Of a stretch of DNA of 64,000 nucleotides, positions 1-64,000 are shown piece after piece (positions within the stretch are counted from its first letter, which is position 1; each line of letters begins with the position of its first letter). The position numbers were made by a program, and so were the translations under genes. This stretch comes from Cyanidioschyzon merolae (Eukaryota): NCBI GenBank assembly GCA_000091205.1, contig AP006497.2. The stretch is one strand, 5' to 3'. The notes below the pieces were generated by a model. That model did no database searches. It had not been told where the DNA came from and saw nothing but the letters and a program-made list of their open reading frames with translations.

Positions 1-876
1 AGCGCGTCCTGAGCTCGGGATCGGGTCCTCGACCGTTCAAATAGGCGACGTCAGGGTTTTCAGTCTCTGACTCTGAATCCTCATTCCAGAGCTCTACTCG
101 CGCAACCACATAGCCATCCACGATGTGGACCGTTTCCGGGATAATCCTAAAGCGATTGATCCCAATCACGTCAATGAGACTGCGTCCATCGCCAAGTCGT
201 TCACAGTCCGTGACTTGGAGAACCGTGCCTACGGTGGCCATGAACGGATGCCCACCCGCTGCCCGTATAACGTTGAGCCCAGCGGGTGGTTGTCGGAATA
301 CGGCTACGAAGCCGAACTGCCTTGAACTGGCCATGACTCGACGCAGCATCAAACGGTATCGAGGTTCGAAAATGTGCAGTTGGATTCTCTGATAAGGAAA
401 CACCGCCTCATCCAGCAGAAAAAGCGGCAACCAGCGGATTCTTTGGTTCACAGTCACAGCTGGGCCGCTCGTCACAGGCACTGTTGTCTCGGTGGTACCG
501 CTGCTCCTGCTGCTGTTCCCACTGTTACTGGCAGGCTGCGTCTCCACCGGGGGCGTTCCGTCTGGTGCTACTGCTGCTGTTGCTGCAGGTGCGTCAAACT
601 GGTGTGTGCACTCTCGTTCTTCTTCAATAGCACGCTGACGGTACACATCGGGAAATAGCTCCTCGCATACCTTCGCAACTGCTACCGTAACAGGGTGCTT
701 TTCAGAGTCTACGTACAGCACTGTCCGGCATATTGGACAGTACGATGCGTGGTCCAGTGCTCGAGCTAGGCAACTGCGGCAGAACGTATGTCCACAAGGT
801 GTTGTCAGCGGTTCGTATAAAAGACGCATGCACAAAGGACAATCAAGACCATACCGCTCAAAGTTTTGTTCATCGA
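1..876 (-). CDS. RING-finger (C3HC4) plus Lon N-terminal substrate-binding domain protein (LONRF-like); C-terminus truncated by left window edge
   Basis: Hand translation of the minus strand; not in the ORF track because no stop lies inside the window. It gives METVDEQNFERYGLDCPLCMRLLYEPLTTPCGHTFCRSCL...CPICR (RING), followed by LPLFLLDEAVFPYQRIQLHIFEPRYRLMLRRV (Lon-N/PUA-like motif). The frame stays open to position 1, and the ATG lies near 874-876. Confidence 0.6.
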
Positions 877-2203
877 CAGTCTCCATGAACGTGAACACGC
901 GCAACGTTGCGCTGCAGACAAGTTGCGATGAACGCAGGGTGCTGCGGAGGCGCTACGCACGAGCTGCTTGCTCGTGGATACGTTATGGAGTTTGTTTGGA
1001 AAAAGCACGCTTCCTACGGGGGCACATCTTTGATGTGCTGGAAGCTCGACAGAGTCTTTAGATGATCAAGGGTGCGGTGTTGGCGGTTGTTTGGACTAGA
1101 TTCAGGTCCGTCGGGGGCAGCTGTACCCGCACCGAACACCGCTTGAATCCATCGAATCGGACGTTTGGTTCAAGCAATAAAAAGTTTCGTTGAATGCCTG
1201 CGTACAACTGGTGCGTTGGTGCTGCACAGTCTTTGCGTAGGGCAGGCCCGCTCATTGAAGCACAGTGCAGATGGGTGCACGAGACCGCCAACTGTGATAG
1301 AGTGTTTTCAAAAGAGTACGGGTTGTTGTGGCGCAGCTTCGAGTTGGAACAAACATGCTCTCCATGTACGCCGTTGGGAGTCGTGCTCGCAATCCCAGTC
1401 TGGTTGCGTCGGCTTTTAAGCTAAAATCTAGCTGCAAAACACTCTGCAACGAGCATATTCTGATCCGCACTGCACATATAAGGCTGTTCCGCCTTTGCTA
1501 TGCGAAAAAGTCTGGTACGGAGCAAACTTCATCTACAGAATCCAAGCTATGCAACTTCATGATCAACGAAGACTGCAGTACGGCAGACGATCACTCTGGC
1601 GAGGGTCAAAGATGTGCACCTGGACCCCAACGCGCAGTGCGGAGCACTTCATTCATGATTCCTATAACTGTCTCCTCTTGCTGAAATCATGAACGCTTTC
1701 GGATGCTCTCTCCGCTGAGTAAGCAGTTTATTTCGCGCATGCCGTGGGCTTTCCCCCGGGGAAATGCCGTATCCCTCTCCCACACAGGCGATGCCAACTG
1801 CTCAGAAACCTGTTTAAAAACCTATGTTTTGGGTGTCCGCTCTAAGCACCATCACTGAATACCTTGCGAGAAACGCAGAGCACGCCGCCATCTGCGAACT
1901 TCGAGCGAAAGAGTACACTGCGTGCCGGCTGTTTCGACAAGCGCAACTTGTATCTGACGCATGCGGAGCTGTACCGCGCTTGTTCGTCGATATGCCACAG
2001 TTATTGGATTTGCATATAAAATTACAAGCGATCGTAACTCGTCATCCAGTCAATAGCACGCTACCCGTCCAAGACGGATGAACAACGAACCGAAGATAGC
2101 CGCATTTGATGTCCACCAGGTCATGACGTCGACGCGCTTCGACTTTCTTATAACCAGTGCCAGCTGTGCAATGCTCTCTTCTTCCTGATTGCATAGAGTC
2201 CGT

Positions 2204-2863
2204 CTAGAGCGGTTGCAAAAGATGCGTCTCCACTGTCGTCAATACGAGAATCGTCGCAAAGAATAGGAAAAAGAAGAGCGCCGTTTCGAGTGACCAGCGG
2301 TGCAGACGCGTGAGGAGCCACCAGCTGTGCGCCAACCAGTGACGTGAACGACGCTCGAGCTGGCGTTGCAGTAGAGCGCTGCCCAGCGCACTTACCTCCA
2401 GCGTCAAGAACACGACGGGTGGAGAAAGACTAGACGCTTTAAGCGGTAAACTCGAGTCCAGGTCGTGCAGTTGGGCCCAGGCACCGAAGCCGCAGAGCAC
2501 CGCAGCTAAGCCGAGCACGATTTCCCACGATACTACGGCATATCCGCAGCTCCAGAGCCAGAGTCTTCGACGGAGTTTCGTTTCCACACTCGGAGTGCCA
2601 GCTGTGTTCGCACCAACAGGGGCACGAGTCGGCTGGGTTTCAGCCTCCTGCCGAACACGTCCCGAAAGCCGCAAATGGGCGTCACCGGGCGCACCTTGTT
2701 GGTCTCTACGAGCTGCCTCCTCTACTTCCTCTGGCGCTGAACCACTTGCCACAGCTAAACGTTTCCTTCGGTTCGCGAGGATCCGTTCTCGCCGCCTTGC
2801 TGCCTGTTCCGTGAGCGAGCGGTCACTACCAACCTCGCTTGCCTCCATCCGCTCTTCTCTCAC
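2204..2863 (-). CDS. small membrane protein, possibly a GET2/CAML-like tail-anchored-protein insertion receptor
   Basis: 219-aa ORF. The N-terminal basic motif QAARRRERILANRRKRL resembles the Get3-binding RERR motif of Get2/CAML, and three C-terminal hydrophobic helices follow. The similarity is judged by eye only. Confidence 0.3.
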   Translation of the reverse strand: MREERMEASEVGSDRSLTEQAARRRERILANRRKRLAVASGSAPEEVEEAARRDQQGAPGDAHLRLSGRVRQEAETQPTRAPVGANTAGTPSVETKLRRRLWLWSCGYAVVSWEIVLGLAAVLCGFGAWAQLHDLDSSLPLKASSLSPPVVFLTLEVSALGSALLQRQLERRSRHWLAHSWWLLTRLHRWSLETALFFFLFFATILVLTTVETHLLQPL

Positions 2864-3144
2864 TAAAGAGTACCGTAAAAACCAAAGTCAAACAGTGTCC
2901 AAAACGGCAGGACACTAGTTTCTATCAAGAATATCCCCAGTGTGCTGTCAGCAGCGGTTGATGAGGCGGCTTCGGAGCACCCGCCTCGCAAAAAGGCTAC
3001 CTCCTAGGCGAGACCTGCATTTGTGAACGCTCAAGCGCGCTGCCCAGCTCGTCGAACGGCGCCTCTACAACACAAACCGGCCTTTGGGGTTTCCCAGTTC
3101 AGCGTTGTGACCAGTGCTGAACCGTACCCAGTCTTACGGATAAC

Positions 3145-4401
3145 ATGGTGCTTGAGGCGACGATGATCTGCATTGACAACTCTGAATGGATGCGTAACGG
3201 GGATGTTGCGCCCAGTCGCATGGATGCGCAGCTCGACGCTGTGAACCTGCTGTGTAACGTCAAGCTAGACGAGAACCCCGAGAACACTGTCGGCCTCCTG
3301 ACCTTGGCAGGTCTACCCGGTGGTGGTGCACTTTGGACAGCGAATCACAGTGCGAGCGCTGCTGCAGAAGGTCGTCCACGTTGGCTTGGAACCGGCGCGG
3401 TTTGCCGGGTTCTCATCACGCAGACGCGCGATCCCGGAAGGGTTCTCTCTGCAATGCACCAGGTAATCGTGGAGGGTGAAGTGGACTTTATAGGTGGTCT
3501 TCAGAAGGCGCAACTGGCGCTGAAGCACCGCCAGAACCGAAATCAGCGCCAGAGGATCATTTGCTTCATCGCAAGCCCCGTTGCTGCAACCGCGGAAGAG
3601 CTGGTCCAGCTCGGGCGCAACCTGAAGAAGAATAACGTGGCGGTGGATGTGGTACTTTTTGGAAGCGAATGGAGTGAGAATGAGGAGAAAATGAAGGGGT
3701 TTATTCAGAGTGTGAACGTGGACGATAATTCGCACCTGATCACGGTACCGCCGGGTACAGCGCTCTTAGCGGAGGCACTGATGACGACGCCGCTCATGCA
3801 GAGTGAGCAGGCACTCATGGCTGGTGCTGCAGGCTCGGACGCTCGTTTAAGTGGGACTGGTATCGGCGCCTTTTCTGGCGGAGCAGCTGATATAGGCGGC
3901 TTTGGCTTCGATCCGAGCGCGGACCCCGAGCTTGCGCTAGCGCTCCAAATGTCACTGGAGGAAGAACGTAATCGGCAAGCAGCAGCTGCAGCGGGAGCAG
4001 GATCAGGAGCAGATGCTGTCGAGAACAATGCTCCGGGATCATCTTCGATGACAATGGAGGTCGTGAACGATCGTTCACAGGCTGCTGCTGTGGATTCTCG
4101 AACGAGTCTCCAGAGCCGTTCGGAGGCTGGCAGCATTGGCCATCGACCTGATTCCTCCGCTGCCGCAACAGCGGATTCCGAAGTGGCCGAGAGCTCCGAT
4201 CTTGGTAATGCGAACAGTGACATCGTCAATGACGAGGACGAACAAATGGATGAAGAACTTCGTCTCGCCATAGAGCTCTCCAAGCAAGAGGCATCCACCG
4301 GTGGACGCCAGCCGCGATCGAGCTCTGGCCAGGCACTGGCCCCCGAGGACCAGTCTCCGGATGACTCAAAGAAGAAATCTGAGCCTCGTGGTAGCACTTG
4401 A
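3145..4401 (+). CDS. RPN10: 26S proteasome non-ATPase regulatory subunit Rpn10/PSMD4 (VWA domain plus UIM region)
   Basis: MVLEATMICIDNSEWMRNGD..., FLSAMHQ, QKAQLALKHRQNRNQRQRII and KKNNVAVDVVLFG match the Rpn10 VWA domain nearly position by position. UIM-like LALALQMSLEEE motifs follow. The ORF ends in TGA. Confidence 0.9.
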   Translation: MVLEATMICIDNSEWMRNGDVAPSRMDAQLDAVNLLCNVKLDENPENTVGLLTLAGLPGGGALWTANHSASAAAEGRPRWLGTGAVCRVLITQTRDPGRVLSAMHQVIVEGEVDFIGGLQKAQLALKHRQNRNQRQRIICFIASPVAATAEELVQLGRNLKKNNVAVDVVLFGSEWSENEEKMKGFIQSVNVDDNSHLITVPPGTALLAEALMTTPLMQSEQALMAGAAGSDARLSGTGIGAFSGGAADIGGFGFDPSADPELALALQMSLEEERNRQAAAAAGAGSGADAVENNAPGSSSMTMEVVNDRSQAAAVDSRTSLQSRSEAGSIGHRPDSSAAATADSEVAESSDLGNANSDIVNDEDEQMDEELRLAIELSKQEASTGGRQPRSSSGQALAPEDQSPDDSKKKSEPRGST

Positions 4402-4526
4402 ACTTGACAGCATAGGAAAATGCGTCCCTGATGGTGCTTCATCGGCTTCCTGTGTTGAAGACAGTGTCCCCGGGTTTTGCACCTTGCGCACGACGATGAC
4501 CCGGTGGTGGCGCCTTGAGGCTAACG

Positions 4527-5549
4527 TTACCGCCGCCGCCGCTGCTGCCGACGACGACGTCGACGTTGCCGCGGCTTTCGTATACGTGCATCAAAGTCGT
4601 TAAACAGTGGCCCTGCGGCAGCAGCAGCAGCAGCAGCAGTAGCAGCGGCACTGGTGATGACTGCGGTATGCAGTCTACGAACGCAGCCGTACATGAATCG
4701 GCGCCCATAAGGTGGCACCTCTACTCTCGACGCCAGCTTGAACAAGCGCTCGGCGAGTTGCTGACGATGCTCTGGTTGAGACAAGTACACGAGCTGGTCT
4801 CGTTGATTTGGTACTGCAGCTGGGGCACGTACCAGCGGTTCCCACAGTCTCTCAAAGGCGCGTCGCATAAGTACTTTGCGGTTGCGCTGCTGCGTGGCGC
4901 TAGCGCGCTCCATCGGCGCAAGATATAGACGTAAGAATGGTTGTACGGCGATATCAACCGGGTGCGTTGAATCAGTGTCCAGGGTAAGTGATTCAAGGCC
5001 GCCCGGCGCTTGACAGAGCACCAGTTCGAGCCACTTGTCGCAGACGTGCAACGCCATCCCGAGTGCTGCGGGTGCCGCTTCGAGATCCAGGTCCGCGCTT
5101 GTCCCTACCAGTGGTTCGAATACGACACGTTCCACAATGCCGGTGAGACGTCGCCAGTGGTCCACCTGATCCACACATAAAGAGGTTGCGGCGCTGAGCG
5201 ACCTGTTTAGCAACGCATAGTACTTGTCCAGCCGTAAATGGTCAATTTCTATCCAGTATCGACAAATTGTCTCCCACATGACCTCAAAATAGAGCCAGTT
5301 GTCCACCGCGAGCCCCAACCACGAACAGAGTCTTTCGAGGGTCCAGTTGATCGCGGACGGTGTGTCGGCGAACCAGAGTGTGTAGTAGAGCGCTCGCCAG
5401 ACCCTTCGCATACCTTTCGGAGAGAGTGGTGCTGGTTCACGTTGGCACAACATCCGCTCTACTTTACGAAGTGCTCGGTTCCGCACTTGCGCATCGGAAG
5501 ATGCCAGTTGCCGCGCGAGCGCTGTCTCTGCAGTTCCTGCGACCGCCAT
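4527..5549 (-). CDS. RRP1: Nop52/RRP1 family ribosomal RNA processing protein
   Basis: N-terminal LASSDAQVRNRALRKVERML...MRRVWRALYYTLWFADTPSAINWT matches the Nop52 signature (LASNEK.VRD.AL..L; LWKGLFYCMWMQDKPL). The poly-Ala/poly-Arg C-terminal tail is encoded by GCN/CGN repeats. Stop is TAA. Confidence 0.75.
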   Translation of the reverse strand: MAVAGTAETALARQLASSDAQVRNRALRKVERMLCQREPAPLSPKGMRRVWRALYYTLWFADTPSAINWTLERLCSWLGLAVDNWLYFEVMWETICRYWIEIDHLRLDKYYALLNRSLSAATSLCVDQVDHWRRLTGIVERVVFEPLVGTSADLDLEAAPAALGMALHVCDKWLELVLCQAPGGLESLTLDTDSTHPVDIAVQPFLRLYLAPMERASATQQRNRKVLMRRAFERLWEPLVRAPAAVPNQRDQLVYLSQPEHRQQLAERLFKLASRVEVPPYGRRFMYGCVRRLHTAVITSAAATAAAAAAAAGPLFNDFDARIRKPRQRRRRRRQQRRRR

Positions 5550-5821
5550 AGTGCTGAACAGCGTTGCAGCGTCCGCTGGGAAGAGACCGGGATTCGAGTC
5601 TCGCGTTACGCACCCGCTCCGGAACTATTCAAGAATATCTCGAGAGCTTGGTGGCTAGTTGCCCGATCCAAACGGCTCAGTTGGTCCAAGTGAAGCGCAG
5701 AAACAACCAGGGTTTCGAGTAAACCAGCACCGTGTCGTTTGGCGGCGGTGTCGCTGGCGTCGCCGCGTTCTCAAGAAGCCGGTTGTTGTCTCGCGGCTCG
5801 TTGGGTTCGTGCCACACCAGC

Positions 5822-6812
5822 ACCAGTTGCCGGGGCTGGGGCGTCATCCAGACTCGTGGATGACTTGCGGGTTTACCAGGTGGCTACGATAGCCAAAAGC
5901 TGTTCACTATGCTATTCGGGAACGCTCAGCTAAAACGGTTGCTGCAGGTGTTCCACGAGATGGAACGCTTTGGCGCGGCTGGGGCGTCATCCATACTCGT
6001 GGATGACTTCCGGGTTTACCAGGTGGCTACGATAGCCAAAAGCTGTTGACTTTGCTATTCGGGAACGCTCAGCTAAAACGGTTGCTGCAGGTGTTCCACG
6101 AGCTGGAACGCTTTGGCGCGGCTGGGGCGTCATCCAGACTCGTGGATGACTTCCGGGTTTACCAGGTGGCTACGATAGCCAAAAGCTGTTCACTACGCTA
6201 TTCGGGAACGCTCAGCTAAAACGGTTGCTGCAGGTGTTCCACGAGCTGGAACGCTTTGGCGCGGCTGGGGCGTCATCCAGACTCGTGGATGACTTCCGGG
6301 TTTACCAGGTGGCTACGATAGCCAAAAGCTGTTCACTACGCTATTCGGGAACGCTCAGCTAAAACGGTTGCTGCAGGTGTTCCACGAGCTGGAACGCTTT
6401 GGCGCGGCTGGGGCGTCATCCAGACTCGTGGATGATTTCCGGGTTTACCAGGTGGCTACGATAGCCAAAAGCTGTTGACTTTGCTATTCGGGAACGCTCA
6501 GCTAAAACGGTTGCTGCAGGTGTTCCACGAGATGGAACGCTTTGGCGCGGCTGGGGCGTCATCCAGACTCGTGGATGACTTCCGGGTTTACCAGGTGGCT
6601 ACGATAGCCAAAAGCTGTTCACTATGCTATTCGGGAACGCTCAGCTAAAACGGTTGCTGCAGGTGTTCCACGAGCTGGAACGCTTTGGCGCGGCTGGGGC
6701 GTCATCCAGACTCGTGGATGACTTCCGGGTTTACCAGGTGGCTACGATAGCCAAAAGCTGTTCACTATGCCATTCGGGAACGCTCAGCTAAAACGGTTGC
6801 TGCAGGTGTTCC
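5822..6812. repeat. 143-bp minisatellite, about 6.9 tandem copies
   Basis: Unit start GCTGGGGCGTCATCCA recurs at 5835, 5978, 6121, 6264, 6407, 6550 and 6693, an exact 143-nt period. A few substitutions occur per unit (C/A, G/C, T/C). Each unit carries the inverted repeat GTCATCCA-GACTCG-TGGATGAC. It lies between the 3' end of the 6788..8605 gene and the 5' end of RRP1. Confidence 0.9.
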
Positions 6813-8605
6813 AGGCGATGCGGCTCGTGAGCGTTCACGGCGGCGGCTGAGCGGCTTGGACCTTCGTTTCGTCCAGCAGTGTCGTTCAATTGGATTTGTT
6901 TGCGCAGTTCAGAGAGCAGTGATGTCAAAGCGAGTCTCATTTCCCGAAAAGCATTGCGATCCGCATTGATGCGGAAGAGTGTTTTGCCACTTGCAGAGCC
7001 TTTTTCTAGCCAGCACCAACCGGCGCTGTGCTCGCAAAGCTGTTGCAGCTGTTGACGAGCATCCTCGTAGCTTTGAGGAGCACTATCGTGTTGTTGACAC
7101 AGAAAAGCGGTCAACTGGTCAAGTTCTACAGATCGGCGAGGTCTACCCAATACGCATGGCGTCTGAAAGAAGCTGTAAACGAGGTCTGCTGCGTGTATGA
7201 GCCGGCGAATATTGAGGCACGTTTCCTCATGACGCCGACTGGATTCTATGCAGTCCCGCTCTGCCGCTCGATCGCGAATGCGTTGAATGAGCTCCGCTGG
7301 TAAGCACCCGTCGATTTCGAGTGTAGCAGAGAGGGCGTCATTCGTGGACCGCAATACAGCGTTGTCTCTTTGCATTCGTTGATCACGTGAATCGACAGTG
7401 GAAACCTGGGAGAAAGACGCTGGGTGCGACTTGCCGGACGCCGACGACTCTGTGACAGGCGATGCGTAACCGACAAGTTCAGGGCTCTGCATGGACGCGC
7501 AACCGTCTACGTCCATTTCTCGACGGAAACTGGCCCCGGGTCGTGGCGCCGACGCAACCGGCGCCTGTGGGGCGCGCTTCCACGGGGTATGCTCTCCGAC
7601 CAACTCGTCTGCCGGAGAAAAATCATCATTCGTCCGCTTTCGCTTTGCGAATGGTTGTGGTGGCGTTGGTGGTACTGTATCGTGGCTCATGTCCTGGGAA
7701 TTGCATCCATCCGCGAAGCGTCGCTTCCGATGAGCGTGTTGCTGTGGCGAATAGGCTGTAGCGTTCGAATCGCCTTCGAGGATCGGCTTCCCGCACGAAG
7801 GCACATCCAGCGGTTGTGATGCGCTTCGGCGCATTGCTTCATCTGAACAAGCAGGTGCGGGCCGTTCCATGGCCTCGAGACGCTCACGAAGCAGCGCGCG
7901 ACGCTTCATAATGCCATAGGCGTCACCGAAGCGGGTAACTTGGACCGAATCCGCTGAGGATTCCGTTCGCATTGAGGAGAACTGCTCCCGCAGCTCAATG
8001 CACAAGTCGGTTTCGCCAGGTCCGAAACGGTGAATCATAAATACCTCTGGAACTAGCCCCAGTAACTGATCCAGTCGCTGCCTTGTGAGCTCCCGCCGAC
8101 ACTTCCACTGAACCACAGCTTGAACTTGCTCGAATGTAGGTCGTGCTTGGCGAGCCCGGAGCAGTAAGCGTGCACTCTCAATGCCATCCATGATTTCGAG
8201 CAACGGCACCCAGTCTTTTTCTGTTACTTTGGTCCTGCATCCAGTGACGGGCGCACTCCAGTGCTCCTGATCCTCGTTGCAAGACCTCGGAGCAGCAATC
8301 GTGTCGTCGTTGCGCACTCCAGTTGTTGAACCATCGAAGGCGAAAACGCTGGACCCAACAGCCTCGGAACAGTTTCGTTCGGAAACTCCAGAAGCAGCGC
8401 TCAGAGCACGACTTGTGGTTTCTGCTCTATCAGCGGCATCCGAAGCCTCCAGTGTCGTCAAGCTCGCAGACCGCTGAGCGGTGTGTGGCTCCTCAGGCCA
8501 GCCCCTGGGGCTCGTTTGCAAATCCCCGTGCTCAGTTTCCTTTCCATTGCGGAATAGAGCATGAACACGCCTCTGCTTCACATTCGAAAAGTAGTTTGAG
8601 ATCAT
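6788..8605 (-). CDS. Cdt1-like DNA replication licensing factor (tentative)
   Basis: 605-aa ORF. The segment RPTFEQVQAVVQWKCRRELTRQRLDQLLGLVPEVFMIHRF resembles the Cdt1 middle-domain signature [20 protein letters not shown]...VYPASYRF. Flanking regions are low complexity. The last codons run into the minisatellite. Confidence 0.4.
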   Translation of the reverse strand: MISNYFSNVKQRRVHALFRNGKETEHGDLQTSPRGWPEEPHTAQRSASLTTLEASDAADRAETTSRALSAASGVSERNCSEAVGSSVFAFDGSTTGVRNDDTIAAPRSCNEDQEHWSAPVTGCRTKVTEKDWVPLLEIMDGIESARLLLRARQARPTFEQVQAVVQWKCRRELTRQRLDQLLGLVPEVFMIHRFGPGETDLCIELREQFSSMRTESSADSVQVTRFGDAYGIMKRRALLRERLEAMERPAPACSDEAMRRSASQPLDVPSCGKPILEGDSNATAYSPQQHAHRKRRFADGCNSQDMSHDTVPPTPPQPFAKRKRTNDDFSPADELVGEHTPWKRAPQAPVASAPRPGASFRREMDVDGCASMQSPELVGYASPVTESSASGKSHPASFSQVSTVDSRDQRMQRDNAVLRSTNDALSATLEIDGCLPAELIQRIRDRAAERDCIESSRRHEETCLNIRRLIHAADLVYSFFQTPCVLGRPRRSVELDQLTAFLCQQHDSAPQSYEDARQQLQQLCEHSAGWCWLEKGSASGKTLFRINADRNAFREMRLALTSLLSELRKQIQLNDTAGRNEGPSRSAAAVNAHEPHRLEHLQQPF

Positions 8606-9729
8606 GGATCGCGCTTACATACGCTCGTGTCCAGAGCAGCCCACACAGAACATGGAATATATCCCCGAGGATGATGAGGCCGTATTCCCGCCCGACCATC
8701 GATGCAGATGCGCGTAACGCCGGAAGCGCCTGTCCCAAAATTTGGCGCGAATCGCGCATGGACCCGTTTGCCGGTGCTACGTGCTGCTTTCGGATTTGCC
8801 TCTCTACTTTACTTGTTCTGTTTAACGGAGCGTTGACAAAGACCAAGCAGCTTGGATTGTGTGCTTGATATAAGCGATTGGAGGAGCATCCATGTCTCGA
8901 CATACCTCCAGGTTTTATGTCGTTTGCTTGTTCTCGTTTTTTTGTGCACGTTCTGGCGTGCGCCCGGTACCCGCAAGGAGCGACCCTGGTACCACGTACA
9001 ACAACGACGTGAATGGGACACGTAGACAGAATGCGTGTGGGATACCAGAGAGAGCGCCGGCTCTAGTTTGTTGATCTATTGACAGTCAAGCATAGGGCAC
9101 GGGGAACGAGTTCCAACTGGGAAGGAGGCTATGCTATCGCCATCTCGTTATGCATTAGGTGGATGATGACGCAGGGTAGCGTGAAGCGCGATGACCATTG
9201 ATTGATCCGACAGTGATTTCCTTAGAAACAATAAATAATGGTACACCATGATCTTGCGCTATTTGTTCATCAGAATCGTTACGAGTGTATACAGAGGGCG
9301 CCCCTGTCCTGCTGGATTGCTCAACGTACCGTGGCAGTGCCTTGCTCCATGCGGGAATCCAGTGCCCGCGGTTCTGGTACCTAATTAACTTTCATTGAAC
9401 CTCTTCAGCGCTTGAAGACAATCCCAGCGCTGAGTACCTAACGATTCCCTTGAGTGCTCAATTGATACGAAACCGCGGGACGTCCAAGGAGCAAATGCCA
9501 TTTCCGTACGTTGATCGATGCGTTCAGGTCTCGATACCGAAGGAGTCTGCGTGTATTGTTGTCGGCAGAATCGTACCGTAGCAAGTCTGTCGCACTCGAC
9601 TGCCGTGGTATCTGGCGTTCAGTCTGCTTACCGCGTGTCATCTCGTGCGTGCGGCTCTGTTCCAGATTCTTCTTCTCTACCCCAACAAGCGTACACTCGT
9701 GCTCGTAATTCTGGTTCGTCGCTCTGAAT

Positions 9730-10110
9730 CTATCGATGAACATCGTACAGTACGGATTCGTGCTTGCGTTGTAGACCCATCGTCGCAGATGCAGGAGTGC
9801 AGCCATTCCGCATCACAGCACAGTGAGCGCCATTGGCTACCAGCGAACGAGGTGACATGTCGATCATTTCCTCTCCCGACTCATTGAACACGTTGGTGAA
9901 CGCAGGCTTCTTGTCTCCGTCCGCTTGAGATAGAAAGACGGCGACTGCGGCTACGCGCTTCGAACGGAGATCCACGCTGACAACAAAGACTGTATGATCA
10001 TCTACCGTGAAATGCTGAAAAGGAGTCTCATCGCTCGAATCGGGCCGAGGTTCCATTACGAAATCGATATCGCATGAGTCTCTATATTGTCGTCGCAAAC
10101 TGCTTTCCAT
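9730..10110 (-). CDS. hypothetical small protein (alpha/beta fold, roadblock/longin-like by eye), function unknown
   Basis: 126-aa ORF with a protein-like, non-repetitive composition (DIDFVMEPRPD...TVFVVSVDLRSKRVAAVAVFLSQADG). I do not recognise any family. Confidence 0.2.
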   Translation of the reverse strand: MESSLRRQYRDSCDIDFVMEPRPDSSDETPFQHFTVDDHTVFVVSVDLRSKRVAAVAVFLSQADGDKKPAFTNVFNESGEEMIDMSPRSLVANGAHCAVMRNGCTPASATMGLQRKHESVLYDVHR

Positions 10111-11574
10111 TTTTGCCCGTGAACGAGGAACATTATACGATCTTCGCGAATGCTTTCTCGAACTTTTCGTATGCTTCAGAATTGGCCGCTGCGATGGGCT
10201 CTTTCGTCTTCTCGTTTACTTGGCGGGATGCCATGGATCTAGTAGCTACACTCCAGACCTCTTTCATTCCTGGGGATTCAGCATCGCTGGGTGAACGGTT
10301 GCACTGAAGCTTTCCTTTTCTATGCGCGTGTATCCACTATTCCCTGTGTTACTTTTCGTCGTCTTCGTCGTGAGTGGCGCTCACGGACTGTTGCGCGCCT
10401 TGCCGCTCCCTTTTGCGCACGAACAGAAGAGCAACACAGTATTTCAATGCTGGTGAAGGTAGAGAGCGACGTATTCAAGAACGGTGTCACAGATGCAAAC
10501 GACGCTTCTTTTGGTCCATTCCCGCAAAACCTTCGTTTGACAACAACGAAGACGCCATCGACTGCCTTTAATCGTGAACGATAGGTTTCCACGAATAGCA
10601 ATTGAAGGGAAATCGCAGCTGCGTCGTCATGACCCGCTTTTAAGGGATGTTATGCAACGTGCCCTGACAGCAGTGCAGAAGAATGTCGAAAGCAGAAGCC
10701 TTACGGTGCTTCCACGATGGATGAGGCGTTGAAGGATCCAGTCCGTGTGGCAGTTTGTACGGGATCGCGCGATAGAATCGCCGCTACGACTCGGGTTGTC
10801 GTCATTCTCGCTCGTCCCTTATTGACGAACAGCTGTTGCTACTCTTTGAGCACACATGTGAAGGTCTTCCATTTTCCCAAATGCTCTGCATCGAATGAGA
10901 CGAGCATCTTTTCATCCTCGATTAGGCGTTCGCACTTCGTTAGGAAATCGATCGTGTTCTATTCAGCGCTCCACAGTCTCGCATTGAAGGGTGCTTTTAG
11001 TTTCGATCATTCGTACCTCTTCAATCCCGTTCATATCAACGGCACGGAATATTCACGATCTAGGCTTCTTTGACAGACTTTCTTAGAGGATTTATGGAGA
11101 GGACCGGATTGACGAGGAGACACTCTTTTGTAGAAAGAGTTCGATAAGTTCTGTTTCTGGTGCTCGACGTTCAGAATAGGGAAGAAGAGAACGGTGGTTT
11201 ATCCATCTTATGACAATAAAACGACTGAATTGAAATAGTCCCACTGTTTTATTCGCCAGTGTGCACTGACTGCATCAAGTCTCTCCGCGAAGTCTCTCCA
11301 GTGCGCGAGAGACATTCCTTTCTACTGAATGCCAGGGAGAAAGACCAACAAAAACAAATCATGTATTCTGGCGCAAGTATTAAAGCATTCACCAGTCTAG
11401 GCATGACGCGGTTACATGCCCTGTAGGCGACAACGGCGGCTGCACTCCGTGTGCCGCAATCCAGTCGATGTGCCTCGCGACGTCTTTTCGAAGCGCCAGA
11501 CGGAAAGCGCATCGTTCCATGCGCATGTGCAGTACTCAAGGCAAATGTAGCTCTCCAGAGGGACCAAAATTCTT

Positions 11575-12669
11575 CTAGACATGTTCACGGCAGACTCGCG
11601 ATGATGCATTCGCAAAGGTCTCCGGATACGCTCGAGCTAGACGACACAAGACCGACGCTGCGCCAAGGTTTGCCCGTAGAAACGCTCGATCCACATCATG
11701 CTCGCCCTCGACTACACCATACAGATCTGCCTGCCAATCCTCTACGCAACGTCCTGCAAGAACCGCCTCCTCTGTGCTAATCCTTCCCTGCTGTATGTTA
11801 AGGCCGATGATTGCCGACTTGCTCAAGCATGCTATAGAATGAAGCGCGACTAAGGACCATAGGTCAAGTTGATCAAGATACTCTTGCATCCTTTGTAAAG
11901 CGAAATCACTTTGAATACCCGCAGTCACGAGCTCCGCGGTGACCTTAATCGGAACGCCGAGCACCTGCGAAGCGTTCTCACGTAAAGGACGCCATAGCCG
12001 TTCCTGTCTCGCGAGCAAACTTGCATGAGCGTGTTCCAGAAAACAAAGTGAATCGGCGCCAAAATGCTCCAAAATCTCTCGTACGTACAGGGCTCGGCAA
12101 GAGTCATCCACAGACAGACTCTTTGCCAGCAGCCGTGTCAGCGGCATTAATGCGGGACGTAAACGCTCGGACTGCCGATCCCATTCATAGAGCAGTGCAA
12201 GGGCCAATGGGAGCGTTGGAGCCAATAACGGCTGTTGTGGACTCAAGCATAAGGTTTTGCCGTCCACCTTCAGGCAGTATACGTGCTCCGCAGGTCTTCC
12301 GATTTCTGATGAAATCAACGCAGCAACTTCAACTTTCTTCCAAAAACGCGGCGGTCCCACTCCTGACCAGTTCGTTCGCAGCGTCCGCTCAACGTTGAGC
12401 CCGCGGGTATCCGAAGCAATCTGCTGGAGCAGTTGAGGGCGCTGCTCCTGTCCAGTTTGCTGCTTAACAGAGTCGTGCACATTTTTCGTTGAAAAGCTGA
12501 TCGCTGGCGTGTACACAGACAAGGTCGCGCGAGCGCTACCGGTTTTTGTGCAACTTGTGTGGCTCGAAAGGAGCCAATCGTCGCCAAGACGTGTTCCTAG
12601 CAAACAGTGGAACCTAACGGGCACCACGTGCTGTTTCAGCCCTTTCAGACAGCCCCGAATACGATTCAT
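11575..12669 (-). CDS. ATP12: ATP synthase mitochondrial F1 complex assembly factor 2 (ATP12/ATPAF2)
   Basis: RFWKKVEVAAL...LLYEWDRQSERLRPALMPLTRLLAKSL...LDLWSLVALHSIACLSKSAIIG is colinear with the ATP12 family (RFYQNVSI...AVATEWDSQ...LTLGLIDLRLTVEQAVL). A presequence-like N-terminus is present. Confidence 0.7.
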   Translation of the reverse strand: MNRIRGCLKGLKQHVVPVRFHCLLGTRLGDDWLLSSHTSCTKTGSARATLSVYTPAISFSTKNVHDSVKQQTGQEQRPQLLQQIASDTRGLNVERTLRTNWSGVGPPRFWKKVEVAALISSEIGRPAEHVYCLKVDGKTLCLSPQQPLLAPTLPLALALLYEWDRQSERLRPALMPLTRLLAKSLSVDDSCRALYVREILEHFGADSLCFLEHAHASLLARQERLWRPLRENASQVLGVPIKVTAELVTAGIQSDFALQRMQEYLDQLDLWSLVALHSIACLSKSAIIGLNIQQGRISTEEAVLAGRCVEDWQADLYGVVEGEHDVDRAFLRANLGAASVLCRLARAYPETFANASSRVCREHV

Positions 12670-12918
12670 AGCTGCTGCACGCTCCCTGGGTGCTCCTTTT
12701 TAGAGCATCTCTCCAACGGGAAGCGTCCAACGCTGCATACAGTCGTTTCTAGCACGTCTGCACAACTGGCTGCGTTCCAGCGAATGGCCACTCGGCCGGG
12801 GCAGGGGTCCCGAGCTCTGCCAGCACCAGGTTTTGCCACTCGTGAGAATGTTTGCGCATATAGTTCCGGTGGACCAGAAGCACGCCTTGGAGTTCACTTT
12901 GTAGAGTCTGTTAAATAA
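12670..12918. promoter_or_regulatory. putative bidirectional promoter between divergent ATP12 and SBDS genes
   Basis: 249-bp interval between two divergently oriented, confidently identified genes. This is inference from gene arrangement only. Confidence 0.3.
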
Positions 12919-13686
12919 ATGCCGCAAGAAATGCTTGTCCGTTATCGCAGCGGGAAAGAGACGTTCGAGGTGGCAACGCACCCGGGAGCCGTGACCAAGT
13001 ATCGCGAGGGCACGCTCAAGTCTCTCGATGAAGTTCTGGTAAGTGATGTGGTTTTCACGGACTATCACAAGAGACTGCGTGCCTCTGAGCTTGAGCTAAA
13101 GTCAGTTTTTGGTGAAAACTATAATAAGGAAGAGGTTCTTGATAAAATCCTAAGAAAAGGCGACTTTCAGCTGTCTGCCGCAGAGCGGCGTCAGAAGCTC
13201 GAGCAGAAACGCAACGAGATTATCGAGTACGTTCACAAAAACTTTGTGGATCCGAAGACCCATCTGCCAATCCCAAGAATGAGGATTGAGCAGGCACTAG
13301 AGACCGTGCGTCCGAGAATAGATATGGATCAAAGCGCTGACCGACAAGTAGCTCTGATGATGAGCAAGCTCAGCGCTTGTATGCCAATGAAGAAACATCA
13401 AGTAGAAGGGACATTACGTGTGCCGCACGGTGTACTAGGAGCCTCCAACGCAGTTATTCGATCGTACTGCACGGTTGCCCGGGAGCATTACACGAGTGAA
13501 GGCGCTGTTCTCGAAATCATGATATCCCCGGGCGATTACGATGCATTCATCAAGGCCCTGAACAATGCTTCTAAGGGCAATTTTCATTTGGATATTGCTG
13601 GCGCGGCAGCTAGCGCTGCGGCTAGCACTGAGGAGAAGCCTGGGAAGAAAACGAAACCGAAAGGCACCAAGGGTCGGCACGGATGA
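12919..13686 (+). CDS. SBDS: SBDS/Sdo1 ribosome maturation protein
   Basis: VRYRSGKETFEVATHPGAVTKYREGTLKSLDEVLVSDVVFTDYHKRLRASELELKSVFG parallels the SBDS N-terminal FYSH domain ([32 protein letters not shown]...). The middle and C-terminal domains are colinear. It is divergently paired with ATP12. Confidence 0.85.
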   Translation: MPQEMLVRYRSGKETFEVATHPGAVTKYREGTLKSLDEVLVSDVVFTDYHKRLRASELELKSVFGENYNKEEVLDKILRKGDFQLSAAERRQKLEQKRNEIIEYVHKNFVDPKTHLPIPRMRIEQALETVRPRIDMDQSADRQVALMMSKLSACMPMKKHQVEGTLRVPHGVLGASNAVIRSYCTVAREHYTSEGAVLEIMISPGDYDAFIKALNNASKGNFHLDIAGAAASAAASTEEKPGKKTKPKGTKGRHG

Positions 13687-14266
13687 CCAGCATACGTAAG
13701 ACGTGTTGCACCCACGAGTCTGGCGCGCACTGGGCACGAGACCTCCAGTTAGGTGCTGCGAAGCCATACACCGCGTCCGCTGGAGCCGCCTATGCTCCAC
13801 AGGGGATGCAATTCGGAACCCCAGCATATGTACGCAATGGAGCGAGCGAAAGCATCAAGAACAGTGCACGTGATGCGCAGCAGAATACCTGGGATTTTAT
13901 CGGAATGTGTCTTCGTGCAATGATAGAAGCTCTCGAGTCCTCTGTACGGTGCCGTGGGACTTGGTTTCATGGTACGCCGCTCTGCACGGATAAATGCTGC
14001 CTAATCCATCGAGAGATTCGCGATGCTCTGCCTGGAAACAGGATGGTGATGCGTTTTGTATTGATCTTTGGGACGGGCCTCTAGCGCATTCAGGACACGC
14101 TGCTTTTCACGGCAGTCAAGGGCAAGATTGCTGGGCTGGGCTGCTCTGGGCTGAGCTCGGCTGTCTCACGCTGCACTAACTTTGAGCAATATCGGAATCG
14201 CGAACAATTCGAACGTGTCCTGGGGCCTAACTTGAAAAAAATGCAACATGTCCCGAGCACCGCGTC

Positions 14267-15589
14267 CTATGCAGAGGCCGTTGGTTTTTCTTGTGCGGCA
14301 CCATTTTGGTGAAATATCGAAGGTATCGATATCCAAGCTCGGTGGTGAGCCTGCATTTCCCGCGCGACAGTGAATGCCTCTGTCGGTGATGGTCGACGTA
14401 GACGCAACGTCACCGCTGGGGACAGATTCTCGTGCATGTGCGTCCTCAGCAGAGCGTCACGTATAAGGGTGCGGGGTGCACGATACCATCGAGCGAGCGC
14501 ATCCACTGGGACGCCCAGTGCGAACCCCAGCAGGATACACTGATTAAGGAGCACTGTGTTGAGGACACCGAGCTTTTGGTAACGGCGAGCGCTGGTCTGT
14601 ACATGCTCGGGTGCTATGCGGCATGCATTGCCCCAGCCGAAGCGTCGAAGCGCTCGATGTCCCAGTGCAACGTCGTCAAGAAGTGGCCAGTCGGCGGGGA
14701 ACCCCTCGAGATCCTGAAATGTCTGCTTCCTGAGAAAAATACCCTGATCACCATAGGGCGCTCGGAAAAGACGTGAACGCAAGTTCGCGCCCCAGGCTAC
14801 CAAGCGCAGTACCCAGGAACTCTCTGTAAACTCCAGCGAGAAGGCGCCGAGTGCCGGATGACGCATCCTCGCCTTAGACTCGCCACTGGTGTTGGTCTGA
14901 ATCAAACCGAGCGTCCGGGCAATAACCTGTGGATATTGGAACGGCAGCGTGGTATCCGCGTGCAGAAAGAGCAGGATATCGCCCTGTGCTAGTCGTGCAC
15001 CCCAGTTCTGCTGGTTTGCGCGACACGTGCGCTGTGTGCTTGGAAGATGAACGATTCGGAAGTTCTTGTAGGCCGAGCGCTGAGCCAATCGCTTCGCCCT
15101 CGAGCAAGTGTCATCTACCGAGCCGCCGTCTACGAGCAAGACCTCGTGCAACACGAGGCTCTGCTCGCAGCTCGGACGCAGCGACTCGACTGCTGCTCTC
15201 TGCCGTACGGCCCTATCATAAACACTCTCAATGGCTCTAGCAATGACTTGAGCTTCGTTCAAGGCGGGGATGATCACGGAGAGGCGGAGCGGCTGGTACG
15301 TTGGCGACTGCGACATCCTCGAGTGCCCAGCTGAGCAAGGCGTAGGTTGCCGCCCCGTGCGCTGCCCACTGGATGGGTCTCGTCGCTGCACAGACGCTGA
15401 GTGCCGGTGCGGACGGCACTGTTTCGGGTACCTGTGACCGTTCGAGTCAGGATGAATAACCAGTGCGCTTATGTCTGCTTCATGAACAGCGCCTTTCGAC
15501 GAACGAGCGCGTCGAACTCGACGGGCTTTGCTTTGATGCTCGCGGGACGTCTCCGGTGTTGGAGTGCGCACCGACCTCGCACGCTTCAC
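14267..15589 (-). CDS. family-2 glycosyltransferase (bacterial-type GT2 fold)
   Basis: LRLSVIIPALNEAQVIARAIESV...LLVDGGSVDDT...ILLFLHADT are the GT2 motifs (DxD and the LxxDAD-like region). A roughly 90-aa basic, Ser/Arg-rich N-terminal extension precedes them. The true start may be the internal Met near 15316 (MSQSPTYQPLRLSVII), which would remove the overlap with the divergent downstream gene. Confidence 0.65.
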   Translation of the reverse strand: MKRARSVRTPTPETSREHQSKARRVRRARSSKGAVHEADISALVIHPDSNGHRYPKQCRPHRHSASVQRRDPSSGQRTGRQPTPCSAGHSRMSQSPTYQPLRLSVIIPALNEAQVIARAIESVYDRAVRQRAAVESLRPSCEQSLVLHEVLLVDGGSVDDTCSRAKRLAQRSAYKNFRIVHLPSTQRTCRANQQNWGARLAQGDILLFLHADTTLPFQYPQVIARTLGLIQTNTSGESKARMRHPALGAFSLEFTESSWVLRLVAWGANLRSRLFRAPYGDQGIFLRKQTFQDLEGFPADWPLLDDVALGHRALRRFGWGNACRIAPEHVQTSARRYQKLGVLNTVLLNQCILLGFALGVPVDALARWYRAPRTLIRDALLRTHMHENLSPAVTLRLRRPSPTEAFTVAREMQAHHRAWISIPSIFHQNGAAQEKPTASA

Positions 15590-16477
15590 CAGGTTGCACT
15601 GCGGACGAGTCGGTTATGCGGAGCGGGTAGAGCTCCAGCGTACGGCGAGTCTGTTCGAAACCGACTGCGAACGCTGCGTTGTCGGAGTCACGCAAACTTG
15701 GCAGTACCGTCGTTGCGAGCGTATCGGAACACGTTATTCGTACCGGCGCTAGTTGCCGAGGACGGCTGTCTCGCAAGCGTCGAGGAGCAACTAGGCAGCT
15801 GCTTGTCGCAGCTAGACGAATGGTTACGCACTTATCAGGACTATGAAGTGGCCACCCTTCGGATCAACGTCGCCCCGAACCACGACACGCAGCTGCTCCA
15901 GCGCCTTGAGCGTGCCTGGGCAGAAAAGCAGCTCCAATCGCCAGCGGTAACGTGGCTCGAAGCGCGGCCTCTAGTTCCCGCTCGAGACGTGCTTATAGAG
16001 GCCGTGCTGGGGCTGCGGGAGCCGGCTGCAGAGCACTCGCTCCAGACTGTGGCAACCGAGCAGGCGGCCCAGGCGGTGGGCCCCTACGTCCAAGCTGTGC
16101 GGTTCCCGCGTGCCGCTACGCTCTATGTGAGTGGCTGTATTGGACTGCGTCCACCGCCGGCAAACGATCTCGCGGGTCCCGATGTCGAAAGCCAGACCAA
16201 ACAGGCGCTAGCCAATATGAAAGCAATCCTCCGGGCAGGAGGCAGTGATGTTGTCAACATTCTGAAAGTGATGATCCTGCTAGAGGATTTGAGCGACTTT
16301 GCCGTTGTGAATCGGCTGTACGAGGACTGGCTGCGGCAAGGTGGATGCCATGGTAGTCGTCTTCCAGCCCGAAGCACATTTGCGGTGAAGGCGCTGCCCA
16401 AGGGCGCAAAAGTTGAAATTGAGTGCATCGCAGCGATCCAGTCGATGGGATCAGAGATCTCTCCATCGAGCTGCTGA
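15401..16477 (+). CDS. RidA/YjgF/UK114-family (reactive intermediate deaminase) protein with an N-terminal degenerate second RidA-like domain
   Basis: C-terminal AQAVGPYVQAV...LYVSGCIGL...AGPDVESQTKQALANMKAILRAGGS...VKALPKGAKVEIECIAA matches the RidA signature throughout. The upstream segment TWLEARPLVPARDVLIEAVLGL looks like a second degenerate copy. The start codon is uncertain: Met candidates lie at 15401, 15452, 15482 and 15536. Confidence 0.7.
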   Translation: MPVRTALFRVPVTVRVRMNNQCAYVCFMNSAFRRTSASNSTGFALMLAGRLRCWSAHRPRTLHQVALRTSRLCGAGRAPAYGESVRNRLRTLRCRSHANLAVPSLRAYRNTLFVPALVAEDGCLASVEEQLGSCLSQLDEWLRTYQDYEVATLRINVAPNHDTQLLQRLERAWAEKQLQSPAVTWLEARPLVPARDVLIEAVLGLREPAAEHSLQTVATEQAAQAVGPYVQAVRFPRAATLYVSGCIGLRPPPANDLAGPDVESQTKQALANMKAILRAGGSDVVNILKVMILLEDLSDFAVVNRLYEDWLRQGGCHGSRLPARSTFAVKALPKGAKVEIECIAAIQSMGSEISPSSC

Positions 16478-17884
16478 ATGAAGGGGCAGCGATCGATGCG
16501 AAAAGTCGGTTACGGATGTCATGCTGGATCCTCTGAGGCGTTTGTTTCGAATAGATCGCCAAAGAGACTCGGTTTTAGAAAATGGCCTGCACGGTGACCT
16601 CGGGAACGTTTTCTCGAATAGGTGACGACCCAGGTTTCCTGGTGCCCAAATAGGAGTTTGGATCGAGCTTACGATCCATAGCAGGTATCAGCGCACAGCA
16701 GGAGGCACATTCCGCAAAGCAGTCTAGTAAAATGCTTTATGAGCGTTGAACCTGAACGGGGTTGCTTTCACGAGTACTTGGTTCGTTGCCGGAACAGAGC
16801 GGGCGACAGAAAGCAGGCGGATTCCAGGCGTGTGATTTTCGGTAATGCGCCGCCGCTCGGCACTTGAGCGCTGCGCGCTTGGATGTTCGCGCTTTGCCGC
16901 AAACGAGCACATGTATGGATATCCCGGAGCTTCTGAGATCCTATTCGAGAAACATCCAGTACTTTGAGTCAGACCCTGTCCAGTGGATGAGATCAAGCTC
17001 TGAGAACCGCTCGCAGAACGGCACGTGCGACTCGTGCAGCCGCGTGAACGTCTCGAGGAGAGCCCTCGCGTACTTCATGGCTCATTCCAGGCTCATATAT
17101 CCGATCAAATTCGTGAATGCTGGACATCGGGATCCAATCAATGGTGCTGCACGATGTTCATCATCTATCGTGTCCAGATCAGAATGCATCCTGTATGCGG
17201 AACTGCGTCATTGGATAAGTGCCGACGTCAGCTGGCGGCCTACTCGGATGCTCGATGCACATGATAGCCGCTCTGGTGTGTTTCGATTGTGAATACAAGA
17301 ACGCTTCGCAGTGGCTGTGGTGTGCAACTCCAGGCACCATGCGCTCAAGCTGCCCTTGTGTACGACGTGTGTCCAATCTAGCGCTCCGTCAGGCACGTGC
17401 AACTCCGAGGGTGAACAAAGCAGGCGCGAAGGCAAAGACAAGGGGACTGCTGCATCGAGCAGCCGAGGCTTTACCAAACACGCACACTCATGCAACGTTT
17501 GAGGACGCTCGCGAACAATAGGCCTCTATCAAAGTTAACAACCGGAACAGCTCATTGCTGGTCTCCGCAGTGTACCAGCGACAGGTTCGAGCACCGGCAC
17601 CCGATACGGGTCTCACTGATCCATGGTGTCGATGCAGAGCGCTGGGCCTCGCTTCCAAGCACGTGCCGCAAGCGAGACGTACAGGGAACCCCAGCGGAAC
17701 CCGCGTCGCCACGAGGGGACAACCAGTCTAAGCTTCTTCTCTTGTGTAGCGAGATTACAAGTCCCGAAGCTCTTCCAGGATAACTGCGAAGCTAAAATGC
17801 CTCCAGTTTTCCAACCCGGGTGCAAACCTTGTCACACAGCGTAACCGATGAAGCTACACGGCATACACCTTAGCGTCACACGTT

Positions 17885-18874
17885 ATGCCTTCGAAACCCG
17901 AAGCGTATACCTTCCGTTACCGTCCAGAGAGGAATCGTCACGTTGACTCCAACACCGGAGAGAATGCGCTTGCTGGAAGTCGCCGTCGGCGGCGGCGGCG
18001 TCTCCAGATCAACAGCGTCGAATTATGGAAAAGTTCTCGTTGCACCGCAAAGCTCACAGGTATGCTTCGTTCCGTGAGTTACGGTACTCTACGCCAAACA
18101 GTGCGACGTTTTCGAGGAAACTTTCTGAGGCGTTGCTCTAGTGCGCCTGAGTCCAAACCGGGACGTCCCTCGGAGCCAACGCATACGACAACAGGCAGTT
18201 CGTGGCGCCAGGGTCCGGTAACCTGGCGCTCGTTGGCCATTACGACGGGTGTGGGTGCCGGCATCGGGTTCCTTTACTGGCAACAGAAAGAGCGAAAAGC
18301 GAAGGAACTGGAGCGGAGTGTTACTGCTCAGGTTAGTAGTGGGAAGCCAGCCATCGGCGGGCCCTTCCAGCTGGTCGACGCTCGCACTCGACAGACGGTA
18401 ACGGACGCTGACTTTCGGGGCCGTCTACCACTGTTCTATTTCGGGTTCACGCACTGTCCTGACGTGTGTCCGGATGAGTTGACAAAAATCAGTAAAGCGC
18501 TCGCGCTGTTGGATCAGCGTCTCGGACACGACCGTGTTTCGGCGACAATAGCACCGGTGTTCATCTCAGTGGACCCCGAACGAGACACACCTGACGTTGT
18601 GAACGAATTTCTTCGTAACGAGGAGTTTGATGAGCGCTTCGTCGGCCTGACCGGGAGCGTTGAGCAGTGCGCCGCAGCAGCCCGGGCGTTTCACGTCTAT
18701 TACATGAAGACCGACGAAAGCGAGGAGGATTACCTCGTGGACCATAGCATCATAACGTACCTAATGGGTCCCGATGGTGACTTGCTCGACTATTTCGGGA
18801 AGAATATCAGTGCAGAGGAAATGGCGCAGCGAATCGAAGGCCATTGGAAGCGAATGCGTCTGAGCCTGGCCTAG
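17885..18874 (+). CDS. SCO1: SCO1/SenC cytochrome c oxidase copper chaperone
   Basis: GGPFQLVDARTRQTVTDADFRGRLPLFYFGFTHCPDVCPDEL...VFISVDPERDTPDVVNEF...VGLTGSVEQ...DYLVDHSIITYLMGPDGDL includes the CxxxC copper site and a conserved His. An internal Met near 18062 precedes a presequence-like stretch. Confidence 0.85.
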   Translation: MPSKPEAYTFRYRPERNRHVDSNTGENALAGSRRRRRRRLQINSVELWKSSRCTAKLTGMLRSVSYGTLRQTVRRFRGNFLRRCSSAPESKPGRPSEPTHTTTGSSWRQGPVTWRSLAITTGVGAGIGFLYWQQKERKAKELERSVTAQVSSGKPAIGGPFQLVDARTRQTVTDADFRGRLPLFYFGFTHCPDVCPDELTKISKALALLDQRLGHDRVSATIAPVFISVDPERDTPDVVNEFLRNEEFDERFVGLTGSVEQCAAAARAFHVYYMKTDESEEDYLVDHSIITYLMGPDGDLLDYFGKNISAEEMAQRIEGHWKRMRLSLA

Positions 18875-18983
18875 AGACCATTCAACAGGACTGGAATAGT
18901 CGAGTCTGTGCAGCCGCTCTATTCCGGAGATGTTAGCACCGAAACCAAAGCGCAGACACGTTCAAAGATGGTGCTCCGTCTCT

Positions 18984-19001
18984 CTCTGCTGCTGCTGCTG
19001 C
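18984..19001. repeat. (CTG)6 trinucleotide repeat
   Basis: ctgctgctgctgctgctg read directly from the sequence. Confidence 0.8.
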
Positions 19002-20156
19002 TGCTGCATTCATCTCGAGGACCGCTCGAGGGAAGCGGGATCGATCCAACTGGCGTGTTGGATTGGTGCAGCAGTGCGTATAGCGTACGCGTTATGGAAT
19101 CGGCATGGATTCAGACTGACACAGTGACTGACCGACACGCACTGATATACAAGCACGTACGTACGAATGCACACATAGGGGCCATCCGGTTGTCTTCGAA
19201 CGGGTCCATAGCAGTCGTCTCATGATAGATAGTCAAAGCAACTGCGCAACAGATGCATGTCCACGTCAACTTAATACGCTGTTGCGCTTCCAGACAGCTT
19301 TTAGTTGAAGAAGCAGGCATCCACATGGGGGTATCGCTTTCTTGAGTAGAATTCGTTTCATTCCTAGGATGCGGAGTGTGCTGAAACGGAACTGTTCGGA
19401 AAGGGTACAAAAATTGCACTGTACAGAGGCAATTGGGCCGGCAAGGAATCCAAGCGATTTGCACAGCACTTGTTCCAAGGCGCTCTCTCCCATATAGCCA
19501 GCATATGGTCTATACAAACAATTATCAGTCTGGAGCATCCTTCAGCCTCGGCGATTTCGTTGGAAACGAAGGATGCGCGGTCCATGATCCGTGCGTGGCG
19601 AATGTCAAGTTGCGGACTTGCCGACGAACTTGGACGCTGGCGGTAAATGGCATTAGTGCCGCCAAAGCGGCGCTTGCTCCAACTGAACCAGCCTTGGTTT
19701 TTTAAAGGATATTTCTCTTGTCCACAATCCATGTTTATCCAAAGATGTGGTACTACAAGTCCATCTGAGAGGAATCTGGTTGACGCCGGCGTCGACGCTT
19801 CCTGGCTCGACTTCTCCGAACTGCGGAGCACGCAACAGTCAAAGCTGATCCGGGGTCAACATGGCTCTGTCGATGACCGCCTAGCGAAGGTCTCAAAGGC
19901 TTCAACAGAGCGGCACGCGAGGCAAGTGGTTCGGGCGGCGACCATCTGCTGCGGCCGTCCAAGGCAGCGAATCGTAGGAAAGTGTCGTCCATAGATTGCA
20001 AATCCTTCAGATCGCCGTGCTTCTACAAGGAACTGCTGGCGAATCGCAGCTGCGGGCGCTGCCTCTGACCGCATGTCGCTCTACTGCGTGTCCACAAAAC
20101 AACGTCTCTCCATCTCAATCCGAAAACAAGCCACTACTCTGGATGTTCTCCGGTGG

Positions 20157-21446
20157 CTAGCCACGCATTGCCATGGAGCCTTGGTAAATTTTCAAAAGGT
20201 CCTCAACATCCCTGGGGCTTCCGCAAATGAACGGCTCTCGCTGATGGACATCTCGCGGAACAATATCCAGAATTCTTTGCTTTCCCGTGGTCGCTATACC
20301 GCCGGCCTGCTCCATGAGATACGCCATAGGTGCGCACTCGTACAGAAGACGCAACTTGCCGTTCGGGTTCTTCTTATCACCAGGGTATCCAAAAACGCCG
20401 CCGTAAATCAGCGTGCGATGGACATCGCCAACGAGAGATCCTATGTAGCGCGAAGAATAGCCCTTTTTCTTCATCGATCGAATATATTCTTGAAGAACAG
20501 GGTCCCAGTTATCCGAGTTTGCCTCGTTGAAGGAGTAGATCTTGCCACGCTCCGGAACACGAACATCTGGGTGCGTCAAAACAAACTCGCCAATCGCTGG
20601 GTCCAGAGAAAAACCCTGCACTCCGTGACCAATAGACAGCATGAAAATCACCGATGAGGAGTAGAGAATGTAGCCCGCTGCCACCAGATTCGCACCCGGT
20701 TGCAGCGTCTGCACGAGGCACTGCATTTGTCGCTGACTTATATCCGCGTCCTCGGGTCCCGTCAGACAGTGCTCGCCGCTGCGCATTACACCAAAAATCG
20801 TACCCGTGGCGATCGCTGCATCCAAATTCGAGGATCCGTCCAACGGGTCAAACGCAGCAATAAAGTCACCTGTATACGCCTCTTCCATGAGCGACACTGG
20901 CTCGTTTTCCTCTTCCGAAGCCAAGACACCTAGTTTCCCTGTTGAGCGTAGCGCGTTCTTGAGCACCTCGTTCGTCAACACGTCCAGCTTTTTCTGCTCC
21001 TCGCCCTGCACGTTGACCGAGCCCTGAAGGCCAGTCAAGTTGCTCACGCCCGCTCGGGCGACCAGTGAGGCAATCTGCTTGCCAGCTGTCGCTGTGGCTG
21101 TTATCAAAGGAGCCAAATCAGCGGTCTCTGGATGCTGCCTCTCCTGTTGGAGAACCCACTGTCCGAGTGTCATGGGTAGGTCTAAAGCTGCGCGCAGTCT
21201 CACTGCACCAAAGCGACGTTGATGCCTTGTTTCCAGCGGCAAGACCGACACCGATACCCTTCCCCATATGTTTGTTGAGCGCAGCTTAGGAGCCCCAAGG
21301 CTAACGAAAGCGTGCGGTGCTTGCTTCGCCATGAATATCGTTGCTGGCTCCTTGAGGTCAGCAAGGAGATGAGTGCTGCAAACGTCGGGCGTCGCAGCGG
21401 CGGGCACGGCCGCAATCGTCGACGGCGGCTCGATCGGCTGCCGCAT
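20157..21446 (-). CDS. FBP: fructose-1,6-bisphosphatase, chloroplast/redox-regulated type
   Basis: Full-length FBPase: KKLDVLTNEVL, AAFDPLDGSSNLD, GKLRLLYECAPMAYLMEQAGG. It carries the plastid-type regulatory insertion GEHCLTGPEDADISQRQMQCLVQTLQPG with two Cys, where cytosolic enzymes have a short loop. A roughly 90-aa Ser/Ala/Arg-rich N-terminal extension resembles a transit peptide. Confidence 0.9.
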   Translation of the reverse strand: MRQPIEPPSTIAAVPAAATPDVCSTHLLADLKEPATIFMAKQAPHAFVSLGAPKLRSTNIWGRVSVSVLPLETRHQRRFGAVRLRAALDLPMTLGQWVLQQERQHPETADLAPLITATATAGKQIASLVARAGVSNLTGLQGSVNVQGEEQKKLDVLTNEVLKNALRSTGKLGVLASEEENEPVSLMEEAYTGDFIAAFDPLDGSSNLDAAIATGTIFGVMRSGEHCLTGPEDADISQRQMQCLVQTLQPGANLVAAGYILYSSSVIFMLSIGHGVQGFSLDPAIGEFVLTHPDVRVPERGKIYSFNEANSDNWDPVLQEYIRSMKKKGYSSRYIGSLVGDVHRTLIYGGVFGYPGDKKNPNGKLRLLYECAPMAYLMEQAGGIATTGKQRILDIVPRDVHQREPFICGSPRDVEDLLKIYQGSMAMRG

Positions 21447-21499
21447 CTGCGATTCGCCCCGTGCAGCGAACTAGCTTCTGTTCTTTCGAGGGGGTACAC

Positions 21500-22010
21500 T
21501 ACGACCCATCGGCAGATGCCTCCTCCAGGCCTTTTTCGACCGGCTCCTGCTATTCAGTTCATCTGCTCCGTGTAGACATCGATATTGAGAGGGTGCCTTA
21601 CAAAGGTAGAGGGCGTCAGCTCCGCGGGTCTCGTCTTCAGCACCGCACATCTGCTGATGTTGATAGCGGCGTTGAAGTCTCGGTTCAAGAATTCCAAGCG
21701 ATTATAGCATCTGGTGGAACTGATCAACGTAGGGGTTGCAAGAACTCGTGCCCTATGTGCCATTTGCTGCTCTTTCAGCTCTCTGAGGTTTTCAATCACC
21801 GAAGCGCTCCGCTGGATTTTGTCTTTCTCGACCTCCTGAAGTGTGCATCCCAGTTCATACCTTATTTTAAAATGAAAGCACTTGTTCATTTCCTTAGGTA
21901 AGGGCATTCCCGGGGCGAGAGGGACTTGCAGAAGAAAGACGAAACGTGCTCCAGCGTTACCGTGTGCTGAGCGCTTCAGCGATTCGCCCAGTGGAACGAT
22001 CGTTACGCCT
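21500..22010 (-). mobile_element. truncated TnpB/Fanzor-like remnant (copy B): C-terminal RuvC-III region plus conserved 3' flank
   Basis: ORF 21554..21907 gives ...NRLEFLNRDFNAAINISRCAVLKTRPAELTPSTFVRHPLNIDVYTEQMN. The upstream open frame adds ...KCFHFKIRYELGCTLQEVEKDKIQRS. The block is about 50% identical to the C-terminus of the long copy at 33946..35655. The shared 3' flank CCTTTTTCGACCGGCTCCTGC sits at 21527-21548. Confidence 0.6.
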
Positions 22011-23624
22011 CACGAACGGAAAGACTCCTTCAATGGCGTCGAGCCACGGTGTGTACGTAGTAATGAAATGCAACGCTACCTCGATAGAATTGGAAAAAGC
22101 TCGAACGCAAGGGGGATTTGTGAAACGCCACGTTGCCTATTGGAAGAACGTCTCCAGACATCAGTGTAAAAGCCTTCGATGGTTCGACGAAGTGTTTCGT
22201 GCTGTTGTATGAGCCTTCTGTACGAGCGAAATTTAATCCGCCACACATATCCACTGCTGCTAGAATAGAGAAGTTCGTCGTTCTCATCGAGTTCGATCGT
22301 ACGCATGGCAGGCTCCCTTTCCGCGAATACCCATATAGGCCCCGTTCTGTTCGCCCGAAGCAAGTCCCATCGACTGGAAAACAAACCGACGTCACTGTGC
22401 CTCGTATCGATGGTGACTTTCCAGGAACGCTTTCGTTGCGATTTCGGTGGATGATGGGTGTGAATAAACTAGGACTTTTTTTGTTACTGGATCGCAATGG
22501 TTCCAGGACCAGACGAAGAGGCGATTGAGAAACAGAGACGCTGCTCGCGGCTACTATTGTCGCACATGCATTCCGAACGGGATCAACGGGTCGTTTTTCT
22601 ATCATTGATAACAGTGAGTGTTTGAGAATATCGATTTTGGCGCGGAGTGTGTATCATTCGTTCTTTCAGGGCTCCTCAAAGATCAGAGCCCTGTGGTATG
22701 ACTGACCTGAACGGGGAATGCAGTACTCTTCGCACTGCTCTGGAAGGAATCCATCCGACATGCAAGTTGTCTACCATCTATAAGATACATTGCATACTGA
22801 TGCCGATCTCATGCTATAAACCGCAGCGAGGACCGTACAAAATAGCGTTGAAAGACTTTGAGTCCGATCATATTCCGTTTCCAGAGTCGTAGGAAGATAA
22901 ATACGGTGTCCATTGCTGTGCATTGCACCGAGTATCTCGCTTCCATGAAACGAATCAGAGTGAGCTGCAACTCCTACGTGTCGCCTGCTTGCTTGCTTGC
23001 TTGTTTGCGAGCCAATACGTATGTGCCACAGTGGAATGGTGCACCTTCGTGGCCACCTATGCATCGTATGACGTTCCGCAGCTAACGTGTATGCATCGCT
23101 GCAGACGCTTCGCGATGTCGAGCGACGGGATCGTACGGTGAAGGGATACCGGAGCATCCAGGGATGCAGCTCGCCCTCTCTACGACATATGGACGCGTTT
23201 CACGCACGCTGGAGGTCAACGTGCTTGAGTGACACTGTTTCTGGTTGATCCCTGCAGGCAGCGCAGCAGGAGGCTCAGCGTTTCTAGATCTAAACCAGGT
23301 CGAGTGCGAGCGGCACGATTAGAGAGCAGACCCTCCGTGGTGTGCGATACTCGCGTTCCGACGACTTGTGCTGCATAACGCTCCTCGAATACGTTCTCAG
23401 GTTACATCTTTAGTTTCGGTCCAGGTTGTACCAGCATTCGCCAAACTGTTGAAACTCGAAACTGATCTTTCGAAATCGCTGCGCTCGCCCGCATCGAGTC
23501 ACTTTCAGCCGGCCGAAACTTCACGACGGAGACCTAGTATTCTTCAGGGAGCCTCAATGCACCCACATTGTCATACGTTATTCACTTAACTGGCTAGAGT
23601 GACTATGGAAGAGCTGGTTCTGCA

Positions 23625-26072
23625 ATGTCGGAAAACGCTTCCACAAAACGACGACTGGAGTCACGGCGACACCGCAGCATTCCAGCAAGCTGCTGCATCC
23701 CAGGGCATTGCGGAGAGGTGCACGTCGTGGATCCTTTGCGTACACGTCGGGTACTGCACGTCATGTTCGCCACTGATTCGAAGGAGAATTCTAGGTTGAT
23801 TGTGAAAGGATTTGCTTCCTACATCTCCGAGGAGCGTCTACGAGCACACTTCTCAAGACTTGGTGATGTTACGGACGTGCGGGTTTCCCGGACGGCGAGC
23901 GGGCGCTCGCGGGAGTTTGGATTCGTCGGTTATCGAACACCTGCGGAGGCAGCAGCAGCCAAGGCATTTTTTGACCAAACGTTCCTAGATACTCGTCGCA
24001 TAACTGTAGAGTATGCACTTCCTCCGCGATCACCGGCGCTAGCCGAGAGGAAACGTTTTCATGCGGAGGTTTCTGTGGACAGGCGGCAAGCAGCAGCCAC
24101 CGCCCGTGCTGGCGAAAGAAGACCCCCAACGCTGACTGCAGCGGAGAACGAGCACCGCGGTGCAGAGGTGCACTCTACGAGTGACCACGCTGTCGAAACC
24201 GCTGGCAAAACCGGAACACTCGAGGGGGTACCTCGAGATCAGACAAGAACGAGTCAGACTTCGCTGTGGCATGCCGCACACGCGACCTGGGGTCAAGAAA
24301 CGAGCGAGTCGGAGCCACGTAAGGTGCACAGGCGACCGGAAACGACTCCGTCGCGTGGTCGTCAAGCTGCTGACGAGGGCAGCGCTGTCTTGCTCGCGGA
24401 CTCGCCTGATGATCAAGCGCTCTCGCGTACCGTTTCCCAAACGGAACCGCCGACCAGTGCGGTATCCGCCTCGTCTGCATCTTCAGGAGCAGAGCAGGTG
24501 TCTTCCCGTGCGGAATCGATGGCGTCCGCTTCTAAGGAATGGAAGTTGTGTCGGTCTAGTCGCATCTTTATTCGAAATCTGGGGTTTAACGTAACTTTCG
24601 AAGACCTGGAGAAGTTGCTTGAACCTTTCGGGGAACTCGAAGATGTCCATCTGGTTCGGGATCGGGAAAGCGGCCAGTCGCGCGGCTTTGGGTTTGCACG
24701 CTTCAAGACCGTAACCTCTGCGCAACAGGCAATGGACGCCTTGGACGGGTCAGTGTACCAGGGACGCCTTTTGCACATCATGCCATCCGAGGCAGACCGG
24801 TACGAACTGGATCAGAGGTCGTCTCTGGAAACCGAAGGCAAACGCAGAAGCTTTAGCGTGGAGCGCAAACGGCAGCGTCGTCGAGAAGCCGGCACCACAA
24901 AGGACACCATTTCGTGGAATCCGTTCTTCCTGGGAACTGATGGCGTTTTAGAGACGACCGCCGAGCGCTTTCAGATGTCCAAAGCGCGCTTTCTCGGTAC
25001 CGATGCGCTAGAAGGGGGGATTTCAGCCGCCGTGCGGCTCGCTGTTGCCGAGTCGAGTCTGCTGTACGAGGTTCGCGAGGCGCTCGCCGAAAGCGGAATC
25101 AACGTGCAAGCTTTGCTCGATGAACAAACTCGGCAGCGAAGGGCTTTAGATCGGAAACAGCTCTCCCGAACAACGATTATCCTGAAAAACCTTCCGGCGA
25201 GAACAACGTCTGCAGACCTAGGACCAAAGCTCGGTCGCTACGGTCAACTTGGACGATTGGTGGTCGCTCCCGGGGGCCTTATAGCATTCGCCGAGTTTCT
25301 CGACGAAAACCAGGCCAAGGCAGCATTTCGGGGGCTCGCTTACACGCGTTACGCTGATCTGCCGCTCTATCTCGAGTGGGCACCTCGCGGCATCTGGGCC
25401 GACCCAACACCTCCCAATGGAGACGATATCGCCGAAGCATCGCCCAAAGCTTATGCTTCTGTTGACGACTCTGGATCAGGTTCCGAAGAACCGCCTCCGA
25501 ATTGGTCCCAAACTTCGCTTCTGATTCGTAATTTGAGCCTTGACACGACAAGTGGCATGCTAGTCGAGCATCTCGAGTCCTTGGGCGTGCGACCTCGAAT
25601 CGTGCGCATACCGCTGGATGAGGAGACCCCCAGTATGGATTCCCGGAGTCCAAACATTCCATCGAAATACGCTTTCGCGGAATTTGCAACTTGCAAAGAG
25701 GCCTGGCGCGCTCTTCATATCCTGGATGGATCGGCGCTGCGGGGCCACAGACTCTCCGCTGCGCCCAGCGAAAAGCACGTCACGAGTCGAGTGGCGGCCT
25801 CGGAGACCGCGGTTGTCCCCGAGGCTGGCAACGAAACCAAACTTATCATCAAAAACATTGCTTTTGAAGCGAGCAAACGGGAGCTACATCAGCTATTCAG
25901 TTCCTTCGGCCATGTGAAGTCGCTTCGACTACCAAAGAAAGTCGATGGCAGTGGACGAGGATTCTGCTTTGTGGAGTACGCAACGCCTCAAGAAACAGCC
26001 CGGGCCACAGCACTCGTCCAGGGCACTCATTTCTATGGAAGGAAACTCGTAGTCGAATACTCCCATCTTTGA
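23625..26072 (+). CDS. MRD1: multiple RNA-binding domain protein MRD1/RBM19 (pre-rRNA processing), five RRMs
   Basis: Five RRM domains are present: SRLIVKGFASYISEERLRAHFSRLGDVTDVRV; RIFIRNLGFNVTFEDLEKLLEPFGELEDVHLVRDRESGQSRGFGFARF; TIILKNLP...; SLLIRNLSLD...; KLIIKNIAFEASKRELHQLFSSFGHVKSLRLPKK..GRGFCFVEY. The likely true start is the internal Met near 23763 (MFATDSKENSRLIVKG). Confidence 0.85.
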   Translation: MSENASTKRRLESRRHRSIPASCCIPGHCGEVHVVDPLRTRRVLHVMFATDSKENSRLIVKGFASYISEERLRAHFSRLGDVTDVRVSRTASGRSREFGFVGYRTPAEAAAAKAFFDQTFLDTRRITVEYALPPRSPALAERKRFHAEVSVDRRQAAATARAGERRPPTLTAAENEHRGAEVHSTSDHAVETAGKTGTLEGVPRDQTRTSQTSLWHAAHATWGQETSESEPRKVHRRPETTPSRGRQAADEGSAVLLADSPDDQALSRTVSQTEPPTSAVSASSASSGAEQVSSRAESMASASKEWKLCRSSRIFIRNLGFNVTFEDLEKLLEPFGELEDVHLVRDRESGQSRGFGFARFKTVTSAQQAMDALDGSVYQGRLLHIMPSEADRYELDQRSSLETEGKRRSFSVERKRQRRREAGTTKDTISWNPFFLGTDGVLETTAERFQMSKARFLGTDALEGGISAAVRLAVAESSLLYEVREALAESGINVQALLDEQTRQRRALDRKQLSRTTIILKNLPARTTSADLGPKLGRYGQLGRLVVAPGGLIAFAEFLDENQAKAAFRGLAYTRYADLPLYLEWAPRGIWADPTPPNGDDIAEASPKAYASVDDSGSGSEEPPPNWSQTSLLIRNLSLDTTSGMLVEHLESLGVRPRIVRIPLDEETPSMDSRSPNIPSKYAFAEFATCKEAWRALHILDGSALRGHRLSAAPSEKHVTSRVAASETAVVPEAGNETKLIIKNIAFEASKRELHQLFSSFGHVKSLRLPKKVDGSGRGFCFVEYATPQETARATALVQGTHFYGRKLVVEYSHL

Positions 26073-26972
26073 AAGAAACCATCCCACAAAACAAAATGAC
26101 GACTTTGGCAGCGGGAGCGACTCGTTGGCAAGGATGCGCACTTGTTCCGCGTGTTTGCCGCTCGATGCCGGGCCTTTGCACACAAGCGGCGCCTCGGGCT
26201 GAGGCCGTGACCGCCGCACCACCACGATGGGACTCCATCTCTAGTCCAGACGATCCTAGGCGTGGTCTGCGCTCCCTTTGGCTGGTGTGATAATGTGCAT
26301 TCAATGTCCAGTAGATGAGGATTATCGCAGAGAGACGTGAAACACGCTCCAGTTCGCTGGCCATGCATTTCAGCGGCAGTCTCGACAGCGCCGCTGGAGC
26401 GCCCGACAAGACCCTAATCTTCATGATAGCGGTAGGCACAGATGATACGGGTAGTATTCGCAGCGTTCTTGGCTTGTCTGCGGATACCCCAGAAGTGCAC
26501 GAGCGACTCGGACGCACAACAGGGACACGCAGTCCAAAATGCATGTCCAAGCCTGTTTCCTGCAGCGACGCAGACGCTCCCAGCAACAGCATCGTCGTTG
26601 TGTGCGATCCGCGACTCCAAAACCGAGAACCGCTGCTGGAGTTCACTTTTCGGCCATTTGCCTGTGATATGGTGCTGGTCCGGTACCCGACGTCAGTTCT
26701 GAATCGTGGTGAGCACTGCGTTTCCAGCTTTGAGGCGAGTACCAGGAAACAGGCTCGGCGCCAGCACAGGCGTTTACCTTGCCTGCTCTTTCTGGTACTG
26801 TTCAGTATCCGACTTGTGCCAGTTCCTACAAAGTCAGCGTGTAAACACTGAAGAACGAAGAACGAACGTGCTGCTGGTGCTCGTGTCGCCAGAGAGTCCA
26901 GAAGACCTGCCGAGTCGCCCACGTCAGCTGGTGCCTGCTGGTGCCCGCTGTCCAGACGACCAGGGGCGCGCG

Positions 26973-27245
26973 CTACGAGTCTCCCGGTTCGGCAGCGTTG
27001 ACCTCCTCTATGGTGTCTATCCAGTCCGAGTAGACATCCACCGGCTCGCTCAAGCTGTTTATAGCGCACTGATAACTGGCCCCGCACACGCCACACTCTA
27101 AACGCCCGCGCATGGGCACCGTGCTTCGGTCCAGGAGCACCTCCACGGCTTTCGGTTGGTTGCAGAACGGACAGTCGAACCGCTTGTCCAGCTTTGGCTG
27201 AACTCGCTTCACTACTGGTTTCGATGACTTTTTGCGCTTACCCAT
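26973..27245 (-). CDS. ELOF1: transcription elongation factor 1 homolog (ELOF1/Elf1), zinc-ribbon
   Basis: MGKRKKSSKPVVKRVQPKLDKRFDCPFCNQPKAVEVLLDR...GRLECGVCGASYQCAINSLSEPVDVYSDWIDTIEEVN is a near-perfect match to the ELOF1 family (FTCPFCNH...CxVC...ITYLSEPVDVYSDWIDACE). Confidence 0.85.
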   Translation of the reverse strand: MGKRKKSSKPVVKRVQPKLDKRFDCPFCNQPKAVEVLLDRSTVPMRGRLECGVCGASYQCAINSLSEPVDVYSDWIDTIEEVNAAEPGDS

Positions 27246-28030
27246 GGAGTGGTCCAGCGGACATCCACGTCAGCGACCAGCACCTGCGACACAGCAGCGC
27301 TCGTACGGTCAACGTGGTGCGGCACGACGCACCAGGCAGCCGCGAGAGGTACGGCGTCATTCGCGTGCGAAACTGTTGCGAGGCTGCTCCACATGAGCGT
27401 CTACAGGGCGCACCATACAACAGATGACGGAACACGCAAATATATTCGGAAGCGATCGTTTTGGGTCCTGAGGAACCGCCCAACCTCTCTGCATCAAGTC
27501 CTTGTCGAGGTAAGCGTGCTGTTCTATCGACAAAATCCGGCGATTGTCCAACTGTATCGACTCTGTTGCAGGGCCTGCGCGGCCTATCGGCACTGCCGCC
27601 CCCTGGTGATGCGTCCACGGAGGTAGCGTCCAGCATGCAAGGTTATTTCGGTCTGTAGCTTTCCGCGGCAACGATCCCACTCGGTGACTACAGTCGTCGA
27701 ATGGCGACACCTTCCCTGCTTCACGTGCGAGGCGCACTCCAGAGCATAACACCCGCATTCCTCCATAGCGTTGCCCGCTGCGAACGTTTGGCGTTCCGGG
27801 GATTACGCTGACCCTCGCAGCGTATCGATCCCCTGGGGTCGATTCATTCGGAGCTGCGCAGCAGTCCTCGAGTTCAACGCGCTGCCTGGAAAAGCTCAGT
27901 ACGGTGGTAGCGGATCAAGTTGCTATTGACGCCGGCGCACGGCACCCGGAGAGCATGAACCAGTCATCCATCCTGTTCTGTCGTAGCTGACGAACCCAGA
28001 TAACGGCGATTTGATGCTCGTAGTCGACGC

Positions 28031-28885
28031 TTGAAAGGTTGCATCCTCCGCAATGAAGAGCGCCGTCTAATGCCCGGTGCAGGGCGCGATGCATCACATC
28101 CAGGGACAACGAGTTCTGCTTCGAGCCGCCTCTCTCATGCGGGTTGCGCAACGGAGGGATCCCGCCAGGCCCCATGTACCTCGAGTGCTGCTCACCGTGT
28201 GATGGGCGACCACCTGGAGGCGTTCGGTCGTCGAGCTCTTCAGGCTTTTTGCACCCCGGCAGCGTTCTGGACGAGCCACCGCAGTCAGACGCGGCGTTGC
28301 GAGCGACCGCGCCCACAACGTTGCCTTCGACGGTGCCAGAGGCGCGAGCAGCAGTGGTGCCGTGTTTCCCCGGGAAGGTGTCTCCGGCTCGAGTTGGCTC
28401 AGAGGGAAACCGTAGAAAAACGGAATGAATCGTCTTTAGCACGTGTTGTATTCCGATATTTTGATCAGTGGAACAAGCGGGAAATCGCGGGTATCATTCC
28501 GCTCTTTGCTCCGGACGTGTTCTATGAGGACGCGCTTTATCCCAGAGCGCTTCACGGGCGAGAAGCGCTTGCTGAGCACCTCACTAAAGTAGCTCGTGTC
28601 TTACCACCTCAACTAGAGTTTGTAATCGATGACGTTTGCGAGGATCTCGAACGCGGCAAATGTGCCGTTCGGTTCCACCTCGAAGATCGTCGTACGGGGA
28701 AGCAGGTTCCCTTTTCGCGCGGGACTTCGTTTTTCACCGCAAAAAGAGCTCCGGACGCTCCTGAAGGCTGGTTGCTGACCTCGGGATGGGATCTGCCGGA
28801 ACCCCTCATCAAGGCAGGGAACGTTCTGCTCGCCATGGCTGGTATTGCTGCGCGTATTCTCGGGCTCTTTCGGCGGAGAACCTGA
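28031..28885 (+). CDS. NTF2-like/SnoaL-like (ketosteroid-isomerase fold) domain protein with long basic N-terminal extension
   Basis: The C-terminal ~130 aa (ARVVFRYFDQWNKREIAGIIPLFAPDVFYEDALYPRALHGREALAEHLTKV...FVIDDVCEDLERGKCAVRFHLED...GTSFF) has the SnoaL-like polyketide-cyclase pattern. The N-terminal ~150 aa are Arg/Ser-rich, so the start is uncertain. A 40-bp direct repeat straddles the stop (28803-28842 and 28907-28946). Confidence 0.5.
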   Translation: MKGCILRNEERRLMPGAGRDASHPGTTSSASSRLSHAGCATEGSRQAPCTSSAAHRVMGDHLEAFGRRALQAFCTPAAFWTSHRSQTRRCERPRPQRCLRRCQRREQQWCRVSPGRCLRLELAQRETVEKRNESSLARVVFRYFDQWNKREIAGIIPLFAPDVFYEDALYPRALHGREALAEHLTKVARVLPPQLEFVIDDVCEDLERGKCAVRFHLEDRRTGKQVPFSRGTSFFTAKRAPDAPEGWLLTSGWDLPEPLIKAGNVLLAMAGIAARILGLFRRRT

Positions 28886-29760
28886 GACACGAGAGCTGGG
28901 TACTGCCAAGGCAGGGAACGTGCCGCTCGCCATGGCTGGGAATGCTGTGCATGAGTTTGAGCTTTTGTCAGGTAGAGGACCTGATGCATGTTGGCAAGAT
29001 ACTGCGCTTCTGCACAGATCTCAGGGCGTGCGCCTCTGCTTGTTAGAAGTTGTCTACGCAGCCGTGTTATCCCTGAACACAGGACGCAGCATCTCAGAGG
29101 CCGCAAGTATGTGCTTGAACGTGGTGCCGGCTTGGCATGCGGCTCCTCGAAATGTTTTTTCTTCGGTATGAAGGGTGCGGCTCCTGGGTGCAACGAGAAA
29201 TTTCTTTTACATACAGCTCGCGAAGCCTGATCACGCTGCACATGATCCCGAGGTACCCTGAGCACCGAGCCTTGTCTTCTTTTCTCACGCCATGTGCATG
29301 CTGCTGTTCCGTCTTGTGCACGCTTCACGAAAGCAGCGGGTCCCAGAGTCGCAACCCCCTCGCTATCCGCCGAAGCAGCAGCGCTGAACCTGCCGCAACC
29401 TGCATGATACAGATCCCATACGAAAGCTCGTTTCATACAGTTTCTGATGCGCCGCCTCTCGATCGAGCAGCGCGAAATGAGAGGTACCTGCCACTAACGC
29501 CACCACCGCTGATCCAGCAACCCGTCTGTCGTAAAGAAACCCTCTTCCAGGCACCGTGTATGCCGTAGTAACGGAGCGTGCGCGCGCGCTGTGAACACGC
29601 CCATCGCGCCGTCGAGATGCAGACGCACCAGCGCGATGGCGCGCAATCGCGGAGTACGCCCCAGCGGTGCCGCATAGAGTGAATCACGAGTCCGTTGATA
29701 AACGTCACTTTTTGCGACTGGTGGTACTGGTGTCTCGAGCCAGCAAAGTGTGACTGAAAC

Positions 29761-30759
29761 ATGAACCTTACGCTTCTGAAACGCATCATCTATACCCTAG
29801 TTTACAGACCGCTTGGTTTTCTCTATCTTTTCTTTGGTGTGTTTTACGGGCGGTTTGTGCTTCCGAAACAACCTGCGTTGACGTTACTGCGGCCGTACGT
29901 TGACGACCGGACGGTCGTCGTCGTGACCGGCTGCAACGTTGGCATCGGCTATGAGGTCGCGCTTGCGCTTTCAAAGGCTGGTGCGACAGTGTTTATTTGC
30001 TGTCGCACGGAAGAAAAATGTAGTGAGACTATCAGGCGGATCAAGCAGCAAGGGGGGCGCGGGCAGCTCAAGCCTATCAAACTTGAGCTGTCCTCGTTCG
30101 CATCCGTCCGCGCTGCTGCCGATGCGATTAACGCGCAAACAGCCTACATTGATTTTCTTGTGTTAAACTCGGGTGTGATGAACATTCCGAAGCTGGAATT
30201 TTCGGCCGACGGCTACGAGATGCACTTTGCGGTGAACCACCTCGGACACTACCTCCTAACCAGACGCCTGGTTGCTAAAGTGCGAAAAGGCATCGTCGTT
30301 GTTAGCTCTGATGGACATATCATGGGCGCTACTGATGCGATTGATGATATAAACTGGGATCGACGTGGACGGGAGAACTATGACGGCATGGTCGCGTATG
30401 CGGACACGAAAATGGCGAATGTTTTGTTTGCTGCTGAATGCAATCGGCGGTACCCTTCGATCCGCACTGTTGCGGTACACCCCGGCGCAGTACTGACCGA
30501 GCTCATTCGATATTCCGTGAAACCGGAGGCACAGACGCGTCTTCGCCAAATTCTCAAGTATATTTTTCGAACACCTGCGGAGGGAGCACTCGTCGTGGTG
30601 GCAGCGCTTGTGGCTACCGCCGTGCCTTGCGCCGGAAAGCGTGCGCCTCTTTTCTACCGCGACGGCCGGCCGAGCTGGGCAGTTGCGGAAAACGATGTTG
30701 CTGCAGCGCAGCATCTCTGGGACGAGAGCGAGCGCATCGTCCGCAACTACCTCACCTAG
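29761..30759 (+). CDS. short-chain dehydrogenase/reductase (retinol-dehydrogenase/WWOX-like SDR) with N-terminal membrane anchor
   Basis: VVVTGCNVGIGYEVALAL is the TGxxxGIG cofactor motif. NSGVM, VVSSDGH and the YADTKMANVLFAAE active-site YxxxK follow, then VAVHPGAVLTEL. A hydrophobic N-terminal helix is present. Confidence 0.85.
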   Translation: MNLTLLKRIIYTLVYRPLGFLYLFFGVFYGRFVLPKQPALTLLRPYVDDRTVVVVTGCNVGIGYEVALALSKAGATVFICCRTEEKCSETIRRIKQQGGRGQLKPIKLELSSFASVRAAADAINAQTAYIDFLVLNSGVMNIPKLEFSADGYEMHFAVNHLGHYLLTRRLVAKVRKGIVVVSSDGHIMGATDAIDDINWDRRGRENYDGMVAYADTKMANVLFAAECNRRYPSIRTVAVHPGAVLTELIRYSVKPEAQTRLRQILKYIFRTPAEGALVVVAALVATAVPCAGKRAPLFYRDGRPSWAVAENDVAAAQHLWDESERIVRNYLT

Positions 30760-30871
30760 ATTTGAATAGAAGCAACTTGTGCGGGAATATTTTTAGCATG
30801 ACAAGAAAAAAGGGATATTCAAGGCGTTGGAGCGGAATCTCGGCCTGTTTTGATGGAAGATCCGTAACAAG

Positions 30872-30895
30872 ACCGTCGTCGTCGTCGTCGTCGTC
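30872..30895. repeat. (GTC)n trinucleotide repeat, about 8 units
   Basis: gtcgtcgtcgtcgtcgtcgtcgtc read directly from the sequence. Confidence 0.8.
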
Positions 30896-31102
30896 GAATG
30901 CGAGCAAGGTCCGCAATTGTCATGGATGAAAACCTGCTCGACCATTTTTCCTGCTCGTGCCGTAAACTAAAAAAATCGAGAGTGCTCTGGATCGTGCGTT
31001 TCCAGGACGATTCCGCAACCTTCACAAGGCACGTGGCGTCGCCGATGTGGATCGTGCCCTGCACGGCCAACGGCATACGTGGTCTCCGAGATGCTCCGAA
31101 TA

Positions 31103-31633
31103 TTAAAAGAGGTTGCACAGACCGAAAACGCATCCCCAAGCGAGGCCCATGCCAGCACCCCAACCCATGCCCCGAACACATGCGTTGCAAATGCCCTGAG
31201 AGACCTCTGATCGAGAATGCGACGGTGGTACCTGGCCAGTCGCCGTTTGATCGTCGTACTGGTATCGTGTGGGCTGCGCGGCCTCGCCTGCCCTGTTGCC
31301 CGGATAAATGGGTGCACCAGTTGGTCGGTAGACTGGAGGCAGAGGCGCGTACGGTGTGCTTTCTGTATAGTAGTAGTAAGCCCCAGGTGGCGGCTGAACG
31401 CCGGGCTTTCCGTCAAACTTTGCTGGCTCAGGCTCGGCGGCTTCTTCAGCATAAGCACCTTTAACCTCCTTTTGGGCCGAGAAACTCTGGGCCGGTTGCA
31501 CCGCAAAGTCCGGGCGTGTTACAGGAGCGCTCGTTGTATCTGGAGCGCTCCCAGCAGCAACCGCAGCATAGCTTGTCGCCGGCCTGTCGGGGTGGTAGTA
31601 GTAGTATGACATAGACCTATTTGAGTCTGACAC
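31103..31633 (-). CDS. Tyr/Pro-rich small protein with C-terminal Gly/Cys-rich hydrophobic tail (CYSTM-like, tentative)
   Basis: 176-aa ORF. The N-terminus is rich in Y, P and Q (MSYYYYHPD..., PPPGAYYYY, PLPPVYRPTGAPIYPG). The C-terminus GMGWGAGMGLAWGCVFGLCNLF resembles the CYSTM module GCLAALCCCCLLDxCF. Overlapping antisense ORFs lower the certainty. Confidence 0.35.
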   Translation of the reverse strand: MSDSNRSMSYYYYHPDRPATSYAAVAAGSAPDTTSAPVTRPDFAVQPAQSFSAQKEVKGAYAEEAAEPEPAKFDGKPGVQPPPGAYYYYTESTPYAPLPPVYRPTGAPIYPGNRAGEAAQPTRYQYDDQTATGQVPPSHSRSEVSQGICNACVRGMGWGAGMGLAWGCVFGLCNLF

Positions 31634-32106
31634 GGTTGAAAATATCTAGCTCTTTCTCGTGCACGCTAGTTTGAGCGCTGTGTGGCGTCTGGAACTGTTG
31701 CGCCCAGCTCAAGGAAACGCACAAGTGTTACAGTCGGATTCGTTGGCACAGTTCGACTATAAGAAGCCCAGCTGTAGGCGGAGGTTTCCTTCGCTGAGGC
31801 GTTCACGCACTGAACGAGTGTCAACGTTCAGCGCGCAAACTTTTCCTAGGGCTATTTTTTCTCAAACACGCGAAGCTTCGATGGCGCCAGAATGTCGACG
31901 CTAGCCAACCGCGTATCTGTATCGTCAACGTGCTTGTTCCGCTTACGTCTTCGCGTTGAAAGAGCATTCGACATAAAACGAAGATTCGACGACGGAATTC
32001 GGGAGCGTCCGCGGGAGACACGCGGTCGGGCGTCGTGTCCAATTTGGGCCGTGCCTCACGCGCAACGTGTCCGGCGGATACAGACATGCGCGCGCACGCA
32101 CGCACG

Positions 32107-32122
32107 CGCCGGCCGGCGCGCC
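32107..32122. repeat. 16-bp perfect GC palindrome (CGCGCCGGCCGGCGCG) inside an (ACGC)n-like GC tract
   Basis: Read directly. It lies at the left boundary of the lower-GC block that holds the TnpB/Fanzor-like copies. Confidence 0.6.
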
Positions 32123-32425
32123 TGCGAGCTAACTACGTCATCGTCATGCACCGCAACTGGATTCCATAGACAGGCGCGTGTCATCTCATGCTCTTTCGAG
32201 GTGTAAGGCAGACGCGTTCGATTGCGTCTATTTAAAGTAATATAAAATCCAAGGTATGGAGATGAAAGTCGGGGATCCTGGCGGACCGTCATCGCCGGGC
32301 GCCCGGAAAAACGAAAAAGTCCTCTTCTCGCCTGTCATCGAGCGAAGAAGCGCAAGTGACGTAGATGAAGAAGAGTGGAGATAGTCAAGAAAAGGTGCTT
32401 GATCCACGAGACGATGACGAGACTG

Positions 32426-32700
32426 TAGTGGCACAGAGGGCACGAGTTCAATGAGCCCCTGCGATCATGGGTTCAACCACCGGCAATGTACGCGAAGAAT
32501 TTCGTGAACCGTGACCCCAACGCCGCCATGAATATAACACGACGTGTGGTGCTGGACACGAGTCCCGCGGAGCTGAGGCACTCTAGTTTTGTGAGGAAAC
32601 CGCTCAAGGTCGAATTGTGCAAGAAGAAGTAGAAACCAGTAGCAGGTGACCGGTCAAAAAAAGGCGGGGCGGTGTCGGCGAGTGGGTATGCGTACCCCGC
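32426..32700 (+). mobile_element. truncated TnpB/Fanzor-like remnant (copy C): RuvC-III region plus conserved 3' flank
   Basis: Plus-strand frame gives ...AMYAKNFVNRDPNAAMNITRRVVLDTSPAELRHSSFVRKPLKVELCKKK* (stop near 32630). This is colinear with copies A and B. The 3' flank GCAGGTGACCGGTCAAAAAAAGGCGG at 32641-32670 matches the flanks of A and B. Confidence 0.55.
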
Positions 32701-33945
32701 TCTACGGTCGTGAGCCATTTTTCGTCTTGCTGAGTATATATATGGACGCTAGTGGAGGCGATGACTTAAACTACGCATAAGCGACATTCCGCGGGGATGT
32801 TCCCGAGGGCCTTGTCCTGATGTGTTACCCGGTATCGCGCGCTCCCTGACCAATGTTTCAGTTTGCCGGGCAGTAGGTGAACCAGCCAGCTATCCAGCGG
32901 GTTGTTTAGGTACAGGCATATTACATTCCCTTAAATTCACGAATCTTTTTAAGGAATCCTCTTGTTTCATACTACTACTTCCGTGCTTTTCGCGCTTAAA
33001 CTGAAATGCGCACAGAATACTCCGTCATGGATACCGATTGCGCAGCGCCTGCTTCTCTTCCACATGCGTGTGTCTCGGACCTAAAAAGTGCAGTATTTTG
33101 CGGTTATCCTGGAGTGTCGCCCTATCCACCGCAGAAGTAAACTCGTCCGGTGCCTGCTTCTTCCGATGCGCTGCGGCTGTACTGAACAGCAACGCCCGCT
33201 GAGACGCGGTCGTTGTGGAGTATTCACGTCGCAACCCAGCCAAGCGCAGCTTCCATACAAGGAAAGAAAGCTCTAGCGTCTCCTTTAAGTGTTGCCGACG
33301 TTGCGTTGGGGAACACCACTGGCCAGTTCGACCTTGGTGATGCGCCCGCCCATCTTCATGATCCGCTGCTGCTCGCTGTACCAGGAAGTGAACGGCACCA
33401 TCTTCGTTGTCGCAACGTTCTGCAACTCGCGACCGCTGTCAACACGTGACTGACTGGGCAGCACATACGAGACCTTAAACATGCGGCGATCATTCGCAAC
33501 GCCAGATGACTTGATGCGCCGCGGTCCGAGGTTCCCCGCGCTGCTCCCGTTCATATCGTACCCTGTCATGCGGACGCTCCAGGACGAGTGTGCCAAGCAC
33601 CGCTGCGACTCTGCAGACTTTGCAGAAGCCTTAACACCTGTTCCAAAGAAACTGGTCTGAACGAACATGGTCAACGAACGAAGAAACACAGAGAACAAAG
33701 ATATCGCGAAGTTGTGAGTCAAAAGACGGTGGTGCAGCGAGCGCAGCCGGCGAGCTCGCTTGCGTATTCTCGCCACGTTCTCGCCGGCCGTGTACAGTAG
33801 TGGCGATCGGCGCGCCTTGGACAAAACGTCTCCAACTGATGTGCAGACGCCTCCCCGTCTTTTTGGACCGGCCACCAACTACTTCTTCCAATTTTATCTC
33901 ATATAGTTCGACCTTAGAAGGTTGTCCAAAAAAGTACCTTCTTGT

Positions 33946-35655
33946 TCACTCTGGAGGTCTCGTCTCCAGCACCGCACATCTCCTGATATTGATGGCAGCG
34001 TTAAAGTCTCGGTTCGCAAACTCCATACGTTTCTTACCATCGTTGGTTGTACTTACTAATGCAAGTAGCCCTCGAAGTTTCGCCCTCCTTTCCATTTGCT
34101 CTTCCGTCAGCGGTCCGTACTTTTTTGCATCCTCAGGGCTCCGCTGGCACTTTTCCATCTCCACTCTCTGGAGCGTGCGCCCCCGCTCATGGTGTGAATG
34201 CGATGTTCGAAACTCATCTATCGGTATTGTAACAAAACGCCGTGCGCACTCCTTATACGTTCTCGTCGTTGGAGCTGGTGCAGTCCCTTTTTGGGTCTTC
34301 CATCGCCCTGCTCCGTACGCTACTACGAGCCTCTGACTTTCATCCTCCTTCAGGGCACTCAACTGATTGAAAAAATTCGCGAACGCCCGCTGCTTCCCAC
34401 AATACAAGTTCATTCGAAGACGAGCCCACCGGGGCTTGGTATACTCCTCCCACAGCGCATCCCAATGGGCAACACGAACTTCCATGAATTTCCGAAAAGC
34501 TTTAAAGTCCGCTCCTCGACTCATCACCTCGCTCAAAGCTTCCAGGTGCTCGTTCATTCCTGAATTTCAAGTCTCGATTTTGTTCCTTGCATTCATGCTT
34601 CCCGATTCTCGATAATATCTCGCTCTCGAGAACCTCAACAGACGCATGTCTTTCTGACATAAGTTACCGTCAGGACCATCTTCCGCACGCTTCGGTGCTG
34701 CGATGGTGATGATATTTGTGTTGCCGGGGTCCGCGCCAATGACAAAGTCGTTATCCTGCACTTTCCGCGTCTCAGGATCTGCTTCTTTCTCATCTTCATC
34801 CTTCGTCACCTCAACGACATGCACGTTATCCTGCACCTGCTGCATCGCAGGATCCTCCTTTTCGTTTTCTTCATCCTTCGCCGCGTCAACGACAAGGTCG
34901 TTATTCTCTACCTCCTGCGTCGCGGGATCCGCCTCCTCCTTTTCCTCATGGTTCGCCGAGGGCGGGACTGGTCGATCTCTCTTCAACCGCCGATAGTGTA
35001 CACACAAGGCTACTCCATCGGTTTCGATTAACCCAGTGGACAACTTTTGCTTGCTCACTCTCAGACGTTTGGAGCTGAAGATATTCTTCCAGGACATCTC
35101 CCGGTTTTCACCGGAAAACTCCTCCCTGCTAACATCGAACTCGGGACTGATCTCCTTCATGATGCCATGAGGGATTCTGGAGTCGATAGTCACGAAATGT
35201 GACTTGATATTGGACATTGGAACGACGTTGAAGCGCTTCTCCTTTAGGACAGCCTTCCTTTCCTCCCACTCTAAATTTTCCCTATTCAGCCTCATCTCTG
35301 CTTTGCGTTCGAGCTCTCGGTCGAGAAATACGAAATATCGCAGGAAAAGGCGATAGTATCTTTCCTTATCTTTTTTCAACTCTGATATCTTGTCTGTTGG
35401 ATTCGCCATCCCCAAGATTGCACGGTGCGCTTGTAGAACCGCGCGGATTACAGAAGCCTCATTCGTGCTCTCGTTTGACCCCTTCTCTCCGGCGAATTCG
35501 ACCTCATCTTGATGCTTACGATCTTTCGTGATGCCATTCATAATCGCCCATTTTCCATTGCGCGATAGGCCCGGGTAGAGTGCAATCACGGCGCGTATCA
35601 TGAAACGTTCGAGGCTCGTTGTCAAATGGTTCTTCAGGTTCGTGAGGTACTTCAT
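33946..35655 (-). pseudogene. TnpB/Fanzor-like RuvC nuclease (OMEGA-family, eukaryotic Fanzor-type) gene, recently pseudogenised (copy A)
   Basis: ORFs 34567..35655 and 33946..34557 share one frame and are split by a single TGA. The first ORF contains the RuvC-I motif DFVIGADPGNTNIITIA. The second contains a TnpB-like zinc-finger region with Cys replaced (FVTIPIDEFRTSHSHHERG, compared with V.KVNPAYTSQTCSCCG) and the RuvC-III hallmark MEFANRDFNAAINIRRCAVLETRP. A second TGA sits where copies B and C have Leu. The same frame stays open upstream to about 36084 (ORF 35794..36084), interrupted by TAA and TGA. The putative RuvC-II Glu appears replaced (LVVAYGAGRW). Confidence 0.7.
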
Positions 35656-36989
35656 CGCTCCGCATGTGTAAATATCCCGGTGACTCTTGTACCGACGAAC
35701 CCGTAAGAGGGATGTTTTTCGTGGAAGGCATGCACTAGCTCATTTTTCCTCCGCGCTTCCTCTGTACCAAGCATCAGGTGATGAATAAAGGTCTTATCGA
35801 AAAACCCGTCCGGGAACCTCGACCGTTTCCATGTGCGTCACGTCGCGATACATCTCCCTCGCCAAATACATCAGTCCTGACGACGCCTTGACAATACTCT
35901 TGGAGTACGAGTCGACACGTTTTTTGATAGCGTCTCGCAACTTTTCGCTGTACGGATCCTTGATATATCCAAGAAGAAAGGTTTTCACCACCTTCTCGTC
36001 GTACAGCCGTCTTTCTTGCTGCCTTCGACGTAGGGCCTCCCCCTTTTGCTTCTTTTCCTCTTCCTTTTCTTCTGGAATGGGCACTGTTTTTTGTTTTTTC
36101 TCCAGCAGCCGGCGACCCTGGGCCTCCAGGATCGTGAACTTGCTTTTTCACAGCTTTCCTTGTTTTGTTTTTTTTTTGAAAAAGAACGCTCTTTGAACCC
36201 TTCTGTTATATACTGCAAAAAACACTAGACTAGACTTGTTTGAAGTTTGAAACAAAAACGAACTGAAAGACTGTACTTTGCTATGACCTCAACGGAAATC
36301 CAACTTTCTACAGCTGAACAACACGCTAGAGATCAGGATCGCGTTTCCGTTCAACGGAGGCATACGCGTCGTGTCTCATGCCTGCCTGATCTCCCAGTTG
36401 CGCTCACTGAGCGCGATGCGTGCACCGCGCGAGACGCCTCACCGATCAATAAAGGACACGTGTCCGACACCCTGCATTGGCACGTGCGTGTTCGCATCGC
36501 ACTGCAGCCAAAATAACGTATCGTAGATCGGAAACTCACGTAGAATGCACTCCTGCTATAGGCTATGTCGTTGGTGCCTATCGCAGTGCCGCCCTGAAGC
36601 ACAGTCGGTGTTGTGGCACGCTTGGATCTCCATAATGCCTCCAGAAGAAGCGTAGCTTTCGCAGCGGCTCACGCTTGTCTGGATGAGGTGTGCATCACAC
36701 TAGCCTTGAAGAGTTTCGTTAGTTTTATTGATCGTAACCAAAGTAGGCATATTAGTGTTCCCGAACACGGCTACAAGTTTATTCCCTATGCTTGTTATGC
36801 ATGCTGCACGGACGCTGCAGGGAGTATCTAATTTGAATTGTGCTTCTATCCTGCGTCATAGGCTGGTACTGATGACAGCTCAAGTCATTTCCATGCTGCT
36901 TTCGTTGTCTAAATTATGGTGCCTGCTTCGTCCTCCGGATCCGGTGATCTTGGCAGAGGCAGAGCACACTCGACGGGCCCTTTGCTATC

Positions 36990-37125
36990 GGTTTCAGCTT
37001 CTCCTTGTTCAACTCTGGGCTGGGAGGTTCCCCCATAAAGTTGGACCGCGTCAGCTCCGCCGATCGCGCCTCCACCACCATACATCATCTGACATTGATG
37101 GCGTTTTGTCTAAAACGCTCGTGAT
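36990..37125 (-). mobile_element. highly degenerate TnpB/Fanzor-like remnant (copy D), frameshifted
   Basis: Minus-strand frames give ...LYHERFRQNAINVR* and, at +1, CMVVEARSAELTRSNFMGEPPSPELNKEKLKP. Together these are colinear with NRDFNAAINISRCAVLKTRPAELTPSTFVRHPL in copies A to C. The antisense signature RSRLHHHTSSDIDGV is visible in ORF 36728..37156. Confidence 0.4.
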
Positions 37126-37497
37126 AGAGCTGAGGTCAAGAAGCGATCAATCTTGACCGACGCTATCAAACGAGCGGTAACAGAAGCTGAGGGCTGTAGC
37201 CGGCACCAGGTGCTCTGGTGCCTACATGCTGGCCGTGAATCGTGCGTGACGAAGCCGCACAGCATGCCACGGTTTCCTAGTACGTAAACCAAGCACGTAT
37301 TCGAAACGTTCGGGTTCAGTGTGATGACGAGTCGCCGCTGCGGCATTCTGGGAAAATCATCCGAGTGCGCTATGGTTTTTCGAATATCGAGCATCATCAC
37401 GAGTGTGGGTGCGCTTCACTGCACGAGTTGCAACGATCACCGAATCCACCATCATCCAAAAGTGACGAAAATTCACATGCGCACCGGCCTCGCACCT

Positions 37498-37877
37498 CTA
37501 GGTCAGGACGTGCCCACCAGCACGCAAACAAATTTCGTGCCCCGCTGTGCTTTCACCAAAAACGAAAGGAAACATGCGTTTCCTCGACCAGGGATAGAGG
37601 GTTCCGAATTCCTTCAGATACTGCCGATGTTTCGCCCGAACCCAGACCAGCATCTGCAGTGTGCCCACGAGCATACACAGGATGCCTGCGATTGTTCGCA
37701 TCATCGAGATCAATCCTACGCACGCCAGTACCTCAAATATGCAGTTCGGATACGACACGAACTCGAAAAGCAAGCCGAATGGGATCCGCCACCAGCGGCG
37801 ACCGCGAAACCCGATTGCAAACCGCTCCCGCAAGCCATTTGGGCAAACGAGTGGTGCAGCGCGCATGTTCATATAAT

Positions 37878-37916
<39 letters not shown>

Positions 37917-37935
37917 TGCAAATACCCCACTGCAT
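37498..37935 (-). CDS. possible fragment of an ICMT/PEMT-like membrane methyltransferase C-terminus (very tentative)
   Basis: WVRAKHRQYLKEFGTLYPWSRKRMFPFV resembles the EE.L...FG..Y..Y...V...IPF C-terminal motif of the isoprenylcysteine/phospholipid methyltransferase family. The poly-Leu stretch is just the antisense reading of the CAG repeat. The frame is not continuous with the upstream ORF. Confidence 0.2.
37880..37912. repeat. (CAG)11 trinucleotide repeat
   Basis: cagcagcag...cag read directly. It is read as poly-Gln, poly-Ala or poly-Leu in overlapping ORFs, and lies just upstream of the MPV17-like start. Confidence 0.85.
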
Positions 37936-38629
37936 CTGCGCAGTTCCTGGACCAGCACCGATGAGGCACGTGCGGGGCAGTCCAGCCGTGCAGGCTGTTG
38001 CTAACTTATACGATCGGTACCTTCGCAGCCTCCAGCGATACCCCGTAACTACAAAGTCGCTGACTGCTGCCTCGGTTGGTGCTGCAGGTGACGCGTTGGC
38101 GCAGTTGCTCGAACGTCGTCAGCGAACACCGACAGCTGAGCGATTGGGAGACCCTGGTCCACAGAAGCCGTTTAACTGGCGAAGGCTAGTGTTATTCGCA
38201 ACGTTCATGGGTGTCTTTAGCGCACCAGTTTCTCATTATTGGTACCTTTGGTTAAGCAAACGCTTTCCCGCAACCAATATGGTAGCGGTTAGCAAACGCG
38301 TTGCCTGTGATCAGTTGCTTATGGCGCCGACAATCATCCCGGCAACACTGTTTTTTCTCGAGTACGCCGGGCGAAAGTTTGTCGCTGGAGAGAATGGTGA
38401 CGGCCTGTTGCGACACGCCTTGCAGGTCGCAAGCGAGGAAACCGGTCGTACGCTGCTGGCGAACTGGACGATATGGCCTATAGCGCAAGTTGTGAACTTC
38501 CGCTTCGTCCGCAACGAGCTGCAGGTCCTGTTCGCAAATCTGGTCGGTGTGGGATGGAATACCTTTCTCAGCCTTGTCGCTGCCGAAAACCTGCAGAAAA
38601 GCCATAAAACATTGACGAAAGCTGATTGA
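37916..38629 (+). CDS. Mpv17/PMP22-family peroxisomal/mitochondrial inner-membrane protein
   Basis: LYDRYLRSLQRYPVTTKSLTAASVGAAGDALAQ...WRRLVLFATFMGVFSAPVSHYWYLWL...VSKRVACDQLLMAPTIIPATLFF...TIWPIAQVVNFRFVRNELQVLFANLVGVGWNTFLS matches the Mpv17/PMP22 family along its length. The likely start is the Met near 37961. Confidence 0.8.
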
Positions 38630-40750
38630 GAAACCGGACGGGCTCGCCTGGTTGGATGCCGTCAATGCATCTTTCCCGCGAGCCGTTCAGGTACGATCAT
38701 CTGCTGGCAACGCCCTTCCTGCGTTCGTTCGCAGGCATCGTCATCGAGACCTGCTGCTCCTGGTTCGTGCAACAGACTACGCGGTGCGGGATGCCTCGAT
38801 GGTGGGGTTTATTTAAGGTGTCGGATCGAGGCATCCCCCGAATCTGCGATAGTCATCGGTCTCTGGTCGTGGATGCAATGGCACGGTGCTTTCGTTGCAA
38901 ACATGACGAAGATCATGGAACCGTTCAGTTCCGAGAACCAGACACAGTCTATGCCACAGGTGGACGGCCTAACGCACCTTGCATCGAATCATTGCGAAAC
39001 ATGGCCTGTGGATGGTTTCCCATGTGTGCCAGGTCGCCCGAAGCATTGCTCAGGTACACGCGTGGCGGAGTAAAACGGCCAATGTCCTGCAACACGGGCG
39101 CTCACTATGTGTTTGGAACTCTTCCCATGGCCATGAACACCAGTCTTTGCGGATTCACGCTGTGGCTGCTTCCTCTGTTCCCGCTCATATGTCCGGCCTC
39201 GTGACGTCGGTCTCTCCGCTCACTGCAGCTCGGCTTGCAGCGCCCGATGAATGTTCGCAGGAGTGTCCAAGTCCAGATTTGACCAGTTCCGACTGTAGTT
39301 CACGCATGTCATGAACTTTTTGGAATTTGCGATTCAAGCCTTGTCTGCCGTTCACAGCTTGTTTGTTTAAAGCATCTGCGCGTGCTTCGTAGCCTTGACA
39401 TCTGATTGTGGTCAGGTTTTCTCCAATGCCAATCGCAGCTCCTCCTGCTCCTGTTCCAGTTCGTCCGAGGTCTTCTCTATGGCACGTGAACGCTTCCTCC
39501 GTCGCTCAACAGATGCGAGTGACGGGTACCGAGGGCCCGCCACGATACAGTCCTCCCTTTTGCGCGCCCGGTGCCGTACGCTGGGATCACGGGCCCTTTC
39601 TAAGCGATATCCTCGGGGGTTACGCTGCATGCGTTACGCCCAAGCGTACGTTGGTCCATTCGAGAGCGTCTCTTTCGATTGCTATAGTATCCATGACAGG
39701 AACGAGTATCGGAAGGATGATCCAAACGGTAGACCGCCAAAATGAGAACTTTCCATCTACGTGCACCCGACTGATACAAAGCAGAGACGCACTCTCCATT
39801 GAAAGCGACCACTGCGACGACTCGAGTCCAAGTCCAGCACTCTTTTCCATGCGAACAGCAAAGACGGTTGCGCCCCTGAGAGCACATTCCAAGAAAGATT
39901 TCATGCTGGTGTCGAATGCCGTGTCGTCGTTGGCCACAAAGACAGATCGATTTGTTTCTTGAACTGTACGGATTCTTTCACGTCACAAGTTTCGTGCGCT
40001 TGCGGCATGCGCTTGTGAACAAGTCGTCACGAAACGATACCGAGCTCTTCTTCCTCGTCAGCCGAGCGGTGCGTTTCGATGTGCCCATGAGTTGCCGTGA
40101 AACAGAAAGATCAAAAACTTGAAAAATGCGTCCTTGGAGCATGATTCTCGTAAGAAAAATGGAAACATTAAAGACGATGCCTACGCTTTGGATACTGGTA
40201 TTGGTTAGTTTACGAACCCTTGTTTGAGGACGTCGCAAACCGTCGTGAGTCTGGTGACGTAGCGCACGCCAACGGCAAAGCGTCGAAGGAGTCGCTTTCA
40301 AAACACGACCGAGAATCCGATAACTATGCATCCATTGGCAAGTGCTTATGACTGCGCTTGGGGCGTGTCGATGTTGTCCATTTGAAACAAGTTCGGAGCG
40401 GACTCAACGGACGGGACTAGAGCCAGTCGTTGTGTTCCATGCTATGGGGCCACGAGCTTCGTGCACATCTCGAAACAAACTCGTTGCATAGGGTCCTCGT
40501 CTGTGCGTTCGCGCGGGGGCGGCATGGCGGTCCTTGTTTCGACCGATTACAACGAGGCGCTCACCACTGATGAATAGCTCCTCCTTTTGGAGAAACGTTT
40601 GGGAACGGCTGCGAGCAGTCGGGACCCGAGCGCCGCGGGGTCCCGTCGAGCGACCGCCCCCGCAGTGCAAGGACTTTCTGGACTGGGACGACCTCACGAG
40701 CTACGATAAACAATATTGTGCCCAGTTCCGGTTGGACGTGGTTTCGCACC

Positions 40751-40975
40751 TCATGAAACAGGTTAGGAAGGGAGAGATCCAGGATCCGCAGCTCCGCCAA
40801 CAGATTGAAGCACTCTGGAAGGAGATCACTGCTGCCAGGCAACGTTTACGTTCAAAGTGATGCGGCAGGTCCCTCAAGCGCCTTGTGAAACAGGTCAGGA
40901 AGGTCAAAGTCCAAGACTTGCAGCTCCACTCAGAGATTCAAGCACCCTGGAACAAGCTCACTCCCGCAAGCCAAG
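40751..40975. repeat. diverged tandem duplication of a ~95-bp segment (2 copies, about 131-bp period)
   Basis: 40751-40845 (ctcatgaaacaggttaggaagggagagatccaggatccgcagctcc...) and 40882-40975 (cttgtgaaacaggtcaggaaggtcaaagtccaagacttgcagctcc...) are about 75% identical. The first copy encodes the C-terminus of ORF 40534..40860. Confidence 0.6.
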
Positions 40976-41072
40976 ATGGACCTGTAAAGTAGGACCCAAG
41001 GCCCCGGTATCATGTTGCGATACCACAGGGAAGCGATCCCCCGGAGCCTCGTCTCCGAGGACGAGCGCGGCA

Positions 41073-43652
41073 TCACTGGGTCCCGTGCCCGCCGTTGCTT
41101 CGCGCAGCTGCGTTTCTCTGCTGAAACTGCTGCAGCGTTGCCAATAACTGCTTGACTTGGTCCATATCGGCTCCAGGCGGTGCCGTCGATGGCTGGTTCG
41201 CCGCATAGGGTGCATTTCCGGAGAAGCCAGGATGCTGTGCATGCATCACAGGGGCATTCATGCCCGTCGGTGGCAACGAAGCCATGTATCCGGGGTAGGC
41301 ACGCTGACCGATGGTGCTCCCGGGGCCGTTCGAGGTCGCTTGCGGAGGTGCCGAGGGCTGCGGCTGCGGCTGCGGCTGCGGCGCTCCCGGGTGGCCGTAC
41401 AGATAGCCTGGCGGCATCGAGGCGTAGGGATAAGGCATGGTGCCCGGGGCCGCCACCATTGGATTCTGGTACCGGTACGCTGCTGCAGCGGTCGGGAGTG
41501 AGGGCGCTGGAGGCGTCATTCCAGGGACCACCCCGGACATCATCGATGAGATGTTGCTGGGATCCGCGACGGTCGGTGGCGAAAGCGCCATCGCAGCTGA
41601 GGCCACGGTGTACGCAGCGGGCGGCAGAGGCAAGTTAATACGTTCCTCGCGGAAGATAATGGCAAGCGCCTCATGAAAGGGTATGATGGAGCCTCCCCCA
41701 GCGTACTCGAATCCTGTTTTTTCATAAGTTCGTATGGAACACGTTCCCTTGGAGGCATCCTTGCTGCTAACCACGATCACGTAACGTACGCATTGTGCGT
41801 AGGCCTCTTTGAGCGCAGTGCCCAGGGAATCCGAGAAAATATACGCCACATCAGCTGAAATTCCAAGGCTGCGGATCACGTTCTGCATGGCGTGGGCCAT
41901 GGATCTCGACGTCGTTCCAATAACCAGAATGCGTACATAGGGTGCACCAGGTCTAGGTGGCGGCCGCGGGCCACCCGTTTCCAGCGCAGCTGCGTCACGC
42001 TTTCGCCACCCGCTGCTCTGCTGCAGGGGGCCTCGTTTGCCCTCGACAACGGGACCGGTGCTATGGTGTGCAGCTGCCTCCCTTCCGGTGGCACGGCGGG
42101 TGCCATGGTTGCCGCTGCCGCTGTCGTTGCGACGTCCGGACGCAACGCTTAGATCCAGGTGGCGGCCACCGATCAGGCGCCCTTGCTCGTAACGAATCGC
42201 GAGTTGCGTCGATTCCGGATTATCATACTGGATGAAGGCATAGGAGCGGAGCAGGAGTGGCTGCTCGATGATGCGGCCGTACTTGGAGAAAATGCTTATC
42301 AATTCAACCGGACTTGTAGTCTCTGACGCCAAGTTTCCAATAAACAGGCGTGCGTCGTTGGTGCCTTCTGGATGCCGCCTCGGCAGCGTCTGTATGTATT
42401 CAGCCGCCTCTTTCAAACTCAAGGCTGGTCGCAGCTTACTGGAATCATCATCCTCCAGTTTGTTCCATTCCGCTTCAGATTTCTCGGGCACGGCTGGCGT
42501 CGGCTGCAGGTCGTGTGCTGTCGAGGCCTCCTCTTGAGCGCCTCCTGTGGAGGGTTCTGCGGACTCCTCTTCGGATGTGGACTGGTTAGGGGCTGGTGCG
42601 GCCAGCTCCGTTTGATCGGATGCGACATTCTCGTGGAAGGCGCTTCCTTTGGATCGGCGTGGAATGCTTGCTCCAAATGATACCGGGGACGACTCTGCCG
42701 CTCCAGAAACGGCTTCTGTTAGACCTGTCCCGTCCTCGAGAGTGACTGTTGCCTCTGCCACGCTGCCTGACTTTGTCTCCACTGCGTCGGTTTTCTGGCG
42801 CTTACGGCGAACGACAGGCGGAAGACTATCGTCATCGAGCAGGTCGTCGTGCTCGATGCTGGCCCTCTCGATGGTGTCATCGTCGTTCAGGGTCACCTCA
42901 TCGGTATCATCGTCGACGACGGCCGATGGTGGAACTGGTGACCCCCGAACCTGTTCATCCAACGAAGAGTGCATCGAAGGCGTGGTGTCGACGCGATTCC
43001 GGAGCTCCTGTGCAGCTTCCGCTGATGAAAAGCCATTTTTGGAGACGGACTCGACAGCGGCGACGGCGGACTGTAATGGGGTTGCCTCAGCATCTTGCGC
43101 CTCAGCGCTGCAGTGCCCATGCGGGCTCGTAGCGCTCGGTAGATCTAGGGCAGTTTGCTCCTGCTCCGGTAACCCGAGGCACACTGGCCTGGCTGGTGAC
43201 TCCTCTGACGACAGCACTGCGGATGTAGCCGCCATCGCATCCCCCTCGCTCTTCCCACATTCCGCAGTCGGCTTCGGGTCAGTCGTATGCTCGGTGCAAG
43301 CTGGGCGTTCGTCTCGAGAGCTGGACGCCACCGGGCTGGTTTCGTGGGCACCGACGGACATGGGCCCAACCGGGTCCTCCACCCCGACAGCGGAAGCGCG
43401 CTGGGTTTCCGGTGAAGCTGGTTCCTTAGAAATCGGGTCTGAGGCCTCCTGTTGCTCAAAGGTTAGCTCTTCTGGTATGGCGGTAACGTTTTTCACAGTG
43501 TCCTCTTGGACTTTAGACTCGCCGTCGTCGTCGTGATGGTGGTGAGCAGCGGGCGCTGGCTCCTCCGCAGCTTGCGCGTCATTGCGCAGACGACGCCCGC
43601 GAGGCATAATTAACACGTGGACGGTGCTGCTTCTTCCTCCTAAGTAAAACAA
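41073..43652 (-). CDS. Nab3/hnRNP-C-like RRM RNA-binding protein with acidic N-terminal and Pro/Gln-rich C-terminal low-complexity regions
   Basis: RRM ARLFIGNLASETTSPVELISIFSKYGRIIEQPLLLRSYAFIQYDNPESTQLAIRYEQGRLIGGRHLDLSV parallels the Nab3 RRM (SRLFIGNLPLKNVSKEDLFRIFSPYGHIMQINIKNAFGFIQFDNPQSVRDAIE). The C-terminus carries PQPQPQPQP and QQFQQ tracts. Confidence 0.6.
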   Translation of the reverse strand: MFYLGGRSSTVHVLIMPRGRRLRNDAQAAEEPAPAAHHHHDDDGESKVQEDTVKNVTAIPEELTFEQQEASDPISKEPASPETQRASAVGVEDPVGPMSVGAHETSPVASSSRDERPACTEHTTDPKPTAECGKSEGDAMAATSAVLSSEESPARPVCLGLPEQEQTALDLPSATSPHGHCSAEAQDAEATPLQSAVAAVESVSKNGFSSAEAAQELRNRVDTTPSMHSSLDEQVRGSPVPPSAVVDDDTDEVTLNDDDTIERASIEHDDLLDDDSLPPVVRRKRQKTDAVETKSGSVAEATVTLEDGTGLTEAVSGAAESSPVSFGASIPRRSKGSAFHENVASDQTELAAPAPNQSTSEEESAEPSTGGAQEEASTAHDLQPTPAVPEKSEAEWNKLEDDDSSKLRPALSLKEAAEYIQTLPRRHPEGTNDARLFIGNLASETTSPVELISIFSKYGRIIEQPLLLRSYAFIQYDNPESTQLAIRYEQGRLIGGRHLDLSVASGRRNDSGSGNHGTRRATGREAAAHHSTGPVVEGKRGPLQQSSGWRKRDAAALETGGPRPPPRPGAPYVRILVIGTTSRSMAHAMQNVIRSLGISADVAYIFSDSLGTALKEAYAQCVRYVIVVSSKDASKGTCSIRTYEKTGFEYAGGGSIIPFHEALAIIFREERINLPLPPAAYTVASAAMALSPPTVADPSNISSMMSGVVPGMTPPAPSLPTAAAAYRYQNPMVAAPGTMPYPYASMPPGYLYGHPGAPQPQPQPQPSAPPQATSNGPGSTIGQRAYPGYMASLPPTGMNAPVMHAQHPGFSGNAPYAANQPSTAPPGADMDQVKQLLATLQQFQQRNAAARSNGGHGTQ

Positions 43653-44395
43653 TCACCACAGATGCTTAGCGCTTGGCACCCTGGGCTGAAGCGGAAAGCT
43701 CTGCGCTTTACCCTCTGAGAACGGGTGACTATGGTTAAACCCCTCGCGCTAGGAGCGCAACACGTCCCGCGTCGGTGATGCACGATACACTGGACGAGGC
43801 CGCGCCCTCCGAGGGGGCATGTCACGTCACGCGGAATGCGCGATCATCGATCGCCAAGGGCGCTGGCGCCCTCATGCGCATCGCGATCATCGATCGTGCG
43901 TAACGCACCCCGGCGGCGCGCGTGGATGTGCCAGGGCGCACGCGCGCGCCCTGGGATCGCGAATGCCCGCGAGGATCGGTGCAGCGAAAGAGTGTTGTGT
44001 ATATCCAATCATGGACAAAATTGTTGCGGTTGTGACTAGGGAACCCCAGTGTGATTCCGGCGCGCTGCTCGCTGTAGCTGTCGTCCGGAAAACTTGCTGT
44101 GGCACCTGGGCAGAGAGCGAAGGAGAGCCAGAGCAATCGCCGTTCTATAACAGGCAACAGCGATGCGTTGTGCAACTCGCGGGTAGCGCCGGGATAACAA
44201 CGTGGGAAGCACGTTGATCTGTGCAAGCTTCTGCATACGACATTAGACTCTGACTGAGACTGCGCTATCTATTACAGAGGTCTTCTGGATTTTTCCATAG
44301 CGCGCACCTTCATTGCGACCTCTGGACGCAGCTTCGGGTCGCTGCGCGTTTGCGAGCTGGGCGCTGGTCTCTTCGCGCTCAGGTTCCTCTGTGTC

Positions 44396-45244
44396 GTGAT
44401 GAAAGAGACTGAACAGGTGTCGGAAGCGCCACACGGCCTAGAAGGAGCCTGGTTAGACTTGACAAACAGAGTGCGCGTCTCCGGGGATACGGTGGAAGCG
44501 TGTTCGGCGTTTTCAATTGGTCCACCGCGTTGCCGCTGGCTGCTACAAGCGACAGACCGCGGCGTCAACTGTGCTGCACTGGATCACTACGTACCGCACA
44601 TATGCGGCACACACACGGAAACAGTGTATCACATTGCACACCATCGATATATAAAGAGGGCAGTTTGTGAGATACCGTTTTTCAGGTTTCACAAAGCTCG
44701 GATTCAAGTCTGCACGGCGAAAATCGCATGCACCGAACAGGTGCTTCCTTCGGCGGATACAGACTATCCTTGCCTGGAACCGAACGACTTGATCGTTGGT
44801 CCATCGGCGTTAAACCGTGCACCTCGGTACACACGCGCACAAGACAGCACGATAGAGGCCCTGATACTCATCGTCGTCGGGCCCGACGGCACGTCCGACT
44901 GGCGCGATGGCAAGCTCGATGATCGGCCGCCGTATCTGACACCCGCTGCAATCGAATCACTGGCGACCCGCTACCCGAACATGCGTCATTTGCTAACGAA
45001 TTTGCCATCCGTTGATCGCCGGCGAGATGGTGGCCTTGTCCGTAGCCACCGAGCGTTTTTCGCAACTGACTTTGCTGGAGATGGGACACCGTCCGAAAGC
45101 CCCCAGAAAACCATAACAGAGTTACTACGAGTGCCTCCAGACTGGCAATTGTACGACGATGCAGAAGGCGTTGTCTGTATCTCCCTCGCACCCATTGAGG
45201 GGCTCGATGCGATCCCCAGTTCCGTCTACTTTAAGAGTCACTGA
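44396..45244 (+). CDS. cyclase-family protein (kynurenine formamidase/arylformamidase-like)
   Basis: HICGTHTETVYHIAHH matches the HxGTHxDxPxH metal-binding motif of the putative-cyclase/KynB family. LILIVVGPDGTSDW and the LPSVD regions are consistent with that family. Confidence 0.6.
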   Translation: MMKETEQVSEAPHGLEGAWLDLTNRVRVSGDTVEACSAFSIGPPRCRWLLQATDRGVNCAALDHYVPHICGTHTETVYHIAHHRYIKRAVCEIPFFRFHKARIQVCTAKIACTEQVLPSADTDYPCLEPNDLIVGPSALNRAPRYTRAQDSTIEALILIVVGPDGTSDWRDGKLDDRPPYLTPAAIESLATRYPNMRHLLTNLPSVDRRRDGGLVRSHRAFFATDFAGDGTPSESPQKTITELLRVPPDWQLYDDAEGVVCISLAPIEGLDAIPSSVYFKSH

Positions 45245-45615
45245 TTTGCGGATGCAATGCTTCCGTGCTACACTCTGCGAGTTCGCTGCAACCAGCTTCA
45301 TTTGCCGATACCTAACATACTTGTAGAGCAGTGTCCACGAAGCGCATAATGCTAACAGCAGCCGGCGCTCGACGGCTACGTGCTATTGGAGCAGTCCGCG
45401 CGCCCCGTACGGACACGTACCATGGTAAACAAAGAACGATCGCCAGCGCGGGTGGCGCTCCACGAGGGCGCCCCGGAGCGTTCGCCGCCTGAGCGATCGC
45501 ACCGGCGACGCGAAGGCGCTCGAAGGGGACGCGTGCGTACCGCCGTGGCCAGATCTGTCCAAGGATGTTCATGATGTGGAAGGGGTTCTGAAGTTCGCAC
45601 TTCCCGATTGGCGCC

Positions 45616-46404
45616 TTGGCGGCGTCTCTGGTTCGTTGCGGCAGGCGACGTTCCCGCCCGAGTTTTACCCCTTACCCCACGGGGCTCGGTCAGCAGGCGG
45701 GCGTTGACCCGCCTATGCCCAGAATAAAGCACACACCCGTAAATAGACCTCGTAAAACCCATCAGTGTGTGCACTGTGGGACGCTTTTTGCCACAAGTTC
45801 TCAACTTTGTCGCCATACGCGGACCGTGCACGAAGGACGGCGCGACTATCGGTGCGAACGCTGCGGTGCGGCTTTTACAACGAAACAGAGTTGTGCGACG
45901 CACGTTCACACGGTGCACGAAGGTGCGCGGGACTTTCTATGTTCGCTGTGTGGTTCGCGTTTCACGCAAAAAGGGGCGCTCACCGTTCATATTCGGACCG
46001 TGCACGAGGGTCATCGCGATCATCGTTGTGATATATGCGGGAACACGTTCACTGCGAACTCCAGTTTGAAACAGCATATTCGTGTTGTTCACGAGAACGC
46101 TCTCGACTGGGTATGCGGTAAGTGCGGCGCCAGGTTCACGAGCCGCAACGGTCTGAAATACCATCTGCGAACGGCGCACAGTGCACATGGCGGGCGAGAC
46201 TTTCCCTGTCCGCGCGAGGGCTGCGACCGCGTATTCACAAGCAAGGGCGGTCTTTTGAAGCATCTGAAAGCCCAGCACGATCGCGTGAAGGACCAAATCT
46301 GTGACCTCTGTGGAGCGGCTTTCGCGCATCGCACTCAGCTGAACCAGCATAGAAAGCGCGTGCACGAACAATCCCAGAGCCGGTCGAGTACCGCCCCAGG
46401 CTAG
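45616..46404 (+). CDS. C2H2 zinc-finger protein, about seven tandem fingers
   Basis: Repeated C..C............H...H units, each ending TVHEG or VVHEN: HQCVHCGTLFATSSQLCRHTRTVHEG, YRCERCGAAFTTKQSCATHVHTVHEG, FLCSLCGSRFTQKGALTVHIRTVHEG, HRCDICGNTFTANSSLKQHIRVVHEN and others. Confidence 0.8.
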   Translation: MAASLVRCGRRRSRPSFTPYPTGLGQQAGVDPPMPRIKHTPVNRPRKTHQCVHCGTLFATSSQLCRHTRTVHEGRRDYRCERCGAAFTTKQSCATHVHTVHEGARDFLCSLCGSRFTQKGALTVHIRTVHEGHRDHRCDICGNTFTANSSLKQHIRVVHENALDWVCGKCGARFTSRNGLKYHLRTAHSAHGGRDFPCPREGCDRVFTSKGGLLKHLKAQHDRVKDQICDLCGAAFAHRTQLNQHRKRVHEQSQSRSSTAPG

Positions 46405-46839
46405 TCGTTCAAAAGGATGATGGACGGCCCCTAGGTTGCAAGTGTCGCAGTACTGCGGCGGAGGCTTCTACGTGCTCTTTTCGGCTTGAGTGCCTTGTAA
46501 AATGCAAGTGTTTCCCTGGCATCATTTCGGATTGACGGACCTTTACGTGCGATCAGGGGATTTAGATTTGCGTGCACATCGCGCACAGCTTGGTCCGTTG
46601 GAGGCGGACCTGGATCCGAGTCCCATCTCACTGGATTGTAACTGGCGTCTATATTCATATCCACGTGTCTGAACTTGGCAACCACGTTATTGGTTGCTAA
46701 GCACCTTCAAGCGTTTGGCGACTTCGAACGGCACCTGGACTGTACGCGGCGGATGTTCACGCAAAGGCGGTCTGTTACTTGTCAGCGGAGGCAGTCCCTA
46801 TACTCAACGGCAACAGCATTTACACGGTTCGACCAGAGA

Positions 46840-47835
46840 TCAGAGTCGATCGAGGGTTTCGTCCTCTTCATATCGCGGCACATAACAGGAGAATTCGAAT
46901 TCCTCACCAGCGAAATGAAGCAGGACGAAATCCGTGAGCACGAAACAAAACGTCTGTTGTGGATGGACTAGACGCGCTTCGAGCGCATTCGCTAGAGCGC
47001 CCACCGGAATCTTTGCGCTTATCAGGTGATGCACGGCAGCAGCCGAGCTGTTATTATCGTCCGCGTGTCCCGGGGCAGCTGCTGAACCCGGAGGTGCATC
47101 GGGGCATTCACCTTCCACATACGCCAGTTTCAGTTCAGTGAATGTCAGACCGACTCGGATGGTTGTCGTCGGCACCGAGAGGCGAAGACGTGCCGTCGAT
47201 GATGTTTCTCGCTTCACTTCAATGCTTAAATGGGCACAGAGCGGTTCCATTTCTGTTATACTGTATCGATGAAGTGCTCGTAGGCGCTTCGCGGCAGCAT
47301 GGAGGCGTTCGGGGCAAGACAGCACCACGCCGCGTGCGCCAGCGGTCACCGGCGGCTCGCGTAGCTCCTGTAGGCGAGCTGGTGGCAGCACCTCCACGGC
47401 GACGTCCTGGATGATGTCCCATTCAGGTACTGTTGAATCGTGGAGGGCAATTTCCAGGCTAAGCACGGCACCGAGTTTGCGCCGCAAACGCAGCTGCACA
47501 AGCTGGCCCCGTAGCGCCGAACGCAGTGCCCCGCTGAGGCTTGTCGGTTCCAGCTGCAGAGCAATGTGATCCTGGGCCTTAGACTCGAGCTGATAGCTGG
47601 AAAACCAGGCCACCTTTTCTAACGAGGCCCATACCGCGAGGAGGTCGCCATCGCGCTCTCGATCACGGCCGACCAAACCGTCTCGATGTCCAGTGCTGGA
47701 TACAATAAACTCGATGCGATCGTCAGCGGGCGGCGTCAGGTGCAGAATTACCTGTCGGTGATACTTGGCGAGTACGTTCGATATGCTCACGAGCTCTGGC
47801 ACTTTCTCAAGCCGAAGCGCCGCTTTAAAGCGCAT
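46840..47835 (-). CDS. HUS1: HUS1 checkpoint clamp (9-1-1 complex) subunit
   Basis: MRFKAALRLEKVPELVSISNVLAKYHRQVILHLTPPADDRIEFIV is colinear with the HUS1 N-terminus ([43 protein letters not shown]). The C-terminal CFVLTDFVLLHFAGEEFEFSCYVP matches KMVHFDLLHEDVSLQYFIP. The ORF track extends the start to 47928, but homology begins at the internal Met. Confidence 0.7.
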   Translation of the reverse strand: MRFKAALRLEKVPELVSISNVLAKYHRQVILHLTPPADDRIEFIVSSTGHRDGLVGRDRERDGDLLAVWASLEKVAWFSSYQLESKAQDHIALQLEPTSLSGALRSALRGQLVQLRLRRKLGAVLSLEIALHDSTVPEWDIIQDVAVEVLPPARLQELREPPVTAGARGVVLSCPERLHAAAKRLRALHRYSITEMEPLCAHLSIEVKRETSSTARLRLSVPTTTIRVGLTFTELKLAYVEGECPDAPPGSAAAPGHADDNNSSAAAVHHLISAKIPVGALANALEARLVHPQQTFCFVLTDFVLLHFAGEEFEFSCYVPRYEEDETLDRL

Positions 47836-50766
47836 GCGTCGACTGAAGTGAGAACCGGGAAAGTGTCGTTCATCCAAGGACGTGACCCGCTGGCAGGCGA
47901 CTCCGGCGTTGATCACCCCAATTCGCACCTACAACCATACGGTTCCTCGAGTGTCGTTGGCGCCAAAACGTGCACCTCGGGCAGCGTGCGCTGCATTGGA
48001 GCACCGCCTGCGATCTTGCGAATGGCGCCGCGGGCGGGCCTGGATGCATGCGTTTCATCAAAACTGCACACAGTACGCTGCTAGGTTTGTCCATGCCTTG
48101 AGCATTCTGGGAGCTTGTTTCAGATGTACCGTCTCTACATTCGACGTGCAGCAATGAGCGCGTACATGTTGATGGGCTGGTTCCAGGTTTTCGGTCGAGT
48201 TCTAGGGGTAGCTTCTTCGGTTATTTGCCGCAGGATTTCGTCACTTCATCGGAATCGAGATGATTCGTAATGCCATGGAGCAAGCGTCCACGAATGAACC
48301 CATAACAATATACAATGTTGGCATACAAGCCTGCAGTATTCTATGTTCCATTCGTGTCGTATGCTCCGATCACGTGTGGTTTACCGTTCGGATCTCTCTG
48401 CTTCGGGGCAACGCGAGGGCGCAGCAAATCGTGTCACTGGATCAACGAAGCGAGACGCTCGACATTGTCCGTTGAAGATCTCTTGAGAAGCGCACGCAAA
48501 AAGTTCGCTGCATTTGTTGCGTCCAAGAATCGATCCCGATCGAAAAAGAAATCATACTTGCTTCATGATTATCGGCAGCGCGGCACTCGACAGCAGCATG
48601 ATTTCTCACACGTGAAATGCTCCGAGAGGCTCCGCGTTCTCTTCTGTTTTGCATGGAAGAGAGCCGCGGGCTCGGTCCTCAGTGATTGCAGCTATCGCGT
48701 CCAGTGGAGTGTGTCTAGCCGATTTACACCATGTGAACGGAGCTGGTTCGAATTTTCTCGACATGTTCTCTAACCTGGGTTCTCCTTACGGTGCTTGTTT
48801 CCTAATGAATAAATTTGCGTTTCACAAATGCTCTACCGAAGGGCAGTGGGTTCGCTTCCGTGTGCAACGCGCAACATTCTTGCCAATGGAACCCTCAGAA
48901 GAAGCCCTTGATCCCGGGAGACGGCACCTGGCCCGGAAACCGAGGAGAGCATCGACTGGTACATTCCATCCCCGTGAAGAATATGTACCAGAAGATGAAG
49001 GAAGCTTTCATGAATCAAAGGGCGGCGCCCGGTGGAGGCATAGGCGTAGAAATCGTATAACAACACCCGACTAGAGTCCAGTGACACCGCTGCAAAGGGC
49101 GCAAAGGGCGTTTGTGGGCGAAGAAGCTGAATTCGGCGATGAAAGCGTATATTGCGACTGCCGCCTAATCTTCAAAAGCGTCCACAACAGCTTGAAGCAG
49201 CGAAATCAGAACTTGAGCTCTGCAATCAACATCTGTCGAGTGCTGAAACCGGAGCTGGAGCAACGTGAGAGACTGGCGTTATGAAGCTTCAGGAAAGGGC
49301 GAGGGAAAAAGCATTCGGGTCAAAAACCTAGAGAGACTGGTGTTGATGACAGTTCACAACGACCCAGGCATGACTTCTTACGCGCATGTTAGGTAAAAGG
49401 ACTCGTTCCATTTTATACCGATATCAGGAGAGTCGCGTTGACGTATATTTTGACCGACGAATCGTTGACAGGAACCCAAGATCACCTACGCCGCATCTGC
49501 TATCCGCATCTGGGAATGCGCCCATCATTCCGTTCCATACCGTCGGGTTATAGCTCCACCATTAACTTTATTCACACCTGATTGCGGAATGTTGGCAATG
49601 AGTGCATCCTGATTGTTGTCTGCATGGGGCTGCTTCGGAACCGTTCCGCGCAGGTTCTTACGCGTGGCGATGTGGACGGAACGCCACCCTCGTTCCGCTC
49701 AGAAGCATATCGAGATACGCACGATGAACCAGGAGTCTTACACAGAGCAGGGCTGCAAATGCGCAAGCACTGTATCATGCAGAGATGCCGCACGCTGGCG
49801 ATGCTGGTTCGAAGGATGACGTTCGCAGATTCGTATTCGATTTGACGCTGATCAGGCTGCGCAAGCATCGTCGTACTTCTGGGGGCAAACAAGCATCACC
49901 GGAACATGTATGAATCCGTCTTCGACAGGGCAAATTTTCCCACAATGTGACGAGCAGTGCATGCTTCGAGAGCCAACGCTTGCGTCGGAAAATACGCAAG
50001 CTGCTGTTACTGCCGCAAAGAACGCATCCATGATTTCTCGGCCGTTTCACTCCTTGATACTCAGTTTGTAGGCAACGGGGATTTATTCTGTTCAAGAAGG
50101 CACACTGGGGTTGCAGCTCACCCACATGCTCTGATCGATACAGCTGTGTTTCTGGGTCGGTGGTAAGCAGCCTCCGACACCGTTGTTGAAATGCATGAGG
50201 GCGGGAACGCCCCGTATCGGGGGCTCCGACGGTACACTGCATCCCCGAGAGCATCTTGTACGGTGTAAGGCGGATGGATCTGAACAGGTTGCCTTGGAGG
50301 TACAGCGCATGTCGGCAACCGGGACAACAGGCTTTACACTGCTCCAGACGTGGGTGTATTTCGCCAACGTCAGATCACGCTGCCTGCTGGGACCCATGAA
50401 AGCATCGTCCATCCAGCGACAGCGTAGATGCCGAACCTATCGAAAAGCGGCTGCTACGGCGCCATCTACGCTACTGCTGACGCTGTTCGAAGAGAAGACG
50501 TCCTTGCGGAACCCGAACTCAAGTCGACTGGAAGCGTGTCCGGGCGTAAGTGTGTTCCTTGCATTAGATCGCTGTGCAGCGGGTAACCTTCTGAAGACAT
50601 AGTGCTGCGTTTCTAATATCCAGGAGGTACCGGGCGCGCTAACCGCGTACTCACAAGACAAAGTTTTTCGGCCTATGATAGCGGCAGTGTGGTGTTTTCA
50701 CGCACCGGGTTTTCTGGAACTAGAGCCAACAGCGTGTGTGGGTTGTTCAAGAAAGGCTAGTGCTCT

Positions 50767-53763
50767 ATGCACTACCCGGCGGGGAACGCACTGCAGCTCG
50801 GCTTTGAGCAGTGTTACTGGAGCCTTGTGGCGCCAAATGCTTGTCCGACGAACAACTCAGCTACTAGTGTATGCGGCGAGTGGGAGCCTGTCCCTGTAGT
50901 GGACGCGGTTCCAGCCCAGAGAGCTGACAGCGGAGCGAGACGATCGAGCTATGAGAAGCTTGTTGCCGCTTCTAGCGGTGACGACTCGAGTGTGCGGCTC
51001 GTTTGCGGCTCAGTGCCTGGTCACTTGTGCAGTGAACCTCGTTGCTCTATGACTGTGCTTTACTTTGAACCTGCGTTCGGACGCATGACGGATCACTTGC
51101 TCTGGATCGAAGAGCAGCCCGATGAAGGCCCTCTAACCGGCAACGCCGTCTTCGTCATGGAAAAGGCCACACATCAAGTGGAAATAGGATGGACGCAGTG
51201 GTCCATCAACCTACGACTGCACCCGCACCTGCAGTTCATTGCATGGGAGCCACCCATACGGAGCGCAGCTGGTGCGTCGCTCATGCTGCATCCTCAAAAC
51301 GGCGGTATGCAGCTCGCGTGGGTGGAGCTGCAGTTTGCTGCTGGAGAAGACTCTGCGCTGGTATATCTGTTGAGTGCTAAGGAGCTTCAACGGCTTCAGT
51401 TGACTCGCAGGCACGCTCGCCAATGGGAAATAGCGGATCTGGATTGCATTGAAATGGTCGTTCCGCTGCCGACACCAGTGCATAGAATCCTGCGATGGAT
51501 TCGGCCTTTTGTCGATTCTGACAAAGCCGTGGTTTTGCTCCATGAAAATCAGATATGCTCACTGCCTTCCGCCCAGCGCATCGACTTGAGTGCTCTAATC
51601 CAACCGAAAGGTCGCATTGATGATGTTGTTGCGCTCACCGATGATCGCATGCGGCAGGTGTGGCTCGCTCGCTGTGTCGATGGAACGACACACGCGATAG
51701 AGGTCGATGCCTCGTTTCGAGCGAGCCCGCTACCGATGATACCCACGTATCGAATGTGGCCGAGTGGTCGACTAGAGGCCACACGACCGCCAATTCCTCG
51801 TGTGTACGTAGTTCGTCAACCACGTTTCCCCGCTGTTGCGATGACGCAGCCAGATGCAGTTACCGCATCGATAGATGGTGATCGGGCGTCGCTCGCTCGA
51901 CATGCGGACGAAGGGCATCCAGCTGGGGCTGTGAGCCTCAGCTCACCATCACACGGAGCGAGGTCAGAGAGCGGCCCATCGCGTGCCTGCATAGTCACAG
52001 AACGCGACTCCGGCGGAATGCGCAGCCCACGATTGTTGCCCGGAAACTTTGTACCGAATCCGCTGACACAATCGCTGTCATCAAAGCGATCGGGGTCAGC
52101 GTGCAGCGATGTACTACCGACTGAAGACCCCGCACAGGGACATTCGTCGATGTCGATGTCGATGACCACCGCAGTCGGCGAGTCGGCACCGAATAGAAGC
52201 CTCGATAAGCGGTCGACGCATCGTTCTGCAGCGCAACGCATCCTCTATTCTACCGGATCCGGAGTCTGCCTCGTTGAGCTCGATGTTTCAAGCGGCGCTG
52301 TAGGCGAGCACATGGTCGTGGACGGAGTAGTTACCGGTCTGTGTTTCTTCGACAGCAGAGAGGCGTTGGTCGTACTGCGCTTGCCGGGCGATCCGCTGAT
52401 GAACGAGCGCATCGCTTGCTTCCCTGCGCACGTAGTGCATCCTTGGTTGACTGAGGGCCGGCAAGGTGCCTGGCCCTTTGCACCGCCGTGCTCCATGGAA
52501 CTTATGCTGGACGCAGTTACCGAAATTGCTGAAGATCGTCAGGCGCGCTTGCAGGAGCAACACGAGCAGCTTGAACGCACGCTGCTGGCGATGCGTCCCG
52601 CCCCGCAGTACGCTTACCTGCTCGGCAAGAACGAGCACGATCGTGAGCGCCTTGCCACCTTGTTCTCGGTGGGTGTCCGAACAGAGCGTGGCTTCGCAGA
52701 AGCGCCGTCATTACGGGTCGCTATACGCCTGTCGAGTGAGATCAGGGATGCGTCTGGGAGTCGACAGGAATTACCATCGCTCTCGGATGCCTGCAGCTTT
52801 GTCGTGCACTTGGGTGCGGCATTGGAAGCCATACCTGGTCCTCTTGCTGGCGCTTGCATGGACAACTTGAACGTGGTGCGATGCATCCCGGCCGGAGACT
52901 GGGTAAGCGCCACCGAAGAGCGTGTGATGCTGGTACCCTTGCCCGCCAACTCCCATGCACCAGTGCGGCTACTGGTGCTGCTCTGCTTTCATGGCCGTTT
53001 GGAGGATCCCGAAGCAGCATCGGCAGCAGTTGCGTCTGCGTCTGGATCGGAGGCTTGGCAGTTAGCTCCGCGAGGTAGCCAAGCCTGGTGGCTCGTGCTG
53101 ACAGAGCGGCATCTCGATGTATTCGACCTCGTCGAGCGCGTCACGGGTGCGGATTTTGCGGCAGCGCTACCCCTGGCACCATATCATCAAAAGCCGACTT
53201 GGTACGGCGACGTACCGATTTTGCCAGCAAGGAAGCGGCCGCGCTGCCAGCGACTTGTTGCTGGTATACCCGGGGCCGTTCTGCGCGAGACGTTCCCGTC
53301 GTGCTGGTCAAACGGCGATGATCGAGACACTGCTACGATTTTCGTTGAGACGCTGCTGGGCAGCAGATTCCAAGTACACATACAACGCCAGGACTCGGAC
53401 CTGGCTCGCTTCCAGGTCCAATTCAGCGGCCCGCTGGACGTGATTTCGTGGGCACGAGTTGCGCTCCGGGAGCGCTGCGACCGACATCGCTCTAGGCGTG
53501 AGGCGGCAGAGGCGCTCCCGGTCAGCGGAGGGCGCGCAGCGTCCAGGACGCCTCACCTGGTGGATTCTGAGTTTCTCAAAGCTTGGCTTGGCGCGCGAAC
53601 AGGGTCGTCAGCGCCTCCATTGTACCCGCGAACGACTGCAATGCCACTTAGACCAACTCCAGCGGAAGAGAGGCATCTGCTCGCCTGGATCCGCGACGGA
53701 TTAGCGACCTTTTCGGAACGTCTCGAGTCTGCGGAGCGGGTGTACGGCATCATTGCGCCTTAA
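50767..53763 (+). CDS. large hypothetical protein (998 aa), unrecognised; possibly a beta-propeller scaffold
   Basis: Long uninterrupted ORF with a protein-like, non-repetitive composition and host-like GC content. I recognise no family motif. Confidence 0.45.
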   Translation: MHYPAGNALQLGFEQCYWSLVAPNACPTNNSATSVCGEWEPVPVVDAVPAQRADSGARRSSYEKLVAASSGDDSSVRLVCGSVPGHLCSEPRCSMTVLYFEPAFGRMTDHLLWIEEQPDEGPLTGNAVFVMEKATHQVEIGWTQWSINLRLHPHLQFIAWEPPIRSAAGASLMLHPQNGGMQLAWVELQFAAGEDSALVYLLSAKELQRLQLTRRHARQWEIADLDCIEMVVPLPTPVHRILRWIRPFVDSDKAVVLLHENQICSLPSAQRIDLSALIQPKGRIDDVVALTDDRMRQVWLARCVDGTTHAIEVDASFRASPLPMIPTYRMWPSGRLEATRPPIPRVYVVRQPRFPAVAMTQPDAVTASIDGDRASLARHADEGHPAGAVSLSSPSHGARSESGPSRACIVTERDSGGMRSPRLLPGNFVPNPLTQSLSSKRSGSACSDVLPTEDPAQGHSSMSMSMTTAVGESAPNRSLDKRSTHRSAAQRILYSTGSGVCLVELDVSSGAVGEHMVVDGVVTGLCFFDSREALVVLRLPGDPLMNERIACFPAHVVHPWLTEGRQGAWPFAPPCSMELMLDAVTEIAEDRQARLQEQHEQLERTLLAMRPAPQYAYLLGKNEHDRERLATLFSVGVRTERGFAEAPSLRVAIRLSSEIRDASGSRQELPSLSDACSFVVHLGAALEAIPGPLAGACMDNLNVVRCIPAGDWVSATEERVMLVPLPANSHAPVRLLVLLCFHGRLEDPEAASAAVASASGSEAWQLAPRGSQAWWLVLTERHLDVFDLVERVTGADFAAALPLAPYHQKPTWYGDVPILPARKRPRCQRLVAGIPGAVLRETFPSCWSNGDDRDTATIFVETLLGSRFQVHIQRQDSDLARFQVQFSGPLDVISWARVALRERCDRHRSRREAAEALPVSGGRAASRTPHLVDSEFLKAWLGARTGSSAPPLYPRTTAMPLRPTPAEERHLLAWIRDGLATFSERLESAERVYGIIAP

Positions 53764-55571
53764 GCTCTGCTATGGACGAACGTTGAAATCACCGCTTGCT
53801 CAGTGTCGCTTGCGGAAACGAACAAACGCAAGATGGAAACGAGGTACCCCGGGCAACATCGCCGCCCGTATTGGAGCTGTTGTCGTCACAGGACGCTAAC
53901 GTGCTTGCTCCTGTGCGACGAGCTTGACGTGAGTGCGTACACATTCCCGACGTACGCTCGTATCTGCTGGCAGCGTTTGTCTGAACCTTGCGTGGCACCG
54001 ACCAGGCACTTGGCTTACCTTTTCTCACCAGGCAGTCTTTGTCTGAATTGATGATGTTGAACGGTTGAGCATGCCTCTGGTTGCTCGACTAAGCTTCAGG
54101 TGTCCCGAACGACATGCAAGTGCGTATTCCATCGATCGGTACGGTTCCTGTAGACTCCCTGCTGTGTCCTCGCTGTAATGTTCGGGATTCTCCCTATTGA
54201 TATCTTTCAGTCTGGAGGCGTTGACAACGATTCCAGACTGAGGTTACCGCTTCGACCGTTATCCATCCATGTTTATCCTCTTTCCGTACAAATTTTGGTC
54301 TTCTCTGTGCGATGATTTCTTCTTTTTTTGGTTTTTACTTGCCTGGATAGAATGGATTTGATCGCTGCGCATCATATCCGTTTGTGCATCCTCGGTGTTC
54401 AGACACATGCGATGCACAGCGGCATAGATATTCGCTTTTCTCTATCGATCTATATATCTGCAATTTTCTGAGTACTTTCCGGTCATCTTCCCCCTCGCGA
54501 GCACGCCAACAGATCAAAGCGCGTCTTCCCGCGCCTTATCGTACAAGAGCAGAGAACCCACACATCTGTTCTGGACTGCTCAAAGTAGACAAAAACTTGT
54601 CATACACTTTCAGTGCCGTGGGTGCGAAAGACTCGTCCATGGATCTCTCTGCATGCAGCTGACATACGACATCACAGAAGACGCTTTCGATTGCACGATA
54701 CCCGGGAGCATGTGCTGATCCCAAGCGCACCTCGAAGGTCAACCGCTGCTGCATGCTCCCTGACCAATTTTGAGTGACGGAAAATAACGTTGTTATCGAG
54801 CATGACAGAAAAACATCGCATGGAACTAGCGCAAAGCACTTCAACGGAGAATGACACACATAGAACGATTCTATTCGTTCGGCGATCAACATGCGATCAC
54901 GAAATGGATGGGCGCCTAGTACGAATCTTGTCGCCGTGCTCGCTTGGGTCGTGCTCTCGGCCAGCAGTTTGCGTTTCTACGAGTGCACAAACAATTTCTC
55001 TGATTTTTCTCCACTGAATAATCGTCCAGTGAAACAGACATCCGTCCCAGATGAAGCAAGATTCTGTAAGAATCAGCACAGAATCAGTTGTGCGCGAGAC
55101 CCGACGCGTGAGCGTCTCCGATCGAAGCGTACCGCTTTTGCCTCGCTCATTGCTGTCCGCATGAAGGGTATGAGAACCTCATCTCCTGAGGGTACTCTAA
55201 CCATTTATCTCAGAGAGTATGAAGAATGCATATATTGACGAGGAGGTACGCTTGGAAGTCGAATCTGGTGCATTCTGTTTTGCGTATAGTACGCACCGTA
55301 TAAAGACGAGAAGTTGTTCATTCATTTGCTGACCGTAGAGTAACTGACCTGGACAAGTAGGGTCGTTTTCGGCAAGCCACCAGTGACAGTACCCACTCGC
55401 TCAGCGATACGCTTCTTCTGATGAATATCTGCGAGCAAAACACTCAAACTCAACATGCTCGTGCTGCCACCGGTCATCCAGAATGCACGGCGCTGCGTGT
55501 CATGCACCGTATACAGCGTGCACTGGATTGCGGCAACGTTTCGCGATCCACTCAAGTATAACTCCTCAAGT

Positions 55572-57653
55572 TTATGACTTGTTCTGGTTGGATTCACTGC
55601 CTTCCAGCACGGACGGCATGCGATACAACCGCAACGACTGTCGATGCGCTTCTTTTGTCAAGATCGCCCGCTCCCCATCCGCGAGTAAACTGAAACATAC
55701 TTGGACTAAATGGTTCATGATTCCCCACATATTCCGCGTATTCACGCCAATCTGCTTCGCAAATTCGTTCGGCTTGTATGCCTGCATACCCAGGATCACG
55801 TGATTGCGTGTATCACGAGGGTTGACCCGCGACACAAAGCCCAGTTTCAGCTGATCCGCGCCAGCTATCAGCGCTAACACTGTCCAGCGAACGAGTTTGG
55901 CGGTGTGATTGCGCAGCTCCGTCGCCAAAACACTGCCACGCTGGGCGTCGAGACGTGTACGCCAGTCGCCCACACCTCCCCCGGCAGTGGCACCAGCAGC
56001 GCCTACAGCACTTCCAGAGCTGCCGCCAGCGCGTACATTCGTGTCCGGTATTTCGTTGAGCGCGCGCAAAAGGATCAAGGCCGGAGCAGTGGATTCTCCC
56101 GCAAACGCTGGTCCAGTAGTTTCCAGTGCTGCATCAACTTCACAGCGCGCAATCAGTTCCAGCTCATCCGACAGCTCCCATCGGCGATAGCGGTAACCCA
56201 CGAGAACCGCATCCGTCGCACTGTCGGTGAAAGGGCTCTCGCCAGCAAACCGATACGGCTCAAGGTCAGCGCGGAGCACGCTCTGAGAAAAGTTGTGATT
56301 GATACGTGCCGCTTCCAGAGCGTTGCTTTGCGCCTGCTGAAGTGCAAACAGCATGTTGGCCCCAGCAAAGGCCAGTCCAGAGCGCTGACTGTTATCCGTA
56401 ATGGTCTCGAACATGGTAAGCGTCTCTACCTGGCTATCTGGACGCCTGTCGATAACCAGCACGTTACCGTGCCGTTCGACGACCACATCCCATGGATAGC
56501 TCGATTTCGGAGCCGCCATCAGCAGTGCCAGCAGCGGCCCTGTGGTGAGCACGCGTCGTTTCTCCGTGGGCGCGTCAGCTGCTCCATGATCGCTGTGCTC
56601 TAAATCGCTCCGATAGGACTGCATACGTGGATCTTCATTGACAGTTGGATAGAGTCGCTTGCGCTGCTCGAAGGATGCCAGCGGCCGAGGTTGCTTGCAC
56701 GAAATACGATCACAGCTCTTGTCGTAGTAGCTAACTGCTCCGCGTTCACAGAGCATTTCCGCTTCCGGGATATCTTGTCCGAGTTCCATCTTGATCAGCT
56801 TCGCAAAGGGTATTTCAACCAGCAGCGTCCACTGAGAGGTGCCCTCTAGTGTCAGCAGCGGTACTGCGTCCACAAATGGACTCAGCAAGCTTTCGTCGCG
56901 GTTGCTTGCCTGGGCGTTTCCGGTACGTGCGAGCTGGGTCGTCGGTGCGCCGGCTGCTCCGAGGAGCGGCGTCGTTGCACTGGTTTGCTTGCCCGCGCCA
57001 AAAGCACCCGACACACTCGAGCCGGCAGCCGTTGATGCCACCGCTCCACCGCGTGCAAGCGCTGCTGCTGTTGTACGTCTCGCCGGGGCACCGCCCCGAG
57101 CAGCCCCAGCACCACCTCCATAGCCAGAACGCTGCTGCTCTCGGTAGGCGCCATAACCCGCTTGAGCTGCACGCTCTCGACCGGATCCTTCGACAAGCGT
57201 GAAGCCCTCGTTCCCTGCAGATCGGCTTCCAGCGCCCGTGAACCGGGTTGTAGCCAGTGCGGACTCTTCGTCGCCGAGGCCGTTCGTTAGCCCCGTCGAC
57301 GCTCGACCGCGCTCGCGAGGCGTTGCCTTCTGGTGACGTCGACCCCGTCTTCCTAGCTCATCCTCTCTTGTATCCTCTTCTGCAGCCCATACGCTTTGGG
57401 CATCATTGCCGATCTGGGACGCTGCTGCTGCTCCCGCAAAGTCCGCTACCCGTCCGAGTCGCTCCAGCCGAGTGAACGGGGCGTACGGCACGTGGCGATA
57501 GCGATCGGGCCCCAAGTCCAGTGGTGGTCCCCAGCCCTCGGGATTTTCATAGAAACTGAGTCGTTCATAGAGCGCACCAGAGGGCATAGCTGGTGTCAAA
57601 CGAATGAAGCTGATTCTTGGCAGACAAGGGCGCTCACTGATACCCGACTGCAA
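55572..57653 (-). CDS. EIF3D: eukaryotic translation initiation factor 3 subunit D (eIF3d)
   Basis: ENPEGWGPP, VPYAPFTRLERLGRVADF, ARINHNFSQSVLR, VGYRYRRWELSDELELIARCE, WRTRLDAQRGSVLATELRNHTAKLVRWT, YKPNEFA and VILGMQ are all conserved eIF3d blocks in the correct order. Gly/Ala-rich insertions are present. The start is probably the Met near 57587 (MPSGALYERLSFYENPEGWGPP). Confidence 0.9.
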   Translation of the reverse strand: MQSGISERPCLPRISFIRLTPAMPSGALYERLSFYENPEGWGPPLDLGPDRYRHVPYAPFTRLERLGRVADFAGAAAASQIGNDAQSVWAAEEDTREDELGRRGRRHQKATPRERGRASTGLTNGLGDEESALATTRFTGAGSRSAGNEGFTLVEGSGRERAAQAGYGAYREQQRSGYGGGAGAARGGAPARRTTAAALARGGAVASTAAGSSVSGAFGAGKQTSATTPLLGAAGAPTTQLARTGNAQASNRDESLLSPFVDAVPLLTLEGTSQWTLLVEIPFAKLIKMELGQDIPEAEMLCERGAVSYYDKSCDRISCKQPRPLASFEQRKRLYPTVNEDPRMQSYRSDLEHSDHGAADAPTEKRRVLTTGPLLALLMAAPKSSYPWDVVVERHGNVLVIDRRPDSQVETLTMFETITDNSQRSGLAFAGANMLFALQQAQSNALEAARINHNFSQSVLRADLEPYRFAGESPFTDSATDAVLVGYRYRRWELSDELELIARCEVDAALETTGPAFAGESTAPALILLRALNEIPDTNVRAGGSSGSAVGAAGATAGGGVGDWRTRLDAQRGSVLATELRNHTAKLVRWTVLALIAGADQLKLGFVSRVNPRDTRNHVILGMQAYKPNEFAKQIGVNTRNMWGIMNHLVQVCFSLLADGERAILTKEAHRQSLRLYRMPSVLEGSESNQNKS

Positions 57654-58094
57654 ACATGAAGGACGCAGCAGCGGCGCCGCTGCATCCGTAGGCTCTGATC
57701 GCTTCCGTTCACGAATAAGCAGACTGCATTGCTTTAACGACTGACTTTTTTTAACGACAGCTCTGGTATCCTGGATGAACTGAGGTTGCTTTTTAGTTCA
57801 TCGGTAACATCGGCGTATGCGGTAGAAAGCTGGATAGGTTCATCTATCTTGGACCGGAAAAGCCGATTTGGGTGTAGGGTACGCGGAACCGTTTGCAGAA
57901 GAACTGGGTTTGCACTCTTTGCCCTTCATTAGTGATATTCACGTTTTCCTAAGCGACCAAGGGCGCTTTGCGTTACACCCCGCGAAGACGTCATCGAAGA
58001 CAAGAGGCGGGGCACGTGTGCACCGAGACAACGCGGCAGCGAACGGTAACCTTCGAAGCAGTCGCGGTGCTTTCGACACCGTACGAGTTATTGA

Positions 58095-59126
58095 ATGGAG
58101 GCGCAAGAGCGTTCTGTCGATGACGCAAAGGACACCTGTATTGGACAGAAACTTTCGAAACGAAGACCTGTTGGCTGCAGCGTGGATTGCGCGTTGGGCT
58201 TCAGCGCTCCGAGCGGACCGCCTACGGTACCGCTCCGCCGGGTGCTCCTGCCAGCGTCTCGCGTTAGAACGCCTCCATGTCGTGAGGCGTCCCGTTCAGG
58301 AACAGTGTGCTCCACGAGAAACGTTCCCGGAATCGCCCGTATTGCTTGCAAGTCCAGAGGAGCGTTGCGAGCACGAAAAATTGGTACACAGCGAGCTGTG
58401 ATCGTACTTCGGCACGCACAGCGACCACCGTTACTTTGGGGAAAACCGTCGCCAGCACTAGTCTTTGGTCTGGGAACCCTGCTTGCTGCTGCACTGGTCT
58501 GGAACCGTCTGGCGAACCTAACACTGGTGGAAGGTACACGAGCGCGTGCCGATCTCGTAGGTGCGATTGCAAGCAGTGCGCTCCTGTTGTATGCGGTGAG
58601 TGCCTGGCAAATAGAGGTTCGCAGCACAGCTCCGGTACGCATTCGGGACGGGCACCATCTAGAGCAGACAGAGACTATTGCCTTGGGAGGCGAACTTGAA
58701 ACCGCCTTGGCATGGCTCATTGATACGGTGTTTGGGGCGTGCGCGAATGTCACGACTGCGGTCTGGCTGACAGGTGATAATACCGGCCGCATCGTTGCCC
58801 AGCGGGGCATGGTCAAGGCAGCACTTGGATCCCAGGTTGATCTAAGGCGTTTTGAAGAGCTGGGCGTATTGAACCTCCGCGACCCGGTGAGCTCAAGGTA
58901 CTTTGCGGACCTGAAAACCGTCCCACGAAGCATCGAGTGGCAACAACTGCTACCAGCGGATACACAGTCCGCCTGGCTGGGTACCTTTAAGGCGCCACTC
59001 CAGCGTGATGGATCGCAACCTGCCCAGTCTTGTTTTCTGCTGATCCTTGGTTGCAACAAGATACGAGGTTTCTTGGATAAGGACCTGGAGATGTTGGCAT
59101 GCTTCCAGCAGCAGTGGATGCCATGA
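58095..59126 (+). CDS. hypothetical protein with one or two predicted transmembrane helices
   Basis: LVFGLGTLLAAALVWNRL and ALLLYAVSAWQI are hydrophobic segments. This strand reads more protein-like than the overlapping Ser/Arg-rich antisense ORF 58088..59191. Confidence 0.3.
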   Translation: MEAQERSVDDAKDTCIGQKLSKRRPVGCSVDCALGFSAPSGPPTVPLRRVLLPASRVRTPPCREASRSGTVCSTRNVPGIARIACKSRGALRARKIGTQRAVIVLRHAQRPPLLWGKPSPALVFGLGTLLAAALVWNRLANLTLVEGTRARADLVGAIASSALLLYAVSAWQIEVRSTAPVRIRDGHHLEQTETIALGGELETALAWLIDTVFGACANVTTAVWLTGDNTGRIVAQRGMVKAALGSQVDLRRFEELGVLNLRDPVSSRYFADLKTVPRSIEWQQLLPADTQSAWLGTFKAPLQRDGSQPAQSCFLLILGCNKIRGFLDKDLEMLACFQQQWMP

Positions 59127-61734
59127 TGCAGCAGAGCGAAGGACGACATTCGTCGTCGACGGGAGCAGCGGCCGGTCGCCGTGTTCCGCATGACCAGGAT
59201 TTGCGTGGGAGTCCCAATGCTGTGGAGAGGAGAGCTGCCGAACTCCTTCGGGCTCGAGTGGCTGCATGCGACAGCGTCTCCTACAATCTAAAGGAGATAT
59301 CTGTGAACGCCCGACAACTACGCGAACTTAACATCAATCAATGCACTACCTTCCGTTTGGTATCGTACCGCTCGAGGGCATGCTGCGTGGACCATGCGCG
59401 CTCTCCCTGGTATTTCTACGGCGAGTGTTGCGCTGGATATCCGAAGAGCTGCAGGCGCGTTCATCGGACAACTTAACTGTAGTTTCGCTGCCGTCAGCCA
59501 ACGAGCGCCTTCCTCGCATATTCAGGATAATGAAGCTAACCTAGGGACAGCGCTGGCATACTCATATCGCCATCGTGGCGTTCGCGTGTGCCGCGCGCTC
59601 AACACCGGTGTCAGGTGATCGTAGAGCATTGAACAGCTCGCGATGTTCCCGCCTTGGGATCTTGTTCAGAACCTTTTCATGGATATATAGCCTCAAAATT
59701 CGAAGTAAAGCAATAGGGGTTTATGGATGCAAACGAGGTTTTAGGATTCGCGGTTGTCGTTTTCCAATGCCTGCTTCGACGCGCTGCCGCTGGGACCCTG
59801 TACGCTACGAGAATCAAGATGATTCGCAAAGAAATCAAAAAAGGATCTCGTGAAATAACCATAACCGACACCCACTGCATACGTCCTAGCGTCGACGCTT
59901 CTCTTTTGTTTACGTGTAGCGCGCTCAAATAACACATTCTTCAAGTCTTCGATCTTTCAAGGCAATTCGTAGGCGCTGCGATTCACGCCGCTTGATGAAC
60001 GAGGGAACAGAACTCGAAGTCATGTCTTGGCTAATTTTGCACCTGCTCATGCCGAAACTTCATTGAACCGCTCACCTAAAATAATCATCTCTGCTCGAAA
60101 GAAAAACCATCGTCTTTGGGCGAACAACGACGAACCGGCGTTCCCTAACAGCCTCAGCATGATACCCCTCACGGGATGTGCGCCTTGAGGCACCCGCATC
60201 CTCTGTTTGCACGTAAAGGGTCTCGGACTAGGCCTTGAGTCGGTGCAGTGATGCTTTCCAGTGGAGCGTGCGACATCCCGGTACAAGAAGCGAGCCGAGG
60301 CAGGTCGAAATCGCTCGCTTTGATCCCCATTCTCGATTTTCCTTCTGGTACGTGTGCGGCATCATGGATAACCTCGGGTGCCACAAATCTTCTGTGCTAT
60401 GGAGCAGCATGCGCTAGTGTGTGCGGCGGAGCGCTTTCTCGCCAAGGATATCAACCAGACCAGACCCGTGATCGTAGAATACGGCATCGAGCGCGGAAAA
60501 GGAGCAGGGCATCGAGAGTAGCGTTCTGTTCAGGTCATGCGTATGTACAGCACAGAGAGTCAAGCGGTCACGTGCCACAATACGAATCCCAGTTGAGGAG
60601 TCATTGGAGAGGGTATGGGCATAGGTGTCACCTGTCGAGTGTCACCTTGGCGAAATGCGCACCGAGGCTGCATACAAGTACGATGCAACTGGCGAGCGAA
60701 GCGTCGATCACCACGACTGTCTATATATGGAATGCGTCGACAACAGCTGGCAGCCAAGAAATCGGGACTTGAACAATGCCATCAGCATGCTTCGACCACT
60801 GACAACGAAGCTGGAGGAGCGGCGAGACTGGCGTCCTTGAAGCCGGCGATAAGAGACAGAAAACCGGTCCAGTTGCGGAAAACGCTCGCAAATTCTCGTG
60901 GCGGTGATCGTGAGAAGAGGCCCGAAAAATAATTATATCGTACACTCGACTAACAAGGCCCGCTTCTTTTCATGCCGACGTGGGTGTAAACCCGTCGACG
61001 CAGCCGGCCCCGTCATCCGACCAGATACTGCAAGGACACATGTCAGAATACGGTGCACTCGTACCAGCAGTTCGGTGTGGCGCTCACCACCATCGGATCA
61101 TGCCGTACGCAAGCAATCGATCAATACAAGACGCCCGAGAAGACAGTTCATCGACAACTCGATCACCGCTATGTCGGATAAACCCGCCTTTTTACCGTCG
61201 CCAATGCTTCGATTCGTCTGAGAAGCATGATCGATTCTGTCGGAATGAGCGTCGAATGAAAACGGCGGACTGCGTTCTGGAACCGCAGCGAACTCGGATA
61301 CGAGATCCCCACCCCGGGAACAGCTCTTTAGGGACAGAGACTCCTGGGCCTGTAGACAAGCGGAACAAACGTCGCGGTCAAGATGCACGCGTACGAATCT
61401 CGGTATCGTCGAATCCCGAACCCGACATGACACCGCAACGCCTACCCGATCCGGAGCCGGAGAGAGTTCATGCTGTGGATATACTCAAGTCGAGTTGGCC
61501 TCGTTAAGCGTTTCACCGGAACGCGACACAATGCCCAGATGTAGCGACACGATCAGCAATGATAGCACCAACATTGCGTCCGCTGGAGCATCATAGCATT
61601 CGTTTGCTATCCGATACGAACGTCGATTCAGTACAAGCGGGCATGCCAGCCCAGACTAGGAAGTTCCCAGTCCGAAAGGCGTCGTCATGCAGTGCTGGAT
61701 TCCATTTTACGACGATTGCGGTGAGTATCTGTAC

Positions 61735-61790
61735 CGCTGCTGCTGCGGCTGGTGGCGGTGGTGGCGGTGGCGGCGGCGGCGGTGATATCC
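61735..61790. repeat. GGN/GCN low-complexity repeat (poly-Gly/poly-Ala/poly-Pro in the three frames)
   Basis: gctgctgctgcggctggtggcggtggtggcggtggcggcggcggcggt read directly. Confidence 0.8.
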
Positions 61791-62732
61791 GTCCAGACCG
61801 CCGCGTAACCCAGCCAGCAAGCAGCCGTGAACATGCAACAGGGCCACAACACCCAGTTCTGCACACCCTCGCCTACAGACTCATTCGAAAGATGGTGAAT
61901 AAAGAATACTGGTAGTGTATATCTTCATTGCAACCGCTCGAGCGTGGTGCAAGACACAGTTCTAATCATCGTCTGTAAGCAGTAGGTGGATGACGTCTGC
62001 GGCATCGGCAGCGATGATAGCGCGGGTTGCATCCCCGCGGCCTCGCTTGCCGTTTTGCGTTTCATGCGCACTAACATGAATTCGCGTGCTCGATGACGCT
62101 TCTTGCAAGGCATGAACGCATGCCCGATGACAAGCGCCCACCTGAACTTGACTGCTAGAAAGCAAAGCAGGTGCAGTTTCCTAATCGTTCCAGCAGAAGC
62201 ACCACCGCGTAGGCTCTTCCCATTTTGTTTTTGGTGAACCGCCGTTTCGGAACTTGCCGCGAGACTTCCTGCGCCCGTCAAGGGCGTGCTCCGATATCGT
62301 ACGCGCATCGCTTGCGAGCAAGACGGTGCGATTCGTCGTACTCGATCGCTGTTGCTGGTGGCAGCGTTAGCGCTTGTCTCGCGCCCCGAGTATCAGCGCT
62401 CAGCCGCTGATGATGTCCATCGCGTTTCGTGCCTGCCCGTGCGCTTGCTACCCAAGGGGCTGCTAGCTCGCGGGTCCATGTTGCGGTGAAGCGGTCGTCT
62501 GAAGCACAAGATGCAGTCGTCAGGCGTTCCTGACGGTCGCGCACGCGCTCCGACCCAGAGAGCTCTCTCCTCCGAGCATCGCCGAGCAGGACGCCAATTC
62601 GCTCTCCCGGACCGAGGTTCATCAACGAGTCCAGTACCGGTAGACGTCATCGGTTTTGAAACAGAAGAGGACTCCAACCGACTTCGAGCACTTCTCTGTC
62701 CCCAGATGGACGCTGGACACAAATACACGCGC

Positions 62733-63860
62733 TTAGATTCGATCCAATGGTACAGGAGCCTGCGCAGCATCGTCGCCCTCTTCGACGCACCGTTGTACGT
62801 ACTCCTCGAACGATTCAAAATCATACCGAAACTGACCTAATTTGGCACGCGAACGTGAAGTATCGAAACGCTTTCCCGCTGGTCGAGCACTGCCACCACC
62901 ACGAACGGCTTCCGATTCTGCGGTAAAGACAGGCATTGGGCTCTTTGCGTACATCGGATGTCGTCGAGCGACCTCGCAGATCTCACGTCGCGAGAGCGGC
63001 TTTGCATCGGCAACGACAAGCGTCTCGCGCTCGAGACCCGGTTGCTCCAGTGCCGCTACAACCGCACGTGCCGCGTCATGGTAGCTTACGAGACTGATGA
63101 GCCCGTCGGGTGGACCACCAGTGACGGTTCCCCGACTAAGCCAGAAGCGGTGCGGGCCGCGTTCCAACGTGTACAGGCCGGCCAATCGAAGCACCGTACC
63201 GCCGGCATCGCGTACGACTTGTTCACACGCCAGAAGTTTCAGTGCCGACGGTGACGCGCCCGGCTCCGTCGGGTCCGTCACCACAGGCGAGTCTTCGCGA
63301 AGCACCGTCGGCGTCAAAGGCTCGCGGTACACGCCGATGGAAGAGGTGAAAACAAACGCAGCCGTTTCGGTGTCTGGTGTGCGTGCGACCCAGTATCGCT
63401 CCACTGCGCGACGAACCGCGGCAACATAGTCCTCGTTTTGCGACGGTGGTGCACAGAAGACGACGCGACGAAAGCGATCGAGACCGTAAGTTGCGGCATC
63501 CGCAAGCCGCAGTTCCAGAAACGGCAGGGTCGCACGCAGGACGCCGTGCGACGCAGGTGTGCGGCTCTCAGCCACAATTCGGGACGACGGGTATTTTTCG
63601 TGCCACATCGCAGCCACCGCACGACCAAGCACTCCTGGTCCGACGATCAGTAGCTCGTTCGGGTCCGCGGGTGGCCTGCTGGCGGACTCGTTGCCAGCGA
63701 GCATCCTGGTCGTTGCGCCGCCTCTCAAATGGACACCGTTTCGAACACTGCTCCCGTTCCGATTGCGAACGCTTTCACAAGCTGGTCTAGAGTGGCGTCC
63801 ACGTGCCTCTGGTCCTAGCCGCCAAAGCGCAAGCGCTACGAACATGAGTCGTTTAGGCAA
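62733..63860 (-). CDS. NAD(P)-binding Rossmann-fold epimerase/dehydratase-family (atypical SDR) protein with N-terminal extension
   Basis: LLIVGPGVLGRAVAA is a GxGxxG dinucleotide-binding motif following a ~70-aa Arg/Ser-rich N-terminus. Later segments (VVFCAPPS, FTSSIGVY) fit the NAD-dependent epimerase/dehydratase family. Confidence 0.65.
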   Translation of the reverse strand: MPKRLMFVALALWRLGPEARGRHSRPACESVRNRNGSSVRNGVHLRGGATTRMLAGNESASRPPADPNELLIVGPGVLGRAVAAMWHEKYPSSRIVAESRTPASHGVLRATLPFLELRLADAATYGLDRFRRVVFCAPPSQNEDYVAAVRRAVERYWVARTPDTETAAFVFTSSIGVYREPLTPTVLREDSPVVTDPTEPGASPSALKLLACEQVVRDAGGTVLRLAGLYTLERGPHRFWLSRGTVTGGPPDGLISLVSYHDAARAVVAALEQPGLERETLVVADAKPLSRREICEVARRHPMYAKSPMPVFTAESEAVRGGGSARPAGKRFDTSRSRAKLGQFRYDFESFEEYVQRCVEEGDDAAQAPVPLDRI

Positions 63861-64000
63861 CGGGATGACGTGTTCTACAGTAGGTTTTTCGCTGCGCTGG
63901 AAACGCGACGTCGTACGCGATCACAAAGCGGCAGCGACGTCTAGTGTGCAGTAATGTGTAGGTAGATTCTAAAATATTCAGTATTGTCCAGTTGCTTTGT

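What the first reader, a model, noticed from the sequence alone, without database searches (positions are those of the whole stretch)
5822..6812. 143-bp minisatellite (~7 units) with an embedded perfect 8-bp inverted repeat, in the RRP1 promoter and Cdt1-like 3' region
Exact 143-nt periodicity with only about 5 variable positions per unit implies recent expansion or homogenisation. Each unit contains GTCATCCA-GACTCG-TGGATGAC (8-bp stem, 6-nt loop) and a GGCTA-CGA-TAGCC mini-palindrome. The unit length is not a multiple of three, so it is not a coding repeat. It could be a regulatory array, an origin or nucleosome-positioning element, or a family dispersed elsewhere (for example subtelomeric).
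Basis: seen in the sequence. Interest (0 to 1): 0.5.

Follow-up and report, generated by a model that had tools for sequence, protein, structure and literature searches.

The report
Tandemly repeated gene 3'-end cassette
A real but ordinary 1-kb minisatellite in the red alga Cyanidioschyzon merolae: the last seven codons, stop codon, 3' UTR and poly(A) signal of a Cdt1-like gene are copied head-to-tail seven times in front of the next gene.

Summary
There are 6.9 head-to-tail copies of a 143-bp unit at 5827-6813, about 98% alike, and each carries an 8-bp/6-nt hairpin and a 6-bp/3-nt mini-palindrome.

The window is Cyanidioschyzon merolae 10D, chromosome 15. The array lies between two minus-strand genes: the Cdt1-like CMO238C (6788-8605) and the Nop52/RRP1 gene (4527-5549).

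Read on the gene-sense strand, each unit holds the last 7 codons plus TAG of CMO238C, then 54 nt of 3' UTR, then one UAAA, then the hairpin 8 nt further on. UAAA is the published C. merolae poly(A) signal. These seven UAAAs are the only ones on that strand before the Nop52 coding sequence. The array is therefore a tandem duplication of the gene's 3'-end cassette.

- The array is present, with at least 2-3 units, at the same locus in wild Cyanidioschyzon contigs that are 99.3-99.6% identical in the flanks.
- It is absent from two syntenic sister lineages.
- No copy was found elsewhere in the window, in a metagenome scan, in a viral scan or in a protein-database proxy search.
- No Rfam family or tRNA matches, and the hairpin shows no compensatory changes.

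My verdict is a locus-specific, probably near-neutral minisatellite that may supply redundant poly(A) sites. Regulatory, origin and dispersed-family readings are unsupported. Interest is low.

The parts
5827..6813 (-). 143-bp tandem array, 6.9 copies. Gene-sense units are u1 6812-6670, u2 6669-6527, u3 6526-6384, u4 6383-6241, u5 6240-6098, u6 6097-5955 and u7 5954-~5833; u7 then has a degenerate tail to ~5812.
   Evidence: TRF period 143, 97% matches, score 1876; exact 143-nt spacings; unit table
6788..8605 (-). Cdt1-like gene CMO238C (BAM81585.1, 605 aa). Its last 7 codons (EHLQQPF) and TAG stop (6790-6788) form positions 1-25 of the first repeat unit.
   Evidence: The ORF is identical to P0045 = CYME_CMO238C. 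Pfam CDT1_C E=3e-4 and CDT1 E=0.011; orthologue L011 passes the CDT1 cut-off.
6645..6647 (-). Copy of the TAG stop codon with the preceding 22 nt of coding sequence in unit u2. Equivalent copies lie at 6502-6504, 6359-6361, 6216-6218, 6073-6075 and 5930-5932.
   Evidence: Unit register; the TAG is invariant in all 33 units examined, including environmental contigs
6730..6733 (-). First UAAA (the C. merolae poly(A) signal) after the CMO238C stop codon, 54 nt downstream. One copy per unit: also 6587-6590, 6444-6447, 6301-6304, 6158-6161, 6015-6018 and 5872-5875.
   Evidence: Minus-strand TAAA positions. These are the only UAAAs on that strand until 5466, inside the Nop52 coding sequence. UAAA is the signal for 93% of primary sites, with cleavage 3-35 nt (mean 17) downstream (PMC8831791). 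Orthologues have their first UAAA at +68 and +73.
6701..6722 (.). 8-bp stem / 6-nt loop inverted repeat GTCATCCA-N6-TGGATGAC, starting 8 nt after the UAAA, which is the expected cleavage zone. Copies also at 6558-6579, 6415-6436 (first stem base changed), 6272-6293, 6129-6150, 5986-6007 (loop changed) and 5843-5864.
   Evidence: 7 matches against 0 expected; DNA hairpin -6.5 kcal/mol; variants are one-sided with no compensatory change
6739..6753 (.). Mini-palindrome TGGCTA-CGA-TAGCCA (6-bp stem, 3-nt loop), one per unit at 143-nt intervals down to 5881-5895.
   Evidence: Sequence; folds as 6 bp in RNA and DNA predictions; invariant in all units
5969..5976 (+). TTTGGCGC, which matches the E2F consensus TTTSSCGC, at each of the six unit-unit junctions. 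Copies also at 6112, 6255, 6398, 6541 and 6684. Significance unproven.
   Evidence: Pattern scan: 27 sites in the window against 15.7 +/- 3.7 expected; the excess is the six array copies
5550..5826 (-). Unique 277-nt spacer between the array and the Nop52/RRP1 start codon. It has no UAAA on the gene-sense strand and presumably holds the Nop52 core promoter and 5' UTR.
   Evidence: Sequence; conserved at >99% in environmental contigs
4527..5549 (-). Nop52/RRP1-family gene (BAM81584.1, 340 aa), downstream neighbour in the same orientation.
   Evidence: Pfam Nop52 E=1.5e-31; exact match to the C. merolae 10D protein

Best explanation
The array is a locus-specific minisatellite in Cyanidioschyzon merolae. 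It arose by tandem duplication, followed by unequal exchange or replication slippage, of a 143-bp segment that is the 3'-end cassette of the Cdt1-like gene CMO238C. The cassette contains the last 7 codons, the TAG stop, about 54 nt of 3' UTR, the UAAA poly(A) signal, the downstream cleavage zone (which happens to hold an 8-bp palindrome) and about 30 nt beyond it.

**Shown**
- The structure and reading register of the unit.
- Its single-locus distribution in all data available here.
- Its presence in wild relatives of strain 10D.
- Its absence from sister lineages.

**Inferred**
- The CMO238C mRNA is normally cleaved and polyadenylated in the first unit, about 17 nt after the UAAA at 6733-6730, near 6700-6725.
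- The six further units are redundant copies. At most they offer back-up or alternative poly(A) sites every 143 nt, and they push the Nop52/RRP1 promoter 858 bp further from the upstream gene.
- The hairpin and mini-palindrome are passengers of the duplicated segment, not selected elements.
- The array is probably close to neutral.
For: **Identity of the window.** It is C. merolae 10D: three window proteins are exact matches, on a 902,900-bp chromosome, and the ORF at 6788-8605 is identical to CYME_CMO238C.

**Array structure.**
- Period 143, 6.9 copies, 97% matches.
- The unit starts 22 nt before the TAG of CMO238C, and every unit repeats ...GGAACACCTGCAGCAACCGTTTTAG.

**Poly(A) signal.**
- There is exactly one UAAA per unit on the gene-sense strand.
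- No other UAAA occurs between the stop codon and the Nop52 coding sequence.
- UAAA is the C. merolae poly(A) signal in 93% of primary sites, with cleavage a mean of 17 nt downstream (PMC8831791).
- The first UAAA after the orthologous stop codon lies at a similar distance in two other cyanidiophytes: +55 here, +68 and +73 there.

**Relatives.**
- Gene order Cdt1-like -> Nop52 <- RPN10 is conserved in L011 and in Cyanidiococcus L013. Their intergenic spacers are 378 and 503 bp, with no tandem repeat and no similarity to the unit.
- 1238 bp minus six units is 380 bp, the ancestral spacer size.

**Wild contigs.**
- Seventeen environmental contigs, 99.3-99.6% identical in the flanks where measured, carry 2-3 units with the same junction at the same locus.
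- Two contigs show at least 3 units (L008, L014).
- Several contigs break at the array (L010, L014, L020, L023, L024).

**No selection signal.**
- Hairpin variants are one-sided, affecting the first stem base, the penultimate stem base and the loop.
- The hairpin is no less variable than the rest of the unit.

**No known RNA.** There is no Rfam match at E<=10 apart from one chance hit, and no tRNA.
Against: - No transcript 3'-end data could be consulted, so use of the UAAA in unit 1, or in any unit, is inferred from a published genome-wide rule and not observed.
- A TAAA is expected by chance in about 22% of 143-nt stretches on a given strand (101-116 per 64 kb).
- The unit folds somewhat better than shuffled controls on both strands (z -1.8 to -3.8). 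This leaves room for a structural role.
- The six perfect E2F-consensus sites could be functional.
- The whole C. merolae genome could not be searched, so single-locus status rests on 64 kb plus indirect searches. The metagenome scan needed an exact 22-mer, and most environmental units would fail it.
- Copy numbers in short-read contigs (2-3) may be collapsed, so copy-number polymorphism is unproven.
Confidence: 0.72

Rival explanations
1. The array is a cis-regulatory array for the flanking genes. The six TTTGGCGC (E2F-consensus) sites, the seven TGACG-containing palindromes, or both, bind transcription factors. This would couple Nop52/RRP1 or the Cdt1-like gene to the cell cycle, with copy number setting the strength.
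For: - TTTGGCGC matches TTTSSCGC exactly at all six junctions.
- The same 8-mer sits 136-143 nt upstream of the CMO238C ATG.
- CDT1 is a classical E2F target in animals (PMC11388403), and C. merolae has an E2F that has been studied experimentally (PMC11376382).
- The last unit ends only 277 nt upstream of the Nop52 ATG.
Against: - Outside the array the motif count (21) is within chance (15.7 +/- 3.7). One occurrence per 143-nt unit has roughly a 4-5% chance, and I found it after the fact.
- The array is downstream of the Cdt1-like gene, not upstream.
- Nop52 is not a typical E2F target.
- Orthologous spacers in L011 and L013 have no such motif.
- No binding data are available.
Confidence: 0.1
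2. The array is a tandem cluster of small structured RNA genes, such as snoRNA-like RNAs, or some other structured RNA element, with one copy per unit.
For: - The units fold better than shuffles on both strands (z -1.8 to -3.8).
- The unit contains GGAUGA and CUGA strings about 67 nt apart on the gene-sense strand, seen in the sequence.
- Tandem snoRNA arrays are known in other protists (my own knowledge).
Against: - No Rfam family matches at E<=10 except a 10.9-bit chance match to a bacterial sRNA.
- No terminal stem flanks the C-like and D-like boxes, and the C-like box lacks the canonical U (sequence inspection).
- Hairpin variants are not compensatory.
- Nothing is conserved in the orthologous spacers.
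- The unit is explained by the gene's own 3' end.
Confidence: 0.04
3. The array is one member of a dispersed or satellite family (subtelomeric, centromeric or transposon-derived) present at many sites in the genome.
For: None was found. The whole genome could not be searched, so this cannot be formally excluded.
Against: - There is no second copy in the 64-kb window, even at word size 7.
- The only metagenome match is the same locus.
- There is no viral match.
- The only unit-derived ORF in the protein collection comes from the same locus.
- The unit overlaps the coding end of a unique gene.
- It has no terminal inverted repeats or target-site duplications.
Confidence: 0.03
4. The array is an assembly artefact of the reference genome.
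For: None.
Against: - Independent environmental assemblies from JGI, ENA and Logan contain the same unit-unit junction, with 2-3 units.
- The 10D genome was finished gap-free from BACs (PMC1955436).
Confidence: 0.01

Closest known systems
Minisatellite / VNTR in a gene's 3' UTR or flank (for example the human SLC6A3/DAT1 40-bp 3'-UTR VNTR; from my own knowledge)
   Same: It is a head-to-tail array of a unit tens to hundreds of bp long, at a single locus, in or next to a 3' UTR. Units are nearly identical, and variants shared between non-adjacent units point to unequal exchange or conversion. Copy number probably differs between strains.
   Different: The unit (143 bp) is at the long end of the range. 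It includes the end of the coding sequence, the stop codon and the poly(A) signal, so the whole 3'-end module is multiplied. Copy-number polymorphism is not yet proven here.
Tandem alternative polyadenylation sites in C. merolae (PMC8831791)
   Same: Several UAAA signals lie in series downstream of one stop codon. 63% of C. merolae genes use two or more sites.
   Different: Here the serial signals are exact duplicates at a fixed 143-nt spacing, created by a repeat. Their use has not been observed.
Satellite DNA with nucleosome-sized units
   Same: The unit length (143 bp) is close to one nucleosome core, and the units are arranged in tandem.
   Different: There are only 7 units at one euchromatic intergenic site. 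The composition is not AT-rich, there is no evidence of other loci, and the unit derives from a gene end.
E2F-site clusters in promoters of replication genes
   Same: Six exact TTTGGCGC sites lie next to a Cdt1-like gene, which also has one such site in its own upstream region.
   Different: The sites lie 3' of that gene. They are explained by copying of a single occurrence. They are not conserved in orthologous spacers, and binding is untested.

Membership tests
Minisatellite / VNTR | Head-to-tail tandem copies of a unit of roughly 10 to a few hundred bp | tested here: met
   Period 143, 6.9 copies, 0% indels
Minisatellite / VNTR | Confined to one locus or a few loci; array of about 0.1-20 kb | tested here: met
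   The array is 987 bp. No other copy was found in the window, in the metagenome or viral scans, or in the protein proxy search. The whole genome was not searchable.
Minisatellite / VNTR | Copy number varies between individuals or strains | tested here: inconclusive
   10D has 7 units. Environmental contigs show 2 or 3, and contigs break at the array. Short-read assemblies (for example k141) collapse 143-bp repeats, so these counts are not reliable.
Functional poly(A) site cassette (C. merolae type) | UAAA 3-35 nt upstream of the cleavage site, downstream of the stop codon | tested here: met
   One UAAA per unit, the first 54 nt after the TAG. There are no others before the next coding sequence. 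The rule comes from PMC8831791.
Functional poly(A) site cassette (C. merolae type) | Observed mRNA 3' ends at the site | not testable with these tools
   No read-level transcript data are available. The paper's held supplement lists only probe oligos. No environmental contig ends in a poly(A) tail.
Known structured RNA families (Rfam), including snoRNAs and tRNA-derived elements | Match to a covariance model or a tRNA model | tested here: not met
   cmscan at E<=10 gives only a 10.9-bit chance hit to isrG at the array edge. ARAGORN finds nothing.
Structured RNA or protein-binding hairpin under selection | Pairing maintained by compensatory changes, or the stem more conserved than its surroundings | tested here: not met
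   Across 33 units, three hairpin positions vary (stem base 1, stem base 21, loop). All changes are one-sided. The hairpin has 3 variable sites in 22 nt, against 11 in the other 100 nt of positions 1-122.
Dispersed repeat / transposon-derived family | Copies at multiple unrelated loci; terminal inverted repeats or target-site duplications | tested here: not met
   All 19 loci recovered with the unit are the same Cdt1-like/Nop52 spacer. The edges of the array are a coding sequence and a degenerate unit.
E2F-responsive element cluster | TTTSSCGC sites enriched beyond chance and bound by E2F | tested here: inconclusive
   The motif is exact six times, but the six are copies of one occurrence. The background count is at the chance level. 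Binding is not testable here.
   The window protein scores CDT1_C 21.7 bits (cut-off 25) and CDT1 16.5 bits (cut-off 22.6). Orthologue L011 scores CDT1 25.4 bits, above the cut-off. The domain order is the same in all three. No PDB sequence hit.

The most novel reading that the evidence does not exclude
The seven-fold repeat of a complete stop codon / 3' UTR / UAAA / palindrome cassette is maintained because it does a job in this extremely compact genome. One possibility is a fail-safe multi-site terminator that insulates the Nop52/RRP1 promoter from read-through of the cell-cycle-regulated Cdt1-like gene. Another is a copy-number-tunable cluster of E2F-type sites shared by both genes. Strain-to-strain copy number would then set the expression level.
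Probability: 0.08. Interest if true: 0.4.

Novelty: new member of a known kind. Interest (0 to 1): 0.13.

Why it matters
It matters little beyond annotation. C. merolae is valued for its minimal, repeat-poor, fully finished genome, so a 1-kb minisatellite is a modest curiosity.

- It could serve as a strain-typing marker (VNTR) for Cyanidioschyzon populations.
- It is a natural test case for how serial identical UAAA poly(A) signals are used.
- It breaks short-read assemblies at this locus.

If the array were shown to act as an insulator, a terminator or an E2F-site cluster, it would be a small, genetically tractable example of regulation by repeat copy number. Nothing found here requires that.

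Tried and rejected
1. **Transcript ends from contig ends.** I tried to read transcript starts and ends from the ends of environmental contigs, some of which may be metatranscriptome assemblies. Ends near 5670-5681 coincide with a T/C SNP. Other shared ends fall inside coding sequences. No contig carries a poly(A) tail. I rejected these as evidence.

2. **C/D-box snoRNA reading.** GGAUGA and CUGA lie about 67 nt apart on the gene-sense strand. There is no terminal stem, the C box is non-canonical and Rfam finds nothing. Rejected.

3. **Homology of the unit to orthologous spacers.** L011 has ATCCA-N8-TGGAT and shares CATCCACG with the unit. BLAST finds nothing above chance, and a shared 8-mer between a 143-nt unit and a 380-nt spacer is expected about 0.8 times. 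Rejected.

4. **The 45-57-aa plus-strand ORFs that recur in each unit.** They have no homologue in 5.8 billion protein clusters apart from one ORF call at the same locus. They are not genes.

5. **Supplement of the polyadenylation paper.** It holds only rRNA-depletion probe sequences and no per-gene poly(A) sites.

6. **Exact look-up of the 605-aa protein.** It returned nothing, although the ORF is identical to CMO238C. This is a gap in the index and carries no biological meaning.

7. **Higher-order periodicity.** u3 and u6 share A46/C50, u4 and u5 share G45, and u2 and u6 share T138. This gives no clean multi-unit block structure.

Full report
**Observation.** The array is real.
- Tandem Repeats Finder reports one array at 5827-6813: period 143, 6.9 copies, 97% matches, no indels, score 1876.
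- An independent repeat search gives six start-to-start spacings of exactly 143 nt.
- The six full units are on average 97.8% identical pairwise (96.5-100%).
- Each unit differs from the consensus at 0-4 positions.
- The 22-nt inverted repeat GTCATCCA-GACTCG-TGGATGAC occurs seven times, against none in shuffled sequence. Five copies are exact, one has a loop change and one has a change in the outermost stem base.
- The second palindrome is present in all units and is in fact 6 bp + 3 nt: TGGCTA-CGA-TAGCCA.
- All six reading frames of the unit carry stop codons.
- The short ORFs that recur in the units have no homologues among 5.8 billion protein clusters, apart from one ORF call at this same locus.

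**Where we are.**
- Three proteins encoded in the window are exact matches to Cyanidioschyzon merolae strain 10D proteins on a 902,900-bp chromosome: BAM81583 (RPN10), BAM81584 and BAM81587.
- The 605-aa ORF at 6788-8605 (minus strand) is identical to CYME_CMO238C, which places the window on chromosome 15.
- That protein and its two orthologues carry weak CDT1 and CDT1_C matches in the correct order. One orthologue is above Pfam's cut-off. 'Cdt1-like' is therefore reasonable.
- The next gene, 4527-5549, also on the minus strand, is a clear Nop52/RRP1 family member (E=1.5e-31).
- The array fills most of the 1238-bp spacer between these two co-oriented genes. A unique 277-nt stretch separates the array from the Nop52 start codon.

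**What the unit is.** Read on the strand of the genes, every unit starts GGAACACCTGCAGCAACCGTTTTAG. In the first unit this is the real end of CMO238C: codons for EHLQQPF plus the TAG at 6790-6788. After that come:
- 54 nt, including the mini-palindrome;
- a single UAAA;
- 7 nt further on, the 8-bp hairpin;
- about 30 nt up to the next unit.

UAAA is the experimentally derived poly(A) signal of C. merolae. It is found upstream of 93% of primary cleavage sites, with cleavage 3-35 nt (mean 17 nt) downstream (PMC8831791).

On the gene-sense strand the seven UAAAs of the array (6733, 6590, 6447, 6304, 6161, 6018, 5875) are the only ones between the CMO238C stop codon and a site inside the Nop52 coding sequence.

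In two other cyanidiophytes with the same gene order, the first UAAA after the orthologous stop codon lies at a very similar distance: +68 and +73, against +55 here.

The unit is therefore the 3'-end cassette of CMO238C: end of the coding sequence, stop codon, short 3' UTR, poly(A) signal and cleavage zone. The array is that cassette copied seven times. That the first UAAA is the one actually used is an inference from the published rule. I could not look at transcript ends.

**Evolutionary setting.**
- The gene order Cdt1-like -> Nop52 <- RPN10 is conserved in an unnamed cyanidiophyte assembly (L011, GCA_041825655.1; Nop52 58% identical) and in Cyanidiococcus yangmingshanensis (L013).
- Their Cdt1-like-to-Nop52 spacers are 378 and 503 bp. 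They contain no tandem repeat and have no detectable similarity to the unit.
- Removing six units from the C. merolae spacer leaves 380 bp, so the array is an insertion-by-duplication specific to the C. merolae lineage.
- Seventeen environmental contigs (JGI, ENA, Logan) carry the same unit-unit junction at the same locus, with two or three units. The ten that were aligned to the window are 99.3-99.6% identical to 10D in the flanks. At least some probably come from Yellowstone, where a 10D-like Cyanidioschyzon dominates (PMC11662350).
- L008 has three units, and L014 begins with a junction followed by two units, so at least three exist in the wild.
- Several contigs stop at or inside the array (L010, L014, L020, L023, L024).
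- These are short-read assemblies (some with k=141) that cannot resolve a 143-bp repeat. The lower counts may be collapse, and copy-number polymorphism is likely but unproven.
- Units differ from each other by about 2.2%, while 10D and the wild contigs differ by only 0.4-0.7% in the flanks. The array is therefore older than that split and is not a very recent burst.
- Variants shared by non-adjacent units (u3/u6, u2/u6, u4/u5) indicate unequal exchange or conversion.

**Is the unit found elsewhere?** I found no evidence that it is.
- A sensitive BLAST of a unit dimer finds nothing beyond chance in the other 63 kb of the window.
- The single hit of an exact 22-mer scan of the metagenome collection is the same locus, on a contig that ends in the array.
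- A viral-contig scan is empty.
- A protein search with the unit-encoded ORF, used as a proxy for DNA search in collections I cannot scan, returns only one ORF, from the same locus.
- Limitations: the complete genome could not be searched, and the exact-match scan would miss most variant units.

**Are the hairpins special?** Probably not.
- Perfect 8-bp stems with 3-8 nt loops occur nine more times in the window, about once per 7 kb. One in a 143-nt unit has about a 2% prior chance, and its multiplicity is due to copying.
- Across 33 units from 10D and the environment, the hairpin has three variable positions (first stem base, penultimate stem base, one loop base). All changes are one-sided and none is compensatory. 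The hairpin is no better conserved than the rest of the unit.
- The units fold somewhat better than shuffled controls on both strands (z -1.8 to -3.8), as expected for a sequence with two palindromes.
- Rfam gives no match at E<=10 other than a 10.9-bit chance hit at the array edge, and there are no tRNA-like elements.

**A lead that remains open.** Each unit-unit junction contains TTTGGCGC, an exact match to the E2F consensus TTTSSCGC (six copies). The same 8-mer lies 136-143 nt upstream of the CMO238C start codon. Cdt1 genes are E2F targets in animals (PMC11388403). However:
- outside the array the motif occurs at the chance rate (21 against 15.7 +/- 3.7);
- the array is 3' of the Cdt1-like gene;
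- the orthologous spacers lack the motif;
- I noticed it after the fact.

I rate a regulatory role at about 10%.

**Verdict.** This is a genuine, single-locus minisatellite formed from the 3'-end cassette of the Cdt1-like gene CMO238C, sitting upstream of Nop52/RRP1 in C. merolae.
- The most likely functional consequence is a series of redundant poly(A) sites at 143-nt spacing, plus an extra 858 bp between two tandem genes.
- It is probably close to neutral.
- It is a new instance of a well-known kind of sequence and of low general interest. It could be useful as a strain marker and as a natural test of serial poly(A) signals.
- The decisive checks are a whole-genome BLAST, mapping of existing long-read mRNA data, sizing of the array in strains, and deletion by homologous recombination.

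Noticed in passing
window 8741-8748: An exact E2F-consensus site (TTTGGCGC) lies 136-143 nt upstream of the start codon of the Cdt1-like gene CMO238C. The orthologue in L011 has GCGCGAAA at -296, and L013 has none within 500 nt. This fits Cdt1 being an E2F target, but a single site is within chance.
   Followed up: partly
L018 1-137 (= window ~8515-8596); protein P0044: Some wild Cyanidioschyzon contigs encode a 617-aa rather than a 605-aa Cdt1-like protein. The difference is an in-frame tandem duplication near the N-terminus.
   Followed up: no
window 4618-4650: A (GCA)11 repeat encodes the poly-alanine tract near the C-terminus of Nop52/RRP1 on the minus strand. Cluster members of 335-342 aa indicate that the tract is length-polymorphic in natural populations.
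   Followed up: partly
window 34749-34957: A 75-bp repeat with 2.8 copies (77% matches) lies inside the ORF 34567-35655 on the minus strand. It is a 25-aa coding repeat.
   Followed up: no
L013 4584-4775 (Cyanidiococcus yangmingshanensis VWRR01000004.1): A 96-bp tandem duplication with 2 copies (98% identical) lies 29 nt downstream of the stop codon of a minus-strand gene (4804-5826). It is another tandem duplication in a gene's 3' flank, in a related alga. It has no UAAA on the gene-sense strand.
   Followed up: partly
window 4401-4527: Nop52/RRP1 (minus strand) and RPN10 (plus strand) are convergent, with only 125 nt between their stop codons. No UAAA occurs on the minus strand within 600 nt after the Nop52 stop, so its 3' end must overlap the RPN10 gene or use a non-UAAA signal.
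   Followed up: no
window ~5668; ends of L005, L006, L022: Several environmental contigs end within about 12 nt of a T/C polymorphism in the spacer upstream of Nop52. These contig ends reflect assembly bubbles and are not transcript boundaries.
   Followed up: yes

Follow-up and report, generated by a model that had tools for sequence, protein, structure and literature searches.

Decayed copies of a Fanzor1-carrying transposon family in Cyanidioschyzon merolae and a candidate guide-RNA tail at its 3' end

Results

The window, a 64,000-nucleotide stretch of Cyanidioschyzon merolae DNA, is itself ordinary, holding four dead transposon copies in intergenic DNA. Using the intact homologue P0001 as tblastn query, we located four Fanzor-like pieces at 36003-33925 (A, minus strand), 21859-21599 (B, minus), 32498-32593 (C, plus) and 37102-37031 (D, minus). 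A repeat search independent of tblastn paired B with C over 160 nt at 72% identity (21532-21691 with 32501-32660), extending 22 nt beyond the stop of B and 28 nt beyond that of C, and also paired A with B at 81%. All four copies of one family that the initial annotation had listed were thus recovered. Their extents are as follows.

33817..36151, minus strand: copy A, a near full-length Fanzor1 pseudogene, from the start-codon position to the subfamily stop position (tblastn, three-frame translation)
36152..36969, minus strand: 5' non-coding part of element A, by homology to related loci
21554..21859, minus strand: copy B, 3' fragment from a divergent subfamily that terminates with TGA at 21556-21554, 43 residues past the N of NRD
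32486..32632, plus strand: copy C, short 3' fragment, ending with TAG at 32630-32632, 41 residues past the N of NRD
36970..37125, minus strand: copy D, 3' fragment of the read-through subfamily, abutting the 5' module of element A

Copy A matches P0001 at 70% identity across residues 28-752 (tblastn) and carries GTG at the start-codon position, which is ATG in the intact copy L001. Its frame is broken by in-frame stops at 35796-35794, 34569-34567 and 33948-33946 and by frameshifts near 36060 and within 35800-35650; the TGA at 33948-33946, copy A's own stop, is premature nonsense about 20 codons upstream of the stop position of B and C. Upstream of the gene, a 5' module of about 600 nt (36969-36373) is carried by some copies only: homology to L032, L042, L046, L055, L063 and L071 extends to 36969, and most loci end at 36373-36421. 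The 5' region of the element is a mosaic, with no 5' boundary definable from locus comparison. Copy D had been described as frameshifted; its disruption is an in-frame TGA, with no frameshift. A search for an empty site of copy B showed that C. merolae 10D-type FBPase contigs part from the window at 21348, not at the end of B, and a search for diverged orthologous loci via the CpcD-domain gene found none. Among the proteins encoded in the window, Elf1 shows complete identity to C. merolae 10D BAM81593.1, and FBPase falls in the 90% cluster of BAM81591.1. Matches to the window family number more than 260 in metagenomes holding C. merolae.

The repeat behind copies A-D is a Fanzor1 family. A wide family profile that includes it (A6) matched the Fanzor1 structures of PpFz1 (9cf0, E=6.5e-19), SpuFz1 (8gkh, 1.5e-13) and GtFz1 (9cer, 6e-4), significance being reached with this wide profile alone (narrow profile A2: E=0.42 only). 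In A6, the columns of the RuvC catalytic residues D484, E656 and D725 hardly vary and stand in D...E...D order, and three-frame translation of copy A retains GADPGNTN, IDEFRTS and NRDFNAAINI. The TNB domain PF07282, a zinc ribbon that lies between RuvC-II and RuvC-III in Fanzor1, scored above cut-off in homologue P0166 (27.1 vs 26.3 bits); in the window family it reached E=0.09-0.23 only, the cysteine pattern there being degenerate (HH..C...C). A PDB search with P0001 alone (phmmer) gave no match, Pfam and NCBIfam models detected nothing significant in the window pieces and P0001, and an Rfam scan of 21000-37600 at E<=1 returned two chance matches only. An AlphaFold2 model of P0001, built from 42 sequences, had a mean pLDDT of only 43. 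The profile matches to solved structures thus narrow the earlier TnpB/Fanzor-like assignment to Fanzor1.

Sequence similarity among the copies continues past the stop codons of B and C, as had been noted initially. Local alignments of the post-stop stretches alone scored 33 for the A consensus against B, 40 for the A consensus against C and 31 for B against C, compared to 15±2 in shuffled controls (maximum 27), where 0/300 reached the observed scores. The common motif, at 33873-33861 in A, and the hairpins of B and C lie where they had been placed.

33855..33883, minus strand: conserved stretch in A, AGTAGTTGGTGGCCGGTCCAAAAAGACGG, reading VVGGRSKKT in the A frame
21492..21553, minus strand: copy B post-stop stretch, with the motif at 21548-21527 and a GGGT..ACCC hairpin at 21507-21492, where similarity to C ends
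32633..32697, plus strand: copy C post-stop stretch, with the motif at 32641-32670 and a GGGTA..TACCC hairpin at 32684-32697

The motif, initially limited to A, B and C, is present in those three, and copy D bears its start as well (..GATAGCAAAGGGCCCGTCGA), being cut inside it (..GGCCCGTCGA) at 36970, the junction with the 5' module of element A. The post-stop tails of B (z=-0.6) and C (z=+0.3) fold no better than shuffled sequence. The GGGTA/TACCC hairpin of B and C was rejected as a compensatory form of AGACG/CGTCT in A, as the two occupy different alignment columns.

To place these stops within the family, we compared them with protein ends elsewhere. In a diverse set of 31 full-length homologues, every protein terminates 40-45 residues past the NRD of RuvC-III, a range that includes B (43) and C (41).

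33883..33891, minus strand: codons TTG GAA GAA of copy A, the canonical stop position (gapless A/B/C nucleotide alignment and 31 homologue C-termini)
33817..33819, minus strand: stop position of the A subfamily, TAG or TAA in 48/81 copies (59%) and CAA in copy A

The TAG of C aligns to the TTG of copy A, and the TGA of B lies two codons further on. Since B and C stop at the canonical protein C-terminus, the common stretch forms, on these alignments, the proximal section of the 3' tail and the start of an ancestral 3' untranslated region. The canonical stop is absent from the dominant A subfamily, where the frame continues for about 24 codons to TAG; as judged from the sequence comparison, the A and D subfamilies have lost it and their reading frame extends by this length into the tail. 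A plain ancestral coding sequence with premature stops in B and C was rejected for the motif, the wide family normally ending exactly there.

The true 3' end of the element lies further downstream, at two features found in copy A.

33790..33805, minus strand: conserved non-coding box CGCCACTACTGTACAC, with a mean diversity of 0.15 vs 0.254 at core synonymous sites (p=0.07)
33746..33788, minus strand: terminal hairpin of element A (GCCGGCGAG ... CTCGCCGGC), just 3' of which homology among copies ends

With copy A as query, homology among 80 loci stops sharply at 33775-33792, and beyond this it continues through the terminal hairpin in three sequence variants. The box has a single match within the window, in copy A. 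The terminal hairpin is stabler on the sense strand in 43/48 copies, and the 3' tail of copy A measures about 145 nt (33891 to 33746). This tail folds better than shuffled sequence in copy A (147 nt, z=-3.3) and in intact L001 (z=-2.4), with a z of -1.2 for copy A once the terminal hairpin is removed. The end thus falls 70-130 nt 3' of the motif, which excludes the motif as the transposon end that had been suggested; B, C and D do not contain this end. Lacking the distal tail and the element end, these three copies are inert remnants and not guide-RNA genes. Three loci (L032, L042 and L046) have ORF-less tails that retain only the distal part and start immediately downstream of the motif, and tails recur directly upstream of long elements. 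No TIR was seen at the element ends. Comparison of further copies, proposed initially for defining the termini, yielded the 3' end but not a 5' boundary.

We next assessed RNA-level constraint. RNAalifold predicted 0 pairs in the full untrimmed 48-sequence tail alignment. In the trimmed alignment 87.2% of the cells were paired, whereas shuffles gave 86.9±0.2, and double-sided changes numbered 7 vs 5.4 expected; the covariation that the initial annotation had proposed to test for did not appear. The fold of the trimmed alignment (P1 CAGUAGUGG/CCACUACUG, P2 GAGGCGUCU/AGACGUUUU) was discarded, being without covariation support and with P1 missing in ORF-less tails. Pairwise diversity among family copies is 0.14-0.25, and diversity in the tail is near the synonymous-site level, with third positions of the overlapped tail at 0.245 vs 0.254 in the core, indicating no extra nucleotide constraint there.

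A different profile was obtained for intact relatives (L103-L110), which adjoin a DDE_3 transposase gene located upstream and have TA target sites as well as TIRs. Comparison of L103 with L109 gave 111/119 identical positions (93%) in the core of the 3' UTR vs 54% at synonymous third positions. This conserved core makes a guide RNA in the tail of the window family plausible by analogy. When tested against shuffles, the tails of A, B and C did not significantly resemble the UTRs conserved in the relatives, and motifs apparently common to these tails and the L102, L103 and L087 UTRs (GGCGGTCGGTCC, TCTAGGGC, TACTGTA..GGCGTCG) were at chance level in shuffles.

Discussion

We lean, with moderate confidence, towards the explanation that A-D are one near-complete pseudogene and three 3' fragments of a Fanzor1-carrying non-autonomous C. 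merolae transposon family, whose tail would serve as omegaRNA in active copies. By analogy with studied Fanzor systems, the 3' tail of active copies would be transcribed as omegaRNA, with a putative scaffold residing mainly in the distal tail, from GAGGCGTCTGCAC via the box CGCCACTACTGTACAC to the terminal hairpin, and the host sequence just past the hairpin may act as guide. Fanzor1 loaded with this RNA would then cut matching DNA, leading to persistence or spread of the element. The guide-RNA scaffold initially proposed for the motif itself keeps part of its footing: the family is Fanzor1, B and C stop at the canonical C-terminus, and the relatives conserve their UTR well above the synonymous level. 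Against it stand the open frame in A, the lack of covariation, the synonymous-level diversity, B and C folds resembling shuffles, tails unlike the UTR of the relatives, and ORF-less tails that start 3' of the motif.

Two other readings of the motif, each of which we regard as possible but rather doubtful, draw on the same data. The stretch could be a genuine C-terminal protein extension (..LEAVVGGRSKKTGRRLHVSWRRFV, basic, NLS-like), the stops of B and C being secondary truncations. The frame is open through it in A-type, D-type (L088, L063_1775) and L040_5460 copies, the TAG/TAA falls at one shared position in 48/81 copies, and 65/71 copies have no length change in it; direct reading of the sequences shows the GGRS codons varying among subfamilies mainly at third positions. 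As most A-subfamily copies hold the stretch inside an open frame of about 24 codons, they represent at least partly the case that the initial annotation had named as refuting an RNA scaffold, a flank that merely continues a longer coding frame. The codon periodicity is marginal (diversity 0.245 at third positions vs 0.196 at first and 0.180 at second; p=0.063), and the TAG is among the most variable positions nearby (0.35, 0.25, 0.43). Furthermore, nucleotides downstream are retained in shifted frames in B, L026_2729 and L040_5460. The 31/31 diverse homologues that stop where B and C stop, together with a PpFz1 alignment that extends to the last 2 residues of the deposited chain, place the ancestral stop at the canonical position by parsimony. 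Alternatively, the motif may have no function, its similarity past the stops being residual shared ancestry of copies not yet diverged beyond recognition. Consistent with this, A/B/C identity in the post-stop 52 nt (62-72%) about equals that in the last 22 weakly constrained codons (59-71%) and declines to 45-70% further 3'; the near-synonymous diversity, missing covariation, shuffle-like folds of B and C and 3'-displaced ORF-less tails point the same way. However, divergence among the subfamilies is 12-25% even within the catalytic NRD..RP segment and 29-41% in the coding segment that follows it, so that a flank free of constraint should have fallen below the coding sequence in similarity instead of equalling it, and the relatives clearly conserve a UTR at the same position.

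Alternatively, the terminal hairpin could act in transposition at the DNA level. A transposase, as in HUH, Helitron or IS200/IS605-type elements, would then recognise the box and hairpin as ssDNA, and the abundance of 3' fragments would reflect one-ended or 5'-truncating replication. We consider this unlikely. The three hairpin variants, with many G·T pairs functional on one strand only, would suit it, as would the clustering of 3' fragments in L039 and L040, the tails found repeatedly upstream of long elements, and the precedent of Chlamydomonas Fanzor1 elements, which are Helitron2 passengers whose 3' ends are intact and whose 5' parts are often truncated (PMC3627910). Yet neither a Rep/helicase nor a Y1 transposase came to light near any copy, 5'-TC and CTRR-3' ends were not observed, and the intact relatives closest to the family ride in Tc1/mariner elements that have TIRs and TA target sites. 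As the loci had been gathered via the C-terminal motif, ascertainment accounts for part of the excess of 3' pieces, and this reading applies to the distal tail, not to the motif noted initially.

Returning to the omegaRNA tail, a more specific and improbable version is an unusual guide RNA, recently overprinted by the ORF with about 24 codons on the 5' part of its scaffold, in which a Tc1/mariner TIR was swapped for the strand-specific terminal hairpin and tail-directed insertion might occur. Full elements sit directly downstream of another copy's tail; if this version held, that arrangement could stem from insertion or homing directed by the tail and possibly guided by RNA.

Family membership, the canonical stop position, the true 3' end and the strongly conserved UTR of the Tc1/mariner-borne relatives are established here by observation, and the stop-loss extension of the main subfamily is a further contribution. 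Fanzor1 nucleases are eukaryotic counterparts of TnpB and Cas12 under development as genome editors, for which new guide-RNA architectures would be useful. C. merolae, a model alga, combines a tiny genome with genetic tractability, so that a native pair of Fanzor1 and guide RNA would be directly testable in it.

Among known systems, IS200/IS605 TnpB carries a RuvC nuclease of the same superfamily, subterminal hairpins and a guide RNA that overlaps the gene's 3' end and extends to the element end. The window element, in contrast, is eukaryotic and nuclear and lacks TnpA, and its protein is twice as long (600-750 aa vs about 400 aa for TnpB) with Fanzor1-specific N-terminal domains; NCBIfam TnpB models gave no match to the family, which places it outside this group. 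Helitron2-type non-autonomous elements are marked by a 3' subterminal hairpin, a 5' hairpin with asymmetric TIR, insertion after T-rich sites and a Rep/helicase partner; for the window family the observations bearing on this are the 3' hairpin, which is present, and a 5' region that is mosaic. The Tc1/mariner Fanzor1 elements L103-L110, of the class described by Bao and Jurka, encode proteins 40-55% identical to the window family that end at the same residue as copy B. Only they possess an end (..TTCATTTTCATGAGTA) next to TA and a 183-nt UTR with the 93%-conserved core. The window family is not such a passenger: Pfam scans of six ORF pieces of copy A, drawn from an ORF list that spans the entire region, detected no DDE domain, the element ends lack a visible TIR, and between the tail and the right end of the relatives there is no relationship.

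In a comparison of descriptions, the window family fits the published CMe-1A. CMe-1A is a C. merolae Fanzor1 element of ~3 kb with ~150 copies at ~80% identity to the consensus, a 5' 635 bp common to TE-N2_CMe, no TIRs, an unknown TE class and target-site duplications that could not be determined (PMC3627910). Common to both are the host lineage, a single Fanzor1 ORF, an element of ~3 kb, many copies at ~80% and some intact ORFs. The optional 5' module of about 600 nt parallels the TE-N2_CMe-like 5' 635 bp, and neither has TIRs, whereas a 3' tail, hairpin or guide RNA is absent from the published description of CMe-1A (PMC3627910).

Fanzor1 and TnpB elements encode their omegaRNA at the 3' tail past the protein end (PMC10432273), either between the stop and the right end or overlapping the stop, as in the 75-nt scaffold of SpuFz1 and the 17-codon overlap of GtFz1 (PMC10432273, PMC11423790). 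The window element differs from SpuFz1, GtFz1 and PpFz1 in lacking a TIR and ending in a long hairpin, and also in the overlap of about 24 codons between ORF and tail that stop loss has produced in its A subfamily. It shares with them a homologous protein, a tail, the candidate omegaRNA, at the same position and the occurrence of ORF-less tails, those of L032, L042 and L046 resembling the ORF-less 'ghost' loci of SpuFz1 that retain the RNA region (PMC10432273).

Four decayed copies of a Fanzor1 element

The initial annotation had placed four Fanzor-like pieces in the window, three of them truncated, and tblastn with an intact homologue recovered all four, B, C and D being 3' fragments. All four loci are dead, and they belong to an already known kind of element. 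Copy A carries in-frame stops at 35796–35794, 34569–34567 and 33948–33946, besides frameshifts.

Features of element A, and the motif shared beyond the stops of B and C
~36969 to 33746, minus strand: copy A, a nearly complete pseudogene
33873–33861 (A), 21548–21527 (B), 32641–32670 (C): shared motif
33805–33790, minus strand: conserved box CGCCACTACTGTACAC of copy A
33788–33746: terminal hairpin GCCGGCGAG...CTCGCCGGC, copy A variant

A first protein search yielded a single intact protein (P0001, 752 aa) alongside ~40 fragments; all were metagenomic and lacked useful annotation, and standard libraries gave no significant match. A second search with the divergent intact member P0082 revealed a wide family of 590–707-aa proteins, comprising 2041 clusters at E ≤ 0.001 in an exhaustive profile search, with all three RuvC catalytic columns nearly invariant. 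The profile of this family, including the window's subfamily, matched the solved Fanzor1 proteins of Parasitella (E = 6.5e-19), Spizellomyces (1.5e-13) and Guillardia (6e-4). One Fanzor1 family of C. merolae, CMe-1A, was described by Bao and Jurka as a ~3 kb element of unknown class without inverted repeats, with ~150 copies at ~80% identity to the consensus, some intact ORFs and a 5' 635 bp common with another repeat (PMC3627910). By these published features, our collected copies fit CMe-1A. In the copy A ORF, three 75-nt (25-aa) tandem repeats (34737–34961; ..KEADPATQEVEDNDLVV..) separate the N-terminal half from the RuvC domain, their number varying from 2 to 6 among the aligned homologues.

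The window is eukaryotic with few introns and encodes FBPase, an MRD1-like RNA-binding protein, Elf1, a short-chain dehydrogenase and a CpcD-domain protein. Elf1 is identical to C. merolae 10D BAM81593.1 and FBPase shares a 90% cluster with BAM81591.1, so the window belongs to a red alga closely related to C. merolae 10D; a JGI metagenome contig (L002) represents the same locus at 99% identity. Copy A is followed, 77 nt on and on the same strand, by the ATG of the CpcD/phycobilisome-linker-domain gene (33668–33746), and copy B sits immediately upstream of FBPase (21332–21492). In 10D-type FBPase contigs (L098, L099) homology to the window ends at 21348, so that copy B and codons 1–38 of the 429-aa ORF are lineage-specific; the true FBPase start codon is probably the ATG at 21332–21330. 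Elsewhere, ~8 tandem copies of a 143-nt unit (family D1; 5684–6841) share 92–97% mutual identity, a CAG repeat (37868–37922) encodes a polyglutamine run in ORF 37321–38004, and Fanzor residues 594–639 have a weak tblastn match at 9781–9918 (minus strand; E = 0.05), possibly a fifth, older remnant.

The shared stretch begins at the canonical stop codon

As initially annotated, the similarity of A, B and C continues beyond the B and C stop codons, and B and C carry GGGT..ACCC hairpins. The post-stop stretches alone aligned with scores of 31–40 versus 15 ± 2 in shuffles, far above chance; copy D contains the first part of the motif and is cut inside it at 36970, adjoining the 5' module of element A. 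All 31 diverse full-length homologues end 40–45 residues after the RuvC-III NRD (mode 42–43), B and C end after 43 and 41 residues, and the PpFz1 alignment extends to the last 2 residues of the deposited chain. The B and C stop codons thus mark the canonical end of the protein, and what is shared beyond them is the proximal portion of the ancestral 3' untranslated tail. Premature stops in B and C were considered and rejected, since wide-family proteins end at the same place.

In the dominant A subfamily the frame has grown into the proximal tail and now spans the motif, reading VVGGRSKKTG, so the longer coding frame raised initially as an alternative applies at least in part. In the A and D subfamilies the canonical stop is gone, and the frame stays open for ~24 more codons. 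In 81 non-redundant A-subfamily tails the frame most often first closes at a TAG that lies 65 residues beyond the N of NRD; TAG or TAA occupies this position in 48.

The element ends at a terminal hairpin

With copy A as query against 80 loci, homology ended sharply at 33775–33792. The multiple alignment showed a hypervariable loop after the subfamily stop, followed by the conserved box, a short spacer and a long imperfect hairpin, beyond which the copies are unrelated. The proposal that the shared flank is the transposon end does not hold, as the real 3' end lies further on, at this hairpin. The box had no match in the window outside copy A, and B, C and D retain none of the loop, box, spacer and hairpin; lacking the element end, they are not able to act as guide-RNA genes.

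Three loci (L032, L042, L046) carry the distal tail (GGAAGCGTCTGCAC..., box, hairpin) without any Fanzor coding sequence. Unrelated conserved sequence stands before these tails, which start at an identical nucleotide just 3' of the motif, so the unit common to the ORF-less repeats excludes the motif. Downstream of the tail, these loci and L063 have ~170 conserved nucleotides, after which comes a full element's 5' module; full elements with a long 5' module thus have another tail ~170 nt upstream in the same orientation.

Tails upstream of full elements
L032:1170–1500, L042:860–1190, L046:730–1060: ORF-less tails
L063:1775–2217: tail behind a Fanzor 3' fragment
36970–37125 of the window: truncated copy D

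The 5' non-coding region is a mosaic (window 36373–36969; L003, L009, L013, L016, L031, L037, L066): some copies have a ~600-nt module as in the window, others a different conserved module of >330 nt, with only the last ~200 nt before the start codon in common. Clusters of three to four Fanzor 3' fragments within 5.5 kb (L040:73–5523, L039:1061–4754) include two fragments that abut tail to tail.

Tests for an RNA signal and competing explanations

Rfam gave no match, and RNAalifold predicted no structure for the whole tail alignment. For a trimmed alignment it predicted that CAGUAGUGGGUGG at the start of the motif pairs with the box, and that GAGGCGUCU forms a second helix with AGACGUUUU (energy: sense −45.6, antisense −35.7, column shuffles −31.4 ± 3.7). 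The predicted long-range helix of motif and box cannot form in the ORF-less tails. Pair counts, run as the initially proposed check for compensatory changes, showed no covariation (87.2% paired versus 86.9 ± 0.2 in shuffles), with 7 double-sided changes in predicted pairs versus 5.4 expected, which is what a consensus-derived fold on mostly dead copies looks like. The whole copy A tail folded with z = −3.3, or −1.2 when its terminal hairpin was left out; z was −2.4 in the intact copy L001, −0.6 in B and +0.3 in C.

Three mutually compatible explanations compete with an RNA role. Plain common ancestry without function would account for the shared stretch: similarity between subfamilies is 62–72% in the 52 nt after the stop, versus 59–71% for the last 22 codons and 75–88% for the catalytic segment, and at third positions the overlapped stretch is as diverse as the core, giving no sign of added nucleotide-level constraint. 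None of the present computations showed an RNA function of the motif. A real C-terminal protein extension would fit the length kept in 65 of 71 copies and a diversity of 0.245 at third versus 0.196 and 0.180 at first and second positions (p = 0.063); the catalytic core has 0.254 versus 0.08, and the subfamily-stop TAG itself is rather variable. For the distal part, box and hairpin could have a DNA-level role in transposition. The box is somewhat better conserved than synonymous sites (diversity 0.15 versus 0.254, p = 0.07), and the hairpin occurs in three sequence variants with many G·U pairs, the sense strand being the more stable in 43 of 48 copies (mean −21.3 versus −15.8 kcal/mol).

Intact relatives and characterised Fanzor1 systems

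Three intact homologues (P0139, P0140, P0142) are encoded immediately 3' of a DDE_3 (Tc1/mariner) transposase gene. Homologous loci L103–L110, from brine and other metagenomes (40–55% identity), are passengers of such elements inserted at TA; L103–L108 are six independent insertions of one element, all ending in ..TTCATTTTCATGAGTA with TA immediately after it. In the pair L103 and L109, identity is 72.5% for the proteins and 54% at synonymous third positions, versus 93% in a core of 119 nt within the 183-nt 3' UTR. By this comparison the non-coding segment from stop to right end is under strong selection, and the UTR core of L103–L110 is a clear candidate omegaRNA in its own right. Folding of these cores did not exceed that of shuffles, which makes folding energy a weak criterion for RNAs of this type. 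Sequence comparison of the A, B and C tails with these UTRs gave nothing significant; several motif matches found by eye were at chance level and rejected.

Tail position, analogy with characterised Fanzor1 systems and the relatives' conserved UTR suggest that the guide RNA of active family members is probably encoded in the 3' tail. The initial idea of a guide RNA scaffold in the shared flank is partly supported, as to place; the motif itself showed no RNA signal in these computations and falls outside the ORF-less unit, and the distal 110 nt and terminal hairpin are better candidates than the motif. The SpuFz1 omegaRNA found by Saito et al. comprises a 75-nt scaffold and a 14–15-nt guide, and ORF-less 'ghost' loci retain its region; the relatives' conserved UTR occupies the same place, from stop to right end (PMC10432273).

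Follow-up and report, generated by a model that had tools for sequence, protein, structure and literature searches.

Dead Fanzor1 copies of the CMe-1A family beside the APCC gene of Cyanidioschyzon merolae

Does the interval 32200-37150 of the window (the whole 64,000-nt stretch of Cyanidioschyzon merolae 10D nuclear DNA analyzed here) hold a single compound or nested transposon, possibly with a cargo gene, as a preliminary description had proposed from its low GC content and its TnpB/Fanzor-like pieces? The region is very probably not one compound element but a mosaic, ordinary genes of C. merolae chromosome 15 being interspersed with dead members of a single known transposon family. The locus proteins match C. 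merolae 10D BAM81595, BAM81596, and BAM81597 exactly. The pieces do lie in both orientations (copies A and D on the minus strand, copy C on the plus strand), and their tail-to-tail C/A geometry was correctly described, with the coding ends of C and A 1376 nt apart. The features are:

~21495..22300, minus: copy B, older Fanzor fragment, outside the 32200-37150 region
32105..32120, no strand: perfect 16-bp GC palindrome CGCGCCGGCCGGCGCG
32251..32689, plus: copy C, older Fanzor 3'-end fragment (inverted repeats I1 and I2 with copy A; tblastn)
33285..33668, minus: host gene APCC (CMO250C, BAM81596; exact match to BAM81596.1; Pfam CpcD, 5.5e-10)
33669..34268, minus: published 600-bp "APCC promoter" fragment (from primer position)
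33745..36970, minus: copy A, near-full-length decayed Fanzor1 element, long form, CMe-1A family (homology to at least 35 paralogous loci)
33745..33945, minus: 3' non-coding tail of copy A, with the terminal hairpin at its end (the omega-RNA position in characterized Fanzors)
33946..36147, minus: Fanzor1 pseudogene of copy A (three-frame translation against the 752-aa relative P0044 and P0049)
34737..34961, minus: three tandem 75-nt (25-codon) repeats within the copy A Fanzor ORF
36420..36970, minus: 5' non-coding module of the long form in copy A (common to L029, L030, L051, L060, L082, L087, and L097 only)
36971..37110, minus: copy D, older Fanzor 3'-end fragment (RuvC-III coding end and part of the tail)
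37101..37790, minus: degenerate duplicate from a very-long-chain enoyl-CoA reductase (Steroid_dh) gene, covering the C-terminal part and 3' flank

The 197-codon ORF between copies C and A (33285-33878, minus), which had been suggested as cargo, does exist, but only if the bacterial code is applied and TTG is accepted as the start; as annotated, the CDS has 127 codons, beginning with an ATG at 33668. It is the nuclear gene APCC, which encodes a plastid-targeted phycobilisome core linker containing a CpcD domain, and which has orthologues in Galdieria, Pyropia, and Gracilaria. As a separate observation, contig L011 carries a different sequence starting 32 nt ahead of the APCC ATG. Gene order in the sister species is the same (adh_short, a 176-aa gene, APCC, Mpv17); the gap between APCC and Mpv17 is 689 bp there vs. 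4292 bp here, and it contains no Fanzor or reductase sequence. Because this species, without Fanzor DNA at the site, keeps APCC in conserved gene order, APCC is not cargo. It occupied its site before copies A, C, and D, and is not part of any transposon.

Copy A lies in the head-to-head intergenic region between APCC and a PMP22/Mpv17-like gene on C. merolae chromosome 15, and is about 3.2 kb long. On its 3' side, homology of 80-85% to at least 35 paralogous loci stops sharply at 33782, with the terminal hairpin extending past this point to 33745. On its 5' side, homology stops at 36969/36970 in at least six long-form copies, and at 36392-36421 in short-form copies of the family; long-form copies run 65-258 nt past the start of copy A, and at least 65-125 nt of the 5' terminus of copy A is missing. 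The 5' module is probably part of a TE-N2_CMe-like 635-bp 5' region of CMe-1A. Pairwise identity of family copies is 0.80-0.85 along the whole length, but collapses at the tandem repeats (34737-34961), because the number of repeat units differs between copies. There is no ORF other than Fanzor in copy A, and no HUH transposase (Rep/Hel or TnpA) within the element. Terminal inverted repeats and target-site duplications, for which a search had been suggested, were not found for copy A or the other pieces at the locus. Copy A is a non-autonomous single-gene element bounded by homology to its paralogues.

The CMe-1A family was already known in 2013: it was described as having about 150 copies of about 3 kb, about 80% identical to the consensus and without terminal inverted repeats, target-site duplications being undetermined (Bao and Jurka, 2013; PMC3627910). 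By host, size, copy divergence, and this published description, copy A is one of these ~150 copies. Copy A and the described family agree in genome, in length (about 3 kb), in having one Fanzor1 ORF, in the ~80% similarity of copies, in the lack of terminal inverted repeats and of detectable target-site duplication, in a separable 5' module, and in most copies being dead with a few intact; nothing essential differs. Family members were recovered here at 71 metagenome loci, with sharp 3' boundaries and 5' boundaries of two modes; among them, L022 alone retains an ORF of at least 700 aa.

The nuclease gene of copy A comprises ORFs at 33946-34557 and 34567-35655 (minus), with N-terminal pieces up to about 36147. 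It has no ATG, two frameshifts (near 35800 and 35700), and two in-frame TGA codons: one at 34567-34569, where the intact relative has a TGG Trp codon, and one at 33946-33948, where relatives have a Ser codon. With its nuclease gene broken, copy A cannot act here. The identical ORF pattern is found in 99%-identical strains from several metagenomes. The RuvC motifs GADPGN, IDEFRTS, and NRDFNAAINI are still legible, and are invariant across the family alignment; the acidic residues of this split, three-motif domain are D484, E656, and D725 in P0044 numbering.

A family profile (P0044, P0049, P0074-P0077) matches one solved structure only, the Spizellomyces Fanzor1 SpuFz1 (PDB 8GKH), with E=5.3e-12 over profile positions 251-651 (the RuvC half); a single-sequence phmmer search gave no similarity. 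SpuFz1 and the family share DP(G), DE(Y/F)xTS, and NRDxxxxxN motifs and an RPExxxR C-terminus; unlike SpuFz1, the C. merolae family lacks CxxC zinc-finger cysteines, and copy A is a pseudogene. Throughout the C. merolae family, other residues (TSHSHHE..., LLALVSTT) stand in place of the cysteines of the C-terminal zinc ribbon (TNB, CxxC...CxxC), and the PF07282 score is 13 bits, below the cut-off of 26.3; these cysteines are retained in the distant relatives P0076 and P0077. At the level of sequence, a Fanzor1 derivation of the pieces at this locus is supported.

Downstream of the coding region, a non-coding tail of about 200 nt is conserved among 40 distinct family copies. A terminal hairpin is present in every copy, with 10-19 bp (15 bp in L053) and a stem sequence that varies by copy (consensus type, L022, L053, and the window); in copy A, GCCGGCGAG (33788-33780) pairs with CTCGCCGGC (33754-33746). 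The last 62 nt of the copies have a mean MFE of -22.5 kcal/mol and a mean z of -2.0. The guide RNA of SpuFz1 derives from the right end of its transposon, near the stop codon (Saito et al., 2023; PMC10432273). The C. merolae tail may be an omega-RNA source by analogy only, since RNAalifold gives no consensus structure across it and its conservation is no better than that of the dead coding region; there is also no Rfam match to it. Intact family members probably encode a TnpB-like RuvC nuclease, which by analogy with characterized Fanzors would take its guide RNA from the conserved 3' tail.

The 3'-terminal hairpin, the absence of terminal repeats and duplications, and the variable 5' ends suggest that transposition might be end-specific and possibly single-stranded, with the enzyme supplied in trans. 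Bacterial IS200/IS605 TnpB elements and eukaryotic Helitrons likewise have no terminal inverted repeats or duplication, a 3' hairpin, and heterogeneous or truncated 5' ends. Unlike them, copy A has no TnpA or Rep/Hel, and Helitron termini (5'-TC and CTRR-3') are not apparent (the family consensus 3' end, ...CGAACGGCGTT, has no CTRR); the likeness to single-strand (HUH-type) transposons is one of resemblance only.

Copies C and D are 3' fragments of 140-440 nt, about 70% identical to each other and to copy A. A tblastn match of 60% over 25 aa lies in copy C at 32498-32572 (plus), and its DNA is 68-72% identical to copy B and to old-type fragments in L081 and L083. Copy D shares about 75% identity with positions 33949-33996 in copy A as well as with the 3' ends of further copies, and stops about 120 nt short of its own terminus. 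The preliminary description placed it about 0.9 kb upstream of A; its distance from the recognizable ORF of A is indeed about 0.85 kb, but it directly abuts copy A, because the intervening sequence is A's own 5' non-coding module. Copy D is the stump of an older element at the 5' end of copy A, and copy C is likewise an old stump, beyond APCC. Older 3' fragments also sit just upstream of the long-form copies L029, L060, L082, and L097; in L097, 358 nt more lie between the D-like fragment and the long-form Fanzor than at the D/A junction. A second insertion at one spot would give such a head-to-tail stack, D then A, and a deletion across the junction could have followed. Elsewhere in the window, about 50 nt separate the 3' end of copy B from the first ATG (21446) of a same-strand FBPase ORF downstream.

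The inverted orientation of copy C (plus) relative to A and D (minus), bracketing the 197-codon ORF, is what suggests a compound or nested transposon, whose arms would be C and either D or A. This reading is hardly credible: the ORF is a gene conserved across red algae, present between the same neighbors in a sister species without Fanzor at the locus, copy A carries a single gene, C and D are short fragments only ~70% alike, and there are no inverted repeats or duplications to represent preserved ends. The arrangement is like that of bacterial composite transposons in having inverted transposon-derived pieces on both sides of a gene, but it differs from them in its flanks, which are divergent 3' fragments of short length, and in the gene between them, which is ancestral at this site. 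A composite transposon was rejected on two counts: two complete flanking copies with usable outer ends are not present, and the enclosed APCC is found at the orthologous site. The earlier proposal of a mobile origin for copies A, C, and D nevertheless stands, as at least 35 paralogous copies exist elsewhere and none at the syntenic locus of the sister species. A cargo-like item of another kind, the reductase duplicate, lies mostly outside 32200-37150. Its parent gene adjoins CMD195C on chromosome 4 (the neighbor gene on contig L098 is BAM79210, CMD195C). Identity between the duplicate and L098 is 85.7% across 694 nt of DNA but just 65% for the protein, with a Pfam score of 59 bits vs. 105 in the parent; its relic ORF (37498-37935) has lost its stop codon. 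It ends within 10 nt of the start of copy D, and L097 has the same order of reductase 3' flank, D-like fragment, and long-form Fanzor 5' region, as would be expected if reductase fragment, D, and A formed a larger mobile unit, through transduction or capture by Fanzor of ~0.7 kb of the chromosome-4 gene. This seems quite unlikely: L097, the sole other instance found, is a 1.8-kb contig from a different metagenome and may represent the orthologue of this locus in a divergent lineage; the Fanzor part of L097 has 90% identity with L029, against just 82% with copy A; and the remaining long-form copies lack the reductase fragment.

Base composition was the other argument for a foreign island. GC content is 0.512 over 32200-37150, vs. 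a window mean of 0.553. The reported dip is real, but narrower and shallower than described: values of 0.46-0.50 are confined to ~34.0-37.0 kb, that is, to copy A (0.496) and its 5' module (0.504), while the 32.2-33.8 kb segment is at 0.52-0.57 and the neighboring genes at 0.545-0.57, not 0.58-0.62. Further 2-kb stretches in the window likewise drop to ~0.50. The low GC is the Fanzor family's own composition (mean 0.495, 43 loci), and because it is family-wide and the copies differ from one another by 15-20%, it marks an old repeat. Recent horizontal acquisition, to which the contrast between copy A and the window might point, is therefore extremely improbable; in addition, insertion and lesions alike are fixed among the 99%-identical strains, in all of those with an assembly spanning the site. 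The perfect 16-bp palindrome noted near the left boundary is present, 2 nt from its reported position, but has no link to any element end and is not above chance, as the window has three such palindromes vs. 1.4 expected, and at least one occurs in 77% of simulated sequences.

The mosaic of host genes and dead copies has a consequence for APCC itself. Primer APCC(-600)F (Table S1, PMC4549557) matches 34246-34268 (minus) exactly, 600 nt upstream of the ATG. Since the 3' end of copy A stops just 76 nt short of this ATG, the experimental promoter fragment is mostly Fanzor DNA: 81-87% of it is the 3' end of copy A (33745-34268, 524 nt, or 487 nt with the contiguous-homology end at 33782), leaving just 76-113 nt of non-element DNA. 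More generally, at 20 of 35 insertion sites a host start codon on the same strand follows the end of the copy within about 150 nt (p ~4e-13, for mechanical ORFs of at least 150 aa with first ATGs, and a single 64-kb window as null), and for some copies a same-strand host ORF begins 0-42 nt from the 3' hairpin. The family may favor insertion sites just ahead of start codons, in the orientation of the gene. It is conceivable, though we put it forward tentatively and as somewhat improbable, that the 3' end of copy A has been co-opted as a promoter or transcription start for APCC, and those of sister copies likewise for genes downstream. The proximity of element and ATG, here and across the family, fits this, as does the strong constitutive expression driven at ectopic sites by a fragment that is largely copy A; but conservation of the 3' tail does not exceed that of the dead coding region, insertion preference alone could produce the same layout, and a native core promoter of 76-113 nt could suffice. 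Co-option, if true, would explain the persistence of dead elements in the compact C. merolae genome.

Beyond the published description of CMe-1A (PMC3627910), the conserved 3'-terminal hairpin, the placement just upstream of same-strand start codons, and the overlap with the APCC promoter are added here. The combined proposal that CMe-1A elements are targeted to, or kept within, about 150 nt upstream of start codons in the orientation of the gene, and that their 3' ends supply a promoter or transcription start, is rather doubtful. If it holds, outward guide-RNA transcription possibly doubles as the promoter or start of the downstream gene; stacks of the D-then-A type would be a record of repeated insertions at one promoter-proximal site; and the standard C. 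merolae APCC promoter would be an exapted Fanzor tail.

The motifs GADPGN, IDEFRTS, and NRDFNAAINI, which lie within the minus-strand ORFs 33946-34557 and 34567-35655, mark copy A (33745-36970, minus strand) as a Fanzor gene, now a pseudogene. Its repaired translation matches P0044, a 752-residue relative with 73% identity, together with some 30 further fragments, all from the same metagenomes. Compared with P0044 and a second protein relative, P0049, it carries two in-frame stops and two frameshifts; the ORF also lacks a start codon, and the identical broken pattern is found in independent strains. These lesions, the older fragments, and the neighbouring host genes are placed as follows.

Features of the segment and its surroundings (window coordinates)
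About 21495-22300, minus strand: B, older Fanzor fragment, roughly 70-75% match to the copy A 3′ end
29761-30759: short-chain dehydrogenase gene, translation identical to BAM81595 of C. merolae 10D
About 32251-32689, plus strand: C, roughly 70-75% match to the copy A 3′ end
33285-33668, minus strand: APCC (CMO250C), translation identical to BAM81596 of C. merolae 10D
33946-33948, minus strand: copy A lesion, Ser codon to TGA (relative to P0044 and P0049)
34567-34569, minus strand: copy A lesion, TGG to TGA (relative to P0044 and P0049)
Near 35700 and near 35800, minus strand: copy A lesions, frameshifts (relative to P0044 and P0049)
36971-37110, minus strand: D, roughly 70-75% match to the copy A 3′ end
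37961-38629: PMP22/Mpv17-like gene, translation identical to BAM81597 of C. merolae 10D

A profile of the family finds a single PDB match, which covers the RuvC half of the Spizellomyces Fanzor1 structure 8GKH (E = 5e-12); a phmmer search of PDB with the intact relative finds nothing, so that the profile is required. Pfam gives only sub-threshold TNB matches to the copy A ORFs, and the zinc-finger cysteines are missing from the family. The ORF also holds three 75-nt tandem repeats (34737-34961, minus strand; 25 acidic residues each), in a number that differs among family members. By host, size, copy divergence, and published description, the family is the one described in C. merolae as CMe-1A (Bao and Jurka; PMC3627910) and catalogued in this genome in 2013. 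That description counts about 150 copies of about 3 kb that are about 80% identical to the consensus; it finds no terminal inverted repeats, leaves target-site duplications undetermined, and has the 5′ 635 bp in common with TE-N2_CMe.

The low-GC island proposed in the preliminary description for 32200-37150 exists, but it takes in less sequence and is less deep than stated there: values of 0.46-0.52 are confined to about 34.0-37.0 kb, while 32.2-33.8 kb is at 0.51-0.57. The dip is simply copy A (0.496) and its 5′ module (0.504). Neighbouring genes, put there at 58-62% GC, measure 0.545-0.57 against a window mean of 0.553, and the GC drops to about 0.50 in other stretches as well. Since low GC is family-wide (mean 0.495, range 0.478-0.514, 43 loci) and pairwise identity among copies holds evenly at 0.80-0.85 from one end of the element to the other, the dip marks an old repeat rather than a recent import; an ORF of at least 700 codons is kept at just one of the 43 loci. 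The perfect 16-bp palindrome noted near the left boundary is present (32105-32120), but is not above chance: a first-order model predicts 1.4 palindromes of this kind where the window contains three, and 77% of simulations have at least one.

To map the element's limits, copy A was compared first to three paralogous loci and afterwards to 71 metagenome loci. On the 3′ side homology stops sharply at 33782 (range 33775-33796). On the 5′ side the limit is bimodal, at 36392-36421 in the short form, whose 5′ ends may be underestimated, and at 36969 in at least six long-form copies. Other long-form copies share sequence for a further 65-258 nt, so copy A lacks its 5′ terminus. At the 3′ end, an alignment of 40 distinct ends shows most copies running about 40 nt past the homology limit into a terminal hairpin, which in copy A ends at 33745. 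Its consensus is CGTCGTTCGA-CTT-TCGAACGGCG, often lengthened to 17-19 bp; across the family the stem is 10-19 bp, and its sequence varies between copies with pairing retained (the stems of the window copy and of loci L053 and L022 differ from the consensus at the same position). The last 62 nt fold with a mean z-score of -2.0. RNAalifold predicts no pairs from the 40 3′ tails, and the hairpin is shown copy by copy; an Rfam search of 31.5-38 kb with E up to 1 returned just a chance isrG match. The accessible text of the 2013 description (PMC3627910) mentions no such hairpin. Neither terminal inverted repeats nor target-site duplications, which the preliminary description proposed to look for at the island's edges, were found at the ends of copy A.

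Pieces in both orientations were correctly described (A and D minus, C plus), and the question is whether they make up a compound transposon. D meets A at 36970/36971 and ends about 120 nt before its own terminus. The metagenome locus L097 has the same order with the two parts 358 nt further apart, so the window's arrangement is explained by a single deletion that spans a head-to-tail junction. Three other long-form loci (L029, L060, and L082) likewise carry an older 3′ fragment immediately before their 5′ ends. Where D starts, a reductase relic terminates (37101-37935, minus strand). Its 37101-37790 portion is 85.7% identical to the metagenome contig L098, where the adjoining gene is identical to CMD195C of chromosome 4; the parent was recognised by this neighbour, a homologue search with the fragment giving two matches only. 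The fragment duplicates, in degenerate form, the 3′ part of the enoyl-CoA reductase gene on chromosome 4 together with that gene's 3′ flank; it has 65% protein identity to the parent, a Steroid_dh score of 59 bits against 105, and a lost stop codon. It may, with low probability, have travelled with a Fanzor element: the only other place where this flank adjoins a Fanzor sequence is L097, whose Fanzor sequence resembles L029 more than copy A. Between the relic and the PMP22-like gene there is a CAG/CTG trinucleotide run (37838-37916), in which 10D and the metagenome strain contig L013 have unit counts one apart.

The suggested cargo, a 197-codon ORF, is a host gene. Its C-terminal half is a CpcD domain (Pfam, 5.5e-10), and read from the ATG at 33668 it is the annotated 127-residue BAM81596, called APCC (CMO250C) in the literature, with orthologues in Galdieria, Gracilaria, and Pyropia named allophycocyanin-associated core linker. 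No ORF besides Fanzor was found inside copy A. The sister species keeps the order RRM protein, Elf1, SnoaL, dehydrogenase, 176-residue gene, APCC (76% identical), and Mpv17, with APCC and Mpv17 head-to-head and 689 bp apart, against 4292 bp in the window. As its APCC locus has no Fanzor-like or reductase-like sequence by tblastn and tblastx, it supplies the orthologous locus lacking the island, and APCC is ancestral at the site, not cargo. Outside genes, sister-species DNA does not align with the window, and exact insertion points are therefore not mappable. The 176-residue gene corresponds to a Pro/Tyr-rich ORF (31103-31633, minus strand) conserved by tblastx at 11357-11947 of the sister-species contig L007; it may be a gene that the annotation misses, since the consecutive NCBI proteins BAM81595-BAM81597 do not include it.

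Hot-spring metagenome contigs, 99% identical, also cover the region. No empty-site allele was found among these strains, copy A being in every contig that crosses the site. Many of the contigs L001-L021 stop at 33971-34205, 34666, 35313-35419, or 37547-37670, within the repeat or next to it, which fits assemblies that break off at a multi-copy family. The preliminary observation is thus partly confirmed and its interpretation partly supported: the pieces are Fanzor-derived and mobile in origin, but do not form a compound transposon carrying the flagged ORF. As stated, the finding resolves to something ordinary, one copy and the debris of a family catalogued in 2013, beside a well-known host gene. 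What merits following up is where the family lies, and what APCC has upstream.

Placement was surveyed in distinct copies whose downstream flank spans 700 nt or more, recording the first ORF of at least 150 codons after the hairpin (loci L022-L096). Of the 35 sites, 26 have this ORF on the same strand and 7 have it on the opposite one; it is absent at 2. At 20 of the 35, the first ATG of a same-strand ORF lies -22 to +153 nt from the hairpin, against 8.5% for window intergenic positions (binomial p about 4e-13; the ORFs are mechanical rather than curated, and the null comes from one window). A Pfam scan of 27 ORFs on the same strand (26 distinct sites once L029 and L056 are merged) gave matches typical of housekeeping genes in 20, including FtsZ, phosphoglucomutase, SMC, an XPD-like helicase, CysRS, UBC, a DEAD-box helicase, PPR, and SPX; the chosen ATG is supported by the domains of several of them, which begin at residues 1-6. 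The strand bias follows from a preference for head-to-head intergenic regions, the 5′-side neighbour being divergent in 11 of 14 cases (61-1724 nt away); the non-trivial part of the pattern is the asymmetry in distance. The window fits: copy A ends 76 nt before APCC, and B about 50 nt before the first ATG (21446) of an FBPase ORF (20157-21446, minus strand).

At APCC, this placement puts the element inside a published promoter. The primer APCC(-600)F (PMC4549557) matches 34246-34268 (minus strand) exactly, 600 nt from the ATG, and falls within the dead RuvC coding region. The 600-bp promoter (33669-34268, minus strand) thus comprises 487-524 nt (81-87%) of the copy A 3′ end (the hairpin, the tail, and some of the RuvC coding region), the remaining 76-113 nt being other DNA. 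Across the family, the 3′ end shows no added conservation of the kind that would indicate selection as a promoter. In one contig (L011, nt 1-134), differing sequence replaces everything upstream of APCC position -32 (window 33700); it matches nothing in the window, and may be a chimeric assembly or a structural variant. The literature found by full-text search on Fanzor in Cyanidioschyzon consists of the 2013 description (PMC3627910) and a paper on a green alga that is unrelated; the accessible text of neither makes a link between the family and the APCC promoter.

The APCC promoter, widely used in C. merolae to express transgenes and selection markers, therefore consists for the most part of a repeat that has about 150 roughly 80% identical relatives in the genome, which bears on construct design, on off-target homologous recombination, and on explaining the promoter's strength. 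If the placement bias holds on curated annotation, it would give a handle on how a eukaryotic TnpB-type element, here of the unclassified family CMe-1A, chooses or keeps its sites.

Follow-up and report, generated by a model that had tools for sequence, protein, structure and literature searches.

Cyanidioschyzon merolae carries a 3.2-kb interspersed repeat that was described by Nozaki in 2007 as present in 253 copies, transcribed, and bearing WSV486-like open reading frames (ORFs) that were truncated in every copy (PMC1955436). Bao and Jurka named CMe-1A in 2013 as the C. merolae Fanzor1 element, with about 150 copies and no terminal inverted repeats (TIRs); the 5' 635 bp of CMe-1A, termed TE-N2_CMe, is a distinct segment present in only part of the family (PMC3627910). 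The mode of transposition of the repeat family has been unclassified since 2007. In Fanzor proteins the canonical RuvC-II site is normally occupied by Gly or Pro and an alternative Glu downstream is used (PMC10530073; PMC10711439), and DPG at RuvC-I is a described signature of these proteins (PMC10711439). A zinc finger is reported in "many" members of Fanzor1 (PMC10711439) and is therefore not strictly defining for the group.

The DNA analyzed here (the window, 64,000 nucleotides) comes from chromosome 15 of C. merolae 10D, as seven of the eight window ORFs that were looked up exactly match proteins BAM81583 to BAM81602. These matches bear out the view, taken in an initial annotation made from the sequence alone, that the feature under study is a nuclear copy. 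It occupies an intergenic region flanked by a CpcD-domain gene and a gene of the Mpv17/PMP22 family, and it is a member copy of CMe-1A, the already known 3.2-kb repeat. We conclude with high confidence that this copy of the major interspersed repeat of C. merolae is dead and drifting neutrally, and that the ancestor of the repeat encoded a 780-aa Fanzor1 protein. Its recognition is thus a rediscovery of the commonest repeat in a well-studied genome, named Fanzor1 in 2013. Coordinates of all features are collected in Table 1.

Table 1. Features of the decayed Fanzor1 repeat copy and of related remnants in the window.
Feature	Position	Strand	Remarks
Whole decayed Fanzor1 repeat copy, CMe-1A type	33744..36969	-	3,226 bp; "3.2-kb interspersed repeat"
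5' module "A"	36398..36969	-	Common to only about 9 of 73 related loci; other modules replace it elsewhere
Fanzor1 pseudogene	33820..36151	-	Ancestral ORF of 780 codons; lost start, three frameshifts, two nonsense codons
Former start codon, now GTG	36149..36151	-	ATG in consensus
+1 frameshift	36101 (about)	-	Extra A in A-run, consensus codon 16; relative to 27-copy consensus
Out-of-frame stretch	35696..35814	-	+1 insertion at about 35814, 7-nt deletion at about 35696
75-bp tandem repeat, 2.8 units	34749..34957	-	Acidic 25-aa repeats; disordered linker just before RuvC-I
RuvC-I catalytic Asp, D of DPG (GADPGNTN)	34729..34731	-	Intact; invariant family-alignment column D484
Nonsense TGA	34567..34569	-	Trp in relatives (ETWNSG)
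Canonical RuvC-II position, LVVAYGAGRW	34300..34329	-	Gly for Glu, normal in Fanzors (PMC10530073)
Alternative RuvC-II Glu, E of IDEFRTS	34213..34215	-	Intact; invariant column E656
RuvC-III catalytic Asp, NRDFNAA(INI)	34006..34008	-	Intact; invariant column D725
Premature TGA	33946..33948	-	Trp or Ser in relatives; ORF runs on
3'-terminal stem-loop of element	33744..33790	-	11-bp outer stem; -31.7 kcal/mol, z = -5.5 vs shuffles
Fragment of another copy, C-terminal 44 aa	36971..37103	-	Adjoins 5' end of main copy
Second remnant	32251..32690	+	N-terminal 26 codons 32256-32333; C-terminal 57 codons and 3' region 32498-32690; interior deleted
Third remnant, C-terminal 113 codons	21524..21859	-	48% identity to consensus protein

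The limits of the element were drawn from comparison with related loci. Homology stops sharply at 33775-33796 in 62 of 73 such loci, with the terminal hairpin extending the 3' end on to 33744, and the 5' limit at 36969 is common to nine loci. The resulting length agrees with the published 3.2 kb (PMC1955436) and roughly 3 kb (PMC3627910). The 5' module at 36398-36969 is probably TE-N2_CMe of Bao and Jurka (PMC3627910). The element carries a single ORF, the end of which is overlapped by the conserved non-coding 3' end. Scanning the 3' end for terminators and promoters gave nothing. To define the ends and any target-site duplication, we looked for a strain without the insertion; every contig that reaches the locus contains the same pseudogene.

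A consensus built from 27 copies restores an intact ORF of 780 codons, from ATG to TAG, and the consensus protein aligns to positions 36151-36041 and 36099-33820 of the window. The initial annotation had described a minus-strand frame running from 36084 to 33946 that was interrupted by four in-frame stops and by no frameshifts. This frame translates as described, and the stops were located at 35794-35796 (TAA), 35740-35742 (TGA), 34567-34569 (TGA) and 33946-33948 (TGA). The absence of frameshifts did not hold: three are present (+1 at about 36101, +1 at about 35814 and -7 at about 35696), and with the loss of the start codon they show that decay was not by in-frame stops only. From the second indel to the third the annotated frame is out of register, and the true protein sequence, FFDKTFIHHLMLGTEEARRKNELVHAFHEKHP, must be read in a different frame. 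Both the TAA and the first TGA fall inside this out-of-frame stretch and therefore do not represent single-base nonsense changes in a frame that is open elsewhere. The final TGA, previously read as the natural stop, is premature, and same-frame homology continues beyond it down to 33820. The extent of the feature was revised accordingly, with the pseudogene starting at 36151 and the whole element spanning 33744-36969. As the ATG is now GTG and the frame is broken by three frameshifts and two nonsense codons, the window copy is unable to make a Fanzor1 protein. A seemingly continuous frame may conceal compensating frameshifts, and caution is warranted in reading one as open. In the tandem-repeat linker, the gapped alignment to the paralogue P0001 suggests that the number of repeat units differs between copies; the counterpart in P0001, residues 382-471, was modeled with a pLDDT below 50.

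The initial annotation had also called the copy freshly decayed. Compared with the 27-copy consensus, it is 89.6% identical (10.4% divergence), and each of its lesions is also present at orthologous loci of other strains. The orthologue is 98.1% identical to the window copy; no indel separates the two, and its ORF is broken at the same places. The 44 in-frame substitutions between the two are distributed 12:14:18 over codon positions 1, 2 and 3, and comprise 18 synonymous and 26 non-synonymous changes, so that purifying selection is not evident. Judged by this pattern, the window copy is drifting neutrally; being also about 10% diverged, it is therefore not fresh. The same data bear on whether the locus might still function as a gene, with readthrough of stop codons and programmed frameshifting allowing its expression and with lesions that are only apparent. 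We give this practically no credence: the three catalytic residues are all intact and transcription of the repeat family has been reported, but the start codon is lost, one of the three frameshifts is a 7-nt deletion, two TGA codons interrupt the frame, the substitutions carry no sign of purifying selection, and truncated ORFs were found in all copies of the family (PMC1955436).

All four motifs recognized in the initial annotation are at the places given there: the RuvC-I motif DFVIGADPGNTNIITIA (34699-34749), LVVAYGAGRW at the canonical RuvC-II position (34300-34329), the segment at the zinc-finger position FVTIPIDEFRTSHSHHERG (34180-34236) and the RuvC-III motif MEFANRDFNAAINIRRCAVL (33967-34026). 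The three catalytic residues (D, E and D) are retained in the window copy. The annotation was right that Glu is replaced at the canonical RuvC-II site, where Gly stands, but its interpretation as a sign of inactivation is not tenable, since Fanzors use the downstream Glu, which is intact at 34213-34215. A "missing" RuvC-II Glu should be treated with caution, as it is the norm in Fanzors. The alternative Glu lies six residues before the first zinc-finger position, where distant relatives read DEFRTSQMCHAC, that is, ExxxxxxCxxC.

No CxxC...CxxC zinc finger is present between RuvC-II and RuvC-III, where the window copy reads TSHSHHERG...LALVSTT. The missing cysteines had likewise been noted correctly and taken as a second sign of inactivation. 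This part was not upheld, since the intact 780-aa consensus (TSYTHHELGC...LALVSTT) and the uninterrupted relatives P0001 and P0070 are also without them, and zinc-finger cysteines occur only in the distant relatives P0107 and P0111-P0119. Because the consensus and both uninterrupted relatives share the loss, it is a trait of the clade and not a lesion of the window copy.

When the single read-through translation was compared with Pfam, NCBIfam and PDB sequences, no match was obtained; the Fanzor1 assignment therefore rests on a profile of relatives. A profile of 20 homologues matched three Fanzor1 proteins in the PDB, PpFz (9cf0, E 5.8e-23), SpuFz (8gkh, 9.4e-16) and GtFz (9cer, 8.2e-10), with no other significant match in that database. 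A tblastn search of the window with P0001, one of the profile members, gave 70% identity over 752 residues (E = 0), well past what chance would produce. In all, 122 homologues were found, most of them from hot-spring metagenomes and bearing PF26935/DUF8286; the most distant homologues carry PF07282, the Cas12f1-like TNB domain.

The fold was assessed on an AF2 model of P0001 (pLDDT 77.5), an uninterrupted paralogue 70-73% identical to the window copy. The seven top Foldseek matches to this model were all Fanzor1 (E 1.6e-16 to 4.2e-13), with TnpB and Cas12 ranking after the Fanzors. SpuFz gave the best superposition (E about 1e-16), and target-normalized TM scores were 0.69-0.73 for SpuFz and 0.53-0.55 for PpFz and GtFz. 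Together, the profile matches to PpFz, SpuFz and GtFz and the fold match of P0001 confirm the original call of a decayed eukaryotic TnpB homologue and place it in Fanzor1. Two of the checks proposed with that call came out positive, the profile search with the homologue profile (the single translation matching nothing) and the superposition on SpuFz, with its bilobed fold and split RuvC domain, with the model of the paralogue and not of the window copy. A Fanzor can in fact be recognized without tools from the DPG, DEFRTS and RDxNAA motifs.

The ancestral 780-aa protein was a eukaryotic derivative of TnpB whose nuclease domain is a split RuvC, with the Asp of DPG, the Glu of DEFRTS and the Asp of RDFNAA as catalytic residues. 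Homology with characterized Fanzor1 and TnpB enzymes suggests that it bound an RNA made from the element's own 3' end and cut matching DNA. The analysis itself shows the homology, the fold, the conserved residues, the lesions, the neutral drift and the limits of the element; RNA guidance, cleavage and the mode of transposition are inferred.

The 3' end was examined for RNA structure. Besides the version in the window copy, two further sequence versions of the terminal hairpin in paralogues also fold well. The larger region behaved differently: RNAalifold, applied to the terminal 235 nt in 29 copies, found a weak structure (-5 kcal/mol) and no compensatory pairs, and the fold of the consensus 3' 180-240 nt was only modestly better than that of shuffled sequences (z about -2). 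A hand-picked 9-bp helix pairing CAGTAGTGG with CCACTACTG was dropped, having one compensatory change and many mismatches. An Rfam scan of 31800-37400 at E <= 1 returned no match. We considered whether the protein part may be dead and the copy kept for a role at the RNA or DNA level, for example through a still-folding transcript of the 3' end (an orphan guide-RNA scaffold acting in trans) or as a regulatory element of the neighboring CpcD-domain gene. The window copy has an intact hairpin (z = -5.5), paralogues preserve the hairpin structure in three sequence versions, every strain sampled carries the insertion with its lesions, and the family is transcribed (PMC1955436). Set against this, the larger RNA fold has no covariation support and no Rfam match, any old neutral insertion is expected in all closely related strains, and, in comparison with the orthologue, conservation of the 3' region does not exceed that elsewhere in the copy. 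Such a role is very improbable, and a dead, neutrally drifting copy is the reading that we retain.

Three more remnants of the repeat were found within the window besides the main copy. The fragment at 36971-37103 matches only the two other remnants (69-72%) and is without the last 100 nt or so of the element. Its reading as a terminal direct repeat of the main copy was not supported, as no match to the 3' end of that copy was obtained at the search threshold. A TIR search comparing the terminal 200 nt at either end of the consensus core yielded chance matches only, of at most 8 nt. Assignment to a Helitron or IS605-like class gained no support, as neither 5'-TC...CTRR-3' termini nor a gene for TnpA or Rep was seen.

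One explanation for the distribution of copies is that the repeat is non-autonomous and was copied through RNA by the non-LTR machinery of the host, with the 3' hairpin as signal, and was not the cargo of a DNA transposon. It bears on how the family spread, not on the identity of the ORF. Sixty-two loci have a sharp 3' boundary, and the 5' boundaries vary; truncation was seen on the 5' side in no fewer than 10 independent copies and on the 3' side only at contig ends; and the core is joined at a single point by four or more unrelated 5' modules. TIRs were found neither at the consensus ends nor in the published element (PMC3627910), and a G/T-rich sequence follows the hairpin. C. merolae has 26 non-LTR retrotransposons. 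Elements of this kind are its sole retroelements, three with an intact RT ORF (PMC1955436), and a link between Fanzor1c and LINEs has been reported (PMC10530073). However, neither poly(A), a clear microsatellite tail nor target-site duplications were found, a search for the hairpin through 675 kb of related contigs found it on no element other than Fanzor ones, and one window remnant is internally deleted and not simply cut on the 5' side. A deletion bias in a compact genome combined with nesting could mimic the pattern, and the locus set was chosen by protein matches. On balance, we regard non-LTR mobilization as unlikely. A broader proposal, about the family and not the window copy, is quite doubtful: that the zinc-finger-less Cyanidioschyzon Fanzor1 clade spread by an RNA-mediated or rolling-circle-like process through its 3' hairpin, leaving 5'-cut copies and swapped 5' modules, and that activity at 40-55 °C and low pH might persist in at least one nearly intact member (P0001, an ORF of 752 codons from hot-spring metagenomes). 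The family may merit attention for its thermoacidophile origin, its intact reconstructed 780-aa consensus and its lack of the usual zinc finger.

Among known systems, TnpB of the IS200/IS605 and IS607 elements is the more distant. ISDra2 TnpB (8h1j) shares the split RuvC fold and was the next-best structural match after the Fanzors (E 0.027), and these elements also have a conserved non-coding 3' end overlapping the ORF end. The C. merolae element differs in having no TnpA partner, a rearranged Glu position without an IAIEDL-type RuvC-II, a much longer protein with an N-terminal extension, and a eukaryotic nuclear host. The structurally characterized Fanzor1 nucleases SpuFz (8gkh, 9ceu), PpFz (9cf0) and GtFz (9cer) are closer, with similarity in profile and overall fold. 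The motifs in common are DPG for RuvC-I, a canonical RuvC-II site occupied by Gly together with the alternative Glu in DE[FY]xTS, and RDxN for RuvC-III. Identity to them is only 12-15% in structural alignments, the C. merolae clade is without the CxxC...CxxC finger (THHELGC...LALVSTT), its element has an acidic 25-aa tandem-repeat linker before RuvC-I, and the window copy is a pseudogene. CMe-1A, the 3.2-kb repeat, shares with the window element its genome, size, truncated Fanzor1/WSV486-type ORF, lack of TIRs and of recognizable target-site duplications, and a 5' segment restricted to part of the family. Divergence is of similar order, reported as about 20% relative to Repbase and measured here as 10% relative to a metagenome-based consensus, and we see no difference of substance. 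To the published accounts (PMC1955436; PMC3627910) the present analysis adds the exact lesions of one copy, the three versions of the hairpin, the side on which copies are truncated and the alternative modules at the 5' end.

The initial annotation had taken the minus-strand frame at 36084-33946 for a decayed Fanzor/TnpB homologue. The frame translated as described, with the four quoted motifs at their expected positions. In single-sequence searches, its read-through translation had no match in Pfam, NCBIfam or PDB sequences. A search of a large protein collection found 122 homologues, nearly all from JGI hot-spring metagenomes; many contain PF26935 (DUF8286), and the most distant carry PF07282 (Cas12f1-like TNB domain). 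One of them, the uninterrupted paralogue P0001, aligned with the window frame at 70% identity over 752 residues (E = 0). Among 20 diverse family members aligned (A1), the D, E and D of DPG, DEFRTS and RDxNAA, respectively, occupied invariant columns. Whereas the single translation had given nothing, the A1 profile matched PDB entries significantly, and only those of Fanzor1: Parasitella PpFz (5.8e-23), Spizellomyces SpuFz (9.4e-16) and Guillardia GtFz (8.2e-10). P0001 was modelled with AlphaFold2 (mean pLDDT 77.5), and the model was compared with the PDB using Foldseek. Fanzor1 structures took the first seven places (E 1.6e-16 to 4.2e-13), with target-normalised TM scores of 0.69-0.73 (SpuFz) and 0.53-0.55 (PpFz, GtFz); ISDra2 TnpB and Cas12 proteins ranked after them. 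Profile and fold thus place the family in Fanzor1, and neither outcome named in the initial annotation as refuting its call (no significant profile hit, no split RuvC fold) occurred.

The element itself is already known. Nozaki et al. (2007, PMC1955436) described 253 copies of a transcribed 3.2-kb interspersed repeat, together about 5% of the C. merolae genome, and in every copy the ORF was truncated and bore a weak similarity to WSSV WSV486. Bao and Jurka (2013, PMC3627910) counted both WSSV and C. merolae as hosts of Fanzor1 and described CMe-1A: some 150 copies with about 80% identity to a consensus of about 3 kb, no TIRs, an undetermined TSD and a 5' 635 bp corresponding to TE-N2_CMe.

Element limits were set by comparison with 71 related metagenome loci. 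On the 3' side, homology with 62 loci stopped sharply at 33775-33796, and a terminal hairpin takes the element beyond this point. On the 5' side, most copies shared sequence to ~36400-36420 and nine to exactly 36969; these limits define the whole element listed below. The majority consensus of 27 copies has an intact 780-codon ORF from ATG to TAG, and the window copy matches it at 89.6% identity, which is typical for the family (range 86-91%).

Features of the Fanzor1 element and its remnants in the window
Feature	Coordinates	Strand	Basis or description
Whole element	33744-36969	-	3,226 bp; shared-homology limits and terminal hairpin
Terminal hairpin	33744-33790	-	One of three sequence versions
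75-bp tandem repeat	34749-34957	-	Encodes acidic 25-aa units, disordered linker
Start codon ATG to GTG	36149-36151	-	Versus consensus
+1 insertion	~36101	-	Versus 27-copy majority consensus
+1 insertion	~35814	-	Versus 27-copy majority consensus
In-frame stop TAA	35794-35796	-	Translation of annotated frame
In-frame stop TGA (first)	35740-35742	-	Translation of annotated frame
7-nt deletion	~35696	-	Versus 27-copy majority consensus
Stop TGA	34567-34569	-	Trp in relatives (27-copy consensus)
Stop TGA	33946-33948	-	Trp or Ser in relatives; ORF continues (consensus)
Remnant	32251-32690	+	First 26 codons (MEMKVGDPGGPSSPGARK...), last 57 codons and 3' region
Remnant	21524-21859	-	C-terminal 113 codons of Fanzor1 ORF; 48% identity to consensus
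Fragment	36971-37103	-	44 codons, C-terminus of another copy

The four stops are those that the initial annotation listed (TAA, TGA, TGA, TGA) but are not the only interruptions. It had reported no frameshifts; comparison with the consensus revealed three, as well as loss of the start codon. Residues 97-135 of the annotated frame had no match to relatives, the matching peptide (FFDKTFIHHLMLGTEEARRKNELVHAFHEKHP) being found in a different frame, and the TAA and first TGA both fall within this out-of-frame stretch. Alignment to the consensus protein continued past the last TGA, down to 33820.

Nor is the copy freshly decayed. At the orthologous locus, metagenome contig L001 shows 98.1% identity to it, no indels and identical ORF breaks, and a second locus (L074) has the same breaks. 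The 44 in-frame substitutions relative to the orthologue were spread 12:14:18 over codon positions 1, 2 and 3 (18 synonymous, 26 non-synonymous). The shared breaks and even spread show that the window copy is an old pseudogene under neutral drift. The identification as a decayed Fanzor1 was correct, but details of the argument for its decay were not.

The window contains three other remnants. That at 32251-32690 has lost ~2 kb of interior and lies on the strand opposite to the main copy; that at 21524-21859 lies next to the FBPase gene. The third, the fragment at 36971-37103, sits directly against the 5' end of the main copy and is itself missing the final ~100 nt. Module A, the 5' segment of the main copy (36398-36969), is likewise preceded at four or five paralogous loci by a complete 3' end belonging to another copy, at a distance of 14-280 bp. 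A weak tblastn match at 9781-9912 (-) (E 0.006, 41% over 44 aa, consensus residues 589-632, the AYGAGR region) could be fortuitous or represent a remnant of great age. The 752-codon ORF of P0001 is uninterrupted on two hot-spring contigs (L002:10001-12259 and L003:773-3028), although family copies typically differ from the consensus by ~10%; it lacks an ATG where the consensus starts and has an early stop (NFIG*). P0001 may represent a copy that was active until recently, or still is, in a wild Cyanidioschyzon.

Among related loci the 3' end is constant and 5' ends vary: at least 10 independent copies are cut at the 5' side and none at the 3' side, contig ends excepted. No TIRs were found at the element ends. 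The 3' ends of ~35 distinct copies carry the hairpin in three versions with different stems (TCGTTCGA-CTT-TCGAACGG; ACAACGTTTTTC-TTTT-GAAAGGCGTTGT; CCGGCGAG...CTCGCCGG; examples at L040:6386-6414, L039:6150-6178 and in the window copy), all folding well (z -3.4 to -5.5), and the flank immediately following is often G/T-rich (GTTGGTG, GGTGGTG). As the only class I elements of C. merolae are non-LTR retroelements (PMC1955436) and a reported association links Fanzor1c to LINE elements (PMC10530073), a possible route of spread is RNA-mediated copying. Element copies also adjoin one another. A compact genome would allow simpler accounts, namely deletion bias and nesting. At least four unrelated 5' modules (A, B, C, D) meet the core at one point (L002-L073; window 36398-36420), the junction, ATCG|CGCTCGGTGAGCG, being itself a small hairpin; the family has thus swapped 5' regions. 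Module A is probably TE-N2_CMe.

Seven of the eight window ORFs looked up were exact matches to C. merolae 10D proteins (BAM81583 to BAM81602). Ordinary nuclear genes surround the element (RPN10, Nop52, ATP12, SCO1, FBPase, Mrd1, an SDR, a CpcD-domain protein, Mpv17/PMP22, Hus1 and eIF3 subunit 7), and the initial annotation was right to call it a nuclear copy. The nuclear CpcD/allophycocyanin-linker domain gene (33285-33668, -) lies directly downstream; its listed long ORF (to 33878) overlaps the 3' end of the element, and its start is likely an internal Met at ~33668. (GCA)n/(CTG)n microsatellites occur at 4618-4638, 18986-19006 and 37878-37913, the last just upstream of the Mpv17/PMP22-family gene; it caused a spurious match to the flank of a repeat in the related locus L050.

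The window copy itself is inert. Judged solely by homology, the ancestral protein would have been an RNA-guided RuvC endonuclease, with a guide RNA presumably derived from the conserved 3' end, which overlaps the end of the ORF. Support for a 3' guide RNA is limited: besides the three well-folding versions of the terminal hairpin, the wider 3' region folded only slightly better than shuffles (z ~ -2), with no covariation seen and no Rfam match.

Two residue changes had been read as signs of inactivation. The zinc-finger cysteines are indeed missing, but neither the intact consensus ORF nor the uninterrupted relatives P0001 and P0070 carry them, so their loss is a clade trait; CxxC...CxxxC is kept only in distant relatives (P0107, P0111-P0119). 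A wide range of full-length relatives from Logan, ENA and JGI assemblies (alignment A1; proteins P0070, P0078, P0087-P0106) likewise lacks them, which suggests a zinc-finger-less Fanzor1 subclade of sizeable extent. The supposed replacement of the RuvC-II Glu is no lesion, and the window copy keeps each of its three catalytic codons. In Fanzors, Gly or Pro occupies the canonical RuvC-II position, and an alternative Glu lies downstream, six residues ahead of the first zinc-finger Cys (Jiang et al., PMC10530073; Yoon et al., PMC10711439). The window copy follows this pattern, with AYGAGRW at the canonical position and then IDEFRTS bearing the alternative Glu.
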